From positions 1 through 62,760 of the IMG/VR virus record IMGVR_UViG_3300044707_000497: a stretch of 62,760 nucleotides of DNA, one strand, 5' to 3'. Made by a program: the position numbers and the translations under genes. This document shows positions 1 through 62,760 of this stretch, piece by piece. Each line of letters starts with the position of its first letter. Within the stretch, counting starts at the first letter, position 1. The notes below the pieces were generated by a model. The model was not told where the DNA came from, did not search any database, and saw only the letters and a list, made by a program, of their open reading frames with translations. Source of the DNA: a virus. Its lineage: Duplodnaviria; Caudoviricetes.

Positions 1-1834
1 GTGCGTTGAGGTGCGTTGAGGCGTGGATGAAATGGTTTTCGCCTGGGCTTGTCGGAATTGGGCTGCCGGAAGACATCGTGGCGTTCTCCAGCACCGCGAT
101 CTTGAAATCCAACGGCGGGCGAAGGCTCGTCTGCGGAGGGGGCAAGTAACGATCTACGACTTCCTGCCCGAAGCGGCACGCGATGCGATCACGCAGAAGG
201 TTGACGCGGCCCTGCTCATCGAGGCTCCCAAGGATTTGCATAGTCTCATCGACCGCTGCCATACGCATAGAGGGGCTTCCGTAGCCGATGGCGCGGACAG
301 GATCGACCTGTTTGACCTTGAGAATCGCTTCGATTGGGACGCCGCGCTTAACGCAGCGTTTGCGGAACTCCACAGCCTCTTTCCCGCCTGGCTCTAGGGC
401 GGTGTAATCGCGGCGGGCAAGGCGGCGATACACTTCGGTCAGAAGCCGCTTCCACGGGTGGTAAAAAAGATTGATGCTCGCTGAAGAGAGGGTCGCTTCT
501 TTCTGTAACTGCGAACGGACTTCGTATGCCGTGCGGGCTTGGCCGTCAGCGGTCGTGGCGCGGGTCTGGTAGGAACCCGTGTTGTTCTGCATCTGCATCG
601 CCATGTCGGAGATGACGGGGATAATGTTTTGTTGTAAATTTGGGACTGCTTTTTCAACAATCTTGAGCCCTGGCGGGAAGAGTGCGTAGGGGCCGTAGTA
701 GGTGAGCGTCAGGTCATCAAGCGCCCTAGAGGAACTGTCGCTTGGCTGCACAATCAGTGAAGAGGAAAGGAGCGCCCCGTCCACCATGCCGCACCGCAAG
801 CGGTTCAAAACTTGGATGTGCGGATAGATTTTAAAGCCCAGCCCACGGATGCCGTGGTAAGTGCCGTTCCCGACTCCGTAGCAGAAGGTCACGAAGCAAT
901 TCGTAGGTGAGTCGAAGCGGTTCTCCCGCTTGAAAAGAAAGCCTTCTCCTTTATCGAGCGGAGCATCAAGAGGCTCTTGAAGGAAAATCAAATGCGACAC
1001 TTTGCCAGAAAACTCGCGCACCCACATGTGGACAACCTTCACAACCTTGCTCTTGGCTTGCCCGTAAAGGAGGTCGTTGTTTTTCAGCTCGACTTCCAGC
1101 TTCTCCCAGTCGGCGAGGGTCACGGTGGTTTGGTTGGCGTAGCACGCCCGCTGGATGGCGGCGCGGGTTGTCTTCACATCCCACCCCAGTTCCGCTGCGA
1201 CTTCGGGATCGCGGATAAAGGAGTAAAGTTCGTCAGCGCGGTATTCACGGTCAGCGGTTGCTACCTCGATCTCCGATTCATTGGCGCGGGTTGCCCTAGG
1301 GATTCGGAACTCCGAAAGTCCTGCCACGCGGTAGCGCCAGTCCACCTCGTCCTCGAAAAAGGTGATGCCTACTCCGTGCGAAACGAAATAGTCTGAAAGC
1401 CTCTGGTGGTTGAACTCAAACTCACGCCACTCGCGCAGCGTGTGGTGAAACTCCTCGCTGATAATCTCACTCCACTCCGAAGCCTGCTCCGGCGTGCCGT
1501 GGGCGGTCTGCACACGGGCCAGCTTGTCCACAGAGCTTGTGAGGTCGTAGTAGCCTGCAAGAGCCTGCTCCTTGATTGCCGCCGCATCTCCGAAGTCAAG
1601 GTTGGTTCGGTCTGCCTGCCCCATCTCAATTAGATCGTTCGCATTGAATGGGGGGTTCCCGTTGAACATGCCGTCGATCAAAGCGCGGTTGCGGCTGCTG
1701 CCCTCATCGGATTTCTTGATCGCGAGATAGACGGATCGGGCGGCGTCCACCTTCTCAATGCGGCACTTAGGCGCGGCCCCCGTTACAGGGTCTAAGCCTT
1801 TAATGTCGAGTGGGGATTGGCTACTTTCCGGCAT
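1..1834 (-). CDS. Portal (head-tail connector) protein, truncated by the left window edge; absent from the ORF track
   Basis: ATG at 1834 opens a stop-free frame to the edge (~611 codons: MPESSQSPLDIKGLDP...RNRALIDGMFNGNPP...HGIRGLGFKIY...RTAYEV). The RTAxEV motif, size and position in the terL operon fit podovirus portals. Confidence 0.75.
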   Translation of the reverse strand, partial: MPESSQSPLDIKGLDPVTGAAPKCRIEKVDAARSVYLAIKKSDEGSSRNRALIDGMFNGNPPFNANDLIEMGQADRTNLDFGDAAAIKEQALAGYYDLTSSVDKLARVQTAHGTPEQASEWSEIISEEFHHTLREWREFEFNHQRLSDYFVSHGVGITFFEDEVDWRYRVAGLSEFRIPRATRANESEIEVATADREYRADELYSFIRDPEVAAELGWDVKTTRAAIQRACYANQTTVTLADWEKLEVELKNNDLLYGQAKSKVVKVVHMWVREFSGKVSHLIFLQEPLDAPLDKGEGFLFKRENRFDSPTNCFVTFCYGVGNGTYHGIRGLGFKIYPHIQVLNRLRCGMVDGALLSSSLIVQPSDSSSRALDDLTLTYYGPYALFPPGLKIVEKAVPNLQQNIIPVISDMAMQMQNNTGSYQTRATTADGQARTAYEVRSQLQKEATLSSASINLFYHPWKRLLTEVYRRLARRDYTALEPGGKEAVEFRKRCVKRGVPIEAILKVKQVDPVRAIGYGSPSMRMAAVDETMQILGSLDEQGRVNLLRDRIACRFGQEVVDRYLPPPQTSLRPPLDFKIAVLENATMSSGSPIPTSPGENHFIHASTHLNA

Positions 1835-2507
1835 TGTCTTTCTCCTTTTTTGCGGGCTTGTTCATCCATTCAAGTTCCTCAATCACATCCACATTTGCGT
1901 AAACTGCGATCTTCGGGGTCACAGGAACCTTGCCGCCGTGTTGAATAAACTCACTTTGAGTAGCCTCGGGGCGCATCTCGAATCGCATGAGCGAGTGCCA
2001 CGGCTCCCCACCGACGCGGTAGGAAAGCTGACGTATTAAAAGGCTGCGGTGCCACAGGTCAGGCGGGTAAACGCTTGCTCCAAGAAGGCGGGGCGGCTCC
2101 TCTTCCCACTTGCGAGTGCCAGGGTTCCACCCAGGGACAGTCTGGGTCGCGCCCAAGTAAGGCATCTGCTTGGTGCCGTATTCCTGCGCGATTTCCGAAA
2201 GCCAAGAAGACTTTACTGGCACGCTGTCGGCAAACCAATAAAAAGGCTCGTCGTTACCAACGGAATCCAGCCACCGCACGGTATCGGCAAAAAGTTTGTT
2301 CGCGCTGGTGTATTCGTCATCCCCTGTAAAAATATCAGCGTGCGCGAAAGCTCCTTTTAAGATATTTAGAGCCCCCTCCATTTCATAGACTTGGGTGTGC
2401 GGGCCAGCGAGCAAAACATCGTGTCGAGCGCCCCCTTTCAAGGCCAGAATGTGTTTGTAGAGAGGGAGGTGCTTTGGGTTGTAAGGTATAACGAGAAGCA
2501 TCGGCAT
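1821..2507 (-). CDS. Hypothetical protein, possibly glycosyltransferase-like
   Basis: 228 aa, overlaps the portal start. FYWFADSVP...WLSEIAQEY...YLGA...GASVYP loosely recalls GT-A-like phage proteins; function uncertain. Confidence 0.6.
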   Translation of the reverse strand: MPMLLVIPYNPKHLPLYKHILALKGGARHDVLLAGPHTQVYEMEGALNILKGAFAHADIFTGDDEYTSANKLFADTVRWLDSVGNDEPFYWFADSVPVKSSWLSEIAQEYGTKQMPYLGATQTVPGWNPGTRKWEEEPPRLLGASVYPPDLWHRSLLIRQLSYRVGGEPWHSLMRFEMRPEATQSEFIQHGGKVPVTPKIAVYANVDVIEELEWMNKPAKKEKDNAGK

Positions 2508-2509
2508 GG

Positions 2510-2827
2510 TTAGGTTACGCGGTTATTAAGTTTTCGCAATGGTTTTTTCTTAGCTTTTTTTCTGGCGCTCTCCGCGTGCATCTTTCGATGGCAGTTGGAG
2601 CAAAGGACAACGCATTTTTCAATCTCGTCGAGCATAGCCAAAATCCCTGAAGAGCGAACCATAGAAGACAACGGAAGTAACTTTGTGTTAGGGTTTATAT
2701 GATGAAAGTCAAGCGCATCTGGCGAACTATTTTCGCCGCACAAGCGGCAGCCGGACCTTTGCTTGTAGCGGCGAAGGAACTCCAACACCTTCGACCTCGA
2801 TTTTTTCTTACGGTCGCTAGATAGCAC
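2510..2827 (-). CDS. HNH endonuclease
   Basis: CRLCG...LDFHH...EIEKCVVLCSNCHRKMH zinc/HNH signature. Confidence 0.9.
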   Translation of the reverse strand: MLSSDRKKKSRSKVLEFLRRYKQRSGCRLCGENSSPDALDFHHINPNTKLLPLSSMVRSSGILAMLDEIEKCVVLCSNCHRKMHAESARKKAKKKPLRKLNNRVT

Positions 2828-2832
2828 GGTTA

Positions 2833-3417
2833 TTATGTTCTAGGGCGACAAGCCTCGAAGTGCATGGCATCATAGCCCCAGAACGCTCCGGCACTCTGCC
2901 AGCCCTCTTTGGCAAACTCTTCCATAACGGCAAACGGCATGTCTGCGACGAGGGGCCAAGGGTCTTTGAAAGTGTTGTCGTCAGCGTCCAAGTCAATCGC
3001 AGCGCCCCATGCGTGAACGGACAAACTTGTTCCGCCGCGCTTGTTTCTGAAATTGTAAACCCCGCCGTAGTCCTCGGCGGCTTCCATGACTTCGCGGGTG
3101 CCTGCGTGCCGTTGCCCTATAGCGGTTAGGATACGGAGCAACGAAGCGGCGACTTTTTTATGGCAGCGCGTCTTTGTAACTCTCTGCCCTCCATAGAACA
3201 TAGGGAACGGGAACTCGATTGAAACCAAATTGCTTTCGTCTCCTGGTTCACCGTAAAAATCACGCAACCCTTCACGAGTTCCGAACGGCCAAGGGTTCGG
3301 CGTCGGCATGAGGCTCTTGAGGTGGTCTTTGCAACGCTGGATTGATTTTGGCCCCCAGAACCCATCAGGGTTTACCCCGATAATGCGTTGGATTTTTTGA
3401 ATTTGTTCGGGTGTCAT
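2833..3417 (-). CDS. Endolysin: peptidoglycan-binding N-terminus plus M15 (L-Ala-D-Glu) peptidase
   Basis: IQRIIGVNPDGFWGPKS binding motif; SVHAWGAAIDLD and DAMHFE zinc ligands. Confidence 0.9.
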   Translation of the reverse strand: MTPEQIQKIQRIIGVNPDGFWGPKSIQRCKDHLKSLMPTPNPWPFGTREGLRDFYGEPGDESNLVSIEFPFPMFYGGQRVTKTRCHKKVAASLLRILTAIGQRHAGTREVMEAAEDYGGVYNFRNKRGGTSLSVHAWGAAIDLDADDNTFKDPWPLVADMPFAVMEEFAKEGWQSAGAFWGYDAMHFEACRPRT

Positions 3418-3494
3418 CGTGTAATAAATGCGAGCCCTAGGAGGATGAACGAAACGAGGATCATCAATATAGCTATTATATTTGGGTTTATCAT
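3414..3494 (-). CDS. 26-aa single-TM peptide in the lysis cassette
   Basis: MINPNIIAILMILVSFILLGLAFITR; ATGA overlaps with both the holin stop and the endolysin start. Confidence 0.7.
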   Translation of the reverse strand: MINPNIIAILMILVSFILLGLAFITR

Positions 3495-3898
3495 TTTGCG
3501 GCGACCGATTTAATTTTTTCGAGTGTTCTGAGAGTTCCCAAACCTAACATCCCTAACAATGTGGTCATCAACATTTCTGTTGGAAGCTCCACCACAGGAG
3601 CGGGTTGTTTTGTTGTCAGCACATAAATCCACGAAAACAAAGGTTGCCCAAAGCAAATCCACGCGAAGCTGAACCCGCACACCCATCCCACGAAAGGACG
3701 CCACCCCGAAATAAATAACGATGAATGAGAGGCTTCTACTGTATTTGTTGCGGATTGTTGAGTGGCTTCCTGTGCCGCGATTTCGAGAACGCGAAGTTGC
3801 CATGCCTCTTTCGCTCGGTTTTTTGCGTCGGTGTCGGGAATGAATTTGTCGATGAGATCGACGCCCGATTTTATCATTGCTGGTATGTCCCAAGTCAT
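3491..3898 (-). CDS. Holin, 3-TM (GTA-holin-like)
   Basis: SLFISGWRPFVGWVCG and LLGMLGLGTLRTLEK motifs; next to the endolysin. Confidence 0.88.
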   Translation of the reverse strand: MTWDIPAMIKSGVDLIDKFIPDTDAKNRAKEAWQLRVLEIAAQEATQQSATNTVEASHSSLFISGWRPFVGWVCGFSFAWICFGQPLFSWIYVLTTKQPAPVVELPTEMLMTTLLGMLGLGTLRTLEKIKSVAAK

Positions 3899-4098
3899 TT
3901 TCGTTCAATAGTTCGGATGCGAGTTTCTTCAGCGCGGCACTCTTCCTCCGTGTCGCAGATGACCATGGTGTGCGGGGAGGAGGTGCGCCCACTGCATTGC
4001 TGTGGCGGTATTACGAGGGTGAGCGTGGATGTGTCATAAACGAACCACCACTCGTCTGCTGTGGTTTCTACTTCGCTGGGTTGTGTGATGCTTCGCAT
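3895..4098 (-). CDS. Small hypothetical protein (67 aa), possible fibre accessory
   Basis: ATG at 4098, just after the 670-aa gene stop; coupled to the holin. The longer start in the ORF track overlaps the upstream gene. Confidence 0.65.
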   Translation of the reverse strand: MRSITQPSEVETTADEWWFVYDTSTLTLVIPPQQCSGRTSSPHTMVICDTEEECRAEETRIRTIERK

Positions 4099-4102
4099 AA
4101 AA

Positions 4103-6115
4103 TTAGTTGGTAGTGACAGTCCAGCCACGGCTTTCAAGGGTGGCTTTGTCGGTGATCCCTTGACCTGTCGGGGCTGCATTCCCCGTCCCGCCGAGGTTGA
4201 GCGTGCAGGTGTTTGTAGCTGTCTTGACGCGCCCTGCGGCGACAAATGCGGCGAGGATGGCGTCCACTGCGGCTGCGGGGAGTTGATTGCTGTCTGCCCA
4301 AAAATCGCCGAGTGTCGCGGATACCGTGCCGCCTGCGAATCCTGTGAGTTTGGTCGTGCCACGCTGTCCAGAAACGCGGAATACGGCGAGGGCGGTGTTG
4401 GAAGAAAGATTCGGAATGTTTCCAGTGTGTAAACACCCAGTACACCAGAAATTCGTCAGCGTCGGTCGCACGCTTAAATCCTGTATAGGGCCAGTAACAT
4501 CGTTGTTGGAATACGCAAGGCTAGTGCAAGCAGGGTGATCCGTGAGGAGTGGAGGAGTCCCCGTGAAGCGCGTAATCCTTTGGCCTAAATTTATGGTAAT
4601 AAGTTTCGAGTTTGCGCCAGTGGGAAGAATAGGGAACGCGCCGGACAGTAGGTTGGCGTGGATAGATAAACTCGTAAGATTCGTCAGCGCGGAGAGATTC
4701 AGATTGCTGCCCGTCAATGAGGAGTTGTTGATATTGACTGTTACCAGAGTTGTAATAGCCGAGAGGTCTGGGAATGCTCCTGTCCAATTTATGTATTGGT
4801 TGGCTATGGTGGCCGCAAAATTCAAAGTGCGCAGCCCCGGCTTGTTGGAAAGAGTCTCAAAGCCAACTTGATTGAGTTCGTTGTTACTTAAATTTATCTC
4901 AATCAGATTTGTAAGCGATCCGTAACCCTGAAATTTTGTGATTCCATTACCCGCACAAGTGATGCTGGTGAGATTCGGGAATGACGAAACATCTATCGTG
5001 CCGCCCAGCTTGGGTGAGCTTGTGCCGCAAGTGATGCTGGTGACGCTGGATGGCGAGAAAAGCGATAGAGTCGGCGTGCTGGAGGAGGGGCTGTGGTTGC
5101 TGGAGGCATTACTGGTGAGGGCCGTGGATGTATTGCCGAGGAGGAGGTTTACGGCCCCCGTAAAGACGGCACGGAAGCCAGTGATCGTGCCAGACAAGCC
5201 GGAGGCAAAAGTCCACAACGCTTTCTCCAGAGGGCTTACAGACACAACATTTCCGTAGTTATCGTATTCGATTTGTGTGCTGAAAGAGCTTCCATCGCTG
5301 CGGGTTTGAGAAATCTTGGATGGGCCGAAGAACGGCTTGTTTTCCACCGCTTGAGAATACCCGACCTCAACGCCAAAAGCTCTGCTTGATGCCGTGGGGA
5401 GCTTACCTTCGACTGGAGTGAGCAACCTCTGAGTTAAAAACGTCTGAGTGTCGTCGCTCTCAGTCTTGACCTCGTTCTTAAAGACGGTTAGGAGCGTCTG
5501 CGTCTCATTAAATTCATCTTGGAGGGTCGTTTGCGTATCGTCGCTCTCGTCTTTGACTTCCTTTTTGAAACCAGTCAGGAGTGTCTGCGTCTCGTTAAAC
5601 TCAGTCTGAAGGAGCGTCTGCGTCTCATCACTTTCAGTCTTTATCAACTCATCCAAATACACCCCATCGTCATAAAATACCGCCACCTCATCCGTGTCGT
5701 TATGAGGATCGCAGTCTTTAAAGGGTGCGAAGCGAATCGTCGTGGATTTATTTACATCTATGACGAGTCGAGTTCCGCCGCTTGTATTTACAATCCCCGA
5801 TCTATACCCTGAACCTGACGATACTACAGTTGCAACGCCGCCAGTTATATCTAAAACCCCGCCTTTGTCGATTCCGTCTTGGAAGATGCTATACAACCCA
5901 CTAAAAGACGCGATGGAATCATACTGGGATGCTGAAATAATCGAGCTAGAAATAACAACCTGCGCTGGGTCATCCGCGTAGAAATTATGGTAAACATGCC
6001 CCACCGTCGCGTTGTAGGCCAGCATCACTTGGTCAGAGGTCAATTCGATCCCATGCAACACGATCTCCCTAGCGGCCACATTGAGAGTCAGAGAGCCTTT
6101 AAACTGCTGTTTCAT
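4103..6115 (-). CDS. Tail/receptor-binding protein with C-terminal leucine-rich repeats
   Basis: N-terminus paralogous to 11999..12691. LRR units: FPNLTSITCAGNGIT, LTNLIEINLSNNEL, LTNLTSLSIHANLLSGAFP, TSLAYSNNDVTGPI. Confidence 0.75.
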   Translation of the reverse strand: MKQQFKGSLTLNVAAREIVLHGIELTSDQVMLAYNATVGHVYHNFYADDPAQVVISSSIISASQYDSIASFSGLYSIFQDGIDKGGVLDITGGVATVVSSGSGYRSGIVNTSGGTRLVIDVNKSTTIRFAPFKDCDPHNDTDEVAVFYDDGVYLDELIKTESDETQTLLQTEFNETQTLLTGFKKEVKDESDDTQTTLQDEFNETQTLLTVFKNEVKTESDDTQTFLTQRLLTPVEGKLPTASSRAFGVEVGYSQAVENKPFFGPSKISQTRSDGSSFSTQIEYDNYGNVVSVSPLEKALWTFASGLSGTITGFRAVFTGAVNLLLGNTSTALTSNASSNHSPSSSTPTLSLFSPSSVTSITCGTSSPKLGGTIDVSSFPNLTSITCAGNGITKFQGYGSLTNLIEINLSNNELNQVGFETLSNKPGLRTLNFAATIANQYINWTGAFPDLSAITTLVTVNINNSSLTGSNLNLSALTNLTSLSIHANLLSGAFPILPTGANSKLITINLGQRITRFTGTPPLLTDHPACTSLAYSNNDVTGPIQDLSVRPTLTNFWCTGCLHTGNIPNLSSNTALAVFRVSGQRGTTKLTGFAGGTVSATLGDFWADSNQLPAAAVDAILAAFVAAGRVKTATNTCTLNLGGTGNAAPTGQGITDKATLESRGWTVTTN

Positions 6116-6357
6116 TTGGTGCGCTCCAAATTGCGAATCCGGTGTTCGTGGTCGTTGAGGATATTATCGTGCCTAGCGTCCGTTACGGCGTTCTGCTCCA
6201 TACGGATAAGAACGGCTTCGATTTTCTCGATGCGAGAGTTCGCCGCCGTAAACTCCTCCTTCGTAACAAACTTGGTGCCGAGGAGGGCCACGGCGAGGAG
6301 GGCGACCGTCGTGGCGATTTTGAGGCCGAAGTCAAAATGTTTTCCGAGGTCGCTCAT
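6112..6357 (-). CDS. TM plus coiled-coil protein (spanin/holin-accessory-like)
   Basis: MSDLGKHFDFGLKIATTVALLAVALLG then heptads ending DHEHRIRNLE; ATG at 6357. Confidence 0.65.
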   Translation of the reverse strand: MSDLGKHFDFGLKIATTVALLAVALLGTKFVTKEEFTAANSRIEKIEAVLIRMEQNAVTDARHDNILNDHEHRIRNLERTK

Positions 6358-6524
6358 TGCGGCTCCTCCGGTTTGGGTTGGATTTTCGAGTAGTCTAATT
6401 CGCTTCGCCGCACGGCGTATGTGCCTTCTGGAAGAGGCCAAGTTTCGGTATTCCCGTCCCACCTAATGACCATCTCGATCCAGTTGTGTTCCTGATTGAT
6501 GATTGCCCAGTCGTCGATTTCCAT
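6354..6524 (-). CDS. Small hypothetical protein (56 aa), possible fibre chaperone
   Basis: MEIDDWAIINQEHNWIEMVIRWDG...; fills the gap with an ATGA overlap; not in the ORF track. Confidence 0.65.
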   Translation of the reverse strand: MEIDDWAIINQEHNWIEMVIRWDGNTETWPLPEGTYAVRRSELDYSKIQPKPEEPQ

Positions 6525-6527
6525 TGG

Positions 6528-7685
6528 TTAGAAATAAGTTGTAATTAGCATTGCTCCCGGCGCACCGTTGCCCCCGTTGCTGCGCTCGCCGGAACCGATG
6601 GTTGATCCCCCGCCTCCGCCGCCACAGCCATGTCCAGTTCCGTTTGCCCCATTTCCTCCAGAACCAGTTGCAAACGAGCAAGCCCCACCACCACCGCCAC
6701 CGCATCCGTTAATTAAAAGTGATGATAATGTCCTTGGAGCAGTTGATGTTGCTGAACCTCCATTTGCTGTTGCGCTTGCAACGCCTCCATTGCTTATCAA
6801 ACCGACAGTGTGGTTTGTCCCGCCAGTCCCGCCATTAAATACACCTGTGGAACTCCCAACAACTGCCGCCGCAGTTATACCGCCGCCAGCACCGCCACTT
6901 GATGCCGCAAAATTGTTTCCACCACCAACACCTCCGGTTCCAGTTATGTTTGCCGCACCTCCACCATTTCCTGATGGCGCACCAGCACCACCTGATGTCG
7001 GCTGGACTGTGCCTCCATTTCCAGCAACAGTTCCACCAGCAGATGCTCTAACGAGTGTTCCTTGAGTGACGCCAGAAAAAGCAGTCAATGTTCCGAGAGT
7101 AGCGCTTGTTAAAGTGGCTCCAATTCCTCCATTGCCTCCGCTACCAATCGTTATTGTGTAACTAGAATCGGTAAGTTGCGATGCGTCGATTGTTGCGCGG
7201 GCATACCCGCCAGAACCTCCGCCCGCTCCTCCAAAAACTGCCGTTCCAGCAGACTGCTTTCCCCCAAACCCACCACCACTTCCGCCAGATACGCATTCAA
7301 CTACAACGAGCGTTGCTCCTGCGGGCTTTGTCCAAGTCGTCGATGCGGCATAGAAGTTAATCTGCGGGGACTTCGCCCCCAGAGCGTCTCGCGCCGCTGC
7401 GGCAGTCGTTTCTCCCGTGCCGCCTTTGGAAATCGGGAGCGTGGTGATGGTCGGCTCTGCGCCAATATCCGCAGGCGTGAGCGCATCCGCTCCACCTGTG
7501 GCATGGGTGGATTTGTGCGAGGTGCTTGCCGCGACCTGCACAACTGCGCCGGAGCCAGGATGCTTGCCGTAGATTTTTTTGTCGGCGTAATTAACCGCCA
7601 ACTCGCCGACCGCCATGGCGGAAGCTGCGGGGATAACCCCCACAGCTTCACTTTTTAGAATCGAGATTCTATTTGCCTTTGCCAT
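6528..7685 (-). CDS. Glycine-rich tail fibre protein
   Basis: GELAVNYADKKIY N-terminal adaptor, HKSTHATGGADALTP linker, TWTKPAGA...GGGGG glycine-rich domain. Confidence 0.85.
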   Translation of the reverse strand: MAKANRISILKSEAVGVIPAASAMAVGELAVNYADKKIYGKHPGSGAVVQVAASTSHKSTHATGGADALTPADIGAEPTITTLPISKGGTGETTAAAARDALGAKSPQINFYAASTTWTKPAGATLVVVECVSGGSGGGFGGKQSAGTAVFGGAGGGSGGYARATIDASQLTDSSYTITIGSGGNGGIGATLTSATLGTLTAFSGVTQGTLVRASAGGTVAGNGGTVQPTSGGAGAPSGNGGGAANITGTGGVGGGNNFAASSGGAGGGITAAAVVGSSTGVFNGGTGGTNHTVGLISNGGVASATANGGSATSTAPRTLSSLLINGCGGGGGGACSFATGSGGNGANGTGHGCGGGGGGSTIGSGERSNGGNGAPGAMLITTYF

Positions 7686-7691
7686 TACGGA

Positions 7692-8717
7692 TCAGAATGT
7701 TCCGGCGTCGATGATGCAGTCTTGGATTTCGGTCAAACCATCACCCACAATGTTGCCATTGAAGGTCACGTCGCCGGAGGCCGAAACTGTGCTGAACGCA
7801 CCTGCGGCGGGAGTCGTGCCGCCGATTGCCATGCCATTGATGGTGCCGCCCGTGAGGGTAGCGCCGGAACTGGCGAAGGTGTTCAGGGTAGCGGTCGAGG
7901 AAGCCGTGAGCGTGGTGAACGCGCCAGCCGCCGCAGTCGTTCCGCCGATTGCAGTGCCGTTGACCGTGCCGCCTGTGATGGCGACCGAGTCGGCTGCCTG
8001 AGTGGCAATCGAGCCGAGACCTAGGTTGGTGCGGGAAGTGGCCGCGTTAGCGAGGTCGGAAAGGTTGCTGGCCTTGGCGAGCTTACCGTCCACCGAAGTC
8101 TTAAACTCGGCGGCGATAGCTACCGTATAGCCAGTGTCAGCGGAGCCTGAAACCGAGATTTCACTGGCCGTTCCGGCAACCGAGCTATCGGTGTTGTCGA
8201 TCTTGTCGATGCCCGAGGAAAGGTTGAAAACGAGCCCGTCATTGGCATTGGCGTAGAACGCAGCAGCAGGGGCAAGGACAAAAAAGCCAGCAGCGGCCAC
8301 TTTGTAGTAATCGCCCGCGTCTTTTTGGGTGAGTGAGGCGAGGTTTGTCGCAGCGCCGGAGGTAGCCCCACCGGAGACGGTGCCAACATAGTTGAAGGCG
8401 CTCCCTAGGGCGTCGATGCGAAGGCCGAGCGCGGTGACTTCGGTGTCTAGGTCGGTCTTACGAACGACATCGGTCGTGCCGGAAGGGGCTGTGGAGACGG
8501 TGGCAGTGGTGAAGTTCTTCTTACCTGTCACCGATTGCTCGGAGCCTTTGTCCACGAACTCGCCCTTGCCCGCCACGGGGATTGCGGAAGTGCCGTTGTG
8601 GATGTAAACTTTTTCATCAACGGAATTTATTGCGATTTGTCCCGCTACCATATCGGAAGGGGCACCTGCCGCGCCGCTCAAACGGCGACGGACTACTTTG
8701 AGATTTGCATTAGGCAT
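7692..8717 (-). CDS. Tail fibre protein
   Basis: GQIAINSVDEKVY adaptor, NLSDLANAATSRTNLGLG, ITGGTVNGTAIGGTT repeats, C-terminal IDAGTF. Confidence 0.85.
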   Translation of the reverse strand: MPNANLKVVRRRLSGAAGAPSDMVAGQIAINSVDEKVYIHNGTSAIPVAGKGEFVDKGSEQSVTGKKNFTTATVSTAPSGTTDVVRKTDLDTEVTALGLRIDALGSAFNYVGTVSGGATSGAATNLASLTQKDAGDYYKVAAAGFFVLAPAAAFYANANDGLVFNLSSGIDKIDNTDSSVAGTASEISVSGSADTGYTVAIAAEFKTSVDGKLAKASNLSDLANAATSRTNLGLGSIATQAADSVAITGGTVNGTAIGGTTAAAGAFTTLTASSTATLNTFASSGATLTGGTINGMAIGGTTPAAGAFSTVSASGDVTFNGNIVGDGLTEIQDCIIDAGTF

Positions 8718-8767
8718 ATTGTTTTATTATTTTGTTATACGGTTATTACTACTTATTCTAGGGAAAG

Positions 8768-9106
8768 TCAAAAAGTTCCAGCATCAAAGTCCAAAGTGGA
8801 TGAAGCCACACCACTCTCCACATACACAAACCCCGTGCCAGAAGGGGCAGGGCCAGCCGGACCTTGAAGACCTACTGCCCCAGCCGCCCCAGGAGGACCT
8901 GCGGGGCCAGGTAAACCCACGCCTGCATTGCCTTGCGGCCCCTGCGGACCCACGGGCCCCTGCGGCCCTACCGGACCCACTGCCCCAGGGGGGCCTGCCG
9001 CGCCAGTAGTGGGAACCGCCGCCCAGAAAGACCCGTTCCATTGCCACACACGGTCGCCCACATTAAAGGTCTGACCGATGCTAGGGCTGTTGGGAAAGTC
9101 AATCAT
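8768..9106 (-). CDS. Short collagen-like fibre protein
   Basis: [11 protein letters not shown]...WQWNGSFW head, Gly-X-Y run, C-terminal FDAGTF. Confidence 0.85.
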
Positions 9107-9519
9107 TTGGTTATTAAAATTTCAGGCCGTATTTTACTAAGCTCAAAAAGATCATCTGGCAATGGAGTCAAAGTCACGTCACGCAGTTTTTGTTTTCTCT
9201 CCGCGATTTCTTTTTTTAACTCGACATCGCCGCGCTCGTCAGCCCGCAAATACTCTAAATCCAACCTCTTCAAAATAGGCTCCCTCGCGTCACGAAATTT
9301 GCCCAAGGTTATTTCTTTAGCTTTCTCCACATCGACGATAAGTTTCCCATCCTCAAATGAATAGACGGAAATAAAACTTGTTTCGACATCTTCAGAATTT
9401 AGCACTAAATACTCGCACCCAGATGGAACTAAATTTTTAACCCCCTCATCAACAGTTACTTCTTGATGAAGTTCATATCTTTGAATGTTGCCGTTTTGTT
9501 TGACCCAAATATACTTCAT
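9103..9519 (-). CDS. Tail fibre assembly chaperone
   Basis: [12 protein letters not shown]...KQKLRDVT motif; ATG at 9519 overlaps the fibre stop. Confidence 0.75.
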
Positions 9520-12002
9520 AAAACAATACACGAAGCTCGCACACTGTAACTAAAAGTGCTACCGTCCTCTCGAAAAGCTGTAATTCTATCAAAATTGGCT
9601 AGTTCAAACATGCAGGACCCTACAAAAAAGCCTGATGTAGCATATGCCCCCCAAGCATACATAGAATATCTATTAGTAGTTCCATATTTAATAAAAGTAG
9701 CGTTAAAACTTACAAAGTCCGTAGCAGAATTGCTGCTAGCGATATACCCATTCTCAGCGCTGAAATTAGCAACACTGTTACCATTAAACCTAGCGCCGGA
9801 GCTAACGTAACTTGTCAAATTTGCCGTGCTGGAGCCGACCCTGAAATAAATAATAGAGCTTTGATCGGAGCCGGTTAGAGTGACTGCAAAACGAAGATTG
9901 ATAATGTTGGCGTTCGATACCGGAAATATATGGGTATGAGAGCCAGTAACGCCAGTAAAGCCCGAGGAAACGGCGTTGTTTTCATGAACTCTAGGCAATA
10001 AGTTTGTTATTTCTGTATGCGTATGCCCAAGTTGGCTGTAACGAGCGTCTTGTTGTGCTTCCGTCAGACGCATAATTGCCCATGGCGTCCAACCATTTGA
10101 ATGATTTCTATGGCGGACATAAACAGCGTTGCTAGAATTTGAAGGGCCATTCAAATCTAAGTGGCTGTATAGTGTTTGTCTAAGCCAACTACTATTATGG
10201 CCCTGAACAAACCCAATCCAACTTGTATTGTTATTCTGCGCGGGAGGGGAATTTGAAGCGTTAAGCCCAGTATAAAACCCTTGCTGCGTAGCATTGTCCC
10301 AGTTGCTAGTTAAATTATCTTGACTTTCATCCGACAAACGGGTGAGGAGATCGTAAGGAAGTGGGGTTCCGATTGTAATGTCCGAACTGCCGTCAAAAGA
10401 AACGCCATTGATGCTTCTGGCGGTTGTGAGCTTGCCAGCGGTAGTTGCACTGGTTGCGGTTCCAGTCAAATCCGCTGTGATTGTTCCTGCCGAAAAGTTC
10501 CCTAGGGCATCCCTTGCTACAATGGCGCTGACAGTATTGGCGCTGGCCGCTGTGGTGGCAGAGTTCAGCACTTTCCCTGATGTCGAAATCGTGGCGAGCT
10601 TGGTGTCGGCAATCGCAGCGGTGGCATTGATGTCCGCGTCCACAATCACCCCTGCTGTAATTTGAACAGGGATTGTTAAGTTAGCGCCGCCATCGAAAGT
10701 TTGCGCGGTTCCAGTGAGATCGCCGGAGACATTAACATTGCGTGCCGTTTCGAGCTTGGTCGCCGTTGCAGCATTTCCCGTACATGAAGTAGAGGAGCCT
10801 GTCAGGCTTGCGGTGATCGTGCCTGCCGAGAAGTTGCCCGAGGCGTCGCGTTGAACGAGGCTGCTGACTGTGTTAGTCGAGCCATAGGCAACAGGAGTTG
10901 CCAGTAGGCCGTTGCTTACCACGACCGCGCCTGTTCCGGCTGGGGCGGGGCCAGCGGGGCCTTGACCGCCCGTATCGCCCTTGTCGCCCTTGTCGCCTTT
11001 GACGCCTTGCGGGACAGTGAATTTAAGAACTGCGGCGGACGCGGTACCTGTGTTTTCAACAAGAGCGCTCGTTCCTGCCGCTCCAGTTACAGTCTGCCCT
11101 ACAGAAATAGTGGCTAGCGGGCCTTGCGGGCCTCGTATTGGCCCTGTATTTGTCCAAGCAGTGCCGCTCCAGACATACCCATCCCCCGTATCTGAAACCA
11201 CCCATAGGTCGCCTTGAGTGCGGTTGGCGGCAGGAAGTGCGCTAAAAGTAGCAACTGCGCCTTTCAATACGACGCTCGTGCCGTCTTTTCCCGCCACGCC
11301 CTGAATACCTTGCGGGATGGTGAAATTCAGAACGGCGGCAGAGGTCGTGCCGGAGTTTGAGACTGCGGCGTTTGTTCCTGCTGCTCCCGTCGTAGTCGTT
11401 CCGACTGCAATGGTCGCTGCGGTGCCAGTATCGCCCTTGGGGACTGTGAAATTCAGAACGGCGGCAGAGGTCGTGCCGGAGTTTGAGACTGCCGCGTTTG
11501 TTCCTGCCGCGCCTGTCGTAGTTGTTCCGACTGCGAGCGTCGCTGCATCGCCTTTGACACCTTGAGGGATGGTGAAGTTTAAAACGGCGGCGGAAGTTGT
11601 GCCGGAGTTTGAGACTGCGGCATTCGTGCCTGCCGCGCCTGTCGTAGTCGTTCCGACTGCAACCGTGGCTGCTGTTCCGGTATCTCCTTTAGGAACTGTA
11701 AAGTTTAAAACAGCGGCAGAGGTCGTGCCGGAGTTTGCGACTGCTGCGCTTGTCCCTGCCGCGCCTGTCGTGGTCGTGCCGACTGCTACCGTCGCTGCGT
11801 CTCCTTTGTCGCCCTGTTTTCCGGCAGGACCAACTCCGACTTCGACCCACTGCCCGTTGATGTAAAGATACTCGCGCAGGGTTTGAGTATTGGCCCACCG
11901 CGTCCCGAAAGGCGGGTTCACTGGGGCTGTCGCCGCGTAGATCGTATCCCTCGGAGGAGCGGCGTTGAGTTGATTTGTTACAGGGTTAAATAAAAATCTC
12001 AT
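9516..12002 (-). CDS. Long tail fibre with collagen-spaced repeats
   Basis: Repeats AATxAVGTTTTGAAGTxAAVxNSGTTSAAVLNFTxP, ATKLETARN-type fibre motifs, AT-richer C-terminal tip. Confidence 0.88.
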   Translation of the reverse strand: MRFLFNPVTNQLNAAPPRDTIYAATAPVNPPFGTRWANTQTLREYLYINGQWVEVGVGPAGKQGDKGDAATVAVGTTTTGAAGTSAAVANSGTTSAAVLNFTVPKGDTGTAATVAVGTTTTGAAGTNAAVSNSGTTSAAVLNFTIPQGVKGDAATLAVGTTTTGAAGTNAAVSNSGTTSAAVLNFTVPKGDTGTAATIAVGTTTTGAAGTNAAVSNSGTTSAAVLNFTIPQGIQGVAGKDGTSVVLKGAVATFSALPAANRTQGDLWVVSDTGDGYVWSGTAWTNTGPIRGPQGPLATISVGQTVTGAAGTSALVENTGTASAAVLKFTVPQGVKGDKGDKGDTGGQGPAGPAPAGTGAVVVSNGLLATPVAYGSTNTVSSLVQRDASGNFSAGTITASLTGSSTSCTGNAATATKLETARNVNVSGDLTGTAQTFDGGANLTIPVQITAGVIVDADINATAAIADTKLATISTSGKVLNSATTAASANTVSAIVARDALGNFSAGTITADLTGTATSATTAGKLTTARSINGVSFDGSSDITIGTPLPYDLLTRLSDESQDNLTSNWDNATQQGFYTGLNASNSPPAQNNNTSWIGFVQGHNSSWLRQTLYSHLDLNGPSNSSNAVYVRHRNHSNGWTPWAIMRLTEAQQDARYSQLGHTHTEITNLLPRVHENNAVSSGFTGVTGSHTHIFPVSNANIINLRFAVTLTGSDQSSIIYFRVGSSTANLTSYVSSGARFNGNSVANFSAENGYIASSNSATDFVSFNATFIKYGTTNRYSMYAWGAYATSGFFVGSCMFELANFDRITAFREDGSTFSYSVRASCIVL
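11310..11812 (-). repeat. Four tandem ~120-nt coding repeats in the tail fibre gene (diverged copies near 11010-11125 and 13100-13225)
   Basis: Near-identical gtgccggagttt/gcgcctgtcgt blocks repeated at about 120-130 nt spacing. Confidence 0.9.
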
Positions 12003-12691
12003 ACCGGGGTAATAAAAGTTACCTGCCCGTTTGCGTCATACGACAAGGCTACCCGCAAGGCGTTCACGCCGCCGCGTGTGTAGGTGATTAAAGTGGGGCC
12101 GTATTGCCCGTTGACGACAGACATTGAATACCCGTTGGCGGGGCTGTAGGCGTCGAAGTTTAAAACTGGGTATTTGCCGTCCACTAAGGCAGGCAGTTTG
12201 TTATTGAGGAGCGTCTGTGTTTCGTCGCTTTCGGTTTTGACCTCGGTCTTGAATGCGGTCAGGAGCGTCTGCGTCTCGTTAAATTCGTTTTGGAGGAGCG
12301 TCTGTGTCGCATCGCTTTCATCTTTGACCTCGGTCTTAAATGCGGTGAGGAGTGTCTGCGTCTCGTTAAACTCAGTCTGAAGGAGCGTCTGCGTCTCATC
12401 ACTCTCGTCTTTGATGAGCTTCCCTAAGTCAACCCCGTCTTCGTAGAAAACTGCAACCTTGTCGGTGTCGCGGTGAACATCGCAGTCCTTGAAATCTGTA
12501 AAATGGATGACCGTATTTCCAGCAACCACGGAAATCTCTGCGGGGTCGTCTATCGAAAAATTGTGGTAAACAAAACCCACCGTCGCATTGACGACGAGCA
12601 GAACGCGCTCGGCGCTCAGTTCAATGCCGACCAGAGTGACCGTGCGGGCGGCGACATCCAGATTAACAGTGCCTTTGAATTGCTGTTTCAT
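11999..12691 (-). CDS. Tail-associated protein, paralog of the N-terminus of 4103..6115
   Basis: Shared MKQQFKG...NATVGxVYHNF start and [21 protein letters not shown] heptad repeats. Confidence 0.8.
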
Positions 12692-13275
12692 ACTCCTCCT
12701 AGGGCAATCGCCAGTGCCATGACCGATGCTTTGCTTACTTCCCCCTGCCGCCCCATAGGGCCAGCGGGGCCGACGCTGCCACGAGGGCCAGCTAACCCGC
12801 GAGGGCCTTCAGGGCCGAACGGGCCAGGAATGCCTTGCGGGCCTGGGGGGCCAAAATCACCAGGAATGCCTTGAAACCCGCGCTCGCCGCGATCTCCTTG
12901 CAACCCCCTAGGGCCGGGCAAGCCGCGCTCGCCTTGTAACCCGCGAGGGCCTTCGGGGCCTTCGGGGCCTTCGGGGCCGATTGGTCCCCTCGGCCCAACA
13001 ACAGTATCCCCCTTTAGCCCTTGCAAACCGCGTTCTCCCTGCAACCCGCGAAGTCCATCAGGGCCGCGAGGGCCTTCTGGCCCCCTAGGGCCCGCAACGC
13101 CTGATGGAATGGTAAAATTTAAAATCCGGTTGCTCGCCGTGCCGGACTGCGTCACGGAAGCGGTTCCGCCAGCGGTTCCGGTGGTGACGACGCCAACAGT
13201 AATTGTGGCAGCGTCTCCCTTGGGGCCTTGTGGCCCTGTCAAGCCGGAGCCGATGATTTCAATAATGTCGCTCAT
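12688..13275 (-). CDS. Collagen triple-helix repeat protein
   Basis: Long Gly-X-Y tract; C-terminal [10 protein letters not shown] typical of phage fibre anchors. Confidence 0.9.
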
Positions 13276-13613
13276 ACTGTCACCTCCGCGACAACTACCA
13301 CCGTTCCACGAATGAGCTTCCGAACCACTGAACCAAAAGAAACCTCCAGGTCGTAAACAAAATTCCCTGCGGGGATGGATGCGGTCTCCTGCGGGGTCAA
13401 CTCTAGAGAAACGATACCCGTGCTGCCGCCGAGAAGGATGCGGCTGTTCGTATTTGAAAGCTCAAAAACAACTGGAGTTGAGTAACTTCTACGCAACTGC
13501 ATCTTGGCAGTAGCTCCAGTCAAATTCATAATAGCCCCATCCACCTTCCAGCGAAATTGCGTCTGGAACGTCGAACCCTGCTCAATAGTTAGCGGATATT
13601 CAGTGGCCTCCAT
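13272..13613 (-). CDS. Virion structural/fibre adaptor protein
   Basis: LTIEQGSTF...[12 protein letters not shown]...YDLEV...KLIRGTV, an Ig-like adaptor pattern common before fibre genes. Confidence 0.75.
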
Positions 13614-13637
13614 TATTAACCTTATAGGTTAATACAC

Positions 13638-15416
13638 CTAACTCGACAAAAGACAAGGGGAATTTCGCCTTGGGGCAAACTTTTTATCCATCATCCGCCG
13701 CCATGTCGTCCCTGCCCTGTTGCCCGCACCGCCCTCCTGGGGCGGTCGGATGCCGAGCCGTTCCCGAACCACTTCCAGCAAAACAAACGCCGCGTCCGCC
13801 ACGTCAGGCGAGCGACCCATGCGGGCTTTCATATCCGCCTTTGGCTCGACACACAATTTCATGCCCCCTGATTTGCGGGTCTCGAAGTTGCGGGCGGTCA
13901 TCTCCTGCGCGAGGTCGGGGCAGATTCCGCGAAGTTGTCCATTTTGAAGATACTCCTTCGCGCCGAACCAAAGTTCGGTGACTCGGTTGGTGTATTTGTC
14001 TTTCGCCAGAGTCGAGTCGTAGGCCGACAAAGAACGCTCAGTCGGCGAGCCCCCGAAATGCACCCGCAGAAATTCATTGCTCCCTAGGACCCGCGAGAGC
14101 GCATCGCAGAACGGCACGCCGCCGCCCGTGACATCGACGCCGACATATTGAAACCGCACGCGCTCCCGCTCCAGAATAGCGGCAATCTTCTGCGCCACCT
14201 GGAACGTGCGGGGTTCTCGGGAACTGGCCTCGTCCTCGATGTAATGGAAGGTATCAAATGATACTTGCTCATTGCCATCACGGTTCAACCCGTAGGAGCC
14301 GATATAAAGAACGCAGCGGTCGCCACCAGAAACGAAAGATGGATCAATGCCCGCGATGCGAGTCGTAGCGCCTTGCCAGACGGGCGGCTGGTCGCCCTTA
14401 AATTTGATAATCTCGGACTCGGAGTAGATCGCTTTGGAAATTCCTTGAGGCGGCCAGAACCCACGGAAGTCACGCCAGAACATCGGTGAGTCCTCACCTA
14501 GGCGTTCGACGGCATCGTCAATCTTTTCAAATTTTTGGATCGGCCAGAGATTTTCACGGGCGATGTAGTTCGGGTTCCGCAGCGCGTCAAAGTGCAGGCA
14601 AACCCCTCCCAGCTTGGTTTCCCAGCGGTCGTCGTTCACCGAAATCGAAGTCCACCCATCTAGCGGTTCCACAAATTTTCCGAAGGGATCGTAGTAGGAA
14701 ACCGGATTCGCTGCCGCGCAAATATGCAGCACCGCATTGTTGCTCAAGTTCGAGATCGCAGTGTCGAGAAGCGAGTGCGACAATTCACTCAACTCATCCG
14801 CTGCCAGAAAGACTCGCGGAGCTTTCATGCCTCGCATTTTTCCGGTGACTTCGGAGGTTTTTTTAGCCTCAGCGGGGATCAAATAAATCCCAGCCTGCTC
14901 CATGCGGACGCCATCGCGGAGGACGTAGATCGCCGGAGTGGGAGTGTCAGTGAGCTTCGCGGGGCTCACAGGCTTGATCGCGGGCCAATAGCGTTGCACT
15001 GCGCCCCAAACGCGCTTCTTAGAATCGCGGATGGAAGTCGAGGTCAACAGCCCCAGCGTGTGAAAGGGAGCCGCGAGCCAGTTGAGCAAAATCCAAACCG
15101 CCATGAAATCCGACTTACCCGAAGAACCGCAGCCAGCGAACCCGACGAACTGATTCGTGCAACACTCATGCAGCATCTCCTCGGCCCACGGATGCCAAAC
15201 AAAAGGCTCTGTGCTTTTAGAAAAAAACATTTGAGCGGCGCGGCGAAAATTATCTTCGCGAGGTGTGCCGTCCGGTGCCACACTTCGGTAAGCGTGCAAC
15301 TCAATCGTCCAATCCGCCGTCGATTCAGGGTAAACAAACCCATACCGAACTTTGCTTCCTTTAGGGACGGGCGTCTTACCGTCATCGACAAAAATTCCCG
15401 CGCTCTGCTTGAACAT
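13638..15416 (-). CDS. terL: Terminase large subunit
   Basis: Walker A GCGSSGKS, Walker B FLAADE, nuclease GIDPS...GVD...SPDVADA. ATG at 15416 preferred over TTG at 15437. Confidence 0.92.
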   Translation of the reverse strand: MFKQSAGIFVDDGKTPVPKGSKVRYGFVYPESTADWTIELHAYRSVAPDGTPREDNFRRAAQMFFSKSTEPFVWHPWAEEMLHECCTNQFVGFAGCGSSGKSDFMAVWILLNWLAAPFHTLGLLTSTSIRDSKKRVWGAVQRYWPAIKPVSPAKLTDTPTPAIYVLRDGVRMEQAGIYLIPAEAKKTSEVTGKMRGMKAPRVFLAADELSELSHSLLDTAISNLSNNAVLHICAAANPVSYYDPFGKFVEPLDGWTSISVNDDRWETKLGGVCLHFDALRNPNYIARENLWPIQKFEKIDDAVERLGEDSPMFWRDFRGFWPPQGISKAIYSESEIIKFKGDQPPVWQGATTRIAGIDPSFVSGGDRCVLYIGSYGLNRDGNEQVSFDTFHYIEDEASSREPRTFQVAQKIAAILERERVRFQYVGVDVTGGGVPFCDALSRVLGSNEFLRVHFGGSPTERSLSAYDSTLAKDKYTNRVTELWFGAKEYLQNGQLRGICPDLAQEMTARNFETRKSGGMKLCVEPKADMKARMGRSPDVADAAFVLLEVVRERLGIRPPQEGGAGNRAGTTWRRMMDKKFAPRRNSPCLLSS

Positions 15417-15418
15417 TT

Positions 15419-15668
15419 CTGGACAAAGTCTGTCCAACTCTGGACAAAGTCAATACCGACTTTGTGAAAACATATAGCCTATAAGAGTTTATACAAAACC
15501 GTAAACGAATTCGAGCCCCGTAGGCTCCGCTCTTTTTTGTCCAAATTTTTTCTGGACAAAAATTCGGTTCTCCTACGCAAGACTACGGGTTTTCCGTTTG
15601 CGGTTGTATAAAAAGTGTAATAGGTTATTACACCTGAAACACGTTTTGTCCAGACTTTCTGGACAAAA
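15419..15668. mobile_element. attP: tRNA-3'-end core (15510-15530) flanked by TGGACAAA arm-type repeats
   Basis: TTCGAGC-CCCGT-AGGCTCC-G-C reads as T-loop, T-stem, acceptor strand and G discriminator (tRNA-Asp-like). Seven TGGACA/TGTCCA copies, including the IR TTTTGTCCAGA-CTT-TCTGGACAAAA at 15644-15668; directly upstream of the integrase. Confidence 0.85.
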
Positions 15669-15682
15669 TCACAAACCAAAAA

Positions 15683-16882
15683 ATGAAAATCCAAACTCAA
15701 AACCCTGACGAAAAAACAACCGTTCTGCGCTGCGGACACGCCAACGTGCGCGTGCAAAAATTAGAGCGCGGGCGCTACACCACCTTCCGACTCTTTTGGA
15801 AAGTGGGACGCAAGACCTACACGCGAGCCTACAATGACGAAGTATCCGCTCTGGCAGAAGCGGAGCGGGTGATACGGCATCTGGCGACATGCGACGGAAA
15901 CGCTACCGCGCTGCGCGGCGAGGATGTGAGCTACTTCAACGAGTGCAAGGAGCGGCTTGGCTCAATCCCCATGCACGCTGCCGTGGAGTTCTATTTGAAG
16001 TTTCACGAGAAGACTTCGCAGAACCCGCAAACTTTCGCGGAGGTGTGGGATTTGTTTTATCAAAAAGTTCAGGAACGCCAACTCTCCAACCGTTACTACC
16101 AGACGCTTCGCCATCATCGCAACGTGTGGGCTCCCGAGTTTGGAAAAAGATTCATCGACACAATTTCCAACGAAGAATACTTGACCTTTTTGCGCGGGCT
16201 CAAATACCAGCCCCGCACGAAACACAATTTATTTGGATCGCTTGTTGCGCTCCTGCGCTTCGCTCGCAAACAGCGTTTCATCAGTCAAGACAAGTTGGAG
16301 ATCGAAGCGGATTTTCCTGCCATCGGTGATGAGACCCCCGAGTTCTACAGCCCGAAAGAACTTCTCGCGGTGTTCGCAGCAACCGACAAGCGATACCTCG
16401 CCTACACGGCGCTGATGGCGTTTGGCGGGTCGCGCCGCTCGGAAGCGGGTAGCCGAAAACTCAAGATGTCAAACATTCTTTTTGAGGAAAAAATGATTCG
16501 CCTCTCGCCCGAGATCACGAAGACACGCACCGGACGCACGCTGGACATCACGCCGAACCTTGAAGCCTGGCTCAAAGAGTTTGGGCCGGAGGATGGGCCG
16601 CTTGTTGCCACACACAAAATCCACCCGCCTGACGCCGACTTGCTCAAGACGCTCGGAGTCCAAACAAAAGACAACGCTCTGCGTCACTCGTTCTGCTCCT
16701 ATCATCTCGCGCTCCATCGCAACTCAGCCATGACCGCCGAGGTCGCTGGAAACTCCCCCACCATGTTAGCCAAGCATTACAAGGCGCTCGTCTCGCGAGC
16801 AGCAGCCGAGGAGTGGTTTGGCATAACCCCTGACAGTGTGAGAAAGTTTGCACTCGAAAAAGGTATTCGGTTAGAGTGGTAA
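15683..16882 (+). CDS. int: Tyrosine recombinase/integrase
   Basis: GSRRSE (R), TKT (K), NALRHSF (xxRH), GNS, KHY (Y). Confidence 0.93.
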   Translation: MKIQTQNPDEKTTVLRCGHANVRVQKLERGRYTTFRLFWKVGRKTYTRAYNDEVSALAEAERVIRHLATCDGNATALRGEDVSYFNECKERLGSIPMHAAVEFYLKFHEKTSQNPQTFAEVWDLFYQKVQERQLSNRYYQTLRHHRNVWAPEFGKRFIDTISNEEYLTFLRGLKYQPRTKHNLFGSLVALLRFARKQRFISQDKLEIEADFPAIGDETPEFYSPKELLAVFAATDKRYLAYTALMAFGGSRRSEAGSRKLKMSNILFEEKMIRLSPEITKTRTGRTLDITPNLEAWLKEFGPEDGPLVATHKIHPPDADLLKTLGVQTKDNALRHSFCSYHLALHRNSAMTAEVAGNSPTMLAKHYKALVSRAAAEEWFGITPDSVRKFALEKGIRLEW

Positions 16883-16940
16883 TAAGTTAGACGGAGACGC
16901 GGAGGTTTTTTGCAAAGTTTTTGAAAAAAAAAAAATAAAT

Positions 16941-16968
16941 TTGAACACTTGCGTAACCTCCGCGTCTA
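16941..16968 (+). promoter_or_regulatory. Candidate ECF-type promoter TTGAAC-N17-GTCTA
   Basis: Same bipartite motif at 21007, 26366 and 42203; upstream A-tract; overlapped by one arm of a 13-bp IR (16895-16907/16955-16967). Confidence 0.6.
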
Positions 16969-17046
16969 ATCTCACAACCCGCCTGCCTACGCAGATGTCG
17001 GACAGAAAATGCGGTGACAAACAATCAACCAACAAAAGAAAAAAAA

Positions 17047-17331
17047 ATGCCTAATAAACTCAAAGAAGGAACACTTCGCGTGTCCTATGTAGAAAGCCAG
17101 ATCAACAACAAAGCCGTCGCGTTGCTTGCTGGACTCAAAAGCGTGACCATATCCGCCGTTATTCGAGAGGCAGTGATTAAGCTCCTAGAAGTAGAAGACC
17201 CAAGCGGCGAAATTCGCGCTACCGCAAAAGACTTGATCCAGCGCCAAAGTGACAGCGCGGATGAACGCCTCCAAACTAGACTAGACGACAAAATTCTTGA
17301 ACGACTCAAGAAACTTGCAACCCTTAGATAG
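17047..17331 (+). CDS. Ribbon-helix-helix-like regulator
   Basis: RVSYVES...ALLAGLKSVTISAVIREAVIKLL pattern. Confidence 0.65.
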   Translation: MPNKLKEGTLRVSYVESQINNKAVALLAGLKSVTISAVIREAVIKLLEVEDPSGEIRATAKDLIQRQSDSADERLQTRLDDKILERLKKLATLR

Positions 17332-17417
17332 TGTTGTATTAAAATTTTCCCCTAGAGCCCCTAAATAGAGTTGGGCAAACTCTACAACCCGAAAGTAAAT
17401 AACCGTTCCGAATAACT

Positions 17418-17576
17418 ATGCAACTAACACTGGCCGTCAACGAAACCACCGCAACGCACCTCAAAGCTCTTGCCGAAGCCTCGGGGGATACCCCTGAATC
17501 ACTGGCTGAGTTTTTATTGAACGATGCCGTGTTATCCGCCGCAGAAGACCCAGAACTAATTGGCGTGGATGAATAA
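17418..17576 (+). CDS. Small RHH-like protein (52 aa)
   Basis: MQLTLAVNETTATHLKALAEASGDTPESLAEFLLNDAV; not in the ORF track. Confidence 0.6.
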   Translation: MQLTLAVNETTATHLKALAEASGDTPESLAEFLLNDAVLSAAEDPELIGVDE

Positions 17577-17703
17577 AAAACTCATTCGCTCTTTTCCCTC
17601 GACTCCAACCATTGAAAAGTGGTTGGAGGCCGAGCGGAAAGCCACCGGAAAATCCATATCAGAAATCGTGCGAGAAGCCCTTCGCGCTTGGTTCAAACAA
17701 TGA
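17569..17703 (+). CDS. CopG/Arc-like RHH protein (44 aa)
   Basis: MNKKLIRSFPSTPTIEKWLEAERKATGKSISEIVREALRAWFKQ; coupled to both neighbours. Confidence 0.7.
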   Translation: MNKKLIRSFPSTPTIEKWLEAERKATGKSISEIVREALRAWFKQ

Positions 17704-17996
17704 CAACACTAATTTTTGAGTGCCGTTCTTTCACTGCGACTCCACTGGAGGACGGGAAGATGCGGCTAGAGATAGCAGGCGCTATCCAAAAAGCCAAAGA
17801 CGCCGAAGCCTCTTACGAAGCGGACGGCGCAATGGAGCGCCTGGGAGAGCTTCTGAACCGCAAGGTCACACGAAGTAAGCTCGCGTATTGGCGGGATAAC
17901 ATGAACCTGCCCTATCGTAAGCTGGGGCTTAAAAAATTCGTTTACCGCGAGGCTGATTTGGTCAAGTGGGCCAAGGGTCAAGTTGCAATAGGTTAA
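17700..17996 (+). CDS. Excisionase-like winged-HTH protein
   Basis: VTRSKLAYWRDNMNLPYRKLGLKKFVYREADLVKW; close to the integrase. Confidence 0.7.
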   Translation: MTTLIFECRSFTATPLEDGKMRLEIAGAIQKAKDAEASYEADGAMERLGELLNRKVTRSKLAYWRDNMNLPYRKLGLKKFVYREADLVKWAKGQVAIG

Positions 17997-18015
17997 TAAC
18001 CGTGTATTAGAACAG

Positions 18016-18357
18016 ATGGCAAAAATCAATTCACGCGCCAAGGGCGCACGCGGCGAGCGAGAGCTGGCCGCTTTTCTTTCCGACCAGGGGTTCCCCGCGA
18101 AGCGTGGGGTTCAATTCTCGCAAGGGCGCTTCGGTCTGACCGAGAGCGATGTGGTCTGCGACTCTCTTCCGCTTCACATTGAAGTGAAACGAGTGGAGGC
18201 GGGGAACCCTTACAACTGGCTCGCACAAGCCGTGCGAGACGCCAAGGAGGGAAAAATCCCAGCCGTTTTTCACAAGCGCAACGACCACGAATGGATCGTC
18301 GTGATCCGCGCTGAAGATTTCATTTCGATCCTCCGAGAATCCTCACTAATAAAATGA
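18016..18357 (+). CDS. Holliday junction resolvase (Hjc-like PD-(D/E)XK)
   Basis: SRAKGARGERE...D...HIEVKR. Confidence 0.85.
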   Translation: MAKINSRAKGARGERELAAFLSDQGFPAKRGVQFSQGRFGLTESDVVCDSLPLHIEVKRVEAGNPYNWLAQAVRDAKEGKIPAVFHKRNDHEWIVVIRAEDFISILRESSLIK

Positions 18358-18638
18358 CTGAAAGCATCCTCGAAACGGCAATTAAGGTCACGACCGGAGA
18401 CCGCCGCCGAGACTACGACAAAGCCTCCTCGAACCATGAAAGAATCGCAGACGGTTGGAACTGGTATCTAGCGGCTCGAAAAGACCCGTCCGCCCCCATT
18501 TCCGCTCTGGATGCGGCTCACATGATGATCGTGTTGAAGCTGGCGCGTGCCTGCTACACGCCGACCAAGGACACCTATGTTGACATCGCGGGCTACGCAA
18601 AATGCGCCTCGCAAATTTCTGGTTTCGAGGTCGAGTGA
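18354..18638 (+). CDS. DUF6378-like phage protein
   Basis: GDRRRDY...IADGW...MMIVLKLAR...DTYVDIAGYA. Confidence 0.75.
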   Translation: MTESILETAIKVTTGDRRRDYDKASSNHERIADGWNWYLAARKDPSAPISALDAAHMMIVLKLARACYTPTKDTYVDIAGYAKCASQISGFEVE

Positions 18639-21010
18639 AATACGAACTCTACCAATTCCAGCAAGACGCCGTAGAGGCGAATTTAAAAAGTCTTGACAGC
18701 AACGGAGCCTCGCTGGAGGCCACTGGATGCGGAGGCGGCAAGACAATCATTGCCTGCGAAGTGGCGAAGCGTTACGCACTACCAGTCGGAGTTGTGTGTC
18801 CAAAGAGCGTCAAAGCCAAGTGGCAAGCCACTCTGGAGGCGTTTGGGATTTCTCCAGTGTTCGTCGAGAACCCCGAAAAACTTCGCACAGGCAACACTCC
18901 TTGGATCAAAAAAGCAGGTAAGAATTTCAAATGGGTTCCCGAATCGCTCCTTCTCATCGTGGATGAAGTTCACATGTGCGCGGGGATGAAAAGCCAGAAC
19001 GGCCAAATGCTCGAAGACGCTCCCTACCGCGTGCTGATGCTCAGTGCCACAGCGGCAGAAAGCCCGCTGCGAATGAAAAGCATTGGAGCCAAGCTGGGGC
19101 TCTTTCATCCGCGCCAGTTCTGGAGTTGGGCGCGAAAGATGGGTGCTGAAAACGGGCAATGGGGTGGTCTGCAATGGGACCCGAAAACAGCCGACAACAA
19201 AGACCGCATGGAGCATTTGCACCATTCGATTTTCACCGCTCGCGGCAACCGGACGCCTGACGCGGTTCTGAGCGAACAACTCCCCGACCTCCTCCTCTCG
19301 GACGAGCCCATTTTCATTTCCCCGACCGATAAGACGGAGATTCAAAAGCTCTACGGCGAAATGGTTGATCCGAACGATCCAGGTGCGGTCAAGAACCTGC
19401 GGCAACGGCAAGCTATCGAACTCATCAAGGTTCCCTACCTCGTCGAGCGGGCCACGCAGATCGTGGAAGACGGCGGCAGTGCGGTCGTGTTTCTCAATTT
19501 CCATGAATCTATCGACGCGGCTTCCAAGCTGCTCGGCGAGATGAGCGAGACGATTGACGGGCGGGTTAAGCAAGAACATCGGCAACAAAGCCGCGACAAG
19601 TTTCAAGCAAACATTCTCCGCTGCCTTGTCGTGCAAATCGGCGCTGGGGGCCAATCCATCGACCTTCACGATGTCCACGGCAACGCGCCTCGCACGGCGC
19701 TCATCTGCCCGCAATTTAGCGGCACGGCGGAAGAGCAAGCTATCGGGCGCATCCGACGCTTTGGCGGCAAGAACCGCGCTCTCGCGCTCCGGCTCTACGC
19801 TCCAGGCACGGTCGAGCAAGCGGCTCTCCACCTCACGCGCCACAAACGCGAAAACCAAAACTTGTTTAACGAAGGAAAAATTATGACAGACGAACAACCA
19901 CGCGATGTGAAAGAAGTTTCACTCGCCGTAGTAGAACACAGCGAGAGAGAACACGCGGAGCATTCCCCGTCCTCTCTGAAAGAAAAAGCGAAATGCCCAG
20001 GCTTTCGTAATGACAACACCCGCGACACAACCGCAGCAGATCGAGGAACCCTAGGGCACCTCGCCGTTGAAAAGGAAAACCTCGATGTCATCCCCGCTGA
20101 TGATGAGTTTCTCCGCAAATGTGCGGGGCTTTGCTTGCAGTATCTCCGCACGTTGCGAGCCAAGTGCGAAGCGCCTATTGAGGATATTCGTGAGAGGCGC
20201 TACAAAGTCCTCGATCAGTTCGGGCACATAGACCACATCATGCTCCACGGAACGAGCGCCGAAATGGTGGACTACAAATTTGCTTGGGGGAAATATGAAG
20301 CAGATTCGCCTCAATTTTGGGCCTATGCCGTTGGAATATGGGACGCGCACCCCAAGATAAACAAGCTTTCTGTTCATGTGCTGCTTCCGTTCCAAGGCGT
20401 CATTGATGTCGTGGAGTGGACCCGCGAGGGGGATTACGACCGCCTCGTAGCTCAAGTTGCCGCCATCATCGAAGCCGCCAAGCGCAACGACCCTGCCTCA
20501 TATCTCACAGGCGGGCATTGTGCATGGTGCGACCACCGCGCCGAGTGTCACAAGCTCAACTCACTCGCGCTCACCATCGCCAGCAAATATCAGCCTGAAG
20601 AACTCGCGCTTCCACCGGAATACGACCCTGCGCTCATCACCGACCCAGAGAAGATGGCGTTGGCGAAACGCCTCTCGCCGATTCTCAAAGGATGGGCTGA
20701 AAAGGTGGACGCCCGCGCCCTAGAGTTGCGTTTGTCGGGAGTAGAAATCCCAGGTTACGAACTCGGAGAGCGAGCAAGCGCGTTTGAAATCACCGACGCG
20801 CAAGCCGCTTGGGAAGTCGTCAAAAACAAGATCACGCCGGAGGCTTTTGCTGCCTGCGCGAAATTGAAAATCGGCGAACTTGAAAAAGCAATCGCTCGCA
20901 CCGCAGAGCGAGGCCAGATGGCAAAGGCCAAACTTGCGCTTCGGGACTCATTGATTGACGCCAACGCGGCAAAAATTGAGGGCACTGTAAAATTCTTAAA
21001 AAAGATTTGA
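18635..21010 (+). CDS. SF2 helicase fused to a Cas4/DUF2800-like PD-(D/E)XK nuclease
   Basis: TGCGGGKT, DEVH, SAT, QAIGRIRR in the N-half; KCPG, GHID...VDYK, CAWCDHRAEC in the C-half; GTG at 18635. Confidence 0.85.
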   Translation: MKYELYQFQQDAVEANLKSLDSNGASLEATGCGGGKTIIACEVAKRYALPVGVVCPKSVKAKWQATLEAFGISPVFVENPEKLRTGNTPWIKKAGKNFKWVPESLLLIVDEVHMCAGMKSQNGQMLEDAPYRVLMLSATAAESPLRMKSIGAKLGLFHPRQFWSWARKMGAENGQWGGLQWDPKTADNKDRMEHLHHSIFTARGNRTPDAVLSEQLPDLLLSDEPIFISPTDKTEIQKLYGEMVDPNDPGAVKNLRQRQAIELIKVPYLVERATQIVEDGGSAVVFLNFHESIDAASKLLGEMSETIDGRVKQEHRQQSRDKFQANILRCLVVQIGAGGQSIDLHDVHGNAPRTALICPQFSGTAEEQAIGRIRRFGGKNRALALRLYAPGTVEQAALHLTRHKRENQNLFNEGKIMTDEQPRDVKEVSLAVVEHSEREHAEHSPSSLKEKAKCPGFRNDNTRDTTAADRGTLGHLAVEKENLDVIPADDEFLRKCAGLCLQYLRTLRAKCEAPIEDIRERRYKVLDQFGHIDHIMLHGTSAEMVDYKFAWGKYEADSPQFWAYAVGIWDAHPKINKLSVHVLLPFQGVIDVVEWTREGDYDRLVAQVAAIIEAAKRNDPASYLTGGHCAWCDHRAECHKLNSLALTIASKYQPEELALPPEYDPALITDPEKMALAKRLSPILKGWAEKVDARALELRLSGVEIPGYELGERASAFEITDAQAAWEVVKNKITPEAFAACAKLKIGELEKAIARTAERGQMAKAKLALRDSLIDANAAKIEGTVKFLKKI

Positions 21011-21034
21011 ACGGTGTAATAACCGTGCTGTCTA
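21007..21034 (+). promoter_or_regulatory. Candidate ECF-type promoter with TAATAACCGT box in the spacer
   Basis: TTGAAC-ggtgTAATAACCGTgct-GTCTA. Confidence 0.6.
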
Positions 21035-21076
21035 TTCCCACAACCCAGAACACAACAACAAACTAAAAATCCAAAA

Positions 21077-21838
21077 ATGGCTACAATATCATTCAGCGAA
21101 ATCGAAACCACCACCACCGAGTCCAAAGCACTCACCACAACAGAGCCTAACACGCTCGCCAACATCGCAACCCCCAACACTCTTGCAGACAAGGGGCTCG
21201 TCGGGGATTGGGACAGCAGCGACACACGCCTGCCACGCATCAACCTTGTCAATAAGACAGGTGTCTTGGCCGACCAGTTCAGTCCTGGCACTTGGGTCCT
21301 AGACAAGCAGCACCAAATCTCAAAGCTCGACCCGAAGGACAAAAAGAAGGGGCTCCCCGTCCGCGTGATCGCGCTTCAGATGATGAAGCAGTATCAAGAA
21401 AACATTCCTTACGACGACAGGGAACAAAACCCTGCTCGCATGTTCTCAACGGCGGCGCAGGTGCGTGAGGCAGGCGGTCAAGTTCATTGGACACGCGGCA
21501 TCGGGTTCTTCTCGGAGATGGCAACGGTCGAGTTTCTGATTCAGGCAATCGACGGACTCTCAGAGGACAGCGAGAGCTTGTTCTACAACGTCGCGAGCGA
21601 CGGCACAAAATACACCCGCGCTGTGGCAACATTCGCCAGCACTTCCTACAGCGGAATCGCCGTGCCACTCGCAACAAGTCTCCGCACTCACCTCGCTGCC
21701 GTGGGGCTCAAAGGCGGGCAGTGGGACTTGGGCAGCGTGATTGTGACCAAGGCCGACAAATCGTGGTGGACACCAACGATTCGGACGGCTGGGCTCGTCA
21801 CCGAGGCTCAGAAGGAACTTATCGCTAACCTCGCTTAA
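21077..21838 (+). CDS. Probable single-stranded DNA-binding protein
   Basis: DTRLPRINLV motif; position between nuclease and Pol A; followed by a terminator. Confidence 0.55.
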   Translation: MATISFSEIETTTTESKALTTTEPNTLANIATPNTLADKGLVGDWDSSDTRLPRINLVNKTGVLADQFSPGTWVLDKQHQISKLDPKDKKKGLPVRVIALQMMKQYQENIPYDDREQNPARMFSTAAQVREAGGQVHWTRGIGFFSEMATVEFLIQAIDGLSEDSESLFYNVASDGTKYTRAVATFASTSYSGIAVPLATSLRTHLAAVGLKGGQWDLGSVIVTKADKSWWTPTIRTAGLVTEAQKELIANLA

Positions 21839-21844
21839 CAAATT

Positions 21845-21905
21845 GGGTTGCAGGGGAGTAACCGTCGCTTGGGTATCTATGTAGCCCCTGCAACCCACCC
21901 TTTTT
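21845..21905 (+). terminator. Hairpin terminator with a large loop
   Basis: GGGTTGCAGGGG...CCCCTGCAACCC followed by a T-run. Confidence 0.65.
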
Positions 21906-23654
21906 ATGATCTGTGCTATCGACTTTGAATCTTACTACGACAATGACCTATCCGTCTCCACGATGGGAGCTTGGCACTACGCTAGAGCCACCGATATTTA
22001 TCTTGTATCAATGGCTTCCGATACTGGACTCAGATTTGTCGGGCACCCGAAAGATGCTCCGTGGGAACAGGTTCACGGGGAGACTTGGATCATGCACAAT
22101 GCGGCGTTCGATTTGACGCTCCTCGACGCACTAATTGAGAAAGCCATTGTCCCTTTCTCGTATGCACATCATGTCTTTGACACCGCTGACATGACCGCCT
22201 ACTTCGGATACCCTCGCTCGCTTAAAGAGGCGAGTCATCACCTTCTCGGAGTCGAAATGTCGAAAGATGTTCGCGACAAGATGAAAAAGAAGCAGTGGGC
22301 GACCATGACGCCCGAATTTCAAGAGGAAGTTTGCAAATATGCCCTTGGAGACGCTGAAAACACACTAAATTTGTGGTTGAAACACGGGGAAAAGTGGCCG
22401 GAGAAGGAGAGGGAAATATCACGCCTCACTCGCGATATGACAATGCGAGGAGTTCCAGTCAACCGCGAAAAACTCCGAGTCGCCGAAGAAATTTTAGAAC
22501 GCGCCTCGCGGTTTACCCTCGGTTTCCTGCCGTGGCACCCTTCGAGGCCCGCTCTAAGCCTTCATGCTGTGCGCGACGAGTGCAAAAAATGCGGGATTTG
22601 GGCTCCAGACAGCTTCGCGGAGAAGGAAGAGCAAGCTCAGAAGTGGGAAGATGAGTTTGCAGACAAGTTTCAATGGGTTAAAGCGATGCGGGAACACCGC
22701 AAAGCCAACAAACACCTAAAAACCGTAAAAACTATGCTCACCCGCGCCCGTCCAGACGGTCGAATGGGCTACGATCTCAAGTATTTCGGCGCTACCACTG
22801 GACGAGACTCAGGTTCAGGCGGCTGGAACGCTCAAAACCTGCCGCGTGATGTCGTCGCTGGGGTCAATATCCGCTCCTTAATTGAAGCGCCAGAAGGAAA
22901 AACGCTCGTCGTCTGCGATCTTTCACAAATCGAGGCGCGTTGCATACTTTATCTCGCCAAAGATCAAGCCACGCTTGATGTTCTCCGCACCGGAGTCGAT
23001 GTTTACGAAGCTCATGCGAGGGCGACAATGGGCTACACAGACCCCCGCCCCCTCAAAGATGTCGATAAAGCATTACGCCAACTGGCAAAAGCTCGCGTTC
23101 TAGGGCTGGGATTCGGCTGCGGAGCAAAAAAATTTCAGTTAGTCGCGAAAATGATGGCAGGGTTAGAGATTTCAGAGGATGAAGCCGAGCGCATCGTGGC
23201 TGATTATCGGGCGTCCAACCCTGCAATCGTCCGGCTGTGGCTGAGACTTGAACAAAAGCTCAGGGAATCCCGAGGGTCACACTTAGAGGTAGAGCTTCCC
23301 AATCTCCGCAGGCTCATTTACCGAGATGTTCAGGGCGGCTTTGATTCAAGTGGCACCGTCCCGCGTAACGGTAAAATGATGCGCTGCAAACTTTACGGCG
23401 GGCTGTTAGCTGAGAATCTTACTCAGGCTTTCGCCCGCGACATCTTCATGGATCGCGTAGTCGCTCTCAATACTAAAGGTTACGAGGTCATCATGCGGGT
23501 TCACGACGAAGCGGTCTGTTTAGTCGAGGAGGATGAGGCATCTGCGGAAGAATCGCGTAAGGACATCGAAGCTATTATGTCCACGCCGCCTGAATGGTGC
23601 AAGAACCTCCCAATGGGCGCGGAAGCCACGGTCATGCGATACTATGCCAAATAA
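21906..23654 (+). CDS. polA: DNA polymerase family A with 3'-5' exonuclease
   Basis: IDFES, HNAAFD, YALGD; DLSQIEAR, RQLAKARVLGLGFG, VHDE. Confidence 0.95.
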   Translation: MICAIDFESYYDNDLSVSTMGAWHYARATDIYLVSMASDTGLRFVGHPKDAPWEQVHGETWIMHNAAFDLTLLDALIEKAIVPFSYAHHVFDTADMTAYFGYPRSLKEASHHLLGVEMSKDVRDKMKKKQWATMTPEFQEEVCKYALGDAENTLNLWLKHGEKWPEKEREISRLTRDMTMRGVPVNREKLRVAEEILERASRFTLGFLPWHPSRPALSLHAVRDECKKCGIWAPDSFAEKEEQAQKWEDEFADKFQWVKAMREHRKANKHLKTVKTMLTRARPDGRMGYDLKYFGATTGRDSGSGGWNAQNLPRDVVAGVNIRSLIEAPEGKTLVVCDLSQIEARCILYLAKDQATLDVLRTGVDVYEAHARATMGYTDPRPLKDVDKALRQLAKARVLGLGFGCGAKKFQLVAKMMAGLEISEDEAERIVADYRASNPAIVRLWLRLEQKLRESRGSHLEVELPNLRRLIYRDVQGGFDSSGTVPRNGKMMRCKLYGGLLAENLTQAFARDIFMDRVVALNTKGYEVIMRVHDEAVCLVEEDEASAEESRKDIEAIMSTPPEWCKNLPMGAEATVMRYYAK

Positions 23655-23967
23655 TAGCCATGAAGAGTTGGACATGCTCGGCGTTCGCTCAGTTCTGTGC
23701 GCGATCATTGAGCAATCCATTGTTCAGGCGAGATCGCGGAGCGCCGTAATCCGAGGCGAGGCGCTAAGTTTTTTGCATAGCAAGACCTATGAGGGTATTT
23801 GCTACGCGCTAGATTTACCCGCAGACAATTTAAGACAAGCAGCTTATGACACAAGACATAATAAGAGTAAGAAACGGAAAAGGAGACAAGCCCCGCAAGG
23901 GGGTCAATTACGGGAAGTATCGAGAAAACTACGACCTGATATTCAAGAAGAAGGATACGAACAATGA
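23644..23967 (+). CDS. Hypothetical protein
   Basis: ATG at 23644 overlaps the pol end and the stop overlaps the primase start. Confidence 0.6.
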   Translation: MPNNSHEELDMLGVRSVLCAIIEQSIVQARSRSAVIRGEALSFLHSKTYEGICYALDLPADNLRQAAYDTRHNKSKKRKRRQAPQGGQLREVSRKLRPDIQEEGYEQ

Positions 23968-24887
23968 CGCTCAAAAGCCCAAGTGAGTTCGGGATCGCAG
24001 AATGCCCCGAGGCGGGCGAGGGTTGCCACCGCTGGCTCATGTCGGCAGTGAACGCCCTGATCCGAAACGAGATCGAAGAAGACGAAATCATCGACCTCGT
24101 TACAGAGTGGATGACGCGCCCACCGCAGCCTAGCGAGATTGAGAACACGATCAGGAGGGCAACGCAGGGTGCAGCCCCAAGTGGAGAATACATACCCAAA
24201 TTCCTACCTGACCCAACCGGAATCGAGCGGCTTACCGCCAAAGGCCCAACCAGCTTTGAGGAGATCAAGGCTCTGAGCCCGATTGACCCCGACTGGATTT
24301 CGACCACCGGAGCCCTCCGTGCCCTCTACGGGGCTAACGAAAAAACTATTATCTTCACGAACGAGCGCAGTCAAGGGCAGATCGTTTGGAACCATGCAAC
24401 ACCGCAGGAGTATCTTGACCGCCTACTCCAGCACAACCAAAACGGCGCTTGGTTCCTTATGAACCCTGTGACCGGACTATACCAGAAAAACGAACGACTT
24501 GGAAAAGCCTCCCGCCGCTCCGAAGAAAACACAACCTCATTCAAATACCTGCTCGTTGAGAGCGACAACACTGAAATAAACCTATGGCTCACGATCCTGA
24601 AGCAACTCCCACTCCGAATCTCGTCTATAACCTTGTCGGGGAACTCGTCGGCGCATGCCCTAGTTCAAGTGGGAGCGGCGACAAAGGAGGAGTGGACGAG
24701 GTGTGCGAGGGACATAGCAGCGATGGTAGTCCCACTGGGAGCGTGCCCAGGGAGCCTGACAGCAGTGAGGTTGACGAGGTTGCCCAAGGTGACGAGGAAG
24801 GACAACGGGAAGGAACAGAGCCTCATCTATCTGAACCCGAAGCCCTCGCTGCTGCCGCTAGAGCTTTTACCCAAGCGAACGGCATAG
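23964..24887 (+). CDS. Primase (AEP/RepB'-like)
   Basis: YLLVESD, SGNSSAHAL and RLTRLP motifs. Confidence 0.8.
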   Translation: MTLKSPSEFGIAECPEAGEGCHRWLMSAVNALIRNEIEEDEIIDLVTEWMTRPPQPSEIENTIRRATQGAAPSGEYIPKFLPDPTGIERLTAKGPTSFEEIKALSPIDPDWISTTGALRALYGANEKTIIFTNERSQGQIVWNHATPQEYLDRLLQHNQNGAWFLMNPVTGLYQKNERLGKASRRSEENTTSFKYLLVESDNTEINLWLTILKQLPLRISSITLSGNSSAHALVQVGAATKEEWTRCARDIAAMVVPLGACPGSLTAVRLTRLPKVTRKDNGKEQSLIYLNPKPSLLPLELLPKRTA

Positions 24888-26236
24888 GCTCGGTTCTCGA
24901 CCCCGCCAGCTTTCAAGACTTCGCATTCGACGGCAAGAACTTCTACGACAAGGCCGAGGACGGCTGGTGGAGGCCCCTTGCATCCAGCATGGTTCATGTG
25001 GAACTCAAGGGTCGAGGTCTAAGCGCCAAAGCAGCAAAGGGTCAAGTCGCCTCGCAGATTGACATCGCGCTGCGGACGATCCTGAAAAGTCGCCGCGTTG
25101 ATGGCGCGGCTCCGTTCCTCTACCACAAGGAAGACATTGTGGATAAAAGCGGTCGCAAGTTTCTCAACATGAGCATGGTAAAAGCCATGCTGCCCGCCGA
25201 AAGCGCAGGGGCTTGGGGAGAAAAATTCCCGATCATCGCGCAGGTTTACGATAATGTCTTTGCGTCAGACCTATACAGAAACTTGTTTCTAGCTTGGTTC
25301 AAACGCTTCTACTCCACGGCACTTGCCGGAGACCCCGCCCTAGGACAAATTTTAGCTCTTGTTGGGCCGGTTCACTGCTACAAAAGTTGGACGATCCATA
25401 AGGTTCTCAAGCCTGCGATGGGCGGGTTTGCCGACATGAGCAATATGGCTGCGGGACAGTCAGGCGGGTTCAATGCCGAGGTGTTCAGAGCGCCACTGGC
25501 AGTAATCGACGACAGCCAAGGGGCAAGCTCCGAGGACAAGCGCCTCGCCTACGCCAGTGCCCTCAAGAAGCTCGTCGCTCACGGCAGCCACATGTATCAC
25601 GAAAAATACCTGACACCTACAGAAGTCGAGTGGAAGGGACGAGTGGTGCTGGCGCTTAACGACGACCCCGTCTCAATCCGCCTCATGCCGACGATGGAAC
25701 TCTCCAACGCGGACAAAATCGTAGGCGTTTACTTGAAAACATGGGCCGATCACCCGCCTTCCGATGTCTTTGACAACCTTGAAAATACGGAACTCCCGCA
25801 CTTCCTTGCATGGTTACTCAACTGGGAGCCGCCAGAGGATGTTGTTGATAGACGCGGGCGCTATGGAATCCGCGCCATTGTCGCCGATGAGATCAAGGAA
25901 AAGCAGTTCCAGTCCTCCACCACAGGGGCTACCCATGAAAAACTCAACGAGTGGTGGGCGCGTAGAACTGCCGACGATAGAGCAAAACCCTTTATAGGAA
26001 CAGCTTCGGCTTTGCTTGATGAACTCGGGGCGTGTTTCCGAAACAGCCCAGAACAACTTCGCGGGCTCACGCAAATCATACTCTCATCAAAGCTGCGTGA
26101 ACTCGCGGCCAAGGGAGACATGGGGGTAGAGGTCGTTCCGAAGTCCCCACTCTCAAAGAAATCTCTCAAATTTAAAATCTTCATGCCTTGGGTCGATGCA
26201 CCTGAGCCTGTGGTATTTGCTCCTATGAAAGAGTAA
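24584..26236 (+). CDS. Primase-associated helicase (SF3/DUF5906-like NTPase)
   Basis: LVGPVHCYKS (variant Walker A), FNAEV...AVIDD, VLALND; start uncertain (ATG 24584 or GTG 24701). Confidence 0.78.
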   Translation: MAHDPEATPTPNLVYNLVGELVGACPSSSGSGDKGGVDEVCEGHSSDGSPTGSVPREPDSSEVDEVAQGDEEGQREGTEPHLSEPEALAAAARAFTQANGIGSVLDPASFQDFAFDGKNFYDKAEDGWWRPLASSMVHVELKGRGLSAKAAKGQVASQIDIALRTILKSRRVDGAAPFLYHKEDIVDKSGRKFLNMSMVKAMLPAESAGAWGEKFPIIAQVYDNVFASDLYRNLFLAWFKRFYSTALAGDPALGQILALVGPVHCYKSWTIHKVLKPAMGGFADMSNMAAGQSGGFNAEVFRAPLAVIDDSQGASSEDKRLAYASALKKLVAHGSHMYHEKYLTPTEVEWKGRVVLALNDDPVSIRLMPTMELSNADKIVGVYLKTWADHPPSDVFDNLENTELPHFLAWLLNWEPPEDVVDRRGRYGIRAIVADEIKEKQFQSSTTGATHEKLNEWWARRTADDRAKPFIGTASALLDELGACFRNSPEQLRGLTQIILSSKLRELAAKGDMGVEVVPKSPLSKKSLKFKIFMPWVDAPEPVVFAPMKE

Positions 26237-26253
26237 TAACCGTGAAATTTGGA

Positions 26254-26357
26254 TAAGCCGTGAGTGTCCTGGTCAAGGTGCAGTCGTTTGGTTTGGTTGG
26301 CTGATACCTTTTTCATCACGCAAGCCCGCCGCGTGTGGCCTAACCACGGAAGGCGGG
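26254..26357 (+). ncRNA. Pseudoknotted structured RNA motif, copy 1
   Basis: TAAGCCGTGAGTG...CACGC-aa-GCCCGCC-GCGTG...AACCACGGAAGGCGGGC; homologous to 44443-44522 with stem covariation. Confidence 0.65.
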
Positions 26358-26365
26358 CACCTTTT

Positions 26366-26393
26366 TTGAACATCCACAACCCCACATTGTCAG
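26366..26393 (+). promoter_or_regulatory. Candidate ECF-type promoter upstream of the operon containing the sigma gene
   Basis: TTGAAC-N17-GTCAG followed by TAATAACCTC. Confidence 0.5.
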
Positions 26394-26410
26394 TAATAAC
26401 CTCGCAACCT

Positions 26411-26680
26411 ATGCAACAAGAACAACTCGAACTCTTCAACGGCTCAGACTACGAACCGTGCCGAGACAGCGTAAGGCTTTCAGCCCAGCACAATAGAATT
26501 AAAAACCTCATGCTCGACGGGCAAGCCCGCACGCTCGGGCAGATCGCCGAAGTCACCGGAGACCCCGAAGCAAGCATCTCGGCTCAACTGCGACACATGA
26601 GAAAAGAACGCTTCGGGGCTTACACCGTAAGCAAAAACCATTTAGGAAACGGACTTTATACTTACAAAGTAACAAAATGA
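26411..26680 (+). CDS. Winged-HTH protein
   Basis: RTLGQIAEVTGDPEASISAQLRHMRK; ATG at 26411. Confidence 0.75.
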   Translation: MQQEQLELFNGSDYEPCRDSVRLSAQHNRIKNLMLDGQARTLGQIAEVTGDPEASISAQLRHMRKERFGAYTVSKNHLGNGLYTYKVTK

Positions 26681-26925
26681 GACCTATAACTGAAGCAATG
26701 CAGGAGAGCGAAAGAACAATAATCGTAGAGAAGCGGTTGCTCACCCAGCTGCAAAAATTAGCAGCCAAGAACATGAGAGTTAGGCGTCTCGCTAAAAGGA
26801 TAACAATGCGAGGGGCTGCTAAGATGCTTGGGATCAGTGCTTCACACTACTCGGACATCGAGAACGGACACCGCAACCTGAGCGTCAAACTCGCAATCAA
26901 GGCCGACAAATCATTCTGGGTATGA
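26677..26925 (+). CDS. XRE/Cro-like HTH regulator
   Basis: RRLAKRITMRGAAKMLGISASHYSDIENG. Confidence 0.85.
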   Translation: MRPITEAMQESERTIIVEKRLLTQLQKLAAKNMRVRRLAKRITMRGAAKMLGISASHYSDIENGHRNLSVKLAIKADKSFWV

Positions 26926-27110
26926 ATAAAGACTACCCCAACTGGGCATGCTGGGACTGCGGAACCAAGCACGGCGCGAACAAGAAACAAGACCGCGTAT
27001 CAACTTGGCACTACGGCAAATGTGATGTCTGTGACGAGAACAAGAACGTAACTGAACCTAGGGACTACGGGCACTTCCCTAACTGGTTCAAGGAGAAAGG
27101 AAATAAATGA
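26922..27110 (+). CDS. Small zinc-finger protein
   Basis: CWDC...CDVC. Confidence 0.7.
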   Translation: MNKDYPNWACWDCGTKHGANKKQDRVSTWHYGKCDVCDENKNVTEPRDYGHFPNWFKEKGNK

Positions 27111-27529
27111 AAATTGAAGTAACCAACGGCGTTGAAACCCCCGTAACGAAGTTTTTTTCCACTACGCCACAGACAGATGCCGCCATCAAAGCTCAAGCGG
27201 AATGGAGAAGGCCATTTATATCCTACACAATGAATGGCGTTACATGGGATGGGCCGGTTGCTGATTTGTGTCGAAGACTGGAACGCGAGCGCGACGAGTG
27301 GCGCAATAAATTTGATCTATCTGTTGATGCCGTCGAAATAGCTGCATGTTTAGCGCGAGCCGAAAGCGAGCGCGACGAAGCGCGTAAGCACTGCGAGTCC
27401 ATTGTCGATAAAGCCAAGGAACTCATCGCCCGATGGGACCAGCCATCATGGAAAGACACCGCTCCGACTGCAAGGTTCATTAACGCTTTGCGTATTGCCG
27501 TGAGAGCCTACGAGGAGAGACTGAAATGA
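27107..27529 (+). CDS. Hypothetical coiled-coil protein
   Basis: LERERDE repeats; coupled overlaps. Confidence 0.65.
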   Translation: MKIEVTNGVETPVTKFFSTTPQTDAAIKAQAEWRRPFISYTMNGVTWDGPVADLCRRLERERDEWRNKFDLSVDAVEIAACLARAESERDEARKHCESIVDKAKELIARWDQPSWKDTAPTARFINALRIAVRAYEERLK

Positions 27530-27780
27530 AAATATACCTATTATCCAGCGGCCTAATTGGTAACGGGAGCGCCGCGCCTGAAGCCGCCTTCACAACCAAA
27601 AAGGCGATGCTGGCCTACATCAAGAAAGAATACCCCGACGCGAGGGGCACAAACCGAATGGAGAAGGACGAACTTTACTGGGAATACGAATTGGGCTGGG
27701 TCATGGCAGAAAAAATACCCTTCTTTTCTGACATACAAGAGAAAATTGAAGCAATGAATCAAAGACTCAGGGAGCCATGA
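27526..27780 (+). CDS. Hypothetical protein
   Basis: ATGA overlaps on both sides. Confidence 0.65.
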   Translation: MKIYLLSSGLIGNGSAAPEAAFTTKKAMLAYIKKEYPDARGTNRMEKDELYWEYELGWVMAEKIPFFSDIQEKIEAMNQRLREP

Positions 27781-27974
27781 AGCTACCAGAGTCGTGTCAG
27801 AGGAAAAAGCGGTATTCCGAACTCTTAACCGCCCGAAGACAAGCTACGAAGGCATGGGTTTTCGATGGGACACCGCTTTGGCCTTACCGCTGTAGGTTTT
27901 GCATGGAATGGCATCTCACCTCGCAGTCCCCCGACAAGCAACTTAAGAACGGCTACAACACGATACTGAAATGA
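27777..27974 (+). CDS. Small zinc-binding protein
   Basis: CQRKKRY...YRCRFCMEWHLTS. Confidence 0.7.
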   Translation: MKLPESCQRKKRYSELLTARRQATKAWVFDGTPLWPYRCRFCMEWHLTSQSPDKQLKNGYNTILK

Positions 27975-28465
27975 CAGAGGAAGAATTTAACCAAGCCGTC
28001 GCCGACAATTTTGCGAAGCTGGTGAGGACCGCCGAGGCAGTCCTAGGGTGCCACGATTCCGCCAAGGATTCGGTGCAGCAAGCGGTCATCCGAGTTTGGA
28101 AGAATATCGCCACTTTTGATCCGAAGAAGGGAGCCTTTGTAACACTGCTGCATGTCGCGGTGAAGCGCCAAGCCATAAGCCATCAAATCTCGCGCAAGCG
28201 TAGGCTTACGGCTATGGAACGCTTCTGGGTAGATATTATCCCCGAGCGCCCGAGGAAGGCCGACCCACGCTTGCAAGGTTTGATGGACGCCTTGGACGAG
28301 TTGCCCGAGAAGAAACAGGCGCTCCTTCGGGAACACTTCTTCGAGGGCAAGACCGTAGCGGAAATCGCCGAAGAGATGGGGCTGTCGCGAGCCGCCACGG
28401 GCGCACGGATCAAGACTCTCAAAGGGGCGCTGAAGCGGCAGTATAGAAAAAAGATACGCACATAA
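27971..28465 (+). CDS. ECF-type RNA polymerase sigma factor
   Basis: Region 2 (AKDSVQQAVIRVWKNIATFD...F) and region 4 (LDELPEKKQ...EGKTVAEIAEEMGLS). Confidence 0.88.
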   Translation: MTEEEFNQAVADNFAKLVRTAEAVLGCHDSAKDSVQQAVIRVWKNIATFDPKKGAFVTLLHVAVKRQAISHQISRKRRLTAMERFWVDIIPERPRKADPRLQGLMDALDELPEKKQALLREHFFEGKTVAEIAEEMGLSRAATGARIKTLKGALKRQYRKKIRT

Positions 28466-28494
28466 CGGCGCTACGCCAGATATGCGTATAGAAT

Positions 28495-28524
28495 AACCCT
28501 CGGTAGTGGTGCCGAGGGTTTTTT
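28495..28524 (+). terminator. Rho-independent terminator
   Basis: AACCCTCGGTA-GTGG-TGCCGAGGGTT followed by TTTT. Confidence 0.85.
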
Positions 28525-28529
28525 CTTGC

Positions 28530-29000
28530 CCCGAGGGTGGGGGGTCTGGGGGGAGTTATTAACTTTCACCAAAAAATAAGTAACTCCGAGTGATGACATT
28601 ACATCAAAATGGGGGGAAGGGGGGGGGGGGGGGGTGGGAGAAATAAAAATAAAAAAAACTACGGCGACGAGAAAAAACCCCTAATATATTATATTTTTTT
28701 AAACGGTAGAATAGGACAAACCCCCTTTCCCCCCGAGAGGGGTTAAAAGCCTCCACTCGTATCGGTTAGTGTGGGGGGTTTGAGAAAAAACTGACCCCCC
28801 GAGACCCCCCGTTTTTTACAAACCCCCCGCTTGCGCTCGGCCCCTCCACTCGGCCTAAAAATAAATATGCGTATGAATGTATATTTCCAAAAATCGACAA
28901 AAAATTTATTTGGGGTCAAATGATAGTCGCCACCGGCGATAGCCGGTGATAGCCCCCTACCCTGGTGGGGTGGGTGGTGGGGTCGAATTTCCGTCCATAA
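28530..29000. other. Low-complexity non-coding G/C- and A/T-tract region (candidate genome terminus/pac site or origin)
   Basis: G16 run at 28619-28634, many G/C runs and IRs, no credible ORF; lies between the end of the middle genes and the early region. Confidence 0.45.
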
Positions 29001-29271
29001 GTGCCTCTACGGGTTTTCAACCCGTATCCCCTGAATCCATAAACCATTGATTCACAGCAAGTTAGCACATCTGCCGCTTTGCTTTGTCCAGCATTGCACA
29101 GCATTTCCAGCGTAGAAAGCCCGTTTTTGCAAAGTTTTCATTGCCCTAGGGCACAAGGGTTTATGGCTACTTTGTTCAAAAGTTAATAACTGGCAATTTT
29201 TGCAGAAAAGCCGTAGATTGGCAAGGCAAAGCCTTGAAAATGAGTAGCTTGCAAAGATTCCGTATAGAGAA

Positions 29272-29929
29272 GTGTCGGAGACGACATTAAACATCAGTCG
29301 GGGCTGGCTCGCCAGTCCTCGCAAGTGATCTTTTTAGTTTGCGGGAATGACCTACGGATGAGGATGGAAGCCCTCACATTGGTTCAAGTCGGAACGGGCT
29401 TTAGCTCATAAGTTTCTGACGGACTTCAGTCCAACTGAACCAAAGTAGAATGCTGCCTGCATCAATGCTGAATTGATTTTCGGTCTTTGACATTTTGACG
29501 GAGTGAATCTCCAAGTGGCGGTTGGTTGAGACGCGGCGGTATATCGGGCAGTCCGAATCCGCTGAAGCGGTAAACCTATAAAGGCTTCAGGGCAATAATC
29601 TGGAAACGGGTTGAACCTCATTTCGGGGCGTGTTCGGGGCGCATTGTGGCGGATTTATCCGCTGGCGGCTACTCCCTCGCAACTCTCTCGCAATGATCCG
29701 TAGCATCCAATTATTGAAAATTTTAGTTTAGGAGAGCCCTTGCGCTATGCAAGCAAGGGGAAGCGGCCAAAGGCCGACGCGGCGGCGATGCCTCACCGCG
29801 TTAGTTCAACTTAAACGGCGACAATAGAAGCCAACCCGAATCTGATCAACGGCAATGTCTAACAGTGTTGCCACCAGTAGCGCGGTTCGATCAGTGAAGG
29901 CAATCACTCTTCAGGCGGTGGAAGAGTGA
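29272..29929 (+). ncRNA. Large multi-hairpin structured RNA / early leader
   Basis: More than 15 hairpins with G-U pairs on the + strand, a long-range helix CTACGGAT(29352)/ATCCGTAG(29696), no credible ORF. Confidence 0.7.
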
Positions 29930-29997
29930 GGTTAATGCAACCAAGAATCCATGTGGATTCTTGCCAGTCACAAGTCTGGAGAGAATGCAGAGTGACC
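29930..29997 (+). ncRNA. Twister ribozyme (type P1)
   Basis: P1 GGT/ACC, TAA, P2 TGCA/TGCA, AC pairing with loop GT, P3 CAAGAATCC/GGATTCTTG, P4 CCAG-TCACAAGT-CTGG, GAGTG; predicted cleavage U29933/A29934. Confidence 0.88.
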
Positions 29998-30025
29998 AAC
30001 CCGCAGTAAAATAGAAAGTAAAACC

Positions 30026-30457
30026 ATGCAAGTTATTGAAACACAAATCACAGCCCCAGCCGTCGCAGCAGCAGTCACCCGCGACATTGTCACATCCAAG
30101 GGCAAAGTCACTGGGACTGAATTCATCTTCGAGATGGGCGATACCAAAGCCCTCAAAGAAGCGATCAAATCGGCTCATCCAGATTGGGGCAACAAGCGGA
30201 TCAGCCGTGAGGTTGCTGTCCTCCGTGCCGACAAGATGGCGGCAAGCCGCCTCCAAGCGGATGCCTTCGTCGGAATGCAGTTCGCCAAAGGCCGCACGGC
30301 TGTCCTCGGTAAGGATCGCAACAGCGGCAAGTCTTCCCTCCACTTCGAGGATTGCAATGTCGAGGCTGATGGCACTGCCATCCTCAAGGCTGCCGCTCAA
30401 AAGCTGGCCGACAAGATGGGCTGGACATTGGAGGCTGCCATCGAAGCTCTCAAGTAA
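30026..30457 (+). CDS. First early gene, hypothetical protein (143 aa), flanked by ribozymes
   Basis: aaaaccATG context, strongly biased codon usage. Confidence 0.85.
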   Translation: MQVIETQITAPAVAAAVTRDIVTSKGKVTGTEFIFEMGDTKALKEAIKSAHPDWGNKRISREVAVLRADKMAASRLQADAFVGMQFAKGRTAVLGKDRNSGKSSLHFEDCNVEADGTAILKAAAQKLADKMGWTLEAAIEALK

Positions 30458-30512
30458 GGTCGAAACACCCCGCAAGGGGTGTCTGTCCGTAATGCGGACA
30501 CTGATGATGACC
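30458..30512 (+). ncRNA. Hammerhead ribozyme (type II)
   Basis: GGTC-GAAAC-ACCCC-GCAA-GGGGT-GTC^-TGTCCG-TAATG-CGGACA-CTGATGA-T-GACC; predicted cleavage after C30483. Confidence 0.92.
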
Positions 30513-30541
30513 ATCTGCAAAACCTTAACAAGAAAGAAGAT

Positions 30542-30757
30542 ATGACAGAAATTATCGCAATCGCTTTAGACAATCTCAAGGATGCCCGTGACAATGGGCA
30601 ATCCCAATTCCCAAGCAATGATATTCTCGCCGCTTGCATCACCATCGCCAAGTCAAAGGCTTCTCAAGTAGAAGAAGACTTATATGGAATCATATGCCGT
30701 GGAAACACTGGCGAATTCCGTTTCACTGATCACTCCTTTCGGTTTTTCCCTCTCTAA
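30542..30757 (+). CDS. Hypothetical early protein
   Basis: ATG at 30542 downstream of the hammerhead; the longer track start runs through the ribozyme. Confidence 0.65.
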   Translation: MTEIIAIALDNLKDARDNGQSQFPSNDILAACITIAKSKASQVEEDLYGIICRGNTGEFRFTDHSFRFFPL

Positions 30758-30759
30758 TT

Positions 30760-31284
30760 ATGACATCCAACTTCCAACAAATCCGCGAGCATGGAATCCT
30801 GAAGGCTGATCCAATGCTCGACCGCAAGGATTGGTCTTTCGACCATCGCGGCGAGATCATCGCCAGGTATAAAAACAAGGTGGCGGGCAACAAGACATCC
30901 AAGTATAAGGAAATCCGCAAGCCTCTCCCGACTCCCCTCGAAACAAGGCTTGCCCTCCAGTCTCGGCTTCTCATTGCCGCCCAAGAGCGGGGCAATGTGC
31001 CACTGAATCATGCACCAAAGAAGCCTGCACCAGTGCATTTCGTTCTCATTGTAGAGAATAAGACTTTCTTCCCTGAAGTAGAGAAGGATGGAGAAACCGT
31101 AAGAATGCCCCTCCGTGTTGTGAAGGGCACGATTATCGGCACGAATAAATTCCGCGAGGAGTTTTCCATCGTGAAGCGGTCTTGCAACCTGAAGGTTGCC
31201 AAGATCAGGGCAAGAGTTGCCCGAGTTTGCGGCGACGCTGCCGCCAAAGAATTAGATCAGTGCATCATCAACCTATACAAATAA
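30760..31284 (+). CDS. Hypothetical basic early protein
   Basis: 174 aa, tightly packed with neighbours. Confidence 0.7.
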   Translation: MTSNFQQIREHGILKADPMLDRKDWSFDHRGEIIARYKNKVAGNKTSKYKEIRKPLPTPLETRLALQSRLLIAAQERGNVPLNHAPKKPAPVHFVLIVENKTFFPEVEKDGETVRMPLRVVKGTIIGTNKFREEFSIVKRSCNLKVAKIRARVARVCGDAAAKELDQCIINLYK

Positions 31285-31691
31285 TGAAAGACCTCGTTAT
31301 GACACAATACTGCAAAATAAATCCTATGTTAATCGAAGCAACGCTGTTTCAAATCACCCACACTCATAATCGGTATAACGACCGCCATAATTGGTCATGG
31401 CCCCGACAACGCACCAGCACCTTTGTTCTTAGGGACAAGCCAAAAACCTCTTGGCAAGATGTAGCCGAAGAGTGTTTCCACATCACCAATGCGCCCGAGG
31501 AAATGCTTTCAGAGTCGCAGATGCAGCTTGCTGCATCGCACAAGAAAGCATCTTTGTCAGTCGGCGACATCGTTCAGGTGACGCATCCATGCGGCACTGA
31601 GTTCTTCATGTGCCTTTCTTCGGGGTGGAAGAGGGCTGAAGCCGACGAGCTTTCGCAGTTCTTTGGCTGCCTCGTCACAACAGAAAAATAA
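31284..31691 (+). CDS. YodL-like domain protein
   Basis: SLSVGDIVQV...FFMCLSSGW. Confidence 0.6.
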   Translation: MKDLVMTQYCKINPMLIEATLFQITHTHNRYNDRHNWSWPRQRTSTFVLRDKPKTSWQDVAEECFHITNAPEEMLSESQMQLAASHKKASLSVGDIVQVTHPCGTEFFMCLSSGWKRAEADELSQFFGCLVTTEK

Positions 31692-31702
31692 TTCCTATCA
31701 TA

Positions 31703-31870
31703 ATGAAAATTATATCCATCCTGCTCATCATCGCATGGTGTTTGGCTTTCCCGACGGCGTTCTTCGTCGTCTGGGCTTGCAACATGTCAGTTGGCGAAGC
31801 CCTCCCACTCCTTTCTGCGACGAGTGCCCTTGGCCTCATCGCTGGAATCATCCACGAAAAATACGCTTGA
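31703..31870 (+). CDS. Small two-TM membrane protein (55 aa)
   Basis: MKIISILLIIAWCLAFPTAFFVVWAC...LPLLSATSALGLIAGII; not in the ORF track. Confidence 0.6.
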   Translation: MKIISILLIIAWCLAFPTAFFVVWACNMSVGEALPLLSATSALGLIAGIIHEKYA

Positions 31871-31912
31871 AGTTAATAACCGTTTCACTAAAACCACAAC
31901 CAAACAACCAGA

Positions 31913-32485
31913 ATGAACCCGAACCTTGACCCTGACGACGACGAGCGGCCTGCACGCTCATTCCGCCGTGACCCCGACGACCAACCAACGAGTGAAGACT
32001 TGTTGAAAGAAGCGCGAGAATTCCATGATGAGTGGTCTCGCCGCAACCCTAACCGAGTCTATGGCTACTCATACCCCGACTGAACCAATGAATCAAAGAA
32101 CCACTGATCCATTGAACGAGTGGCGTCTTGGCAAGCGTATTGCCGAGGCGCTAGGGCTCAAGCCCGTCGGAGAAAACAAATACAAAACCCAGTGGGGCGT
32201 GAAGAACCCCATCGCATTAACCAAGGCGCTCCGCGCCATTCTCAAATGAACGAAGACATCACACTTCCTTGGTATGGCGGCGTGCCGTGCCTCATCTCGC
32301 AGTATCGAATCGTCGCCAGCAACACCGGCTTCGGCTGGTTTGCTGTCGAGAGGTGGGACTTCGGCTTAGGGCAGTATGCCCCGCTGACATCGTTCCGCGA
32401 CTTTGACCAGGCCAGAGAGTTCATCCGTCTGGAGTCTTTTAGAGAGAAGTCCCTTTCCCCAGAACAACAAACCACAAACCAATAG
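31913..32485 (+). other. Three small hypothetical CDSs (31913-32083, 32088-32249, 32246-32485)
   Basis: Tightly packed ORFs with A-rich start contexts. Confidence 0.55.
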
Positions 32486-32497
32486 AAAACCAAAACC

Positions 32498-32944
32498 ATG
32501 TCATGCTTCATTGTTAGCAACGAAACAATCGGTCGCGTCGCCCTAGCCACAGATGCCAAGGGTAAATACAACGAACGACTCAGCACAGCGTTCGAGGAAA
32601 TTGGCTACGACCTTTTTGATGTCGAGCGCCTTGCCCGAGACCTATTCGACCTCAATGTGGATGCGTTCTGTGAACGCTACCCCGCCGACGAAGATGCCCC
32701 AGAGGGTCAGCGCACCCGATACCCCGAGGACATCCCCGAGTTCGAGTTTATCCCATTCACAGGCAAGTTGGATCGGGCAGCACTGATCCAAGCCCACAAG
32801 TCGGCATGTTGCCTACACTACCAGTGCAGTGAAGGGGATGTTCCCGAGCGCCCACTATACAAGGCTCTCAAGAAGTTCATCCGCGACCTCGAAAGAGACC
32901 TCGTCACCAACACCCCCGAATGGGAAGAAGCCCTTTGGGGGTGA
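32498..32944 (+). CDS. Hypothetical early protein
   Basis: 148 aa, CLHYQCSEG motif. Confidence 0.75.
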   Translation: MSCFIVSNETIGRVALATDAKGKYNERLSTAFEEIGYDLFDVERLARDLFDLNVDAFCERYPADEDAPEGQRTRYPEDIPEFEFIPFTGKLDRAALIQAHKSACCLHYQCSEGDVPERPLYKALKKFIRDLERDLVTNTPEWEEALWG

Positions 32945-32950
32945 AGTCAT

Positions 32951-32975
32951 AACCGTTCCCCTCAGAACACAACCA
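32951..32975 (+). repeat. 25-bp intergenic direct repeat (second copy 37466-37490)
   Basis: AACCGTTCCCCTCAGAACACAACCA is identical at both sites. Confidence 0.9.
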
Positions 32976-32993
32976 TCAACCAATAGAAAAGAA

Positions 32994-33626
32994 ATGACAA
33001 CTACAACAGCACCAGCAATTAAGAAAATAAACCTCGGAGGCATTGCCACCAAGAAAGAGGGCAGCAAGACAAGCTACCCCACTCTGCCTGATCCATGCGG
33101 CGATGTCGCCAAGTTGACGAGCGACATTGTCAATGAAACCCGAGAGATTGAAGCCATAGAGGCCAGCATCGGCATCAAGACAAGGGAGTTGAAGGCTCTT
33201 GCTCAAGACTTCTACTTCAACCACCACCACAACAAGCATGATGTTCCATCAAGCGTGGAGGCTGTCGGAGTGAACAGTGAGAAAGTGCTTATCAGTATCC
33301 AAAACCGATACGCAACTCTGGCCGACGAAACTCCTATCATAGAGGTGCTTGGCGAGGAGCGCACGGCGCAGTTCTTCCGGCAGTCCTTCGAGCTAAAGAT
33401 TGACGGCGACAAGATTCCCGCCGACAGCGCCGAGTCGCTTATTATGGCGGTGCAAGCATTGTTCGCTGAATACAATGCAACCGAAGCGTTGACAGCCAAG
33501 GCCGTCATCAAGCCGACATCGGAGTTCCACGCCGCACGCCACACGGCGCTGTCGGTAGAGGAGAACATGGCCGTCGAACGGGTTTGCCCCGCTCGCATTG
33601 CACTCAGCACGAAAGGACGGAAATGA
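32994..33626 (+). CDS. Hypothetical protein
   Basis: ATG at 32994; 210 aa. Confidence 0.75.
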   Translation: MTTTTAPAIKKINLGGIATKKEGSKTSYPTLPDPCGDVAKLTSDIVNETREIEAIEASIGIKTRELKALAQDFYFNHHHNKHDVPSSVEAVGVNSEKVLISIQNRYATLADETPIIEVLGEERTAQFFRQSFELKIDGDKIPADSAESLIMAVQALFAEYNATEALTAKAVIKPTSEFHAARHTALSVEENMAVERVCPARIALSTKGRK

Positions 33627-33865
33627 AACTCATTAAGTTCACACAAGTTGTAAAAAGCCGTGAAGAGTATCCCGTTTACATAAACCCAGATACCGTGTCC
33701 AGAGTCCGAATCTTGACTCGCCATGAGAAACTATCGGCGGCCCCCGAGGCGACCACCTACCTCGTTATGGGCAGTGCCAGTATTCATCTCAGCGAGAGCT
33801 TAGAGGAAGTCATTGCCGCGCTCACATCACCCACCTTAGCAACCCGATTAGCATCAAAACTATGA
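33623..33865 (+). CDS. Hypothetical protein (FlbD-like pattern)
   Basis: MKLIKFT...VYINPDTV...LSESLEEV. Confidence 0.6.
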   Translation: MKLIKFTQVVKSREEYPVYINPDTVSRVRILTRHEKLSAAPEATTYLVMGSASIHLSESLEEVIAALTSPTLATRLASKL

Positions 33866-34003
33866 ACGACGACGACGGTTACGACCTGAGCAGCGAGATT
33901 GAGGAGGAGCGCCGAGAGCGTTACTTCCACAAATGCGCCATGCGCGACATGGATCAAGGCATCCGCCCTACTTACTGGGATGAACCGGAAAAGGAGGAAG
34001 ACA

Positions 34004-34192
34004 ATGAAGATGTATGAAGTTGACATCCTCGTTACGGGAACGCGCCGAGAGATTTACCACATCCTCGCCGAGTCTCAAGAATCCGCTGTCAATCAAGCCG
34101 TGGAGGGTTTGGTGCATGCGTATAATGAAAATTATGAGCCTCAAGACCATAGCCGCGAACTCTACGCAGTAGAGGAGATCGAGTCTAAATGA
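34004..34192 (+). CDS. DpnD/PcfM-like small protein
   Basis: MKMYEVDI...YHILAESQESA. Confidence 0.55.
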   Translation: MKMYEVDILVTGTRREIYHILAESQESAVNQAVEGLVHAYNENYEPQDHSRELYAVEEIESK

Positions 34193-34806
34193 AGCCTCCA
34201 TCCTACCCGCTGCGTCCGATCAACGGCGGTCCTCTCCCTAGGGCGAGGATCAAGCCGGGGGTCTGGAGCTATGAACCAAAGATTAACGGATGGCGTGCAG
34301 TAGTGAACACGCAAACCGGAGAAATGTGGAACCGCAAAGGCGAGCGCCTGTCAATAGAGAAGGAGTTCGCCGAGGTTCTTGACACCCTGCGATCTGCAAG
34401 TCTGCCCGAGTCGATGACTTGGTTGGACTGCGAGGCGCTAGAGCGTCGCCACAATGTCGGTCGCGGTAGCCTTGTCGTTCTCGACTATATGCCGACGAGA
34501 TACGACAAGACTACCTACTTGCAGCGCCGTGAGGTTATCCGCCTGGCGCTGTGCAACACCCCCGCCTGGGAAGCCTGGCGTGTGGAGGACTGCCCTAGGG
34601 AGAACAAGCTAATGTTCCTTGACTGCTGTTATGACGACGGCGGCAAGGCTGCGGCTTGGGATCACTTGCAGCGCCTCAACACCCGCTTCCATGCGGAACT
34701 CTTTGAGGGGTTGGTCGCAAAACGCACCGACTCCCTCTATCCCCCACAACTCCGATCACCCAGCTTGGAGTTTCCGCTGTGGGTTAAACACCGCTGGGAA
34801 TTTTAG
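34189..34806 (+). CDS. ATP-dependent ligase-family nucleotidyltransferase, adenylation domain only
   Basis: EPKINGWR (motif I), LDCE (III), VLD (IIIa), EGLVAK (IV), WVKHR (V); no OB domain. Confidence 0.8.
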   Translation: MKPPSYPLRPINGGPLPRARIKPGVWSYEPKINGWRAVVNTQTGEMWNRKGERLSIEKEFAEVLDTLRSASLPESMTWLDCEALERRHNVGRGSLVVLDYMPTRYDKTTYLQRREVIRLALCNTPAWEAWRVEDCPRENKLMFLDCCYDDGGKAAAWDHLQRLNTRFHAELFEGLVAKRTDSLYPPQLRSPSLEFPLWVKHRWEF

Positions 34807-34818
34807 AAAGAAAACCGA

Positions 34819-35362
34819 ATGAAAAAGCTATCTAAAGAATACTACTGGGAGCTTGCCCAGTTCTGCATGGATTACCACGGAGGCCAATGGTCTCGCGGAT
34901 ACCGCCTGCTTTGCAGGCTCTCCCCCTCAAACTGGCCCTCTTCCCTCTCCGAAGAGTTAAGAGAGTCGGAGGCATATCAATGGCTCGTGGATAACTACGC
35001 CAACAAGGTATGAGCGCCGACCTCCACGACCTCTACACAGTCACTTGTGAAGAACTCCCACACCCTGAACCCCTAGCGTATTACGACGGGGCTCTCGGTT
35101 ACGAAGCTTATGTGTGTCGCAAGTGCGGCACATATTTCGACCACTACGGTCAACAGAAACCCGACGATTGGAGCCTACGCTTCATCGGCAAAACAAAACC
35201 ATGAACACAGCAGAAGCAGAAGCAGCCGCCCTCGCCACGCTCAACAAAGCCGCCGAACAATTATACAACATTGAAGGCGATCAATGGCAGGAGGCTTATG
35301 AAATGATTGAAGCCGTAATAAATAAACTAAACCCAACCAATGAAAACCAAAAAGACACCTAA
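34819..35362 (+). other. Three small hypothetical CDSs (34819-35013, 35010-35204 with CxxC, 35201-35362)
   Basis: ATGA-coupled chain. Confidence 0.6.
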
Positions 35363-35750
35363 CCCCGCGTCGGTTGCACGCCGCGCCATGCTAACAGAAC
35401 TCGCTAACCAAGCGTCAGCTATGACACCGGAGGAACTCAAAGCATTCCTCCCTGTGGATGTGATGACTATTGAGAAGAAACCACTCAGCCCCAAGAACAC
35501 CTACCTCGTCCTCAACCAGTTGAAGACCGCTACCATAGTCGGCGGCTATGACCAATGGAAGAACGCTGGGCGTTTTGTTCGCAAGGGTGCCAAGTCCCTC
35601 GGAATCTGGGTTCCCTTGAAGCCAAGAACCAGTGCAACAACCCCTGATCCCACCCCTGATGAGAAGAAACCAACCTTTCGGTTCACTTTCGCGAGTGTCT
35701 TTGACATCTCACAAACTGAACCAGTGCAGCAAGAAGCAAAGAACAACTGA
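35340..35750 (+). CDS. ArdC-N-like ssDNA-binding/antirestriction domain protein
   Basis: GGYDQWKNAGRFVRKGAKSLGIWVP...VFDISQTE. Confidence 0.82.
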   Translation: MKTKKTPNPASVARRAMLTELANQASAMTPEELKAFLPVDVMTIEKKPLSPKNTYLVLNQLKTATIVGGYDQWKNAGRFVRKGAKSLGIWVPLKPRTSATTPDPTPDEKKPTFRFTFASVFDISQTEPVQQEAKNN

Positions 35751-35751
35751 T

Positions 35752-35943
35752 ATGAGATACACCGTCATCATTGCCGATAGCGACTTTGAATTCGACTCAG
35801 CCATTCAAGCCGTTTGGATATTCGATACAGTCGAAGCCGCCAATCAATACGCGGCGGAATGGAACCGAGCAGAGCGCACCAAAGCGTTCTCTGAAGACCG
35901 CGACCAGACTGCTTTTGCGAATATATTTGTAGCTAACAATTAA
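35752..35943 (+). CDS. Hypothetical protein
   Basis: ATG at 35752. Confidence 0.55.
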   Translation: MRYTVIIADSDFEFDSAIQAVWIFDTVEAANQYAAEWNRAERTKAFSEDRDQTAFANIFVANN

Positions 35944-35980
35944 CCCCAGAACACAAAACCACAACCATAGAAACAAAACC

Positions 35981-37453
35981 ATGCCAACAACATCACTAAC
36001 ACCAACAGAAATCGACGGCCTCAACTACGACGCCGCCAAGAAAGAGGTCTATGCCTGCGGATTCAAGGGCACATGGATCGCTAACGCCAACAGCGCAACG
36101 CTCAGGTCTCTTCTCAAGGGAGAGGTTGACCCCATCGAAGCTGCAACCATCACCCTCAACGCGATGGCAACCAAGAGCGGAGGGACGCCAGCGCCTATCA
36201 TCAGTGCTGCTGCTCCTACGCCGCCGCCCGCTCCTGCCCCAGCGGCTCCTGTCTCACTCGACGGGATGTTCGGTGCAGCCATCGGCGCTGCGGTTGACGC
36301 CCACCTCAAGGGTATCCACGACCGACTCGACGAGATCAGCGACGCCGTCGGCTCCACGCCGCCTGACATCGAGGATCGCTTGCAGAAAGTGCAAGACACC
36401 GTCTTGAGTCAGTGCAGCGTGATTGACAGTTCGCTCGAAACCTTGAAGACAAAGATCGCTGACGCGCTCGCCACAGGTGGCGCTGCTGCTGCGCGTGTCA
36501 TCGCTCCCATCCTCGGGGTCGCCGCGAGCGGCACGCTCGACCCAATCAAGCGTGCCCTAGAGTATTACTGCGCCCCAGGCGCATCGCTCAAACCAGTCCT
36601 GGTCAAAGGCGGCCCTGGCTCTGGTAAAACCTACGCCGCTCGCGAGCATGGCAAGTCCTTCGACCGCTATGTTGAGATCGGCGTTTACCCTGAGACTCAG
36701 TCCAGCGACTTGATCGGCTACATGACTCCTGTGGAGCCTTGGGTTGACGGCCCGCTCACCGACGCGTTCCGCGCTGCGGCTGCGGGTCAGCGTGTCTTGC
36801 TTGTCATCGACGAGCTTTACCGCGCCAGCGGCCCCGCCCGTCAGTGCTTGCTCACGCCGCTTGTCCCAGCGGTAATTGATGACAAGTCCTACTACCGCCT
36901 CCGCACAGGCAAGCCTGTTGTTGACTCGGTCACGGGTGCCACGACAAGCGAGGTGCTTCTTGCTCCGCAAGAAAACCTTGCCATCGTTGCCACGACCAAT
37001 GTCGGCGGCAAGTTCGATGTCAGCCCTGCTGATCCGGCTGAGAAGGAACGCTTTGTTCCTGTCCATGTTGAGGTGCAAGAGTCCAAGCTGCGCGGTATCC
37101 TCGATTCGTGGACTACTGCGAAGGGTTTCAACCCCTTTGTCACTGATGCGGTCGTCAAGTTCTGGAAGGCGTGCAAGGTTCTTGTCGCTGACAACTTCCT
37201 TGAGCAGTGCCCTTCCACTCGCATCCTCTCCGAGGCGTTGAAATACAGTAGGGACGAGGCTGATGTTCCAAACCGCATCCTCGACATGGGCTTGCACATC
37301 TGGGTTGCCGAGACCCTCGACGGTCTGCCCGAGCCCGAGCAGTGCAAGCGCGTAGTCGATGCGTTGCGGGGTGCATTCCCTGCCTTCAAGCCCGAACCCA
37401 CCGGAGACCCTGCAATCGACGCAATAATCCTGCCGACTCCATCTCCATTCTGA
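35981..37453 (+). CDS. MoxR/CbbQ/CobS-like AAA+ ATPase
   Basis: GGPGSGKT, WVDGPLT, LVIDE, ATTN, ERF, STR. Confidence 0.9.
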   Translation: MPTTSLTPTEIDGLNYDAAKKEVYACGFKGTWIANANSATLRSLLKGEVDPIEAATITLNAMATKSGGTPAPIISAAAPTPPPAPAPAAPVSLDGMFGAAIGAAVDAHLKGIHDRLDEISDAVGSTPPDIEDRLQKVQDTVLSQCSVIDSSLETLKTKIADALATGGAAAARVIAPILGVAASGTLDPIKRALEYYCAPGASLKPVLVKGGPGSGKTYAAREHGKSFDRYVEIGVYPETQSSDLIGYMTPVEPWVDGPLTDAFRAAAAGQRVLLVIDELYRASGPARQCLLTPLVPAVIDDKSYYRLRTGKPVVDSVTGATTSEVLLAPQENLAIVATTNVGGKFDVSPADPAEKERFVPVHVEVQESKLRGILDSWTTAKGFNPFVTDAVVKFWKACKVLVADNFLEQCPSTRILSEALKYSRDEADVPNRILDMGLHIWVAETLDGLPEPEQCKRVVDALRGAFPAFKPEPTGDPAIDAIILPTPSPF

Positions 37454-37501
37454 TTCAGGTGTAAGAACCGTTCCCCTCAGAACACAACCAAAACCATAAC
37501 C

Positions 37502-37705
37502 ATGTATTACGGAAAAAATAATAGCCAACCTTCAGACAACGGCAGCACACGCCGTTACGACCCCTCAAGAGCGCAACTAGAAGACAGCTTGCATTGGGCG
37601 CGGAAAAAAGAAGAGCGCGTTTGGGGGAGTGGAGAACACGAAGCCGCCCGCGCCGAAGTTCAACGCCTTGAAGCAGCCATCTTAAAAACAACCAACAAGA
37701 AATAA
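37502..37705 (+). CDS. Hypothetical protein
   Basis: 67 aa between the AAA and vWA genes. Confidence 0.55.
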   Translation: MYYGKNNSQPSDNGSTRRYDPSRAQLEDSLHWARKKEERVWGSGEHEAARAEVQRLEAAILKTTNKK

Positions 37706-37723
37706 ACCAACAAGAAATAAACC

Positions 37724-39286
37724 ATGCCAACTGCAACATTAAGAATACGACGCGAAGTTGATGACCACCACATCGGCTACCGCACCAAGGGCACACTGCC
37801 CGAAACCTACGACTTGCGCTGGGACAAAGCATCTCAGACGGGTTGCTGGCGCTACGACCACGCATCCAAGCGCCATGTCATATCAATTAGCCCTGATGCC
37901 TACAATGTCATTGCTGACAAGGGTCTGACCCGATGCCAGACCGAGCTATACAAGAACATCTACGAGCATGAGGCATCGCACTCGCTCTACACCACCAAGC
38001 ATCTCAAAGACCTTGGCGACACGCTCAAGGCCGAGAAGATTCCGTGGCGGTTGATGAACCTCTTCGAGGATGTCCGCATCGAGCGTCTGTGGTGGGTTCA
38101 CCAGCGATCCAAGAAACACTGGCGCTGGACTCGCTGGACCAAACATCCCGCCGACATCATGACGGTGACTCCGACCCAGTTGCTTTTCCGTTTCAAGTGC
38201 GGCGATGTGGGGCGCAGACCCCCTAGGGCGCTGATGTCGTATCGTGCGCTCCCGTTCTTTGACAAGGTCTGGAACTACTTCAACCGTATCGTGTGCCTTG
38301 CCCGTATCAAATGCACCACAAACGAGTTGCTACCTGTCCTCAAAGACTGGCTCAAGGATTTCCCTGAGACTGGTGACGACACCATTGAGGCAGAGGGCGG
38401 CGATGGAACTGGTGATCTGGCCGAGGCTGTCGCCAAGGATGGCGGCAAGGTCGAGGACGTCAAGGGCGGTGCCCCAGCCCCCGCGCCTGCCCCTGTTGAC
38501 GACCCCTCTCACGCCAAGGGTGGCGCTACTGACGAAGGTGTCGCACCGAAGTCTATGATCCGCAACGAGCCCGTTGTTGCGCGTCAGGTTGCGAAGATGC
38601 TCGCCAGTGCGTTCCGCGCCTTCGGCCCGACCAAGGCACCCACATCCAACCCGTCAAAGCGACTCAACCTCAAAGGTCTGTTGCGCGGTGACTGGAGCCT
38701 CCCGTTTGTTGGCAAGACGATTGCCGACAACGGTGCCCCATACATCTCGCTGATCTTTGACGGCAGCGGCTCGATGTCCGGTCAGTTGGCTTACCTCGAC
38801 CGCGAGAGGCGCAACGAGTGCCGCGCCGCCGATGCTGGCCGCGTCTTGGTTCGCGCCCTATCCGACCTCGCATCCAAGGGTCACATCCAAGGCAAGGTTT
38901 ACTTGTCCGGCTGTCTCGGAGTCATGGCCGAGTTCCCACTTCCTGTTAAGGATGTGAAGAACTTCGCTGTCCTCTGGGGCAACGATTGCAGTGAGGGCAT
39001 CGGCATCACGTTGAGCCCAACTGCTACGACGGGGTATAAGTCAGCGTTCCACGAGATCACCTCGAAGTCCAAGCTCGCTATCGTTTACACCGACGGCGAG
39101 ATCACCGACGCGCCGGTCAATCGCGCTGCGCTCAAAGCCAAGGGGCTTTACACCCTAGGGATTTGCTGCGCCTCCCGCGACAAAACTCCGTGTCTCAGGA
39201 AGCACTTCGATTCCTTCATCAGCCGCGACTCGCTCTTCGGTCTTGCCGATGCGCTTGTCCGGTTCCTCCGCAGCCGCAAATTCTAA
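37724..39286 (+). CDS. HExxH metallopeptidase-like plus vWA domain protein (CobT-like partner)
   Basis: HEASH, NLFEDVRIE, MIDAS DGSGS, YTDG. Confidence 0.88.
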   Translation: MPTATLRIRREVDDHHIGYRTKGTLPETYDLRWDKASQTGCWRYDHASKRHVISISPDAYNVIADKGLTRCQTELYKNIYEHEASHSLYTTKHLKDLGDTLKAEKIPWRLMNLFEDVRIERLWWVHQRSKKHWRWTRWTKHPADIMTVTPTQLLFRFKCGDVGRRPPRALMSYRALPFFDKVWNYFNRIVCLARIKCTTNELLPVLKDWLKDFPETGDDTIEAEGGDGTGDLAEAVAKDGGKVEDVKGGAPAPAPAPVDDPSHAKGGATDEGVAPKSMIRNEPVVARQVAKMLASAFRAFGPTKAPTSNPSKRLNLKGLLRGDWSLPFVGKTIADNGAPYISLIFDGSGSMSGQLAYLDRERRNECRAADAGRVLVRALSDLASKGHIQGKVYLSGCLGVMAEFPLPVKDVKNFAVLWGNDCSEGIGITLSPTATTGYKSAFHEITSKSKLAIVYTDGEITDAPVNRAALKAKGLYTLGICCASRDKTPCLRKHFDSFISRDSLFGLADALVRFLRSRKF

Positions 39287-39291
39287 CCAAT

Positions 39292-39346
39292 TACGCATGG
39301 TCCCCTGTCGCCGTGAACAAGTGATTCACGGGGCAGGGGTTGCGTG
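39292..39346 (+). promoter_or_regulatory. Long intergenic hairpin (RNase III-like processing site or terminator)
   Basis: TACGCA..CCCCTGTC.CCGTGAA / TTCACGG.GGCAGGGG.TGCGTG; no U-tail. Confidence 0.55.
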
Positions 39347-39356
39347 AACCTTTAAC

Positions 39357-42180
39357 ATGAAAACTTACCTAGTCACCATTAAATCCCAAGTCATCAAGAC
39401 AATAAAAGTCGAAGCCCCCTCCAGCGAGGAAGCCGAGATCGTAGCCCACGAGTTGTTCCACCATCACCCCGAGAACTCTGAGAAATACAACCAAGAAACA
39501 ATCAGCATCAACACATTATGAAAATAGAAGAAGCAATCGCACAACTAATTCAAGAGAAAAACAACGGAACCAAGAGCATCATCTTGGCCTATTGGAAGGC
39601 CGACCTGTTCGACCGACAGGACGACTATGAATGGGAGTCCGACACCGAGTTAGTAGAGAATGAGATGGATTGGTCGAAAGCGCACGACCAAATGGACGAC
39701 CTGATCGGAAGCCTCAATGAAGAAGACTAAACCTATGAAAAATAAAAAATACGCAGTCATCGTCCACGCCGCAGCAGTCAACGAGTGGACATACGAAGTC
39801 CTCGCCACCTCGCAAAAGGAGGCCGAGAAAATCATCCGCGAAGGGTTGAAAGGCGACCGAGAGTTGCCCGACCCCACCAACTACGAACAGGGCAACGAGG
39901 TCGATGGCGAACTCGTAGTCGCTGACTCCTACGAAATCTAAAAACCTAAACAACAAAATAATATGAAAAATTGGAAAATATCCTTCGGAAAAATTGTCGA
40001 TCAAGACGATAAAGTTATCTGCGGCTTGCCCAAACGGGAAAACAACGATGCCGCCCACCTCATCGCCAGCGCCCCCGAGTTGCTGGATTCGCTGAAGGAC
40101 TTGGAAAATATCCTGTCCTGCAAACCATACGATAGGGACGAGCAAAAACTTTTGGTTATTGCCCGTGCCGCCATCGCCAAAGCGAAAGGAGAAATCAAAT
40201 GAACGCCCAACACACACCTGGCCCTTGGGCTGTCGCAGGCGAATCCTATAACGACCACGAAGCCTATGTTATTGAGGCGGGGGGCCGGACGATCTGTTGG
40301 ACTGCCAGCAGTTTAGACGATGCAGGTATCGAAGTTATCACCGCCGAAGACGATGCTAACGCCGATCTCATTGCTGCTGCTCCCGAGTTGCTTATCGCAC
40401 TAAAACAAATTGCAGATTGGGACCCCAGCGCAGCGCCAAGCGAACCAAAAGGCCTGTCGATTATCGACGCAATCGACATTGCCCGCGCTGCAATCGCCAA
40501 AGCGAAAGGAGAATCCAAATGACAACAATCCAAGGCGGCTTTCCCTATGAGGAAATCCGGCGACCAGATGGAGATTACTTCCAAAGTTGGAAGGAAGCTA
40601 AAGACGCAGGCTTTGACGACGACCAGATATGGTCAGTTACAACATCCGATGGTGACGATGGTTCCGAGTGGATTATTACCGGCCCGCCGCACCACTTCTG
40701 CAACCACATAGGTCATATCGCAACCCTAGAGCGACATGACCACAACACCTATTACGAAGAATGCTGGCTCACCGCAGAAGAAGCCGCAGAAAACGATGAA
40801 GACTAAATTATGAAACCATTAGAAACAATACAAACCGCTCTTGAAGCCTATGTTCAAGAGTGCCCATCCGAAGCAAAGTCCATCGACAAGGCGTGGGGCA
40901 AGGTAACACTTACCCTGCGCTGCGCCCTCGCCGACCTCGAAGGCATCATGCCCGAGTTCGATCCGAGCGGAGACAGAGAACACCCCGCTTGGAAAACCAT
41001 TAAAGACCTTAGAAAGCTAGGTGTTACCCTTCTCGGGAACCTTAAACAACAATGAAGACAATACAACACACACCTACTATGAAATTCAAATTTCACGCCA
41101 CTTACGAAGAATACCTCTCACTCGAAGTCGAAGCCGAGTCCTTAGAAGCTGCCCAAGAAATCGCCGAGAAAAGCGATGGCGGCGATTGGAAACATGAAGA
41201 CAGCAGCGATTGGGTAATAGAACACGACCTTACCGAGAACTTAGATACCCAAGTGCAGCGGGCATGGTTAATAGACTTCAAAGCAGAGTTCATGCGCCGA
41301 ACTGGAATCACTTGGGAAGACGCAGGCAATACAGATCAAGACGCACTTGATCGGTATTTCGAGGTCGGGCGTGAGCGGGTCGCAGAAGAAGCGGTCTCAC
41401 AATACATAGAAAAATACGACCTCAACGACATTACCTTATGACAACAGACATCATTGGAGAATACCGGTTCGACCTAGGGCAAATCTTTGTCACCCCAGGT
41501 GTGGAAGAACTCATCGACAAAGGACTCTTGCTTGACCTCTACATCGACCGCCACTGGCGGGGCGATTGGGGCAATCTTGACGACGAAGACAAACAAACCA
41601 ACGAAGACGCGGTTCTCCACGGAGACCGCATCCTATCATCATATCAGTCACCAGTCGGGAAGTTTTGGATCATCACCGAAGCCGACCGCTCAACCACCAC
41701 AGCAATCACACCAGACGAATACTGACGCTTGACAGCTACCAAAAAACCAATCAAACAAAATCAAATGCGACACATGTATCCACCAAACCCCGAAAAACTC
41801 GCAGCAGCCGCCCCTGAATTGTTGGCTTTGCTCTACGAAGCAAATCTCACAATGAGCCACATGGCGCTTCTAATCCCCAAAGGGGTAGGCGACGAAGATC
41901 ATTACGAAAAGCTTTACAAAGAAATCCAGCAAGCAATCTCGAAAGTTTACGACAAATGAAACCACACGACGACCTTTTAGACATGCTACGCCGCCACGGC
42001 GCAGCTGAATTAGCCGACCGCGTTGATGAGTGTGAACGCGGAACCGTTGGATTAGAAGCCCACGAATGGCGCGACGATCTCGGACAGTCCGTTATTAGCA
42101 GACACAACATCCACGCCGACATGATCGAGGATTTTGAATCCGCCCAGATTGACGGGTTGGATTTTATTATCCGACCATAA
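39357..42180 (+). other. Cluster of ~11 small early CDSs (39357-39521, 39518-39730, 39717-39941, 39963-40202, 40199-40522, 40519-40806, 40810-41055, 41052-41441, 41438-41725, 41765-41959, 41956-42180)
   Basis: Coupled start/stop overlaps. Includes DpnD/PcfM-like paralogs, LIAAAPELL paralogs and an RHWRGDWG...WIITEADRS protein. Confidence 0.7.
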
Positions 42181-42202
42181 CAAAAAATTCTAAAAAAAAA
42201 GT

Positions 42203-42231
42203 TTGAACAAGTAATAACCGTTCACTGTCTA
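42203..42231 (+). promoter_or_regulatory. Candidate ECF-type promoter with TAATAACCGT box
   Basis: A-tract then TTGAAC-aagTAATAACCGTtcact-GTCTA (N18). Confidence 0.55.
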
Positions 42232-42241
42232 AATAACCGCC

Positions 42242-42721
42242 ATGACATCCACATGCCTACCACCAGCAGCCTACTACCATATCAACCGCAACACTGAATC
42301 AGTGAAGCCAAGATTCAAAGAACCAGTTGACCCTGAGATACAAACAGCCCTTGATGGTCTGGGCGTATGGGTCGGAACCTCCCATGAATGGGAGGCGGCA
42401 TACCGCCTTGTGTTCGGGGAGAAATCCTTTGAAGAGGATTACTCCTGCATCGACTGGGTTGACCCGCTTTCTTGGTCGCACGACGCAGGGCAGTTTCGAG
42501 ACGCTTTCATCATGGCTGATGAGTTTGTCTTTAATATCATGCACCGCCTGTTTCCTTTCCAGCAAAAAGAACTTATCCCCGCGCTCACCTATGTTTTGAT
42601 CGCGAGTAGTTGGAGCCGCAGGAGCCCGCTACCCCGCAACATCGAGGAGCAAGACGCCATAACCCTTTTGAACCGTTTCAGCTATGACAACATGGCTGAC
42701 TGGCTCAAACAACAACACTAA
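42242..42721 (+). CDS. Hypothetical protein
   Basis: 159 aa downstream of the promoter motif. Confidence 0.65.
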   Translation: MTSTCLPPAAYYHINRNTESVKPRFKEPVDPEIQTALDGLGVWVGTSHEWEAAYRLVFGEKSFEEDYSCIDWVDPLSWSHDAGQFRDAFIMADEFVFNIMHRLFPFQQKELIPALTYVLIASSWSRRSPLPRNIEEQDAITLLNRFSYDNMADWLKQQH

Positions 42722-42732
42722 ACACAAACACA

Positions 42733-42861
42733 ATGAAAAGACTAATCATACTAGCAATCGCTCTTGTAGCAGCAGCTAACTACGACCCTAAACCCGCAAA
42801 GAAAGACACCCCGAAAAAGGTTGTCACCACCAAACAAGGCCCAACTAAATTCACATTCTAA
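42733..42861 (+). CDS. Small signal-peptide/basic protein (42 aa)
   Basis: MKRLIILAIALVAAANYDPKPAKK... Confidence 0.5.
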   Translation: MKRLIILAIALVAAANYDPKPAKKDTPKKVVTTKQGPTKFTF

Positions 42862-42864
42862 ATT

Positions 42865-43131
42865 ATGGAAAATAACCTAAATGAGTTTACCTCACTTGCA
42901 GAAGAAGCAGAAGCTACGCCTTTTGAAGGTTGGGCGGATATACTCACCGTCGGAAAACTGATCGAACTACTTCACGCGCATGACGTAAATACGCCTGTTG
43001 GTTTTACTAATTGGGAAGACGGGGAATGCCACTTCATTACTGGTTTAGAAATCCGACAAGTTGAACCCGACGGGGGAATACTTACGCGAGACATGGAAGG
43101 TGCCTCTCCTAAAGTTCTTGTATTGTGGTAG
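42865..43131 (+). CDS. Hypothetical protein
   Basis: LTVGKLIELL...PVGF pattern common in phages. Confidence 0.65.
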   Translation: MENNLNEFTSLAEEAEATPFEGWADILTVGKLIELLHAHDVNTPVGFTNWEDGECHFITGLEIRQVEPDGGILTRDMEGASPKVLVLW

Positions 43132-43172
43132 AGTGCCCTTGCCATTACTTAATAACCGTGTAACCATGAAGC

Positions 43173-43436
43173 ATGGCTACATGGAAAGGTAAACAAGTGA
43201 CGCTGAACTCCCCCCGCAAAATAGCGGGGGTGACGCCAGCAGGTAAAAAGAAATCAGTGTTCGTGAAATCCGATAAAGGAAATGTCAAAGTGGTTCACTT
43301 CGGCGACTCCTCTATGTCGGATTTCACGCAGCACCACAACGAGAAGCGCAGAAAGAACTTTCACGCCCGTCACAACTGCGCTGACAAAAAAGACAAAACC
43401 AAAGCTGGTTACTGGGCGTGTAAAAATCTCTGGTGA
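43173..43436 (+). CDS. Basic viral protein (DUF5754-like)
   Basis: KVVHFGD...DFTQH...RRKNFHARH...AGYWA..LW. Confidence 0.7.
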   Translation: MATWKGKQVTLNSPRKIAGVTPAGKKKSVFVKSDKGNVKVVHFGDSSMSDFTQHHNEKRRKNFHARHNCADKKDKTKAGYWACKNLW

Positions 43437-43615
43437 AATACATTAACCAAAAAAACTGCCGTGAATTTACACTCGAAGCTGCTCACACTCACCGCCCTGC
43501 TCATCCTTTTGATCGTGTCAGTCGAGAATTTCTTGAGCAACTTGATCGAGAAGTTCGCAACCTCATTATTCAGAAAGTGAAAGCCCTCCCGAGCGTCGGG
43601 AAAACAATCAAATGA
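43433..43615 (+). CDS. Putative histone-fold protein
   Basis: RVSREFLEQLDREVRNLIIQKVKALPSVGKTIK resembles the L1-alpha2-L2 of prokaryotic histones. Confidence 0.55.
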   Translation: MKYINQKNCREFTLEAAHTHRPAHPFDRVSREFLEQLDREVRNLIIQKVKALPSVGKTIK

Positions 43616-43869
43616 AAAGCTACCTACTTGAAGCAATCGCCAAGCATCTCGGCGAACATGACGCCGCACTCGAATACGACAGTGAAGACCGCAAATACCT
43701 GCGGCAACTCTTCGTGCAGCACGCATTCATCTTGAACGCCATCGAGTCGGAGCCCGAGTGTCAGGCCCTCGTTGAAAAAGTGATGACTTCGTTCATAGAA
43801 GCGCAGCGGGTCGAGTTGAAACCTGCCGATGACGAGAGTCCCAAGATCATAACCCCCGACAGGTTTTAA
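43612..43869 (+). CDS. Hypothetical protein
   Basis: 85 aa, coupled. Confidence 0.65.
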   Translation: MKSYLLEAIAKHLGEHDAALEYDSEDRKYLRQLFVQHAFILNAIESEPECQALVEKVMTSFIEAQRVELKPADDESPKIITPDRF

Positions 43870-43870
43870 T

Positions 43871-44425
43871 ATGGGAATGGCTAAACTCAGCCCCGAGGTC
43901 AAGAAGGCCAGGGCAGAAAGAAAGAAACGCAAAGCCCCGCGAGTGGCCGACTGGGTTGCGATCCGCGCCCTCTATTTGGGCGGTATGAAGTCTGAGGAGA
44001 TCGGGCAGAAGTTCGGCGTGACTGGCAACTTGATTCGCGCCCGTGCCCATGACGAGCGGTGGTTTGAGGTCGCCCTAGAACAGACCCCGAGGATGGTTGT
44101 GGACAAGATTATGAAGCAGGAAGCCGAGGCGACCGGAGCCATGCTTACTGAGATATGGGCCGAGCGGGGGAAATTGATTCGGGAAAAAGAATTTCGCATT
44201 GCCGAGAAGGCCGCGACCCACGCGGAGATGATGGATGACACGACGCTCCTCAACAAGATCGACAAGGTCAAAGTTGCTATCGACATGGGCCGTCGCTCCA
44301 CGGGGCTTGATAAAGTCGAAGCCAACCCGAACGCCGTGAACATCGCCGTGCTTGGCGACATCGGGATGTTTGAGAATGAGGCGAACGCCTTTAAAAAGGT
44401 AAAGCCCGTTCAACCCCCAGAGTAG
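43871..44425 (+). CDS. Probable terminase small subunit
   Basis: DWVAIRALYLGG...IGQKFGVTGNLIRARAHDERW N-terminal HTH followed by a helical body. Confidence 0.6.
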   Translation: MGMAKLSPEVKKARAERKKRKAPRVADWVAIRALYLGGMKSEEIGQKFGVTGNLIRARAHDERWFEVALEQTPRMVVDKIMKQEAEATGAMLTEIWAERGKLIREKEFRIAEKAATHAEMMDDTTLLNKIDKVKVAIDMGRRSTGLDKVEANPNAVNIAVLGDIGMFENEANAFKKVKPVQPPE

Positions 44426-44442
44426 TCAATTTGGTAAACTGG

Positions 44443-44522
44443 TAAGCCGTGAGTGCCACCGAGGACGTTCGGCAATACATCTATGCTACCCCGCCAAGCA
44501 TACCTCAAACCACGGAGGCGGG
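44443..44522 (+). ncRNA. Pseudoknotted structured RNA motif, copy 2
   Basis: TAAGCCGTGAGTG...TATGCT-ac-CCCGCC-a-AGCATA...AACCACGGAGGCGGG. Confidence 0.65.
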
Positions 44523-44567
44523 AATCCCCCCATTTGCTACACCTCAAAAAGGTGATTTGTTTTAACT

Positions 44568-44981
44568 ATGAAACTACCCACTCTACTCTTCGTTCTCTCA
44601 GCATCCGCTCTCCTCGCTTGGGAGGATGACTGCCTCCTCGACCCCGTCGTGACGAAGGTTGGCGACAACACTTTCTTTTCCACTGGCGGCTCGGCGCTCA
44701 ATGTCGGGCGCAACACTTTCTTCTCCGATGGCGAGTCCGCTACGACCGTAGGGAAAAATACTTTTTTCTCAGACGGCGTGACTGCGACCAAGATCGGGAA
44801 GAACACCTTCTTCTCTGACGGCGATGTTGCGACGACCATCGGCAAAAATACTTTTTTCTCAGACGGGGCGGTTGCAACAAAGATTGGCAAGAACACCTTT
44901 GTTGACGGCGGGGACTGCGCTGAACAGGAACTTGTCATCAAAGCCATCGCGATCCCTGACCTTCTCGGGGAAGACGAATAG
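44568..44981 (+). CDS. Secreted protein with six 15-aa beta repeats
   Basis: Signal peptide MKLPTLLFVLSASALLA; repeats xATxIGKNTFFSDGx; two flanking Cys. Confidence 0.8.
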   Translation: MKLPTLLFVLSASALLAWEDDCLLDPVVTKVGDNTFFSTGGSALNVGRNTFFSDGESATTVGKNTFFSDGVTATKIGKNTFFSDGDVATTIGKNTFFSDGAVATKIGKNTFVDGGDCAEQELVIKAIAIPDLLGEDE

Positions 44982-44985
44982 AACA

Positions 44986-45040
44986 TACGACTTTGCAGAG
45001 TTGCCTTACGACTTTGCAGAGTTGCCTTACGACTTACGAC
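44986..45040. repeat. 21-bp tandem repeat (2 copies plus TACGAC remnants) at the convergence of the two arms
   Basis: TACGACTTTGCAGAGTTGCCT x2, then TACGACT, TACGAC. Confidence 0.9.
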
Positions 45041-45064
45041 GCAGCATGCGACATATCGCTTTGC

Positions 45065-45292
45065 TTAGACTTCTTCCCAGCCATCGAACTCCTCTGGAGC
45101 CTTCAGGATAATCTGTTCCTGAATGTCCTCTTCGACTCGGTCTTCGCGTCCGAGGTAGTTGACCTCTCGGTGAAGTTTGACCTTCGCGGCGAGGTCTTGA
45201 AGCGATGAACCCCTGAAGCGAAAACCCGTGGAGGGTTCTTCAAAGTTCCATCCTCCAGGGGGCCATTGATTCGGATTCTTGAGGCGTCTCAT
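45065..45292 (-). CDS. Hypothetical protein
   Basis: PPGGWNF motif; ATGA overlap with the giant gene. Confidence 0.65.
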   Translation of the reverse strand: MRRLKNPNQWPPGGWNFEEPSTGFRFRGSSLQDLAAKVKLHREVNYLGREDRVEEDIQEQIILKAPEEFDGWEEV

Positions 45293-48200
45293 AGCGGAGT
45301 GTCCTTGGCTCGTTTGACGGCGGCGTCGGCTGCTTTGATGCGATCCTTGGGAGCGATCTTCTTCGCGGCATCGCTCGGCTCGTATTTCTTGTAGCGCCCG
45401 CTACGAATCATCGCGATGTCCTCCTTGCCGATGCGATTGGCTTTAAGAATTTCCTCGGCCTTCTTCGGAGAGATTTTGCCCAGCCCGATAGCCGCCAGCA
45501 CATCGTCGCGGAAATCAGCGGTGAGGCGGTAGGTCGCGTCGTTGGCTCGTTCGTAGGCATCGGCAATCTGGTCGGGCGAGCGAGTGCCCTTGGAGTTAAA
45601 CTCGCGGGTGAAGAGGGATGAGGCATCGCGGATGTCGCGGCTGAACTTTGAAGCCTTGAATCCAAGAGCCGCTTCGACATCGACCTCGGTGATGCGTTGC
45701 CCTGCTGCCAAGCCGAGGAGTTCGTTGGCGAGATTGTAGGCGCGTCCGCTGTCGCTCACAGCCCCCGCTCCTGCCTTAATGATTCGGCCTGCGGTGTCAA
45801 ATGCCCCAGGGCTGAAAGCCTTCCAAATCCGCTCGGTGGTTTTCGCTGCAATGTTTGCTCCGGTGTCCTGCGGGTTGTAAATCGGGCGTCCGGTGGCGTC
45901 TTGGTTGCGGAGGACATCGACAATCGCTCCGCTGACCAACTGCTCGCTCTTGAATGGACGGATCAATTCGCTTGCCGCCTCCATTGCGCCTCGGGTAATG
46001 CGCTCCATTGCTTCCGCGTCGTCGCGGGCTGTGAGCGAACGCACAAAAGCGCCAGATGCTTTTTTCCAGTAGTCGTAAGGATCGAGGAAACTCACATCCA
46101 CATAGCTCACCTTGCCGTCCTTGTTTTTAGTCAAGAGAAGCTGCGAGTTCTTCTGCCAGTTAGGCAGGAAGCGGCGAAGGCGCTCTTCGTCGTCTCGTCC
46201 AATGCCCGCCAGCGCCATCATGCCAGTTGCCACTGCTCCAGGGCCGAATGCCGCAAACACCATCCCGCGAGCCCTTTTCCAGCCGATAGCCTGTAGCTCT
46301 TTATTGCCTGTTCGATTACCCTCGGTGATCTCGTAGCGGGCGAGCTTCATCAGGTTGATCGAGGTGCGAATGACTTCGGTAGTGAAAGTGATGAATGGAG
46401 CTACAAACGGGAACGCCTTGACCTTATCAAGTGCGGCGGGAGAGAGGCTGTAGGTCGGGCGGATGTCGCGAACGATCTTTGCCGCATGATCTTTGACCTG
46501 TTCGGGGCTCCAGCCTGGCATCGCTTTCGTGTATTTATCGACCTCGGCCATGTAGCCCATGACCTTCCAGAAGTCGTCACTTGAAGCGTAGGCTTTCTGT
46601 GCGGTATCCCATACTGCTCCGGCTGATTTTTGCAGCTTTCCAATCAAGTGATTTGAGAACTGCTCTTCAGTCTTGGAGAAGCGTTTTGCCTCCATGAGTT
46701 GACCAAGCATGTTTCCTACAATCGACTCGCCGATGACACCACGGCGAACGAGTTCCTGCATCTCGTTCATCATCGCCTTTCGGAAATCCGCTTCTTTTGG
46801 GTAGGCGTTAAAGGCGCTGCGGAAGCTCATGTTGAAGGCTGTGCCCATGCGGTCTTTGAGCTTCGGAATGTCGGAGAACCCGAAGTTTCCTGCTGCCACA
46901 TCAAAGAGAATGTTGCCGAGGTTGTTTCGGACTTGCGCGACGGGGGACAGCACGGTCTTCGCCGCCATCGACCAACCCGTGACCTTCGAGAGCGCCCGCA
47001 CCCAAGCGTAATTGTCGGAGACTCCGTTCTGTGGAAACATCTGGTAGAGCGCCTCGACGAGGAGCTTGTCGCCGTGAAGCCCTGCAAGGGGAGCCAGTGA
47101 TTTATTGTTGTCAGAGGAAATTTTCAGGTAGCCCCTAGGGCGGTCTGCTTCAGGGCCGTTGTAGAGCCAGCCTTCTTTTAGGCCCAACCCGCGAAGATCG
47201 GAGAGGAACTGGTGGTTGGCTACGAGAGAGGACATCTTCATCACGCTCTTGGCGTAGTTGATCGTAGGGTCTTCATAGCGGCCCCAGAGGGCTTGAATCT
47301 CGGGGGAGATGTTGCCGCGAGTGTCGAAAATCGAGAGGTCTTTTTGCCCAGGGATGCGCCCGCGCAAGATCACGCTGCCCATGCCGTCTTCGCCGATAGC
47401 GAGGAGGTCGTCTATGGCTTTGTCGATCTGCTCCTGCTTGGCTGTGCCCTTGGTCTGCGCCTGCGCGTCGGCCTTGGAAATAAACCCGCCTTCGCTCTCG
47501 GTCTGGCGGATGAGTTCGGCGGCGTTGCGTTGCTCGATGTTGCGCTTGATAAGACGCTCGGCGGCCTGCATGACCTTGGTGTTTTCCCGCACCTGCTTGG
47601 CCCACTTTTCATTGTCGAAGATTTCGTAGGAGCGGTGGAGGTAGATGCCGAGATTAGCTTCCACGGTCGCAGCCATGCTGGGATCAAGGATGCCCGAATC
47701 TTTGAGCATCGCTGAGTAGTAGGCGATATGTTCGTTCATCTCGCTGACCGCATCGGCTACATTGGCTGGGAGCGCGGCGAGCGCGGCCCGTTGCTTGACC
47801 TTGAATGCCTCGCGGTTCTTGGCGAGGTGGGCGGCTTCCAATGTGTTTGCCTCCTCCTCGTCGATCTCGCGCATCCGGCGCACTTCGGAACGCTGGGCTT
47901 GGGTGAGCGGGTTGTCGAGGTTGCCGAGTGCCGTATTCATTGTCTCGGTTGAGACTTCGACCCCTGACTTCTTGGCGGCTTTGACGGCGCTAACGAGGCG
48001 CGTCGAAAGAGTGTCGATCACGCGGGCGGCGGCTGTGATCTGCTGGCGCGATGCCCGCCACTTGTCGCCCGCCTGTTTGTCGAGCTTGCCATCGGGCGAA
48101 AGCGCCCCGCCTGCCGTGTAAGTCCCGCCGTTAAATGTCGTCTTCGACTCCGCTCCCGTGAGCTTGGCGATCATCTTCATCGCCTCGCCTGCGGGTGACA

Positions 48201-51200
48201 TCGGCGCTTTTGTCATAGCCCATGGCTCGACAAGGATAGCGTCTTCCGGCGCGATATTTTCGGTTGAATACGGCTCAACCGCTTTTCGTTGATCCTCTGT
48301 AAATTCTATTCTTGCCTCTACATCACGGGACTCAATTTCTCCTGCTATTTTTTTGTAAATTTCAAAATTGGCATTCTTGTTCATTACCCACCCAGCACCA
48401 TATTTTTTCTCAGCTTCAAAAACATGTTTGGCGATTGGGTTCTCTATGGTCTCCTTACTTACCCCATATTTTTTGTAGAGGCCGTCTAGTTGTTTTTTTA
48501 AACTATCTACGAGTGACTTTTGACGTGTAACTTCTGCGGCATCTACTTCACGCCCGAAAACGATAAACTTTTTCTTTTTAGGGGTCTCAGCGATAATTTT
48601 TTCTGCTTTTTCAAGCCATGAACTGAGCTGTGTTTTTTCAGCTAACAATTCTGCTATCCTGCGGGAGTTTTGTTTCATCTCCATAGGGACGACTGTTGAA
48701 GGACTGCCCCCCTGCGCAAAGCCCTCGCGGTCTTGTATCCAATGTTGAACTTCGTGCAATAAAGTCGCTAACGAGTCTTTGCTGATTTGGTCGTTTTGAT
48801 CTAATATGACTGAAGAAGATATAACATCTCCGACCCGCAGAGTGCCGTCCGCCAGCCGCTCAAGGGCGACCTTAAACTTTCTCCCCGACTGAATGTTGCC
48901 CCCGATTGGAAAAAATGGAATCTCTTTGGCTTCTGGATAAGCATCGTAGAGAGCCTTGTGGTTAAGGACATCTGCGAGTTTTAAATAACCCCCGCTGCCT
49001 ATTCTCTCCGTAACACTGTCAAGAGAAACACTGCCAAATACTTCTCCGCCAAAAGCTCGTTTAGCTTTTTTCCGGTAATCGTCCATAGAGACAAACCCCG
49101 CCTTGTCGTCAGGTATCTCCCACCGCATCTTGCCATCATACTTTCCAGGGAACCAACCCGTCACTGCGCGAATCTCCTCAGATGTTTTCCCGTCTGCCGC
49201 CATTGCCCTAGCGGCCTCCAAACTGTCGCGCTTAAATTGCGGCATATCCGCTTTCTCTCCTCCGTAAGTCGCACGAGGCGCGGGCACGCCGATCATTTGC
49301 TCCACGGCGCGTTGCACCCCAGCTTCGGTTTGCGGGGTTTGGATGAACGCGAGGACATTGTCGAGCCCTTGGGTGAGGAGGCTGTCGCCGCTTACATCGA
49401 AGCCGTAGATGATGTCTTTGAAGTAGGCGAAAATTTGATCGAGGAGATTGCGGATGTAGCCGCCCTTCTTCGGCAGACCTTGCATTGGCGCGGCTTGCTG
49501 AAGGAAGATTTGAAACTCTGGATTCGTGAGAATCTCGGTGATGAACTCATCCATGTTGGTGAGCCCGTAGAACAAGTCGCCTGGGGCACGGCGAGCTTTA
49601 GCCTGGCTGAGTGTTTGACCTGCTCTCGTGTATCGCCCTAGAGCGAGTCGCTCGGCATGCTTAAAGATTTTCTCCATATCGCGGAAAGCGGCTCGCTCGA
49701 CACGGTTGAGCGGATACCCCTTCTGCGTTTTCCAGAAAAAGACATGGTGCAAGGCTTCGTGAACAATCGTCTGAGCAATGCCGCCTTCGTGGGGGCTGTC
49801 CAAGTTGACGCTAATTCTTCCGCTCTTTGCTTGAGTGCCTGGCTCGTAGAGTCCAGCATATTTTTCAGTGGTCTCCGTGAAGCGCACCTTCGAGAAATCA
49901 AACCCGAGATCAAGGAGCATCTGTGCCACATGGCGAAGTGGCGCGGGAACAGTGTCGTCGCCCGCAATGTTCGAGAGCATCTTTGGCACATCCTGCATGT
50001 AACCCATCTCGATCTCATTCGGTGTCAGGATTCCTTCGTCAATGAGCTTGTCGTAATCTTCTTCAGTGATTCCGTTGTAGAAAAGAATGTCCGATACGTT
50101 AGCGGCACGAAGATCAGCTTGGTCTTGATCGGCTTGATCTTGGTTTTTAGCTCTGATGATTCGCGGCTTTGCTGCTGGGCTCTGAACTTTTTGAAACTCT
50201 ACCGCATTTCCGTTTTCGTCCGTGTCGAACGAATAAACGGGGTAGCGGTTAATCAACTCCGAAAGCTCTTCGCGGATAGCGTCATCTTCTGTAATCGAAG
50301 GTTTAACTTCTGTTTCAAAGTCTGTTCCTCGAAAATAGGCTCTTTCAGCTTGATCTCTTTTTTGTTCTGCGGCTTTTAATTCTTGTCCCAGTTCTTGAGA
50401 TACCCTTCCAGTGTCGGCTCCTTGTTCATTGACTCGCGACAAGACCGCTCGATAATTAGATTTAGCCTGGTCCCAGTCGCTTTCTAATTTTGTCACCCGC
50501 TCAAGTGACCTGTCTATATCTTCTTGGGTGACGCCAGGTTGTCCATACCCATCTCTATCGACTAAAATTTCTACGATACGAGGCTTTGACTCTTTTGAAA
50601 TGGTCCCTTCATTGCTGTTATACCCTTTAGACTTATACTCAACTGATTGAGGTTCTATAACTAGAGTAATGCCCCCCGCACCGATTGATTGATTTGGCTT
50701 AGTGCTGTCAATAGTGATGTTGGTTCCGTTACGAATCCCATTCAAAATTTTAGGGATGTCTTCGGCGTCTCTTACAGTATGAAGAACGTGGGGCGTCTTA
50801 AACGCTGCGGGGCTCTGTGGCGCGTCCTCCGATTCCATCTTGCTTTCTTGTTCCAATAACTTCTCAAACGCCGCTTTCTCTGCCGCTATCTCTTCTTCAG
50901 TCTTCGGAAGCTCGGTTGCTTCGCGCATCTCGCGGTTTGTCGGGCGGCCTGCTTTTGCACGCTTTGCTTTTTTAGCCGTGGGCTTGGTTACTTGGTTATT
51001 ACCTTCTGGCTTAACTTCTGCCTCGCCCTGGGGCGCGGGAATCGAACTTTTATCACTCTGGCTTTTCGCAGCCTTGGCTGCGGTCTTTGGCTCCGCTTTG
51101 GCTTCAGCCACTCCACGAACGGCTTTTAGAAGCTCACTCGGGGCAGCTTTATACTTGGTGCCACGGAAGGTGAAGTTCCATGAATCCATGAAGGCTTTTC

Positions 51201-54200
51201 CAAGCTCCGAGGAAGGATTGATGTTTACTCCAATGAGCTTGAGGATCGCGTTGAAGGCATCGCGGATCATGCCGTTGAAAGTGCGCTTGTCGGCGTTGAC
51301 CGCTCCGAAACCAAGCTGGGAAAGAAGTTTAACGAAGTCGGGGCTTCCCGTCATCTCAACAATAAACTCGTCGAGGTTCTGGAGTCCGTTGTATCGGCGG
51401 GAGCCTTCCTCGCCGCTTGCGATCATAGCCTTCAGAGCCTTCTCGTAATTAGCGAGGCGGGCTTCCGGCGTGGTCGCTCCGGCCTTGTCGGCTGCTGCCT
51501 TCATCGCGGGGCTGGCGTTGCCTGCCTTGAGAATGGCAGCACGGCGCATCCGTTCTAGGTCTTTGATGATGCGGTCTTCCTGCGCGGTGGTCTTTACCTT
51601 GCCGTGGACTTTTGCAAAAGTAGCGACGTGGGCGAGTTCATGTAGCACAGTCTGCAAAGGAGTCTCGCGGTCGTGGGCTTGATCGAGATTGATGTAAACG
51701 CCGAACGCACTGTAATCGGCATTCCGCCCTAGAAGACCGCCCCAGACTGCACGATCCTTGGTTCCAGTCTTGAGGAAGTTCGCGGCTTGGACTTCGATGT
51801 TGTCGAGCTTGAGCCCGCGCTTTTCCATTTCAAGAAAAGCCTTGGCGCGAACCTGCATGTCGCGTGGTGCTTTGTTCTTTGGATCGGCGAGGCGGGTCAG
51901 GAGTTCACGGGTGGATTCAAACGCTCCGAACCGGACGAGTTCGTTGAAGTTCAGGTCGCGGAGTTTGCCGTAGTCGCCTTCCTTTTCAGCGGCGAGGATT
52001 GCATCGGCGTAAGCCCCGACGAGTTCCTGGTCGCCCAATTCAACGAGGCGTTCGATGCCTGGAGCCACGGAAACCACGGCGTCCTGTGCGGCTGCGGCTT
52101 TGTTCTCGTCGGCTCGGGAGTTGTAAGCGAGGTAGGCGCGATCCACTTCGGCATTGCTCATGCCGACCATTTGCTCGTCGCTCAACCCAACCTTGGCCTG
52201 CAAGAAGCGGCGCTTGATGCGCTGGAGCTTGGGGCTGCTCGGCTTGCGCCCTGGGGCACCTTTGATTTCTTTGGCTGCTCCCTTGGCTTTGCCTGGGGAC
52301 TGTGGGCTCCTTCTCTGGTAGGCTGCGGAAATCAGTTCTGTCGTTTTTTGTTTTACTTTGTTTTCCGCTATTTTTTTAGCCGTTGGCTGATCTATCCCTC
52401 GCTCAATAATTTTTGCTTGAGCCTCTTCGATTCGCGGTTTTTCAAACGCGTCCAACATGCCTTGTTGCTTTTCAGCATCAGGCTCATTTAAATAATCGTC
52501 GGCGAACTTCTCGTCTGGGGTCAGTGCTACTTGCTCTACAGCCGCTTCTGCTTCTGCGACTGGAGTTGCGGTCGCCGCTTTGAAAGTTTTGGTCTCTTGG
52601 TCATAGACCGTTTTTGTTTTTTTAGGCTCCGCTGTTTTAGTTTCCGCTTTGGGGGCTTTTGCCGCCGCATTGTTTAGCGCAAAAAGCTGAACGACTTGCT
52701 GTGAGGCGTCATCATCGGAAAGCGCGGCAATCTCATCTTCCGAAAGCCCTTCTGACTTCAGGATGTTTTGACGGTCTTGAAAAGACAGCTTGGCGTTCTG
52801 TTCTTTGGCAGCGGCTATGTTTTCGGCTGAGATTGCAACGCGGCTTTTCGGTTCTGCTCTTCTCGGGATAGCGTCATCAGCCTTGACACCAGCAACTTCT
52901 TCTGCCAACTCAGCGGCTCGTCGTTCAACGGAAGCGAGAAGTTGCTTGAAGGTTCTTCTGTCTCGGAGGAAGAGGAGTTGTTCTTCGACTGTTCGTTTGA
53001 GTTCATATTGGGATGTTCTATCTGGGGCGTTGAGGTAATCAAGCGCAAGGAGTTCAAGTTTAGTAAGCGATTTTTTCCATTCTTCAAGTTTTTCGAGGAA
53101 CCCTGACTCAAGCGCAGTCTTTGCCAGCTTGTCGGCTTCGACCATTGTTTCCAGTTCTTCAACCGACAATTTGCCTGGGGCTGCTAGTTCTACCTTACTC
53201 GCTCCTTTTTTCCCTTGTTTTGAGTCTTGAATGAGTTGACTCGCGGTAAGATTGTCTCCTTGAGCATCTTCTCCATCCTCTTTTTTAGCGTCCATCGAGA
53301 CATCATCTGGCCGTAAACTAGCGAATTTTAAAGCCTCAGTTTTAACTTGTTCGAGCGCGGCGATATGTTTACTAGGCGACGCAAAAATACTAAGCTCGCC
53401 GCCTAATGCTGTTACCGTTCGGTTTACAAGTTTGGTTTCTTCAGTGTTCTGTGGCCGCCCTTCGAGAACCAATTTCGGTATTTCAGACGCATTCGTGCCT
53501 GAAACAAAAAGCTCGGCGGTTTTAGCAACCAATCCCGCTGCCCCTTTGACCTCGGCACCTTTCTTAGGCTCCAAAGATATTTTAGACAGCGCATTTTGAA
53601 TTTTATTAGCTGCGAGCTTTCGGTATTCTTCCTGCCCTTGGAGTCCCAACCCACTTAAACTATCGCTGGCAATTTGTGACTCTACGCTTTTGAACCACGG
53701 TTTTGAGATCACCGAAAACAGCATCTCGATTAGCGGAGAAGCCCCTTGAATTCTTTTAGCTGCTTTGGTTGTAGCGTCGGTGCCAGCTTTTTCTCGGCTC
53801 GCTCTGTTTTGGTTCGAGGCGTCAACCTTGATGTTCTTGATGGCTTGGTTCTTTTTGTAGGCGTTCTCAAACGAACCTTGAGGGTCTGTGGCGTTGAACG
53901 TCCCGACATTTATCCCATTTTCTTCATACTCGGCTGTGACCACTATAGAGTAGTCCTTACCCTCGACGGGTCGAACCGTCATCCAAGCTGGGGCAGGGGT
54001 ATTATTTGGAACCCGAACCTCGACTCCTTGGTTCATAACCCGAAGAACATTGAGTTTTTCTGCCTGCTGCGTTCTTTCCGCGTTCTGCGGCCTCACCTTT
54101 TTCGGCGCGTATGTGAAGAAAGAGCGGTTTACCGTCGTCCCATCTTTTTTCCTAAAGAGTTTTGTGGATACCGTGAAAGGTTTACCCAGTCCGTCTTTGC

Positions 54201-56727
54201 GTTTGTCTTCGAGAATCTCCCCGCCGTCCTCATCGGTTTCTCCAGTTGGCTTAAACCCAGCGGCACCTAAATCGTTTGTCTCCTCTAGGACTGCAATTTT
54301 AGCTTTTTCTTGGGTCGGCTCGGGGTCGGTAGCTGTGGCGGTAGTGACATTCTGCACGGTCGCGGGGGACATCTTCTGTTTTTTCCCCTTCTGCGCTACT
54401 ACGATCCCGCCGTCTTCAGTTTTTTCGACGAACTCGCCAGTCGTCACCCCGTTTGTGATAACCTGCCCCTGGGTCAAACTATCTACAATGGCTTGTTGCT
54501 GCTCCGGCGTGCGGCTTTCTAAAAGTTTCCGCTGCTCTTCCTTATCCGCTTCGATCTTAGCTTTATGTTCAGCTTGAAGTTGTTCGAGTTTTGTATCAAC
54601 CGCGTCAGGCTCTTCGTCTTCGTCGCTACCCTCCTCGTATTCATCTTCATCTACTACAGCGTTTTCTTCCTCGTTAAGCTCTGCAATTTCTGATTGCGTT
54701 TCGGTCACTTCGGGGGTAGCAGGAGCGGGAGTTGAACCCGCATCTTCAGGATATGAGCCTGATGACGTAGCCGTTTGTCCATCCTGCGGTGTGATTTCGT
54801 CAGAAACTTGTGTTTTTACAGATTCAACCTTGGTCTTAGCCTCCTCAAGCTGCTTGATTGAATCTTCAAGTGCTTTGTCCCCCTCTGCACCAAAAGTTGT
54901 TGTTTCGAGGAGGTCACGACGGGAAGCAATCTCTTTGTCAATCTCCTCGATGGGTGTGCTGTCCGTAAGTATGGGCGCGGGGGGAGGAGGAATTTGAGAT
55001 TGTTTTTTAGCGGCAGCCGTTGCTTTAGCCGCCTCGACGATGTTCTCGTCATCAACCCCGTCGTTCCGCAAATCTTCAATCAGTTCGTCCACCGCATCAG
55101 CCGGAATGCCTGCTTCGACGACCTTCTTCTTGGTCTCGTTCTGCTTTTTAGCCTGAATCACTGATTCATTGCCGCTAAGATCAAGAATTTCAAGGTCGCT
55201 ATCATCAGTCTTTCCCTGCTCTCGGTCATCAATGCCGTCTCCGTCTTCATCAACGATCTCACCTCGGGCTTTGGCAGCAGCAGTTTCCGCACGGTCAAAT
55301 AAGCTCGCACCTTCTTGGGTGTTTGGGAAAACAAACAGCTTGCCGTCTTGGACGATGCCGCCGCGAGCGTTAGCGAGCTTGTCAAAAATCTCTTGCTTCG
55401 CGTTCTCTACGACCCAGCCAGTATCGCCAGTTTCCGCGACGTTCCACCGACGCATGACAAGGCCGCCATCGAGGGTCACGGAATCTTTGTCGTAAACAAT
55501 GTCGCCAGAGGGCGCTGCCGCTCCCGCATCTGGAACTTCAGGGTCTTCAAGTGGCTTTTGAACGAGCCCCTTGAGCGCGTTGGCTGTGACTGGGGCAAGG
55601 CGCTCCACCACGCCCCCCGCACCGCCGATGGCGCTGCCGACAAGCGAGCCCGCCGCCATTGCGTTGAGGCGCTCGCGTTTTGCTTCCTCGGAGTTGATGT
55701 CGAAATTCGGGTCGTTTTCAGCACGGGCCATCTGCTCAAGGTAAGTCTGCGGCAACTCTTCGGCAGGGCCTTCAAGCGCGAGACCTTTTGCAACGCCCTT
55801 GCCGACTTCTTTAAGCAGGGAGCCTTCGGCGGTGTTCTTGGCAACATTAACCCCGAAAGCACGGCGGATGAAAGGCGATCCGATGAGCGTATCCGTGAAG
55901 CCTTCGATAGCTCCAGCAGGGATACCGTATTTCAGCGCCAGCCCTGCATCTTCAGTGTCCCCGTAAATTGATCCAGTCTCCATGCCGACACCCGTCGCCA
56001 GGTTTCCAGCAGCAGCCCCGGCTATCGGAGCGATACGAGCTGTTGCTACTTGCCCTAGAGCGCCCTCGGCGGCTTCCCTGGTTAGCCCGCCTTCCATCAG
56101 ACGCTTGGCGGCATATTTCATTCCGCCGCGAGATGCGACTGCGTTAGCTACGGTAACGGCAGCAGCTTTTTCAGTAAGACCGTTAGCAACGGCTTTTTGA
56201 ACTGCGCTTTGAACGACGCCTTTTGCAAATTGTTTTCCCGCAAGACCGCCTGCTCCACCGAGAGCAATAGTAGGGATAAGTTGGGGAGCCTGCTCAAGAA
56301 GCGTTCCGTAGGCCCACTTCGCCGCGTCTCCAACGCCTTCAATGTCTGTGAAGTCCACCATCCCCGCTTCCTCGCGGGCTATGGCTGCCTCCCTCATGTT
56401 ATCGTTGAAGCCTTCGAGCCCCAACTTCTTGACGCTCTCAACCCCCGCCAAGTCTCCAGCGAGTCCAACCACGCCCATGCCAAGCCCTTGAAGTTGATCG
56501 ACGCCCGCGCCGAACATCTTGCCAGTGAACTCTCCGAGGGTTACTGGCGGCTTGCGGTAAACATCGAGGTTCTTTATGACGTTACCTTCGCTATCACGGC
56601 TTACGATTTCAAATTGATCCTCCCAGCCTCCCTCCGGCGGTTTTTCTTCTTTTGGCGATTCTGGCTCTGGTTTATCCCACCCCAACTCTTCCCGTGTAAC
56701 CGGAACCCAGTTTTTATCAGATAGCAT
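45289..56727 (-). CDS. Giant polyvalent internal virion (ejection) protein, 3812 aa
   Basis: Gly/Ala-rich N-terminal region; two paralogous zincin-like domains (HELAH 51628-51642, HEALH 49747-49761); LPD23-like domain (GWF...DGKMRWEIPD, LLHEVQHWIQDREGFAQGGSP); LPD38-like C-terminus. Confidence 0.85.
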   Translation of the reverse strand: MLSDKNWVPVTREELGWDKPEPESPKEEKPPEGGWEDQFEIVSRDSEGNVIKNLDVYRKPPVTLGEFTGKMFGAGVDQLQGLGMGVVGLAGDLAGVESVKKLGLEGFNDNMREAAIAREEAGMVDFTDIEGVGDAAKWAYGTLLEQAPQLIPTIALGGAGGLAGKQFAKGVVQSAVQKAVANGLTEKAAAVTVANAVASRGGMKYAAKRLMEGGLTREAAEGALGQVATARIAPIAGAAAGNLATGVGMETGSIYGDTEDAGLALKYGIPAGAIEGFTDTLIGSPFIRRAFGVNVAKNTAEGSLLKEVGKGVAKGLALEGPAEELPQTYLEQMARAENDPNFDINSEEAKRERLNAMAAGSLVGSAIGGAGGVVERLAPVTANALKGLVQKPLEDPEVPDAGAAAPSGDIVYDKDSVTLDGGLVMRRWNVAETGDTGWVVENAKQEIFDKLANARGGIVQDGKLFVFPNTQEGASLFDRAETAAAKARGEIVDEDGDGIDDREQGKTDDSDLEILDLSGNESVIQAKKQNETKKKVVEAGIPADAVDELIEDLRNDGVDDENIVEAAKATAAAKKQSQIPPPPAPILTDSTPIEEIDKEIASRRDLLETTTFGAEGDKALEDSIKQLEEAKTKVESVKTQVSDEITPQDGQTATSSGSYPEDAGSTPAPATPEVTETQSEIAELNEEENAVVDEDEYEEGSDEDEEPDAVDTKLEQLQAEHKAKIEADKEEQRKLLESRTPEQQQAIVDSLTQGQVITNGVTTGEFVEKTEDGGIVVAQKGKKQKMSPATVQNVTTATATDPEPTQEKAKIAVLEETNDLGAAGFKPTGETDEDGGEILEDKRKDGLGKPFTVSTKLFRKKDGTTVNRSFFTYAPKKVRPQNAERTQQAEKLNVLRVMNQGVEVRVPNNTPAPAWMTVRPVEGKDYSIVVTAEYEENGINVGTFNATDPQGSFENAYKKNQAIKNIKVDASNQNRASREKAGTDATTKAAKRIQGASPLIEMLFSVISKPWFKSVESQIASDSLSGLGLQGQEEYRKLAANKIQNALSKISLEPKKGAEVKGAAGLVAKTAELFVSGTNASEIPKLVLEGRPQNTEETKLVNRTVTALGGELSIFASPSKHIAALEQVKTEALKFASLRPDDVSMDAKKEDGEDAQGDNLTASQLIQDSKQGKKGASKVELAAPGKLSVEELETMVEADKLAKTALESGFLEKLEEWKKSLTKLELLALDYLNAPDRTSQYELKRTVEEQLLFLRDRRTFKQLLASVERRAAELAEEVAGVKADDAIPRRAEPKSRVAISAENIAAAKEQNAKLSFQDRQNILKSEGLSEDEIAALSDDDASQQVVQLFALNNAAAKAPKAETKTAEPKKTKTVYDQETKTFKAATATPVAEAEAAVEQVALTPDEKFADDYLNEPDAEKQQGMLDAFEKPRIEEAQAKIIERGIDQPTAKKIAENKVKQKTTELISAAYQRRSPQSPGKAKGAAKEIKGAPGRKPSSPKLQRIKRRFLQAKVGLSDEQMVGMSNAEVDRAYLAYNSRADENKAAAAQDAVVSVAPGIERLVELGDQELVGAYADAILAAEKEGDYGKLRDLNFNELVRFGAFESTRELLTRLADPKNKAPRDMQVRAKAFLEMEKRGLKLDNIEVQAANFLKTGTKDRAVWGGLLGRNADYSAFGVYINLDQAHDRETPLQTVLHELAHVATFAKVHGKVKTTAQEDRIIKDLERMRRAAILKAGNASPAMKAAADKAGATTPEARLANYEKALKAMIASGEEGSRRYNGLQNLDEFIVEMTGSPDFVKLLSQLGFGAVNADKRTFNGMIRDAFNAILKLIGVNINPSSELGKAFMDSWNFTFRGTKYKAAPSELLKAVRGVAEAKAEPKTAAKAAKSQSDKSSIPAPQGEAEVKPEGNNQVTKPTAKKAKRAKAGRPTNREMREATELPKTEEEIAAEKAAFEKLLEQESKMESEDAPQSPAAFKTPHVLHTVRDAEDIPKILNGIRNGTNITIDSTKPNQSIGAGGITLVIEPQSVEYKSKGYNSNEGTISKESKPRIVEILVDRDGYGQPGVTQEDIDRSLERVTKLESDWDQAKSNYRAVLSRVNEQGADTGRVSQELGQELKAAEQKRDQAERAYFRGTDFETEVKPSITEDDAIREELSELINRYPVYSFDTDENGNAVEFQKVQSPAAKPRIIRAKNQDQADQDQADLRAANVSDILFYNGITEEDYDKLIDEGILTPNEIEMGYMQDVPKMLSNIAGDDTVPAPLRHVAQMLLDLGFDFSKVRFTETTEKYAGLYEPGTQAKSGRISVNLDSPHEGGIAQTIVHEALHHVFFWKTQKGYPLNRVERAAFRDMEKIFKHAERLALGRYTRAGQTLSQAKARRAPGDLFYGLTNMDEFITEILTNPEFQIFLQQAAPMQGLPKKGGYIRNLLDQIFAYFKDIIYGFDVSGDSLLTQGLDNVLAFIQTPQTEAGVQRAVEQMIGVPAPRATYGGEKADMPQFKRDSLEAARAMAADGKTSEEIRAVTGWFPGKYDGKMRWEIPDDKAGFVSMDDYRKKAKRAFGGEVFGSVSLDSVTERIGSGGYLKLADVLNHKALYDAYPEAKEIPFFPIGGNIQSGRKFKVALERLADGTLRVGDVISSSVILDQNDQISKDSLATLLHEVQHWIQDREGFAQGGSPSTVVPMEMKQNSRRIAELLAEKTQLSSWLEKAEKIIAETPKKKKFIVFGREVDAAEVTRQKSLVDSLKKQLDGLYKKYGVSKETIENPIAKHVFEAEKKYGAGWVMNKNANFEIYKKIAGEIESRDVEARIEFTEDQRKAVEPYSTENIAPEDAILVEPWAMTKAPMSPAGEAMKMIAKLTGAESKTTFNGGTYTAGGALSPDGKLDKQAGDKWRASRQQITAAARVIDTLSTRLVSAVKAAKKSGVEVSTETMNTALGNLDNPLTQAQRSEVRRMREIDEEEANTLEAAHLAKNREAFKVKQRAALAALPANVADAVSEMNEHIAYYSAMLKDSGILDPSMAATVEANLGIYLHRSYEIFDNEKWAKQVRENTKVMQAAERLIKRNIEQRNAAELIRQTESEGGFISKADAQAQTKGTAKQEQIDKAIDDLLAIGEDGMGSVILRGRIPGQKDLSIFDTRGNISPEIQALWGRYEDPTINYAKSVMKMSSLVANHQFLSDLRGLGLKEGWLYNGPEADRPRGYLKISSDNNKSLAPLAGLHGDKLLVEALYQMFPQNGVSDNYAWVRALSKVTGWSMAAKTVLSPVAQVRNNLGNILFDVAAGNFGFSDIPKLKDRMGTAFNMSFRSAFNAYPKEADFRKAMMNEMQELVRRGVIGESIVGNMLGQLMEAKRFSKTEEQFSNHLIGKLQKSAGAVWDTAQKAYASSDDFWKVMGYMAEVDKYTKAMPGWSPEQVKDHAAKIVRDIRPTYSLSPAALDKVKAFPFVAPFITFTTEVIRTSINLMKLARYEITEGNRTGNKELQAIGWKRARGMVFAAFGPGAVATGMMALAGIGRDDEERLRRFLPNWQKNSQLLLTKNKDGKVSYVDVSFLDPYDYWKKASGAFVRSLTARDDAEAMERITRGAMEAASELIRPFKSEQLVSGAIVDVLRNQDATGRPIYNPQDTGANIAAKTTERIWKAFSPGAFDTAGRIIKAGAGAVSDSGRAYNLANELLGLAAGQRITEVDVEAALGFKASKFSRDIRDASSLFTREFNSKGTRSPDQIADAYERANDATYRLTADFRDDVLAAIGLGKISPKKAEEILKANRIGKEDIAMIRSGRYKKYEPSDAAKKIAPKDRIKAADAAVKRAKDTPL
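54717..54788 (-). tRNA. tRNA-Met(CAU), initiator-like, embedded in frame on the sense strand of the giant gene
   Basis: C-GCAGGA TG GAC-AAACGGCTAC-GTC A TCAGG-CTCATAT-CCTGA AGAT GCGGG-TTCAACT-CCCGC TCCTGC-T A; all four stems pair. Confidence 0.8.
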
Positions 56728-56729
56728 AG

Positions 56730-58610
56730 TTATTTATTAAGAAAACCAACATTTCCCATGCCCCTAATGTTTTGAGAGCGGGGTCTCAGGATGTCCCCCC
56801 AAGGGTTCGACTCATCGTTCGGCGCTATTTTGGCGGCAGGAGTGGATTGCTTGGAAGGGAGACCTCTCATAACAAGCCCAACATTTTCCATACCTTTAAC
56901 GCTTTGGGTGCGGGGGCTCGTAATGCCCTCCCAGTTTTGAAGGAGTGGGTTTGTTTCATCCGCCGCTTCGACTGGGGCAGGTTGAGGCGCAGCAGATTGC
57001 TTGGCAGCGGGCTTCCCTAGCCCCAAAAGTTCTTTCCCTAATCTATGCCCTAGGGGGATTTGTTTACGAAGCTCTTTTATTTGTTTAAGCCGTTCTTTGT
57101 TGAGGCTGGCGTCACCCCTAAAATTAGGATACCCCGTGTCTCGGACTTCTTGCTCCAGCTTGCGAATCTGAGCATAAACCGGAGCTAGATTCTCGTTTAA
57201 TTCTTCTTTAGTCGCAGCGTATTCTTCTCGTTGAGCTTTATCGGGGCTTACCGCATACCCACCTGTCCACATCTTGTCTAATTTTTCTTTGGCAGAAGAC
57301 GCAGTGGTTAAGTTAGCTTTAATTTCTTCTGAGACTGAAACTTTTGAGGTGTCAGTTTTTTGGGCAGCCTTCGACTCGGCAGGCTTTTCAGGTTCTTGCG
57401 TTTTCTGGACTAAGCTATGAGTGATCCACTGGGGGCCTTGTTTACCATTAGCAACATAGGAGGTGACAACATTAGGGTCTTCCGTAGCGTAAACAACTGT
57501 CGGCTTGCCCCCGATAGCCATCTTGAACGGTAGATTTTTTGTTTCTTTGTTCCGTAACCAAGCATCCCGCTCTGCGCTGTCTTTGAATGAGGGGGCATTC
57601 TTAATCGCTATGGCCTGAATCCTGTTCATATTTTCAGCAATCCGCGTGTCAAACTGATCTGCTGTCACTCCATCATAGGTATCCAGCCCCATATTTTTAG
57701 CTTCTTCAAGCTCTTGGTTTTGTCTAAAGTAGCGATTTAGCTGAGCCCCAAGTTTGCTCGCCCCTTGCGGAAGTTGCATCGCCGCGTCTCTTTCCGCTCC
57801 TAATTTCTGCAACGCCATTTCATCTTCGTCAGTTCGATTTTCTTTCTTGGAAATGGCGTCGATCAAACTTTGTGCTTTTGTAGCCCTTTCAATCGAGTCA
57901 TCTTCCTTGGTCTTAGCGGCTTTAACCGACGACGCCCAAACTAGCTTATCCGCTTCAAAGGCTTGGTCCCAGTCCATGTCTTTTGGCAGGGTAATTTCCT
58001 GACCGTCAACTTTTATGGTGGCTCCCTCTCGTCGGATTCGGTCAACGCGGTCGATTTCTTCCGCCGTGCGATACCCGCCTCCAGGGCGCGTTCCGAGCCT
58101 TTCCACGAGGTTGCGATCCAAGTTCCGTTCTTCAAATAGATCACCCATTCGGGAATAAACCATTCCAATAAACTGTTCATCAAGGGCTTTTTCTCTTGCT
58201 ACTTCCCTTGCGTTAGCGCCGGTTCTTCCGTTTTTTAACCCTTTCACTTGGCTTATGATCCCATACCCTTCAGAAATAATTTCCCCTAGGGTGAGTTCTT
58301 TTGGGGGTTCTTGCTGTTCTTGCGGCGCAGGGGTTTTTTTCGGAGGTTCAAAGCTGTCGAATACATTCCCAGTCTCCTCGGCCTTTAATTGCCGTGAAGT
58401 AGAGTTTAATTCCGACCGTGTTCTAGGGTCTTCGAGCGGGGCTATTTTTGAGTCCGGCACAAACGAGCCTTCAGCGGACGTATTTAATTTTCCGGCGTCT
58501 GTCTTTAACATCTCATCTCTGCGAAGTTGAGAGGTTTGAGCGGGTAGATTGTCAAAAACCGATCCCCTTTCGAGGTCGGTATTAAATTGGTCAGCGAGAT
58601 TCCAAGCCAT
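56730..58610 (-). CDS. Probable internal virion/ejection protein
   Basis: 626 aa, charged and helical; immediately upstream of the giant gene. Confidence 0.6.
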   Translation of the reverse strand: MAWNLADQFNTDLERGSVFDNLPAQTSQLRRDEMLKTDAGKLNTSAEGSFVPDSKIAPLEDPRTRSELNSTSRQLKAEETGNVFDSFEPPKKTPAPQEQQEPPKELTLGEIISEGYGIISQVKGLKNGRTGANAREVAREKALDEQFIGMVYSRMGDLFEERNLDRNLVERLGTRPGGGYRTAEEIDRVDRIRREGATIKVDGQEITLPKDMDWDQAFEADKLVWASSVKAAKTKEDDSIERATKAQSLIDAISKKENRTDEDEMALQKLGAERDAAMQLPQGASKLGAQLNRYFRQNQELEEAKNMGLDTYDGVTADQFDTRIAENMNRIQAIAIKNAPSFKDSAERDAWLRNKETKNLPFKMAIGGKPTVVYATEDPNVVTSYVANGKQGPQWITHSLVQKTQEPEKPAESKAAQKTDTSKVSVSEEIKANLTTASSAKEKLDKMWTGGYAVSPDKAQREEYAATKEELNENLAPVYAQIRKLEQEVRDTGYPNFRGDASLNKERLKQIKELRKQIPLGHRLGKELLGLGKPAAKQSAAPQPAPVEAADETNPLLQNWEGITSPRTQSVKGMENVGLVMRGLPSKQSTPAAKIAPNDESNPWGDILRPRSQNIRGMGNVGFLNK

Positions 58611-58616
58611 AATTAG

Positions 58617-59102
58617 TTACCAGTTTAAAAAATTACTAGTAGAGTTTAATGAAGAGGGGTTAGAGGAGTTAGAGGAGTTAGAGGGGGCTACGGGCCGCGC
58701 CGATCCACCCGCAAAAATAGGGGAGTTGTAATACTCAGGGAATCTCTCCTTAAACATAGCAGCGGCATAGTCGCTACCCGTCAATGACCTTGAATCATAC
58801 ATACCCTTCAGCCGCTCGGCGTTGGCGTTGTTTTCATTGATCTCGGACTGTAGTTTTATGAGGGACAATTCGGCGGCCTTCTTCTTCGTGGGGAAGAGAA
58901 TTTTTTCCAACTCAAACTCCTCTTGCTCGCGGGCTTCTTCCGCTTGCTTGCGACTCTCCTCTTGGTTGCCCTTCATCATGCCATAGGTGGTCTTTGCAGC
59001 GTTCATGCCATCGCTGAAAGGCTTCCAATCCCACTGGGCGAAGTTTGCTCCGTATTGGCTTGCTCCTGTTGACGGGTCGATTATTTGAACTCCTGTTGCC
59101 AT
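58617..59102 (-). CDS. Probable virion protein
   Basis: Short coiled coil; lies in the ejection-protein block. Confidence 0.55.
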   Translation of the reverse strand: MATGVQIIDPSTGASQYGANFAQWDWKPFSDGMNAAKTTYGMMKGNQEESRKQAEEAREQEEFELEKILFPTKKKAAELSLIKLQSEINENNANAERLKGMYDSRSLTGSDYAAAMFKERFPEYYNSPIFAGGSARPVAPSNSSNSSNPSSLNSTSNFLNW

Positions 59103-59105
59103 AAA

Positions 59106-60476
59106 TTATGCGTTGTAATACCACCCGCCAGGTGTTCCGCCCATTCCGAGGAAGCCGCCGGATGATTTTTGGTATGAAAGTTGGTTTGGTGCTACCCCAT
59201 GGGCATTTGCTGCCGTTACTTGGTTGCCATAAAATCCAGCCGAGTTAATCCCACCACCACCTCCTCCACCACCCCCGCCCATGGACCCCATACCCATTCC
59301 CATGATCCCCCCGCCGATCTGCGAGGAGGCGTTGCTTACGAGTTGTGCGTTGGCAAGGCCACTCGCGAGCGAGCGGTTGGCGTTGGCGTAAGCTCCGGCG
59401 AGGCCCTGTCCTTGGATTCCAAGTTTCTGATTCGTGCGAGCCTCTGCGGCGGCAGCTTCGAGCGCGGCAGCTTGACGGGCTGTATCTGACTCCTGCCCGT
59501 AAATGTTCGTATTCATCGTGTTGAGGAAGCTGGCGCGGTTTGTGGCCGCGTCGAAGCGTTTATCCAGCGTCGTGTTGAGGCCGACCATCGTGTAGTTAAG
59601 AGGCACTTTCTGAGCCTCAAAGAGTCCGGCGCTGTTTTGGTTATTGACATCAATGACCTTGTTCACATTCAGCCCCATGAAGTTGTAAACATCGTTCACC
59701 CCCATCTGGGTTCCGGCGACAAGTGTGTTGTAGTCCTGAAGTTGACGGTCTTGGAAATTTTTCTGCCCTTGCTGGATTCCTGCATAGGAGGAGAGCCCGA
59801 GGTCTCGCATTGAGAGGTTAGTTCTAAGATCGCTGCCTAATCCTATTCCCGAGCCTAGGGCGCGTTGGGCGCTGGATCGCTCGATCTCCGCTTTCACCGA
59901 TGCGGGGACGATGCCCTGCGTAAGCTGCAAATCATTCAGCGCCATCTGAGAGCGCGTTTCGTCAAAAAGCGGTGTCGCCGCCCTCGCCAAGTCCAAACGG
60001 ATTTGCTGGTTCTTTTGACTCATCCGCTCGGCAAAATTTGCAAAGTCGTCGAACCGCGAAAGGTTGTAATCGTAGGTCTGGTCAGCGGACTTTTCGATAA
60101 CCTCATTGTTCCGCTTTTCAAGATCGGCGACATTTTTGTTCGCCTGATCGACGACCTTATTAACGCCTTCGTTATAGCTTGGAGCCTTCCCGATTGCTTT
60201 GTCTATCGTTTTACTGTAATCATCGACCGTTTTGGTTGTATTCTTTTGATATGTCGATGACAGCCCCCCTTGAGCAGATCGAAGCCCGCTTGTGATTCCT
60301 AGGACAGTCTCAAACCCGCGCTCGGACTCAGCCGCCGCGAGCTTCATGTATTTTTTCGTAGCCGCACTGCTTTGCGCGTTTGCGCGCCTTGTTGAGTCAG
60401 ACTGCATGGCCCCTGCCGCCACGGCTCCGCCTGCTATGATTGTGGCTCCTACGGCTACTGCTGCTATCGCTCCCAT
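59106..60476 (-). CDS. Ejection/DNA-transfer (pilot-like) protein
   Basis: Hydrophobic Ala/Gly N-terminus, Q/N/A-rich helical body, Gly-rich tail. Confidence 0.7.
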   Translation of the reverse strand: MGAIAAVAVGATIIAGGAVAAGAMQSDSTRRANAQSSAATKKYMKLAAAESERGFETVLGITSGLRSAQGGLSSTYQKNTTKTVDDYSKTIDKAIGKAPSYNEGVNKVVDQANKNVADLEKRNNEVIEKSADQTYDYNLSRFDDFANFAERMSQKNQQIRLDLARAATPLFDETRSQMALNDLQLTQGIVPASVKAEIERSSAQRALGSGIGLGSDLRTNLSMRDLGLSSYAGIQQGQKNFQDRQLQDYNTLVAGTQMGVNDVYNFMGLNVNKVIDVNNQNSAGLFEAQKVPLNYTMVGLNTTLDKRFDAATNRASFLNTMNTNIYGQESDTARQAAALEAAAAEARTNQKLGIQGQGLAGAYANANRSLASGLANAQLVSNASSQIGGGIMGMGMGSMGGGGGGGGGGINSAGFYGNQVTAANAHGVAPNQLSYQKSSGGFLGMGGTPGGWYYNA

Positions 60477-60477
60477 G

Positions 60478-61572
60478 CTAGGCTACTCCTTTCAGATAAA
60501 CTTGTGTCCAAGAAAGCAACCTCCCTTGGAGGAAAAGAAACCCCGCGCAATTTGCAGGGATGCCGAGCGCGATTGCAGCGGCAGCGGTATAGATAGAAGG
60601 GTTTGGCATAATGTTTTTGCCTGCGGCGTGGAGGAACTGGGTGATCTCTTGGATTTTTGTGTGAAGGTCCGAGCGGTGTTTCGCGAGCCAGCCGTCCACT
60701 TTTACCCAGAGCGGGTCGGGCTCACCTCTATGAAATGAATTTCCCCAGCCTGGGATTCTCAAACCGTCTTCAAACATGAGCTTGACGCCTTGCAGCGAGT
60801 GGCTTGACGCAAGTATCTCGTAGGATTGTTCCAGTGGCGCGTGCGTTCCCCCTAGGGTTAGCAGACCAGAGGCGATACTGTTTGTCCACGAGCCGTTGCC
60901 CGCCGAGCAAGCTGCGACAGCGTTGGAAGAAATGTTCCCACGGAAGGCGCTTTCAGCGTGCGCTTCTAAAACCAACTGCAACAACTCTTCCTCCCGCTCG
61001 CTCAGAGGGGAAACGCGCCCTGGGATAGCCGCCCCACCGCGTAGTGCCCCGTGGATGAACTGAGGCTCCATCTGCACGTTGAGGCTGCGGAGAACTTCAA
61101 ATTGTTCTTTTGGAAACTCAACGCCGCCAAGGCAATGATGCCAGATTTTTTCAACCACCTCGGACTTGTCCAAGTTTTTGAAGTTCACTACAAGCGCGAG
61201 CCCTTTAAGCTCCTCCAAGGCTTCAAGTGTGCGATCTACAAATTCATCAAGCGGAAGCTCTTCCACGGTCTTGCCGGACACTTTTGCAAACGACTCTAAA
61301 ACAGAATCTTGGTCGCGCTCCACAATGACCACACGGAGGCTCGGCATCAACTCAAGCAACTCTTTTGCTTTCAACGCCGCGCCGCAATCCGAATTGCCTA
61401 CATACTTTGCCCCAGCGGACATAACCTCGGCCATGCCTTTCGCGTCCAACCCTCTATTGCTAAGTTCATGGTGGCAAAGTGAATCTCCCCTCGTAAAGAG
61501 GTTTGCCAACCAAGCCGTGCGGGAGCGGGGTAGCCCCAGGATTAGAAAATTTCGCTCGGATTGGATTAGCAT
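60478..61572 (-). CDS. Sulfotransferase-like P-loop domain fused to a degenerate citrate-synthase/citryl-CoA-lyase-fold domain
   Basis: FLILGLPRSRTAWLANLF N-terminus; HAE..GNISS, LGGTHAP, RIPGWGN, PDP, IMPN, LFLQGR..W in the C-terminus; ATG at 61572. Confidence 0.75.
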   Translation of the reverse strand: MLIQSERNFLILGLPRSRTAWLANLFTRGDSLCHHELSNRGLDAKGMAEVMSAGAKYVGNSDCGAALKAKELLELMPSLRVVIVERDQDSVLESFAKVSGKTVEELPLDEFVDRTLEALEELKGLALVVNFKNLDKSEVVEKIWHHCLGGVEFPKEQFEVLRSLNVQMEPQFIHGALRGGAAIPGRVSPLSEREEELLQLVLEAHAESAFRGNISSNAVAACSAGNGSWTNSIASGLLTLGGTHAPLEQSYEILASSHSLQGVKLMFEDGLRIPGWGNSFHRGEPDPLWVKVDGWLAKHRSDLHTKIQEITQFLHAAGKNIMPNPSIYTAAAAIALGIPANCAGFLFLQGRLLSWTQVYLKGVA

Positions 61573-61597
61573 AACCGTGTATTTATTACACCATACC

Positions 61598-62760
61598 CTA
61601 GCGCATGGCAAGGATTGATCTGTTGTGAACGCCAAAAACTTGTGACTTGAAGTATTGCTGCGTCATCTGGTCGGCGAGCAATTTCTTGCCTGCGTCAAAC
61701 GAGCCTGCCTTACCTTGGGTAAGGATAGCCAGAGCGGCCTGCGACACGGCTTCGTAGTTGTTCAGATACATGGAGTCTGTATCCGCCAGATGCGGCACGA
61801 ATCGGCGCTTGGCGAGGTAACGAACAAGGGTCTCCTTGTTTTCTTGCGGCACTGAAACAAAGTATCTGCGCTTCGTGATTCCGTCATCAGGATCGACAGC
61901 CTCTCCTCGGTCGCTGAACCCGCTGCGCCAAGGCTCCTCAGTAGTCTTGATGCCTGTCCCTCCACGCATGTATTCAGCGAAGCGGTCGTGGACTGGACGG
62001 GGATCACCGTCGAAGGTCACAAACAAGACTGTCTCGACCTCGCGGGGCAGGAATACCTCGCCGGATTGCTCCAGGGTAAAAGAGTAGTCTGCGACTGTGC
62101 CGACCCACTTGCCGCTGTTCATCAAGGCTTCCTCGGCGCTCGTCACAGCGCGTTTGATTGCGTTGTTTGAGAAAGTCAACGCCCCATCGAACCCCAATCC
62201 AATGCGCCCCCAGTAGTAGCCAAAGCTGTTCGGAGAGCCAAGCGAAAGCTCCATGCGAAGGGTGCGTCGGAAAGTTTCGTCGTTTGCCACGACATCGCGC
62301 TCGATTAAATCCAACGCGGATTTCTTGAGCCCTAGGGAAAGTTCCGACTGTCCTTCCAGAGCGGCCAGGTAACTTTCCACCAAGAGACGCTTTTGCTCGT
62401 AGGTTGCTGGCGGGGTTGGAATGTCATCGTCATCGCTACGAGCCACAAATTTTTGATGTGAGATCGCGTCGCTCACCGCTTGGTTTAGCAGCTTCGTCAT
62501 GCGCGAAGTCGGAACCTTGAGCCCCGTGGGGAGTTCATTGTGCAACCGCCCGACCTCCCCGATTACGGCTTTGCGGGACTTTCCTACCACAGCGATAATA
62601 TCTCTTTCAATCAAGTCCAGCGCCTCTTTTTTGAGCGCCATGGCAGGCTCAACTGCCGCTTGGGCTGTGGCGATGTAGCTCTCAACGAGTTTCTTCTTTA
62701 CCTCAAAAGAGACTGTCAGGCTCGGCCCGTCCAACTCCTCCCGCCTTTGTAAAAACTCCA
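61598..62760 (-). CDS. Tail (tubular/adaptor-like) structural protein, 5'-truncated by the window edge
   Basis: Frame stays open to 62760; internal duplication KKKLVESY...LKKEALDLIERD / KRLLVESY...LKKSALDLIERD. Confidence 0.6.
   Translation of the reverse strand, partial: EFLQRREELDGPSLTVSFEVKKKLVESYIATAQAAVEPAMALKKEALDLIERDIIAVVGKSRKAVIGEVGRLHNELPTGLKVPTSRMTKLLNQAVSDAISHQKFVARSDDDDIPTPPATYEQKRLLVESYLAALEGQSELSLGLKKSALDLIERDVVANDETFRRTLRMELSLGSPNSFGYYWGRIGLGFDGALTFSNNAIKRAVTSAEEALMNSGKWVGTVADYSFTLEQSGEVFLPREVETVLFVTFDGDPRPVHDRFAEYMRGGTGIKTTEEPWRSGFSDRGEAVDPDDGITKRRYFVSVPQENKETLVRYLAKRRFVPHLADTDSMYLNNYEAVSQAALAILTQGKAGSFDAGKKLLADQMTQQYFKSQVFGVHNRSILAMR

What the first reader, a model, noticed from the sequence alone, without database searches (positions are those of the whole stretch)
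29930..30512. First early gene bracketed by twister and hammerhead ribozymes: a self-excising, potentially circularisable mRNA
Seen: a complete twister ends 28 nt before the ATG at 30026, and a complete type II hammerhead starts at the base after the TAA. Established: both leave 5'-OH and 2',3'-cyclic phosphate ends. Cleavage at 29933/29934 and after 30483 would excise a 550-nt monocistronic RNA with exactly the ends RtcB ligases join, as in engineered ribozyme-flanked circular RNA systems. Even if linear, the 5'-OH end would resist 5'-monophosphate-dependent decay. The cargo is an unknown, codon-biased 143-aa protein. The same cuts release the upstream large RNA and give the downstream operon a new 5' end. 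This is the best candidate for an undescribed system here.
Basis: partly seen in the sequence, partly recalled or inferred. Interest (0 to 1): 0.92.

Follow-up and report, generated by a model that had tools for sequence, protein, structure and literature searches.

The report
Phage gene flanked by two self-cleaving ribozymes
A small phage gene of unknown function sits between a twister and a hammerhead self-cleaving RNA that probably cut it out of a longer transcript as its own messenger; this layout is already known from other phages, and a circular messenger is unlikely.

Summary
A type-P1 twister (29929-29998, cut 29933|29934) and a type II hammerhead (30458-30520, cut after 30483) bracket the 143-aa ORF 30026-30457. 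Both score below Rfam's gathering cut-offs (48.9/67.2 and 30.6/37 bits). The twister's four departures from consensus are two compensatory double changes in its pseudoknots. It belongs to a natural subclass: 28 strict IMG/VR examples plus 8 in metagenome loci, none reaching the cut-off. The hammerhead has an intact core and 7/4/7-bp stems (1 of 200 shuffles comes near). Its loop-tail pseudoknot is only about 3 bp, so its speed in vivo is uncertain.

Ribozymes flanking single prophage genes, and the circular-RNA idea, were published in 2011, with circles sought and not detected (PMC3088659). I found the same twister-ORF-stop-hammerhead II layout with a different, unannotated cargo in L016, and a twister-ORF-pistol-ORF-HH-ORF-HH chain in L106. 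The whole twister stays on the excised RNA, so a ligated junction should be re-cut. There is no terminal stem, no phage RtcB and no RNA data. Best reading: co-transcriptional processing into a monocistronic mRNA with structured, protected ends. This is a new member of a known kind.

The parts
28495..28520 (+). Intrinsic terminator (11-bp stem followed by a T run) that ends the upstream replication and sigma-factor operon.
28529..29928 (+). ORF-free leader of about 1.4 kb. It begins with G/C homopolymer runs. The promoter has not been located. The twister cut would detach it from the mRNA.
   Evidence: The X4 relative has 1-, 5-, 11- and 12-nt indels here, so the region is non-coding. Fold z-scores are mostly unremarkable, the strongest being -3.8 at 29175-29324. 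No Rfam match at E<=1.
29929..29998 (+). Type-P1 twister ribozyme. P1 is 29930-32/29995-97, P2 is UGCA/UGCA, P3 is a 10-bp hairpin and P4 is CCA/UGG. The predicted cut is between U29933 and A29934.
   Evidence: Pseudoknots T1 and T2 are both kept through compensatory A-U pairs (architecture from PMC5408937). The subclass recurs.
29999..30025 (+). 27-nt spacer holding a weak purine-rich ribosome-binding region.
   Evidence: The twister-to-ORF spacing is typical of the subclass, median 27 nt.
30026..30457 (+). Cargo ORF of 143 aa, function unknown. It belongs to a virus and metagenome-only family.
   Evidence: 11 homologues at 52-79% identity. No Pfam or PHROG family. AlphaFold2 pLDDT 67, and 0 of 191 Foldseek PDB matches at E<=0.001. 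The nearest Atlas cluster is 100% viral.
30458..30520 (+). Type II hammerhead ribozyme. It reads GGUC-GAAA, stem III with a GCAA loop, UC| (cut after C30483), stem I, CUGAUGA, one extra U, then GACC (stem II ends at 30512), followed by the 3' tail.
   Evidence: The extra U is shared with 4 of 5 Hammerhead_II elements that pass Rfam's gathering score.
30542..30757 (+). Next ORF, 71 aa. After the hammerhead cut its mRNA would begin with the stem I hairpin. This ORF is swapped out in a related phage.
   Evidence: The X4 contig replaces 30539-30758 with 164 other letters.
30760..31284 (+). Following ORF of 174 aa in the same operon, function unknown.

Best explanation
This is a ribozyme-delimited gene in a temperate-type tailed phage from lake water. 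After the terminator at 28495-28520 a new transcript runs through a long leader. The twister folds and cuts itself between U29933 and A29934 during transcription, which removes the leader. The hammerhead, which starts on the base after the stop codon, cuts after C30483.

The result is a 550-nt monocistronic mRNA. Its 5' end is a 5'-OH buried in the retained, doubly pseudoknotted twister. Its 3' end is a 7-bp GC-rich, GNRA-capped hairpin ending in a 2',3'-cyclic phosphate. The downstream operon RNA starts exactly at the base of the hammerhead stem I hairpin.

The likely purpose (inferred) is insulation. Each cistron is uncoupled from upstream and downstream RNA context, and each piece gets defined, structured ends that slow end-dependent decay and block 3' tailing. 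Stability and translation of this gene are thereby set independently of its neighbours.

Shown here: the sequence features of both ribozymes and recurrence of the layout. Inferred: cleavage in vivo, and its effects on stability and translation.
For: Twister. The match is full length. All four departures from the consensus are pairwise compensatory: L2 A with L4 U in T2, and L4 A with L1 U in T1. The invariant A at the cut site, the AAG of L4 and the G-C and U.A extensions of P4 are kept. 28 unique IMG/VR twisters share the L4/L1 variant under strict criteria that left L2 free. Their L2 is AC in 24 and GC in 4, and nothing else occurs. In the 32 twister-bearing IMG/VR loci scanned, no twister-P1 match reached the gathering score. 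The 8 twisters in 7 metagenome loci scored 35.8-63 bits, so a score below the cut-off is the rule for this subclass. CHiTA found about 94% of natural twisters tested to be active, and its descriptor allows 'NC' at this pseudoknot strand (PMC11662667).

Hammerhead. The core is intact (CUGAUGA, GAAA, GUC|) and stems I/II/III have 7/4/7 bp. It is rare in shuffles. The extra U after CUGAUGA is also present in 4 of 5 Hammerhead_II elements that pass Rfam's gathering score (L012, L083, L087, L094).

Layout. L016 has a twister, 20 nt, a 119-aa ORF, TAA, then a Hammerhead_II (45.9 bits) starting on the next base. L106 has twister-ORF-pistol-ORF-HH_I-ORF-HH_I-ORF, with ribozymes starting 1-2 nt after stop codons. 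29 of the 35 subclass twisters that have a following ORF lie within 60 nt of its start, median 27 nt, against 55% for random positions.

Literature. Perreault 2011 showed in vitro cleavage at all sites in three such prophage arrangements, and in vivo cleavage for one. The processing, stability and translation hypothesis is summarised in PMC6765202.
Against: No cleavage assay or RNA data exist for this locus; no RNA run was listed. Both scores are below Rfam's curated thresholds.

The hammerhead's loop I has only 5 nt and can form at most about 3 bp (AUG:CAU) with the 3' tail. The five validated relatives have about 5 bp. Perreault 2011 reports that shortening this pseudoknot lowers rates 20- to more than 100-fold. 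The 3' cut may therefore be slow at cellular Mg2+.

A 5'-OH is not always protective. From recall, the glmS ribozyme product is degraded by RNase J1 in Bacillus (Collins 2007, seen here only as a reference-list entry). The host is unknown.

The promoter was not found, so the length of the detached leader is unknown. The spacing control is weak (55% background).
Confidence: 0.6

Rival explanations
1. Circular mRNA. After both cuts a host RtcB-type ligase joins C30483>p to the 5'-OH of A29934, making a 550-nt covalently closed, exonuclease-resistant mRNA.
For: The end chemistry is right for RtcB. Engineered Tornado constructs are described as circularising coding mRNAs in E. coli through the native RtcB (PMC12628768, passages). 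RtcB is common: 10 of 14 control genomes. In the ViennaRNA ensemble the freed strands GACC 29994-97 and GGUC 30458-61 pair with p about 0.71, which would bring the two end regions together.
Against: The complete twister core stays on the excised RNA. A ligated C-A junction is again a twister substrate, since the N-1 base is weakly conserved and P1 is dispensable, so circles should be re-cut. Tornado needs a terminal stem that mimics RtcB substrates, and its ribozymes leave with the discarded flanks (PMC13622603); neither holds here. The first 12 nt show no pairing above p 0.05 with the last 40 nt. The GACC/GGUC match is absent in the analogous L016 cassette. Perreault 2011 looked for circular or spliced products from flanking hammerheads and could not detect them. 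The phage record has no RtcB or RNA-ligase domain. 550 is not a multiple of 3 and the ORF has a stop codon, so rolling translation gains nothing.
Confidence: 0.06
2. Only the twister works. The hammerhead is a decaying or very slow copy, so the biology is 5' leader removal alone, and the gene stays on a polycistronic RNA with its downstream neighbours.
For: The hammerhead scores 30.6 bits, against 39.7-45.9 for five relatives. It lacks the pseudoknot of 4 bp or more that most type II hammerheads have and depend on.
Against: The core is perfect and all three stems are long and GC-rich, which is very unlikely by chance. Its placement exactly at the stop codon matches active-looking cassettes elsewhere. 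According to Perreault 2011, about 60% of hammerheads use contacts other than a pseudoknot.
Confidence: 0.2
3. The ribozymes mainly serve as conserved module boundaries, that is, short shared sequences where phages recombine to swap single-gene cassettes. RNA cleavage would be secondary.
For: Two independent mosaic breakpoints lie next to the hammerhead's 3' edge. The X4 contig replaces 30539-30758. X3 record 14 is identical over 30527-30755 but differs upstream of 30527. Cargo genes between ribozymes differ from phage to phage, as Perreault 2011 also noted.
Against: Gene-boundary mosaicism is general in phages and needs no ribozyme. Compensatory changes that preserve RNA pairing show selection on the RNA fold, not merely on DNA identity. 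Only two breakpoints were seen, from contigs.
Confidence: 0.05
4. One or both matches are chance look-alikes with no ribozyme function.
For: Both are below Rfam's gathering scores. The hammerhead's whole-window E-value is only 0.032.
Against: The twister's E-value is 7.4e-8 and it shows double compensation in both pseudoknots. The shuffle tests argue against chance. Both elements are on the coding strand and abut the ORF's two ends. The same pairing occurs in L016.
Confidence: 0.03

Closest known systems
Clustered hammerhead ribozymes flanking individual genes in prophages (Perreault et al. 2011, PMC3088659; passages read)
   Same: Self-cleaving ribozymes lie on the coding strand on both sides of a single small phage gene whose identity varies. 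The proposed role is processing of long phage transcripts into single-gene mRNAs. Type II hammerheads are common in these arrangements.
   Different: Here the 5' element is a twister rather than a hammerhead, and the hammerhead has only a minimal loop-tail pseudoknot. No cleavage data exist for this locus, whereas three of their arrangements were shown to cleave.
Twister/hammerhead-associated gene neighbourhoods in bacteria and phages (Roth 2014 and Weinberg 2015, as summarised in PMC6765202; the primary papers were not held)
   Same: Twister and hammerhead share neighbouring genes and lie close to each other. Pistol and RAGATH RNAs occur in the same neighbourhoods, as in L106, L104, L083, L087 and L094. 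The review states that the exact ribozyme class seems unimportant and that the reason for the association is unknown.
   Different: The passages I could read do not spell out the exact twister-ORF-stop-hammerhead II cassette, with the ribozyme starting on the base after the stop codon. This twister subclass falls below Rfam's cut-off.
Tornado circular-RNA expression system (engineered; PMC13622603 and PMC12628768, passages read)
   Same: Two self-cleaving ribozymes flank a cargo and leave a 5'-OH and a 2',3'-cyclic phosphate, the ends that RtcB joins.
   Different: Tornado adds a terminal stem that mimics RtcB substrates, and its ribozymes depart with the flanks. Here a P1-type twister sits on the 5' side and so is retained whole, which would allow re-cleavage, and there is no terminal stem. 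From recall only, Tornado places a P3-type twister 5' and a P1-type twister 3', the opposite arrangement.
RiboJ-type ribozyme insulators in synthetic biology (recalled; no call)
   Same: A self-cleaving ribozyme in the 5' UTR removes upstream RNA, so that expression of the gene no longer depends on promoter or leader context, and it leaves a structured 5' end.
   Different: RiboJ is an engineered part. The case here is natural, paired with a 3' ribozyme, and untested.

Membership tests
Twister ribozyme, type P1 (Rfam RF03160) | Stems P1, P2 and P4 (P3 optional) in the type-P1 order | tested here: met
   alignment and the parse: P1 3 bp, P2 4 of 4, P3 10 bp, P4 3 of 3.
Twister ribozyme, type P1 (Rfam RF03160) | Two pseudoknots: T1 (three L4 nucleotides with L1) and T2 (L2 dinucleotide with two bulged L4 nucleotides) | tested here: met
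   The architecture is from PMC5408937. In the window T1 is C-G, A-U, C-G and T2 is A-U, C-G. Both A-U pairs replace consensus G-C pairs on both sides. In 28 subclass members L2 is AC (24) or GC (4).
Twister ribozyme, type P1 (Rfam RF03160) | Conserved catalytic and core nucleotides: A 3' of the scissile bond, AAG in L4, and the G-C and U.A extension of P4 | tested here: met
   All are present in the alignment and the sequence.
Twister ribozyme, type P1 (Rfam RF03160) | Score at or above Rfam's gathering threshold | tested here: not met
   48.9 against 67.2 bits. The whole subclass fails it: no twister-P1 hit in 32 IMG/VR loci at gathering, and 8 of 8 below it in metagenome loci. This reflects the model's seed, not the fold.
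Twister ribozyme, type P1 (Rfam RF03160) | Site-specific self-cleavage | not testable with these tools
   No RNA run was listed. Needs an in vitro transcription assay.
Hammerhead ribozyme, type II (Rfam RF02276) | Catalytic core CUGANGA ... GAAA, with a UH cleavage site after stem III | tested here: met
   CUGAUGA, GAAA and GUC| are all present. One extra U between the core and stem II is shared with 4 of 5 relatives that pass gathering.
Hammerhead ribozyme, type II (Rfam RF02276) | Stems I and III closed by loops, with stem II open | tested here: met
   Stems I/II/III have 7/4/7 bp.
Hammerhead ribozyme, type II (Rfam RF02276) | Tertiary contact between loop I and the 3' tail (a pseudoknot of 4 bp or more in most type II members) | tested here: inconclusive
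   Only about 3 bp (AUG:CAU) are possible, against about 5 bp in L012, L083, L087, L094 and L016. The importance of this contact is shown in PMC3088659.
Hammerhead ribozyme, type II (Rfam RF02276) | Score at or above Rfam's gathering threshold | tested here: not met
   30.6 against 37 bits.
Ribozyme-flanked phage gene arrangement (Perreault 2011) | Two or more self-cleaving ribozymes on the coding strand flanking one gene or a short block of genes in a phage or prophage | tested here: met
   Phage identity comes (terminase, tail fibres, integrase, DNA polymerase A).
Ribozyme-plus-RtcB circular RNA system (Tornado-like) | The ribozyme bodies are removed, so that the circle carries no active ribozyme at its junction | tested here: not met
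   The twister cut lies at the ribozyme's 5' edge, so bases 29934-29998 stay on the product.
Ribozyme-plus-RtcB circular RNA system (Tornado-like) | A terminal stem that juxtaposes the 5'-OH and 2',3'-cP ends | tested here: not met
   No pair between the first 12 and last 40 nt exceeds p 0.05. There is only an internal 4-bp GACC:GGUC contact.
Ribozyme-plus-RtcB circular RNA system (Tornado-like) | An RtcB ligase is available, and back-joined junction reads exist | not testable with these tools
   No RtcB in the phage record. The host is unknown and no RNA runs were listed.

The most novel reading that the evidence does not exclude
The excised 550-nt RNA is closed in vivo. This could be covalent, by a host RtcB-type ligase working in a ligation and re-cleavage cycle with the retained twister. 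It could also be non-covalent, through the freed GACC (29994-97) and GGUC (30458-61) strands that both ribozymes share. Either way it would be a natural closed-loop bacterial mRNA. Ribozyme-bracketed phage genes in general would then be a natural counterpart of engineered circular-mRNA systems.
Probability: 0.06. Interest if true: 0.85.

Novelty: new member of a known kind. Interest (0 to 1): 0.35.

Why it matters
The biological role of the thousands of self-cleaving ribozymes in bacteria and phages is still described as largely elusive (PMC6765202). This locus does not change that picture, but it is a clean, compact test case. It has one small gene, one twister 27 nt upstream of it, and one hammerhead starting on the base after its stop codon. 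It sits in a phage that appears in lake and freshwater metagenome runs from several studies.

Two practical points follow. First, a whole natural subclass of twisters, with A-U substituted pseudoknots, falls below Rfam's gathering score. Default annotation therefore misses them, and ribozyme density in phage genomes is underestimated. Second, ribozymes that abut stop codons and ribosome-binding sites recur in unrelated phages. This supports the view that phages use them as cistron insulators. That view can be tested with ribozyme-dead mutants.

Tried and rejected
Relatives of the cargo gene. Covariation of these two particular ribozymes among true relatives could therefore not be measured.

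Neighbour-based retrieval through the sigma-factor gene gave L002, whose contig ends, and L003, which diverges downstream. Neither has a ribozyme. blastn against the phage collection gave no match.

Read laying showed that a 91%-identical contig spans the cassette. Its difference table was truncated, so no claim is made about ribozyme conservation there. Parts without cover are not interpreted.

No RNA holder was listed by the look-up of sequencing runs, so there is no evidence either way on expression, cleavage ends or junction reads.

The MAFFT alignment of the twister subclass (A3) misplaces P2 and L2 in members that lack P3. I therefore did not run the count of structure pairs and used my descriptor parse instead. 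That parse required P2 and P4 pairing and the L4/L1 motif by construction. Only L2, P1 and P3 were free.

Cargo function: Pfam and PHROGs found nothing. The AlphaFold2 model has modest confidence, Foldseek against the PDB gave no significant match, and the Atlas returned only viral hypothetical clusters. Cargo proteins of the analogous cassettes gave no Pfam family and only unknown-function PHROGs.

N4-like phage idea: the giant ORF carries only an LPD23 polyvalent-protein domain and no polymerase family, so I dropped this.

The 'large upstream RNA' has no Rfam match and no uniform structure signal.

The Roth 2014 and Weinberg 2015 primary papers were not held, and supplements were not opened. 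Perreault's supplementary figures and data sets may hold mixed-class arrangements that I could not see.

Searches for natural circular phage mRNAs or recent functional work listed nothing relevant. That statement rests on those three searches only.
Full report
WHAT IS THERE. The window is a 62,760-base IMG/VR viral record, linear and estimated about 89% complete. It carries a large terminase, tail-fibre proteins, an integrase, a helicase, a family A DNA polymerase, a DUF5906 primase-like protein and a sigma-70-like factor. It is therefore a tailed, probably temperate phage. The DNA runs listed as holding parts of the stretch are labelled lake water or freshwater metagenomes from several studies. 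Most hold only a small share, and only four were laid.

The plus-strand replication and sigma block ends at 28465 and is followed by a strong intrinsic terminator at 28495-28520. About 1.4 kb without credible ORFs follows. Next come the twister, the 143-aa ORF, the hammerhead and a long plus-strand operon of unknown small genes.

CHECK OF THE OBSERVATION. At Rfam's gathering thresholds only a tRNA is reported. With permissive filters, twister-P1 matches 29929-29998 full length at 48.9 bits (cut-off 67.2). Its E-value is 1.8e-9 locally and 7.4e-8 for the whole window. Hammerhead_II matches 30458-30520 full length at 30.6 bits (cut-off 37), with E 7.6e-4 locally and 0.032 for the window. No other ribozyme appears at E<=1 in the window.

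The U|A site is 29933|29934, the ATG is at 30026, TAA is 30455-30457, and the hammerhead starts at 30458. GUC| ends at 30483, and the excised RNA is 550 nt. Both elements fold into the expected secondary structures, with z-scores of -3.29 and -3.79.

IS THE TWISTER REAL? Its low score comes from four substitutions at positions that are more than 97% conserved in the family. According to the structure review (PMC5408937, passages), pseudoknot T2 pairs the conserved L2 'GC' with two bulged L4 nucleotides. T1 pairs three further L4 nucleotides with L1. Mapped on the alignment, the window has A (not G) in L2 opposite U (not C) in L4. It also has A (not C) in L4 opposite U (not G) in L1. These are two double compensations that keep both pseudoknots Watson-Crick paired. 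The cut-site A, the AAG of L4 and the extra G-C and U.A pairs that extend P4 are all kept.

The descriptor required P2 and P4 pairing but left L2, P1 and P3 free. It gave 28 unique twisters besides the window. L2 is AC in 24 and GC in 4, with no other dinucleotide. None of the 32 loci scanned gave a twister-P1 hit at gathering. Eight more twisters, in seven metagenome loci, score 35.8-63 bits.

The window's twister is thus an ordinary member of a natural subclass that Rfam's threshold misses. The CHiTA study reports about 94% of natural twisters tested as active, sensitivity mainly to unpaired pseudoknots and catalytic residues, and an 'NC' descriptor for this strand (PMC11662667, passages). 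I put the chance that this twister cleaves at about 0.9.

IS THE HAMMERHEAD REAL? It reads GGUC-GAAA, then stem III (7 bp with a GCAA loop), UC|, stem I (6-7 bp), CUGAUGA, one extra U, and GACC. A strict type II descriptor finds exactly this one site in the window. In 200 dinucleotide shuffles, 11 gave any hit and 1 reached 15 stem pairs, against 18 in the real element.

The extra U is not a defect. Four of five Hammerhead_II elements that pass Rfam's threshold in the fetched loci have the same U. What is weak is the tertiary contact. Those five have about 5-bp pseudoknots between loop I and the 3' tail. Here the 5-nt loop allows about 3 bp. Perreault et al. found that trimming this pseudoknot costs 20- to more than 100-fold in rate. 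I put the chance of useful activity in vivo at about 0.7.

THE ARRANGEMENT IS RECURRENT AND ALREADY DESCRIBED. In L016 (minus strand) a twister of the same subclass is followed after 20 nt by the ATG of a 119-aa ORF. Its TAA is followed on the next base by a Hammerhead_II scoring 45.9 bits, and then by the next gene. That cargo matched no Pfam or PHROG family. I did not align it with the 143-aa protein.

In L106 four ribozymes of three classes separate successive single genes: twister, pistol (62.6 bits) and two type I hammerheads. The hammerheads start 1-2 nt after stop codons. L104 has three twisters, L121 has two, and L055 and L118 each have a twister with a hammerhead 1-1.8 kb downstream. 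In total, 5 of the 27 twister-bearing IMG/VR loci showed a second ribozyme within 2 kb downstream. This is a lower bound, since many loci are short and ribozymes below threshold are missed.

Across 37 twisters of the subclass, 35 have a same-strand ORF of 40 aa or more starting within 400 nt. The median distance is 27 nt, and 29 of the 35 lie within 60 nt. The figure for random positions is 55%, so the enrichment is real but modest.

Perreault et al. [quoted passage not shown] The 2019 review adds several points (PMC6765202). Twister was recognised as a ribozyme because it shares neighbouring genes with hammerheads. The ribozyme class seems interchangeable. Processing of polycistronic RNAs into pieces of different stability or translatability has been proposed. 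The roles remain largely unknown.

HOW IT MOST LIKELY WORKS. The twister cuts at its own 5' edge. The mRNA therefore keeps the entire 65-nt double-pseudoknot fold as its 5' end, carrying a 5'-OH. The hammerhead cuts in its middle. The mRNA therefore ends in the GC-rich, GNRA-capped stem III with a one-base overhang and a 2',3'-cyclic phosphate. The downstream RNA begins precisely with the stem I hairpin.

Several points follow from established enzymology, which I recall rather than tested here. 5'-end-dependent RNase E entry and pyrophosphohydrolase-triggered decay need a 5' phosphate and a few unpaired bases. 3' exonucleases need a single-stranded toehold. Poly(A) polymerase needs a 3'-OH. 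Such ends should therefore slow decay. Removing the 1.4-kb leader would also free the ribosome-binding region from upstream context. This resembles what engineered RiboJ-type insulators do (also recalled).

The caveat is host dependence. In Bacillus the 5'-OH product of glmS is a substrate of RNase J1 (recalled; the paper appears only as a reference).

WHY NOT A CIRCLE.
(i) The retained twister would see any ligated junction as an N-A site. The N-1 base is weakly conserved and makes few contacts, and P1 is dispensable.
(ii) Tornado relies on a terminal stem that resembles RtcB substrates, and on ribozymes that leave with the flanks. Here the termini sit in separate local structures, and no pair between the first 12 and last 40 nt exceeds p 0.05.
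(iii) No RtcB or RNA-ligase domain is present in the phage record, and the host is unknown.
(iv) Circles were sought and not seen for hammerhead-flanked prophage genes.

Some points favour the idea. Tornado-type constructs are described as circularising mRNAs in E. coli through the native RtcB. Both ribozymes here happen to close with the same helix letters, so the freed GACC and GGUC strands pair with p about 0.71 in the ensemble. That match is absent in L016, so I treat it as coincidence. I leave about 6% for closure of some kind.

THE CARGO AND THE LEADER. The 143-aa protein has 11 metagenomic homologues at 52-79% identity, no Pfam or PHROG family, a modest AlphaFold2 model (pLDDT 67) and no significant PDB fold match. 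Its nearest Atlas cluster is entirely viral. Its function is unknown.

Cargo genes in the analogous cassettes are likewise small and unannotated. Perreault's example of ardA between hammerheads suggests, as a lead only, that such cassettes may carry host-takeover or anti-defence genes.

The leader is non-coding. The X4 relative has 1-, 5-, 11- and 12-nt indels there. However, it shows only local structure signals and no Rfam match. 'Large RNA' is not established, and neither is 'early gene'.

VERDICT. This is a new member of a known kind, a ribozyme-delimited phage gene. It adds two small points: a twister subclass that curated thresholds miss, and a recurrent mixed-class twister-ORF-hammerhead II cassette. 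Interest is 0.35.

Noticed in passing
window 54715-54788 (-), inside ORF 45289-56727 (-): A full-length tRNA-Met (anticodon CAT; 55 bits in Rfam, confirmed by ARAGORN) lies on the same strand inside a 3,812-aa open frame. The part of that frame downstream of the tRNA carries the polyvalent-protein domain LPD23. Either there are two genes with the frame open across the tRNA, or a tRNA is embedded in a giant gene.
   Followed up: partly
window 28520-28830: Straight after the terminator there are long G runs (up to about 16), C runs and A/T runs, some arranged as near-repeats. They could belong to an origin, a promoter or a packaging site. Unexplained.
   Followed up: no
window 30527-30759: Mosaic breakpoints lie next to the hammerhead's 3' edge. 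The run X4 contig replaces 30539-30758 (the 71-aa ORF) with 164 unrelated letters. A run X3 contig is identical over 30527-30755 but differs upstream of 30527.
   Followed up: partly
L106 (-), about 10,500-12,240: Four self-cleaving ribozymes of three classes (twister, pistol, two type I hammerheads) separate four consecutive single small genes. The hammerheads start 1-2 nt after stop codons.
   Followed up: partly
The 32 twister-bearing IMG/VR loci scanned, and L119-L125: A natural twister subclass (L4 GUCACAAGUC, L1 GAGUG, L2 mostly AC) never reached Rfam's twister-P1 gathering score. There was no hit at gathering in 32 loci, and 8 of 8 scored 35.8-63 bits. Default annotation misses these twisters.
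   Followed up: yes
window 29930-29932/29994-29998 and 30458-30461/30508-30513: Twister P1 (GGU/ACC) and hammerhead stem II (GGUC/GACC) use the same letters, and UGACCA follows both cores. After both cuts the freed strands could pair with each other (p about 0.71). This is not seen in the L016 cassette.
   Followed up: partly
L104, L083, L087, L094; L047; L005: RAGATH-28 RNAs accompany the twisters in four loci. L047 has more than 20 tRNAs and a tmRNA next to a twister. L005 has two twisters on opposite strands within about 140 bp.
   Followed up: no
run X5 contig overlapping window 30461-30496: A 552-nt contig matches 36 nt of the hammerhead's stem III and stem I region with 3 differences, then continues with a different CUGACGAG-type core. 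This is a related hammerhead in another genomic context.
   Followed up: no

What the first reader, a model, noticed from the sequence alone, without database searches (positions are those of the whole stretch)
54717..54788. Intact initiator-tRNA cloverleaf read in frame inside the 3812-aa virion gene
All stems pair; anticodon CAU; C1:U72 mismatch, A11-U24 and A73 are initiator hallmarks; it has two of the three anticodon-stem G-C pairs and is followed by CCC rather than CCA. It is translated as PQDGQTATSSGSYPEDAGSTPAPAT within a disordered linker. RNase P/Z processing would cut the late mRNA, so this could be a dual-use element (tRNA supply or anticodon-nuclease decoy versus protein dosage control) or a recently captured tRNA.
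Basis: partly seen in the sequence, partly recalled or inferred. Interest (0 to 1): 0.8.

Follow-up and report, generated by a model that had tools for sequence, protein, structure and literature searches.

The report
Working-looking tRNA inside giant phage gene
An intact initiator-type methionine tRNA gene sits in frame inside the disordered linker of a giant virion-protein gene of a freshwater phage, and the same small cassette turns up, still foldable, in unrelated giant phage genes, which suggests one stretch of DNA serves both as protein linker and as tRNA.

Summary
ARAGORN and Rfam (55.1 bits, E 3.9e-9) call one tRNA-Met(CAU) at 54717-54788 on the minus strand. It lies on the same strand and in frame within the 3812-aa ORF 45289-56727. 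Its features are those of an initiator tRNA: a C1/U72 mismatch, G2:C71, C3:G70, A11:U24, A73 and an au/GC/GC anticodon stem, the natural alphaproteobacterial variant.

New here: an 83-nt block (tRNA, 7-nt leader, CCCC) is 98.8% identical in an unrelated metagenome contig (L004). There it is again read in the same frame inside a different giant ORF. Ten proteins in four contexts (three giant-protein families and one 117-aa ORF) carry the full-length tRNA-encoded peptide.

Every difference I saw falls in a loop, the leader or the non-Watson-Crick 13:22 pair, or is compensated. Pair 27:43 occurs as U-A, G-C (DNA) and A-U (inferred); 28:42 switches from C-G to A-U. Alleles are shared across families. 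Two close relatives carry in-frame truncated copies and ten more distant ones carry none.

Best reading: a selected, exchangeable tRNA gene nested in a linker. Processing from the late mRNA is inferred, not shown. No phage precedent turned up; the closest known case is tRNA-Sec nested in selB.

The parts
54717..54788 (-). tRNA-Met(CAU), initiator type, 72 nt without CCA (4-nt variable loop, 8-nt D loop); followed by CCCCC
   Evidence: ARAGORN; Rfam RF00005 55.1 bits, E 3.9e-9; pair check 19 of 21 standard
54712..54795 (-). 84-nt (28-codon) cassette ATCACAC + tRNA + CCCC(C), read as ITPQDGQTATSSGSYPEDAGSTPAPATP. The identity block shared with the unrelated contig L004 is 54713-54795
   Evidence: blastn/tblastx of L004 against the window: this is the only shared stretch, 82 of 83 nt identical; alignment A3 shows sharp borders
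45289..56727 (-). Giant virion (polyvalent-type) protein gene, 3812 aa, read straight through the tRNA
   Evidence: ORF list and translation; Pfam LPD23 at 52.3 bits against a cut-off of 27; phrog_22602 'virion structural protein' E 4.6e-45; homologues collinear on both sides of the tRNA
54598..54816 (-). Predicted disordered linker (aa 638-710) that holds the tRNA-encoded peptide
   Evidence: AlphaFold2 pLDDT below 50 and no secondary structure for fragment residues 239-311; indel-rich in relatives, with indels that keep the frame
45289..54708 (-). The source record's own gene call (P0005, 3139 aa). It starts at a GTG 9 nt after the tRNA, so the annotation cut the gene at the tRNA
   Evidence: P0005 is 100% identical, is listed as the window's own protein, and starts VTETQSE

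Best explanation
This is a real initiator-type tRNA-Met gene nested in frame, on the sense strand, inside the disordered linker of a giant polyvalent virion-protein gene of a lytic-looking freshwater phage.

It is a discrete cassette of about 84 nt: a 7-nt leader, the 72-nt tRNA and CCCC. The same cassette occurs in at least three otherwise unrelated or only distantly related families of giant phage proteins, and in one small ORF, always in the frame that gives a hydrophilic, stop-free, linker-like peptide.

Shown here: the ORF is kept open through it, the cloverleaf pairing is kept by compensatory changes, and tRNA alleles are shared between gene families, so the cassette is exchanged between phages.

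Inferred: the late transcript serves two uses. When a ribosome reads it, the cassette becomes 28 residues of linker. When the cloverleaf folds, RNase P and a 3' end-maker followed by the CCA-adding enzyme release an initiator tRNA, which destroys that mRNA copy. Few copies of a giant virion protein are needed, so this cost would be low.

The released tRNA would add to, or replace, the host's initiator pool late in infection. Whether that means plain supply or a substitute for a tRNA attacked by host nucleases is open. The element is dispensable in some lineages, where it is being deleted in frame.
For: The tRNA is called by two methods.

It has initiator features. The 1:72 mismatch with 2:71 and 3:70 is the Fmt determinant, and au/GC/GC is natural in alphaproteobacteria (PMC5389676, passages). 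A bacterial tRNA with the same hallmarks and an identical anticodon arm exists in L007.

The gene is one ORF. Homologues P0002-P0004 and the tRNA-less P0006 are collinear on both sides. The truncations in P0003 (11 codons) and P0004 (7 codons) are in frame. The replacements in Logan contigs change length by multiples of 3 (68 for 20, 56 for 197, 167 for 215, 90 for 96). The listed small indels are triplets or paired +1/-1, except one unpaired +1 at 54831 in X5 (14 further indel rows were not shown).

There is a second, unrelated context. L004 has ARAGORN tRNA-Met 536-609(-), 71 of 72 nt identical, in the same frame inside a 1248-aa open-ended ORF. BLASTP, tblastx and blastn find nothing shared with the window apart from the 83-nt block.

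A peptide search of 1.84 billion representatives gave 7 hits, 3 of them true carriers. A word search gave 5 carriers of 25 candidates. In total 10 proteins carry the full-length peptide and 2 carry truncated copies. They fall into families A, B and C, which share only 25-35% identity in scattered domains, plus a 117-aa ORF.

Covariation seen directly in DNA: contigs from runs X2 and X6, two different studies, have U27-A43 changed to G-C and C28-G42 changed to A-U.

Covariation inferred from unique minimal codon changes: P0023, P0024 and P0028 have A27-U43. All other replacements in the 9 full-length carriers other than the window fall in the leader, D loop, variable loop or the non-standard 13:22 pair. 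None breaks a standard pair.

Alleles cross family lines. The window allele (family A) is nearest to L004, P0026 and P0027 (family B). P0024 (B) has the same peptide as P0023 (C). P0025 (B) is nearest to P0002 (A).
Against: There is no RNA evidence at all. No RNA run was listed, so processing, aminoacylation and formylation are unshown.

Only two full DNA copies were in hand, the window and L004. The A27-U43 state and the other allele calls are inferred from proteins. The read laying difference table was truncated (200 rows not shown), so further changes in the X2, X5 and X6 tRNAs cannot be excluded.

The element is truncated in P0003 and P0004 and absent from 10 more distant family-A relatives, so it is not essential.

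The D stem has a non-standard 13:22 pair in every allele, the variable loop is only 4 nt, and no CCA is encoded.

Cleaving a 11.4-kb late mRNA mid-ORF has an obvious cost, and translating ribosomes may keep the cloverleaf unfolded.

Only one reading frame was searched at the protein level, so 'always the same frame' is partly a search bias.

Compensatory states could have arisen in a free-standing donor tRNA before capture. In that case they would show that intact alleles are captured, not that selection acts in place.
Confidence: 0.6

Rival explanations
1. It is a cis-acting tRNA-like processing or regulatory site rather than a decoding tRNA. The cloverleaf is kept because RNase P cleavage, or ribosome stalling on the structure, sets the dose of the giant protein or separates the transcript into halves. 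The released RNA itself has no role in translation.
For: Structure is conserved by compensatory changes. The position is always inside giant virion-protein genes, at a module boundary. No CCA is encoded and there is a non-standard 13:22 pair. Mukai proposed such a trade-off for selB/selC (PMC8124441, abstract and discussion read).
Against: The CAU anticodon loop and the initiator identity elements (1:72 mismatch, 2:71, 3:70, A11:U24, A73) are unchanged in all alleles seen. A mere RNase P substrate would not need them. A 5' fragment without a stop codon and a 3' fragment without a start codon are not useful products. The element is dispensable in close relatives, with no visible replacement.
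Confidence: 0.14
2. It acts at the DNA level, either as a portable patch of homology that serves as a recombination joint for shuffling modules between polyvalent-protein genes, or as an attachment site copied from a host tRNA gene. Its tRNA-likeness is then inherited from, and refreshed by, recombination with real tRNA genes.
For: Alleles are shared across families, and the borders of identity are sharp. The cassette sits at a mosaic junction: family C resembles A upstream (26-27% over about 210-270 aa, residues about 59-338 of A against about 139-392 of C) and resembles B just downstream of the tRNA (31-35% over about 150-180 aa). Halves of tRNA-Met are common att remnants in bacterial genomes (L006, L008, L011 and L012). 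A free-standing homologue with 10 mismatches in 74 nt exists in a lake run (X3 record 6).
Against: No tyrosine or serine recombinase was found in the 62.8-kb record, which is estimated 89% complete. The gene content looks lytic, with DNA polymerase A, a helicase and a primase-like protein. The whole tRNA including the 5' half and leader is kept, whereas att sites normally need only the 3' part (this last point is from recall). No close match was found in 185,579 species genomes with a tolerant pattern; the 10 hits were all clearly different tRNAs.
Confidence: 0.12
3. It is a neutral relic. A tRNA gene was captured by illegitimate recombination, happened to be stop-free in one frame, and now drifts as linker sequence.
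For: It is truncated in P0003 and P0004 and absent in 10 more distant family-A relatives. It lies in a disordered, indel-rich linker where almost any hydrophilic peptide would be tolerated. Within family A the peptide is no better conserved than its flanks: 2 of 25 residues differ from P0002, against 91% identity over 501 aa.
Against: There are two double compensatory changes in DNA, a third state of pair 27:43 inferred, and no uncompensated change in a standard pair in 9 carriers. The cassette is 82 of 83 nt identical in a gene with no other similarity. It is present in three gene families.
Confidence: 0.1
4. The conserved thing is the peptide, for example a protease site or a modification signal in polyvalent proteins, and the tRNA likeness is secondary.
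For: The peptide GSYP...AGSTPAPAT is identical in all ten full-length carriers. Polyvalent proteins are thought to be cut by their own zincin-like peptidases (PMC5512222, passages). HExxH motifs can be read in P0001.
Against: A 55-bit Rfam match and an ARAGORN call do not arise from a peptide constraint. The coupled replacements S/E, T/V and E/S at codons 9 and 14 make sense only as base pairs 27:43 and 28:42.
Confidence: 0.02

Closest known systems
tRNA-Sec (selC) nested inside the selB ORF of Alphaproteobacteria (Mukai 2021, PMC8124441; abstract and discussion read)
   Same: An entire tRNA lies on the sense strand inside a protein ORF and is translated as extra residues. Remnant copies occur in relatives. 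The proposed mechanism is a trade-off between tRNA folding/processing and full-length protein.
   Different: That case sits in the C-terminal extension of a functionally linked gene in bacterial chromosomes and stays at one locus. Here the tRNA is mid-ORF, about 17% of the way into an 11.4-kb phage virion gene, with no obvious functional link. It is an initiator tRNA, and the same cassette recurs in unrelated genes with shared alleles. Mukai calls his case the first nested tRNA in a bacterial ORF. My seven literature searches found no phage case.
tRNA genes overlapping or nested in protein genes of animal mitochondria (as cited in PMC8124441, discussion: tRNA-Lys inside cox1 of Armadillidium vulgare)
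   Same: A tRNA is fully inside a coding region in direct orientation, and one transcript serves two uses.
   Different: The mitochondrial cases are driven by extreme genome compaction and involve reduced tRNAs. Here a full-size cloverleaf sits in a 63-kb phage record and behaves as an exchangeable cassette.
Ordinary free-standing phage tRNA genes, including the idea that they replace host tRNAs hit by anticodon nucleases (van den Berg et al. 2023, PMC10264068; passages read)
   Same: It is a phage-borne tRNA with a likely role in keeping translation going late in infection. VapC-type toxins are known to cut initiator tRNA.
   Different: Normal phage tRNAs are intergenic, as in Nodularia phages, where the nearest GenBank match is an annotated intergenic tRNA-Met. 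That paper notes that phages generally avoid encoding tRNA-fMet where the anticodon itself is the nuclease target. No defence link was tested here.
Bacterial initiator tRNA, au/GC/GC variant (Shetty et al. 2017, PMC5389676; passages read)
   Same: It has the 1:72 mismatch, G2:C71, C3:G70, and an A-U first pair followed by two G-C pairs in the anticodon stem. The anticodon arm is identical to a genomic tRNA of Salinibacter (L007).
   Different: It has C1/U72 rather than C1/A72, U38, a 4-nt variable loop, a non-standard 13:22 pair, and no encoded CCA. Charging and formylation are untested.
Polyvalent proteins of phages and conjugative elements (Iyer et al. 2017, PMC5512222; abstract and passages read)
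   Same: The host gene is a multi-thousand-residue mosaic protein. It has an LPD23 domain and HExxH motifs, lies among virion genes, and is built from shuffled modules joined by linkers.
   Different: The passages that the term search returned from that paper (tRNA, virion, linker, LPD23) do not describe an RNA gene inside such a protein gene.

Membership tests
tRNA (Rfam RF00005) | Covariance-model score at or above the curated gathering score over the full model | tested here: met
   55.1 bits against 29, model positions 1-71 of 71, E 3.9e-9. ARAGORN agrees. The L004 copy is also called by ARAGORN.
Bacterial initiator tRNA (tRNA-fMet) | CAU anticodon | tested here: met
   Unchanged in all carrier peptides: codons S-Y over the loop are invariant.
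Bacterial initiator tRNA (tRNA-fMet) | Mismatch at 1:72 together with G2:C71 and C3:G70 (the Fmt determinants; PMC5389676, passages) | tested here: met
   C1/U72 mismatch, G2-C71, C3-G70. It is C/U rather than the C/A of E. coli. The same C/U is seen in the Salinibacter tRNA L007.
Bacterial initiator tRNA (tRNA-fMet) | Three consecutive G-C pairs at 29:41, 30:40 and 31:39 | tested here: inconclusive
   A-U, G-C, G-C. This is not the canonical state but is the natural 'first AU' variant of all alphaproteobacteria and some mycoplasmas (PMC5389676, passages).
Bacterial initiator tRNA (tRNA-fMet) | A11:U24 pair (this hallmark is recalled, not taken from any call) and A73 discriminator | tested here: met
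   A11-U24 and A73 are present.
Bacterial initiator tRNA (tRNA-fMet) | Charged with Met, formylated, and used in the ribosomal P site | not testable with these tools
   No RNA or biochemical data. No RNA run was listed.
[quoted passage not shown] | The entire tRNA is on the sense strand within an ORF that is really translated through it | tested here: met
   The ORF is continuous. Homologues are collinear on both sides, and indels in relatives keep the frame. Translation itself is not shown by proteomics.
[quoted passage not shown] | The tRNA is kept functional, shown by structure-preserving evolution | tested here: met
   Two double compensatory changes in DNA. A27-U43 is inferred in three proteins. 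There are no uncompensated changes in standard pairs in 9 carriers. Only 2 full DNA copies were available.
[quoted passage not shown] | The tRNA is released from the mRNA by processing | not testable with these tools
   No RNA data.
Polyvalent protein (host gene) | A very large multidomain protein with LPD or zincin-like modules, encoded among virion genes | tested here: met
   3812 aa; LPD23 at 52.3 bits; phrog_22602 virion structural protein E 4.6e-45; three HExxH motifs read; neighbours on the same strand lie in the structural arm. The neighbours themselves had no family hits.
Phage attachment site (attP) in a tRNA gene | An integrase gene in the phage, and identity to a host tRNA | tested here: not met
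   PF00589 and PF00239 are absent from the record, and the controls were positive. No close tRNA was found in the scan of 185,579 species genomes. The record is estimated 89% complete, so absence is not absolute.

The most novel reading that the evidence does not exclude
The cassette is a self-contained, exchangeable 'gene within a gene' that behaves like a tRNA intron of a messenger RNA.

RNase P and RNase Z would cut out exactly the 72-nt tRNA, which is 24 codons. Those cuts leave a 3'-OH on the upstream half and a 5'-phosphate on the downstream half (textbook end chemistry, recalled). These are the ends that an ATP-dependent RNA ligase joins. The phage has a small ligase-like ORF at 34189-34806 (weak hit).

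One late transcript could therefore yield both an initiator tRNA and, after rejoining, an in-frame message for a virion protein that is 24 residues shorter.

A milder form of the same reading has no rejoining: the cassette spreads between giant virion genes of unrelated lake phages because it carries a selectable tRNA at almost no cost to the protein.
Probability: 0.07. Interest if true: 0.95.

Novelty: new variant of a known kind. Interest (0 to 1): 0.8.

Why it matters
Phage tRNA genes are treated as intergenic extras, and annotation pipelines mask them before calling genes. Here that practice cut an 11.4-kb gene in two: the source's own call starts just after the tRNA.

A tRNA that is translated as a linker and also kept foldable by compensatory changes is a clean natural case of dual coding, with protein and structured RNA in one stretch on one strand.

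Its recurrence at near identity in unrelated giant virion genes means that a tRNA can travel as an in-frame cassette. That is a new route for tRNA spread among phages and a possible joint for shuffling modules of polyvalent proteins.

If the tRNA is processed, it builds in competition between translating a message and cutting it. That competition could be tested directly with one construct.

An initiator tRNA carried by a phage also bears on the open question of why phages carry tRNAs at all: supply, or escape from tRNA-cutting defences.

Tried and rejected
GenBank phages: blastn of 54300-55200 and tblastn of the first 1200 aa found no match. The 83-nt cassette found only weak matches of 77-89% over part of its length. 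The best named ones are intergenic tRNA-Met genes of Nodularia phages. The 'hypothetical protein' lying over one of them is a 35-aa call, not a nested case.

IMG/VR viral contigs: a protein scan, three DNA patterns and a family-B alignment found no relatives. The two loci (L002, L003) hold only a T-arm fragment and are unrelated. The tools warn that records near the window may be left out.

Protein-based scans of JGI metagenome contigs and species genomes found none. The DNA pattern in metagenome contigs gave the single locus L004. The tolerant pattern in species genomes gave 10 loci, all clearly different tRNAs or att-like halves.

The word search among shorter proteins found nothing, although P0021 (117 aa) exists, so that blank means little. 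Four of the 7 hits in the representative search (P0018, P0019, P0020, P0022) are repeat proteins with chance likeness and were dropped.

Target-site duplication: local alignment of 30-nt flanks was no better than shuffles, with 388 of 2000 shuffles (window) and 314 of 2000 (L004) reaching the observed score. Rejected.

There is no second copy of the tRNA in the window. The minus strand of 53800-57200 has no sigma-70-like promoter and no terminator-like site. The three terminator-like sites are on the plus strand and fewer than in shuffles.

No RNA holder was listed by the look-up of sequencing runs. Parts of the stretch were without contig cover in X2, X3 and X6 (54816-54968); these are replaced segments or holes and are not used as evidence.

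Only the translated frame was searched at the protein level.

Supplements of the papers were not opened; those of PMC10264068 list phage tRNAs and might hold nested cases that I could not see.

Full report
WHAT IS THERE. The window is a linear IMG/VR virus record of 62,760 bases, estimated 89% complete. ARAGORN finds a single tRNA in it: tRNA-Met, anticodon CAT, at 54715-54788 on the minus strand. Rfam's tRNA model matches 54717-54788(-) at 55.1 bits (gathering score 29, E 3.9e-9) over the whole model, and it is the only Rfam hit in the window.

The tRNA lies on the coding strand of ORF 45289-56727(-), 3812 aa, and is read in frame as PQDGQTATSSGSYPEDAGSTPAPAT (aa 647-671). A pair-by-pair check shows that 19 of 21 cloverleaf pairs are standard. 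The exceptions are C1/U72 and A13/C22. The discriminator A is followed by CCCCC.

WHICH tRNA. The 1:72 mismatch with G2:C71 and C3:G70 is the determinant for the formylase. The three G-C pairs of the anticodon stem are the other initiator hallmark, and a first pair of A-U is the natural state in all alphaproteobacteria and some mycoplasmas (PMC5389676, passages read). The window tRNA has A-U, G-C, G-C. A tolerant pattern scan of 185,579 species genomes returned 10 loci. One of them, a Salinibacter tRNA (L007), shows the same C1/U72, A73, A11:U24 and an identical 17-nt anticodon arm. I read the element as an initiator-type tRNA. A11:U24 as a hallmark is from recall. Charging and formylation cannot be tested here.

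THE HOST GENE IS ONE GENE. The product has an LPD23 domain (52.3 bits), a C-terminal match to phrog_22602 'virion structural protein' (E 4.6e-45) and three HExxH motifs (read). That makes it a polyvalent-type virion protein in the sense of Iyer et al. 2017 (PMC5512222).

The rest of the record encodes DNA polymerase A, a helicase with DUF2800, a primase-like DUF5906 protein and an M15 peptidase. It has no tyrosine or serine recombinase.

Fifteen homologues were found with the first 1300 residues. One of them, P0005, is the source record's own gene call. It has 3139 aa and starts at a GTG nine bases after the tRNA, so the pipeline cut the gene at the tRNA. The relatives P0002, P0003, P0004 and P0006 are collinear on both sides of the site.

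An AlphaFold2 model of aa 400-900 puts the tRNA peptide in a 73-residue stretch (aa 638-710) with pLDDT below 50 and no secondary structure, between helical blocks. The model is weak overall, with mean pLDDT 53.

RELATIVES WITHIN THE FAMILY. P0002 (82% identical over the N-terminal 1300 residues) carries the full peptide with two replacements. P0003 lacks 11 codons of it and P0004 lacks 7 codons, both in frame. P0006-P0016, ten more distant relatives, have none. So within this family the element is young and is being lost in some lines.

Lake and freshwater metagenome runs from 14 studies hold parts of the gene. I laid contigs of four runs from four studies on 54000-55500, and contigs of X2, X5 and X6 bridge the tRNA. 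The length changes they show are multiples of three (68 letters for 20, 56 for 197, 167 for 215, 90 for 96). The listed small indels are triplets or close +1/-1 pairs, with one unpaired +1 at 54831 in X5; 14 indel rows were not shown. The frame is thus kept on both sides of the tRNA and through it.

COVARIATION. With position p = 54788 - coordinate + 1, all four runs have C22 changed to A, which leaves the non-standard 13:22 pair non-standard. The contigs of X2 and X6 (different studies) have four further changes: 54762 A>C with 54746 T>G, and 54761 G>T with 54747 C>A. These turn U27-A43 into G-C and C28-G42 into A-U. At the protein level they swap a Ser codon and a Glu codon. The table was truncated (200 rows not shown), so this list may be incomplete.

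A SECOND, UNRELATED HOME. A DNA pattern spanning the anticodon arm to the T arm, with wildcards at the variable places, found one JGI metagenome contig, L004. ARAGORN calls tRNA-Met there, and 71 of 72 nt are identical. It is again read in the same frame, inside an ORF of 1248 aa that runs off the contig.

BLASTP of that product against the window protein finds only the tRNA peptide. blastn and tblastx of the whole contig against the whole window find only one 83-nt block, 54713-54795, at 98.8% identity. The DNA alignment shows sharp borders: ATCACAC, the tRNA, then CCCC. The natural unit is 84 nt, or 28 codons, read as ITPQDG...PAPATP.

Of the six frames of this unit, three are open. These are the one in use (hydrophilic), a second sense frame (basic and hydrophobic) and one antisense frame.

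HOW WIDE. Searching the 32-aa peptide against 1.84 billion representative proteins gave 7 hits. Three are true carriers (P0021, 117 aa; P0023, 4573 aa; P0024, 4353 aa) and four are chance likenesses to repeat proteins. A word search with residues 639-680 gave P0002 and P0025-P0028. The same search among shorter proteins gave nothing.

All-against-all BLASTP sorts the carriers into families:
- Family A: window, P0002-4; tRNA near aa 647.
- Family B: L004/P0017, P0024-27; tRNA near aa 1041-1095.
- Family C: P0023, P0028; tRNA near aa 553-578.
- The small ORF P0021.

Families A, B and C share only 25-35% identity in scattered domains. C resembles A in an N-terminal domain and resembles B just downstream of the tRNA, so the cassette sits at a mosaic junction.

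For the nine full-length carriers other than the window, each amino-acid replacement has a unique minimal nucleotide change. These fall at the base before the tRNA, in the D loop (p15, p16, p19), in the variable loop (p46) and at the non-standard pair (p13 or p22). In P0023, P0024 and P0028 the coupled changes p27 U>A and p43 A>U occur. No standard pair is broken in any carrier.

Pair 27:43 is therefore seen as U-A, as G-C (in DNA) and as A-U (inferred). Alleles cross family lines. The window's allele is nearest to that of L004, P0026 and P0027 (B). P0024 (B) has the same peptide as P0023 (C). P0025 (B) is nearest to P0002 (A). By contrast X2 and X6, whose flanks are 92-94% identical to the window, differ from it at five tRNA positions. 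The tRNA's history does not follow the genes' history, so the cassette is exchanged.

HOW IT MOST LIKELY WORKS. Three things are shown: a bona fide cloverleaf inside one continuous, conserved ORF; selection, or at least repeated capture of intact alleles, that keeps both the frame and the pairing; and exchange between unrelated genes.

The rest is inferred. The late transcript has two fates. It can be translated through the cassette, which then becomes 28 linker residues. Or it can fold and be cut by RNase P at the 5' end, with 3' trimming and CCA addition, to give an initiator tRNA at the cost of that mRNA copy. A giant virion protein needed in few copies can bear this cost.

What the tRNA is for is open. 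It may provide extra initiation capacity or replace an initiator pool attacked by toxins such as VapC. The general idea is in PMC10264068, which also notes that phages mostly avoid encoding tRNA-fMet where the anticodon is the target. I put 0.6 on this package.

RIVALS.
- A cis-acting RNase P or structure element without a decoding role (0.14). It does not explain the untouched anticodon and identity elements.
- A DNA-level recombination joint or att-like site (0.12). Shared alleles and the mosaic junction favour it. The lack of an integrase, the retention of the 5' half and the lack of a near-identical host tRNA argue against it.
- A neutral relic (0.10). The truncated copies and the absence in more distant relatives favour it. 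The covariation and the 82 of 83 nt identity in an unrelated gene argue against it.
- A peptide-level function (0.02).

WHAT IS KNOWN. The closest precedent is Mukai's prediction of tRNA-Sec nested in the C-terminal extension of selB. He describes it as the first nested tRNA in a bacterial ORF, with remnants in relatives and a proposed trade-off between tRNA and protein (PMC8124441, abstract and discussion read). That paper also cites mitochondrial cases.

Seven full-text searches with varied wording found no phage case. The library does not cover most subscription journals, and supplements were closed, so this is not proof of absence.

The present case differs in several ways. It lies in mid-gene, in a phage, involves an initiator tRNA, and recurs as a near-identical cassette in unrelated giant genes. 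I rate it a new variant of a known kind, with interest 0.8.

LIMITS. Only two full DNA copies were available, and the other alleles rest on protein inference. The difference table from the runs was truncated. There are no RNA data. Only one frame was searched at the protein level. Two tools that would have helped were closed: the look-up of encoding contigs and the search of earlier findings.

Noticed in passing
window 45289-54708 (-): The source record's own gene call (P0005, 3139 aa) begins at a GTG 9 nt after the tRNA. The annotation pipeline apparently masked the tRNA and cut an 11.4-kb gene in two. Nested tRNAs of this kind may therefore be hidden systematically in such annotations.
   Followed up: partly
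window 54704-54768, run X3 record 5: A 1216-nt Logan contig matches only tRNA positions 21-72 plus 13 nt downstream, with 3 mismatches. Its upstream flank encodes LIKRNIEQR, a motif from aa 3059-3067 of the same giant protein (window about 47526-47553). It is either a chimeric contig or a further rearranged context with a 5'-truncated tRNA.
   Followed up: partly
window 54717-54790, run X3 record 6: A 128-nt contig from a lake run carries a free-standing homologue of the tRNA with 10 mismatches in 74 nt and flanks unlike the window. It could belong to the donor or host lineage.
   Followed up: no
P0004 residues about 665-683: The truncated copy in P0004 lacks tRNA positions 3-23. It still shows G>S and P>L replacements whose minimal changes would turn T-stem pair 51:61 from G-C into A-U. 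This is my own codon reasoning, not a computed result. The change may predate the deletion, or the remaining T arm may still matter.
   Followed up: no
window 34189-34806 (+): A small 205-aa ORF has a weak match to the ATP-dependent ligase adenylation domain (PF01068, E 2.1e-5, below the cut-off). It is of interest only in the light of the speculative cut-and-rejoin reading.
   Followed up: no
L006, L008, L011, L012: Four of the ten genome hits are 3' halves of tRNA-Met with no 5' half that ARAGORN can call. They are in alphaproteobacterial and Opitutaceae MAGs and look like att-site remnants of integrated elements.
   Followed up: no
window 60478-61635 (-): An ORF in the structural arm has odd weak matches to the citrate synthase C-terminal domain (30.2 bits) and to sulfotransferase domains, and to phrog_10855 'hydrolase'.
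   Followed up: no
window 12688-13275 (-) and 4103-6115 (-): One protein has collagen triple-helix repeats (68.9 bits) and another has weak leucine-rich-repeat matches just under the cut-off (26.3 bits against 27). Both lie in the structural arm and are likely fibre or host-recognition parts.
   Followed up: no
families A, B, C: The cassette sits at a mosaic junction. Family C resembles family A upstream (26-27% over about 210-270 aa) and resembles family B directly downstream of the tRNA (31-35% over about 150-180 aa).
   Followed up: partly
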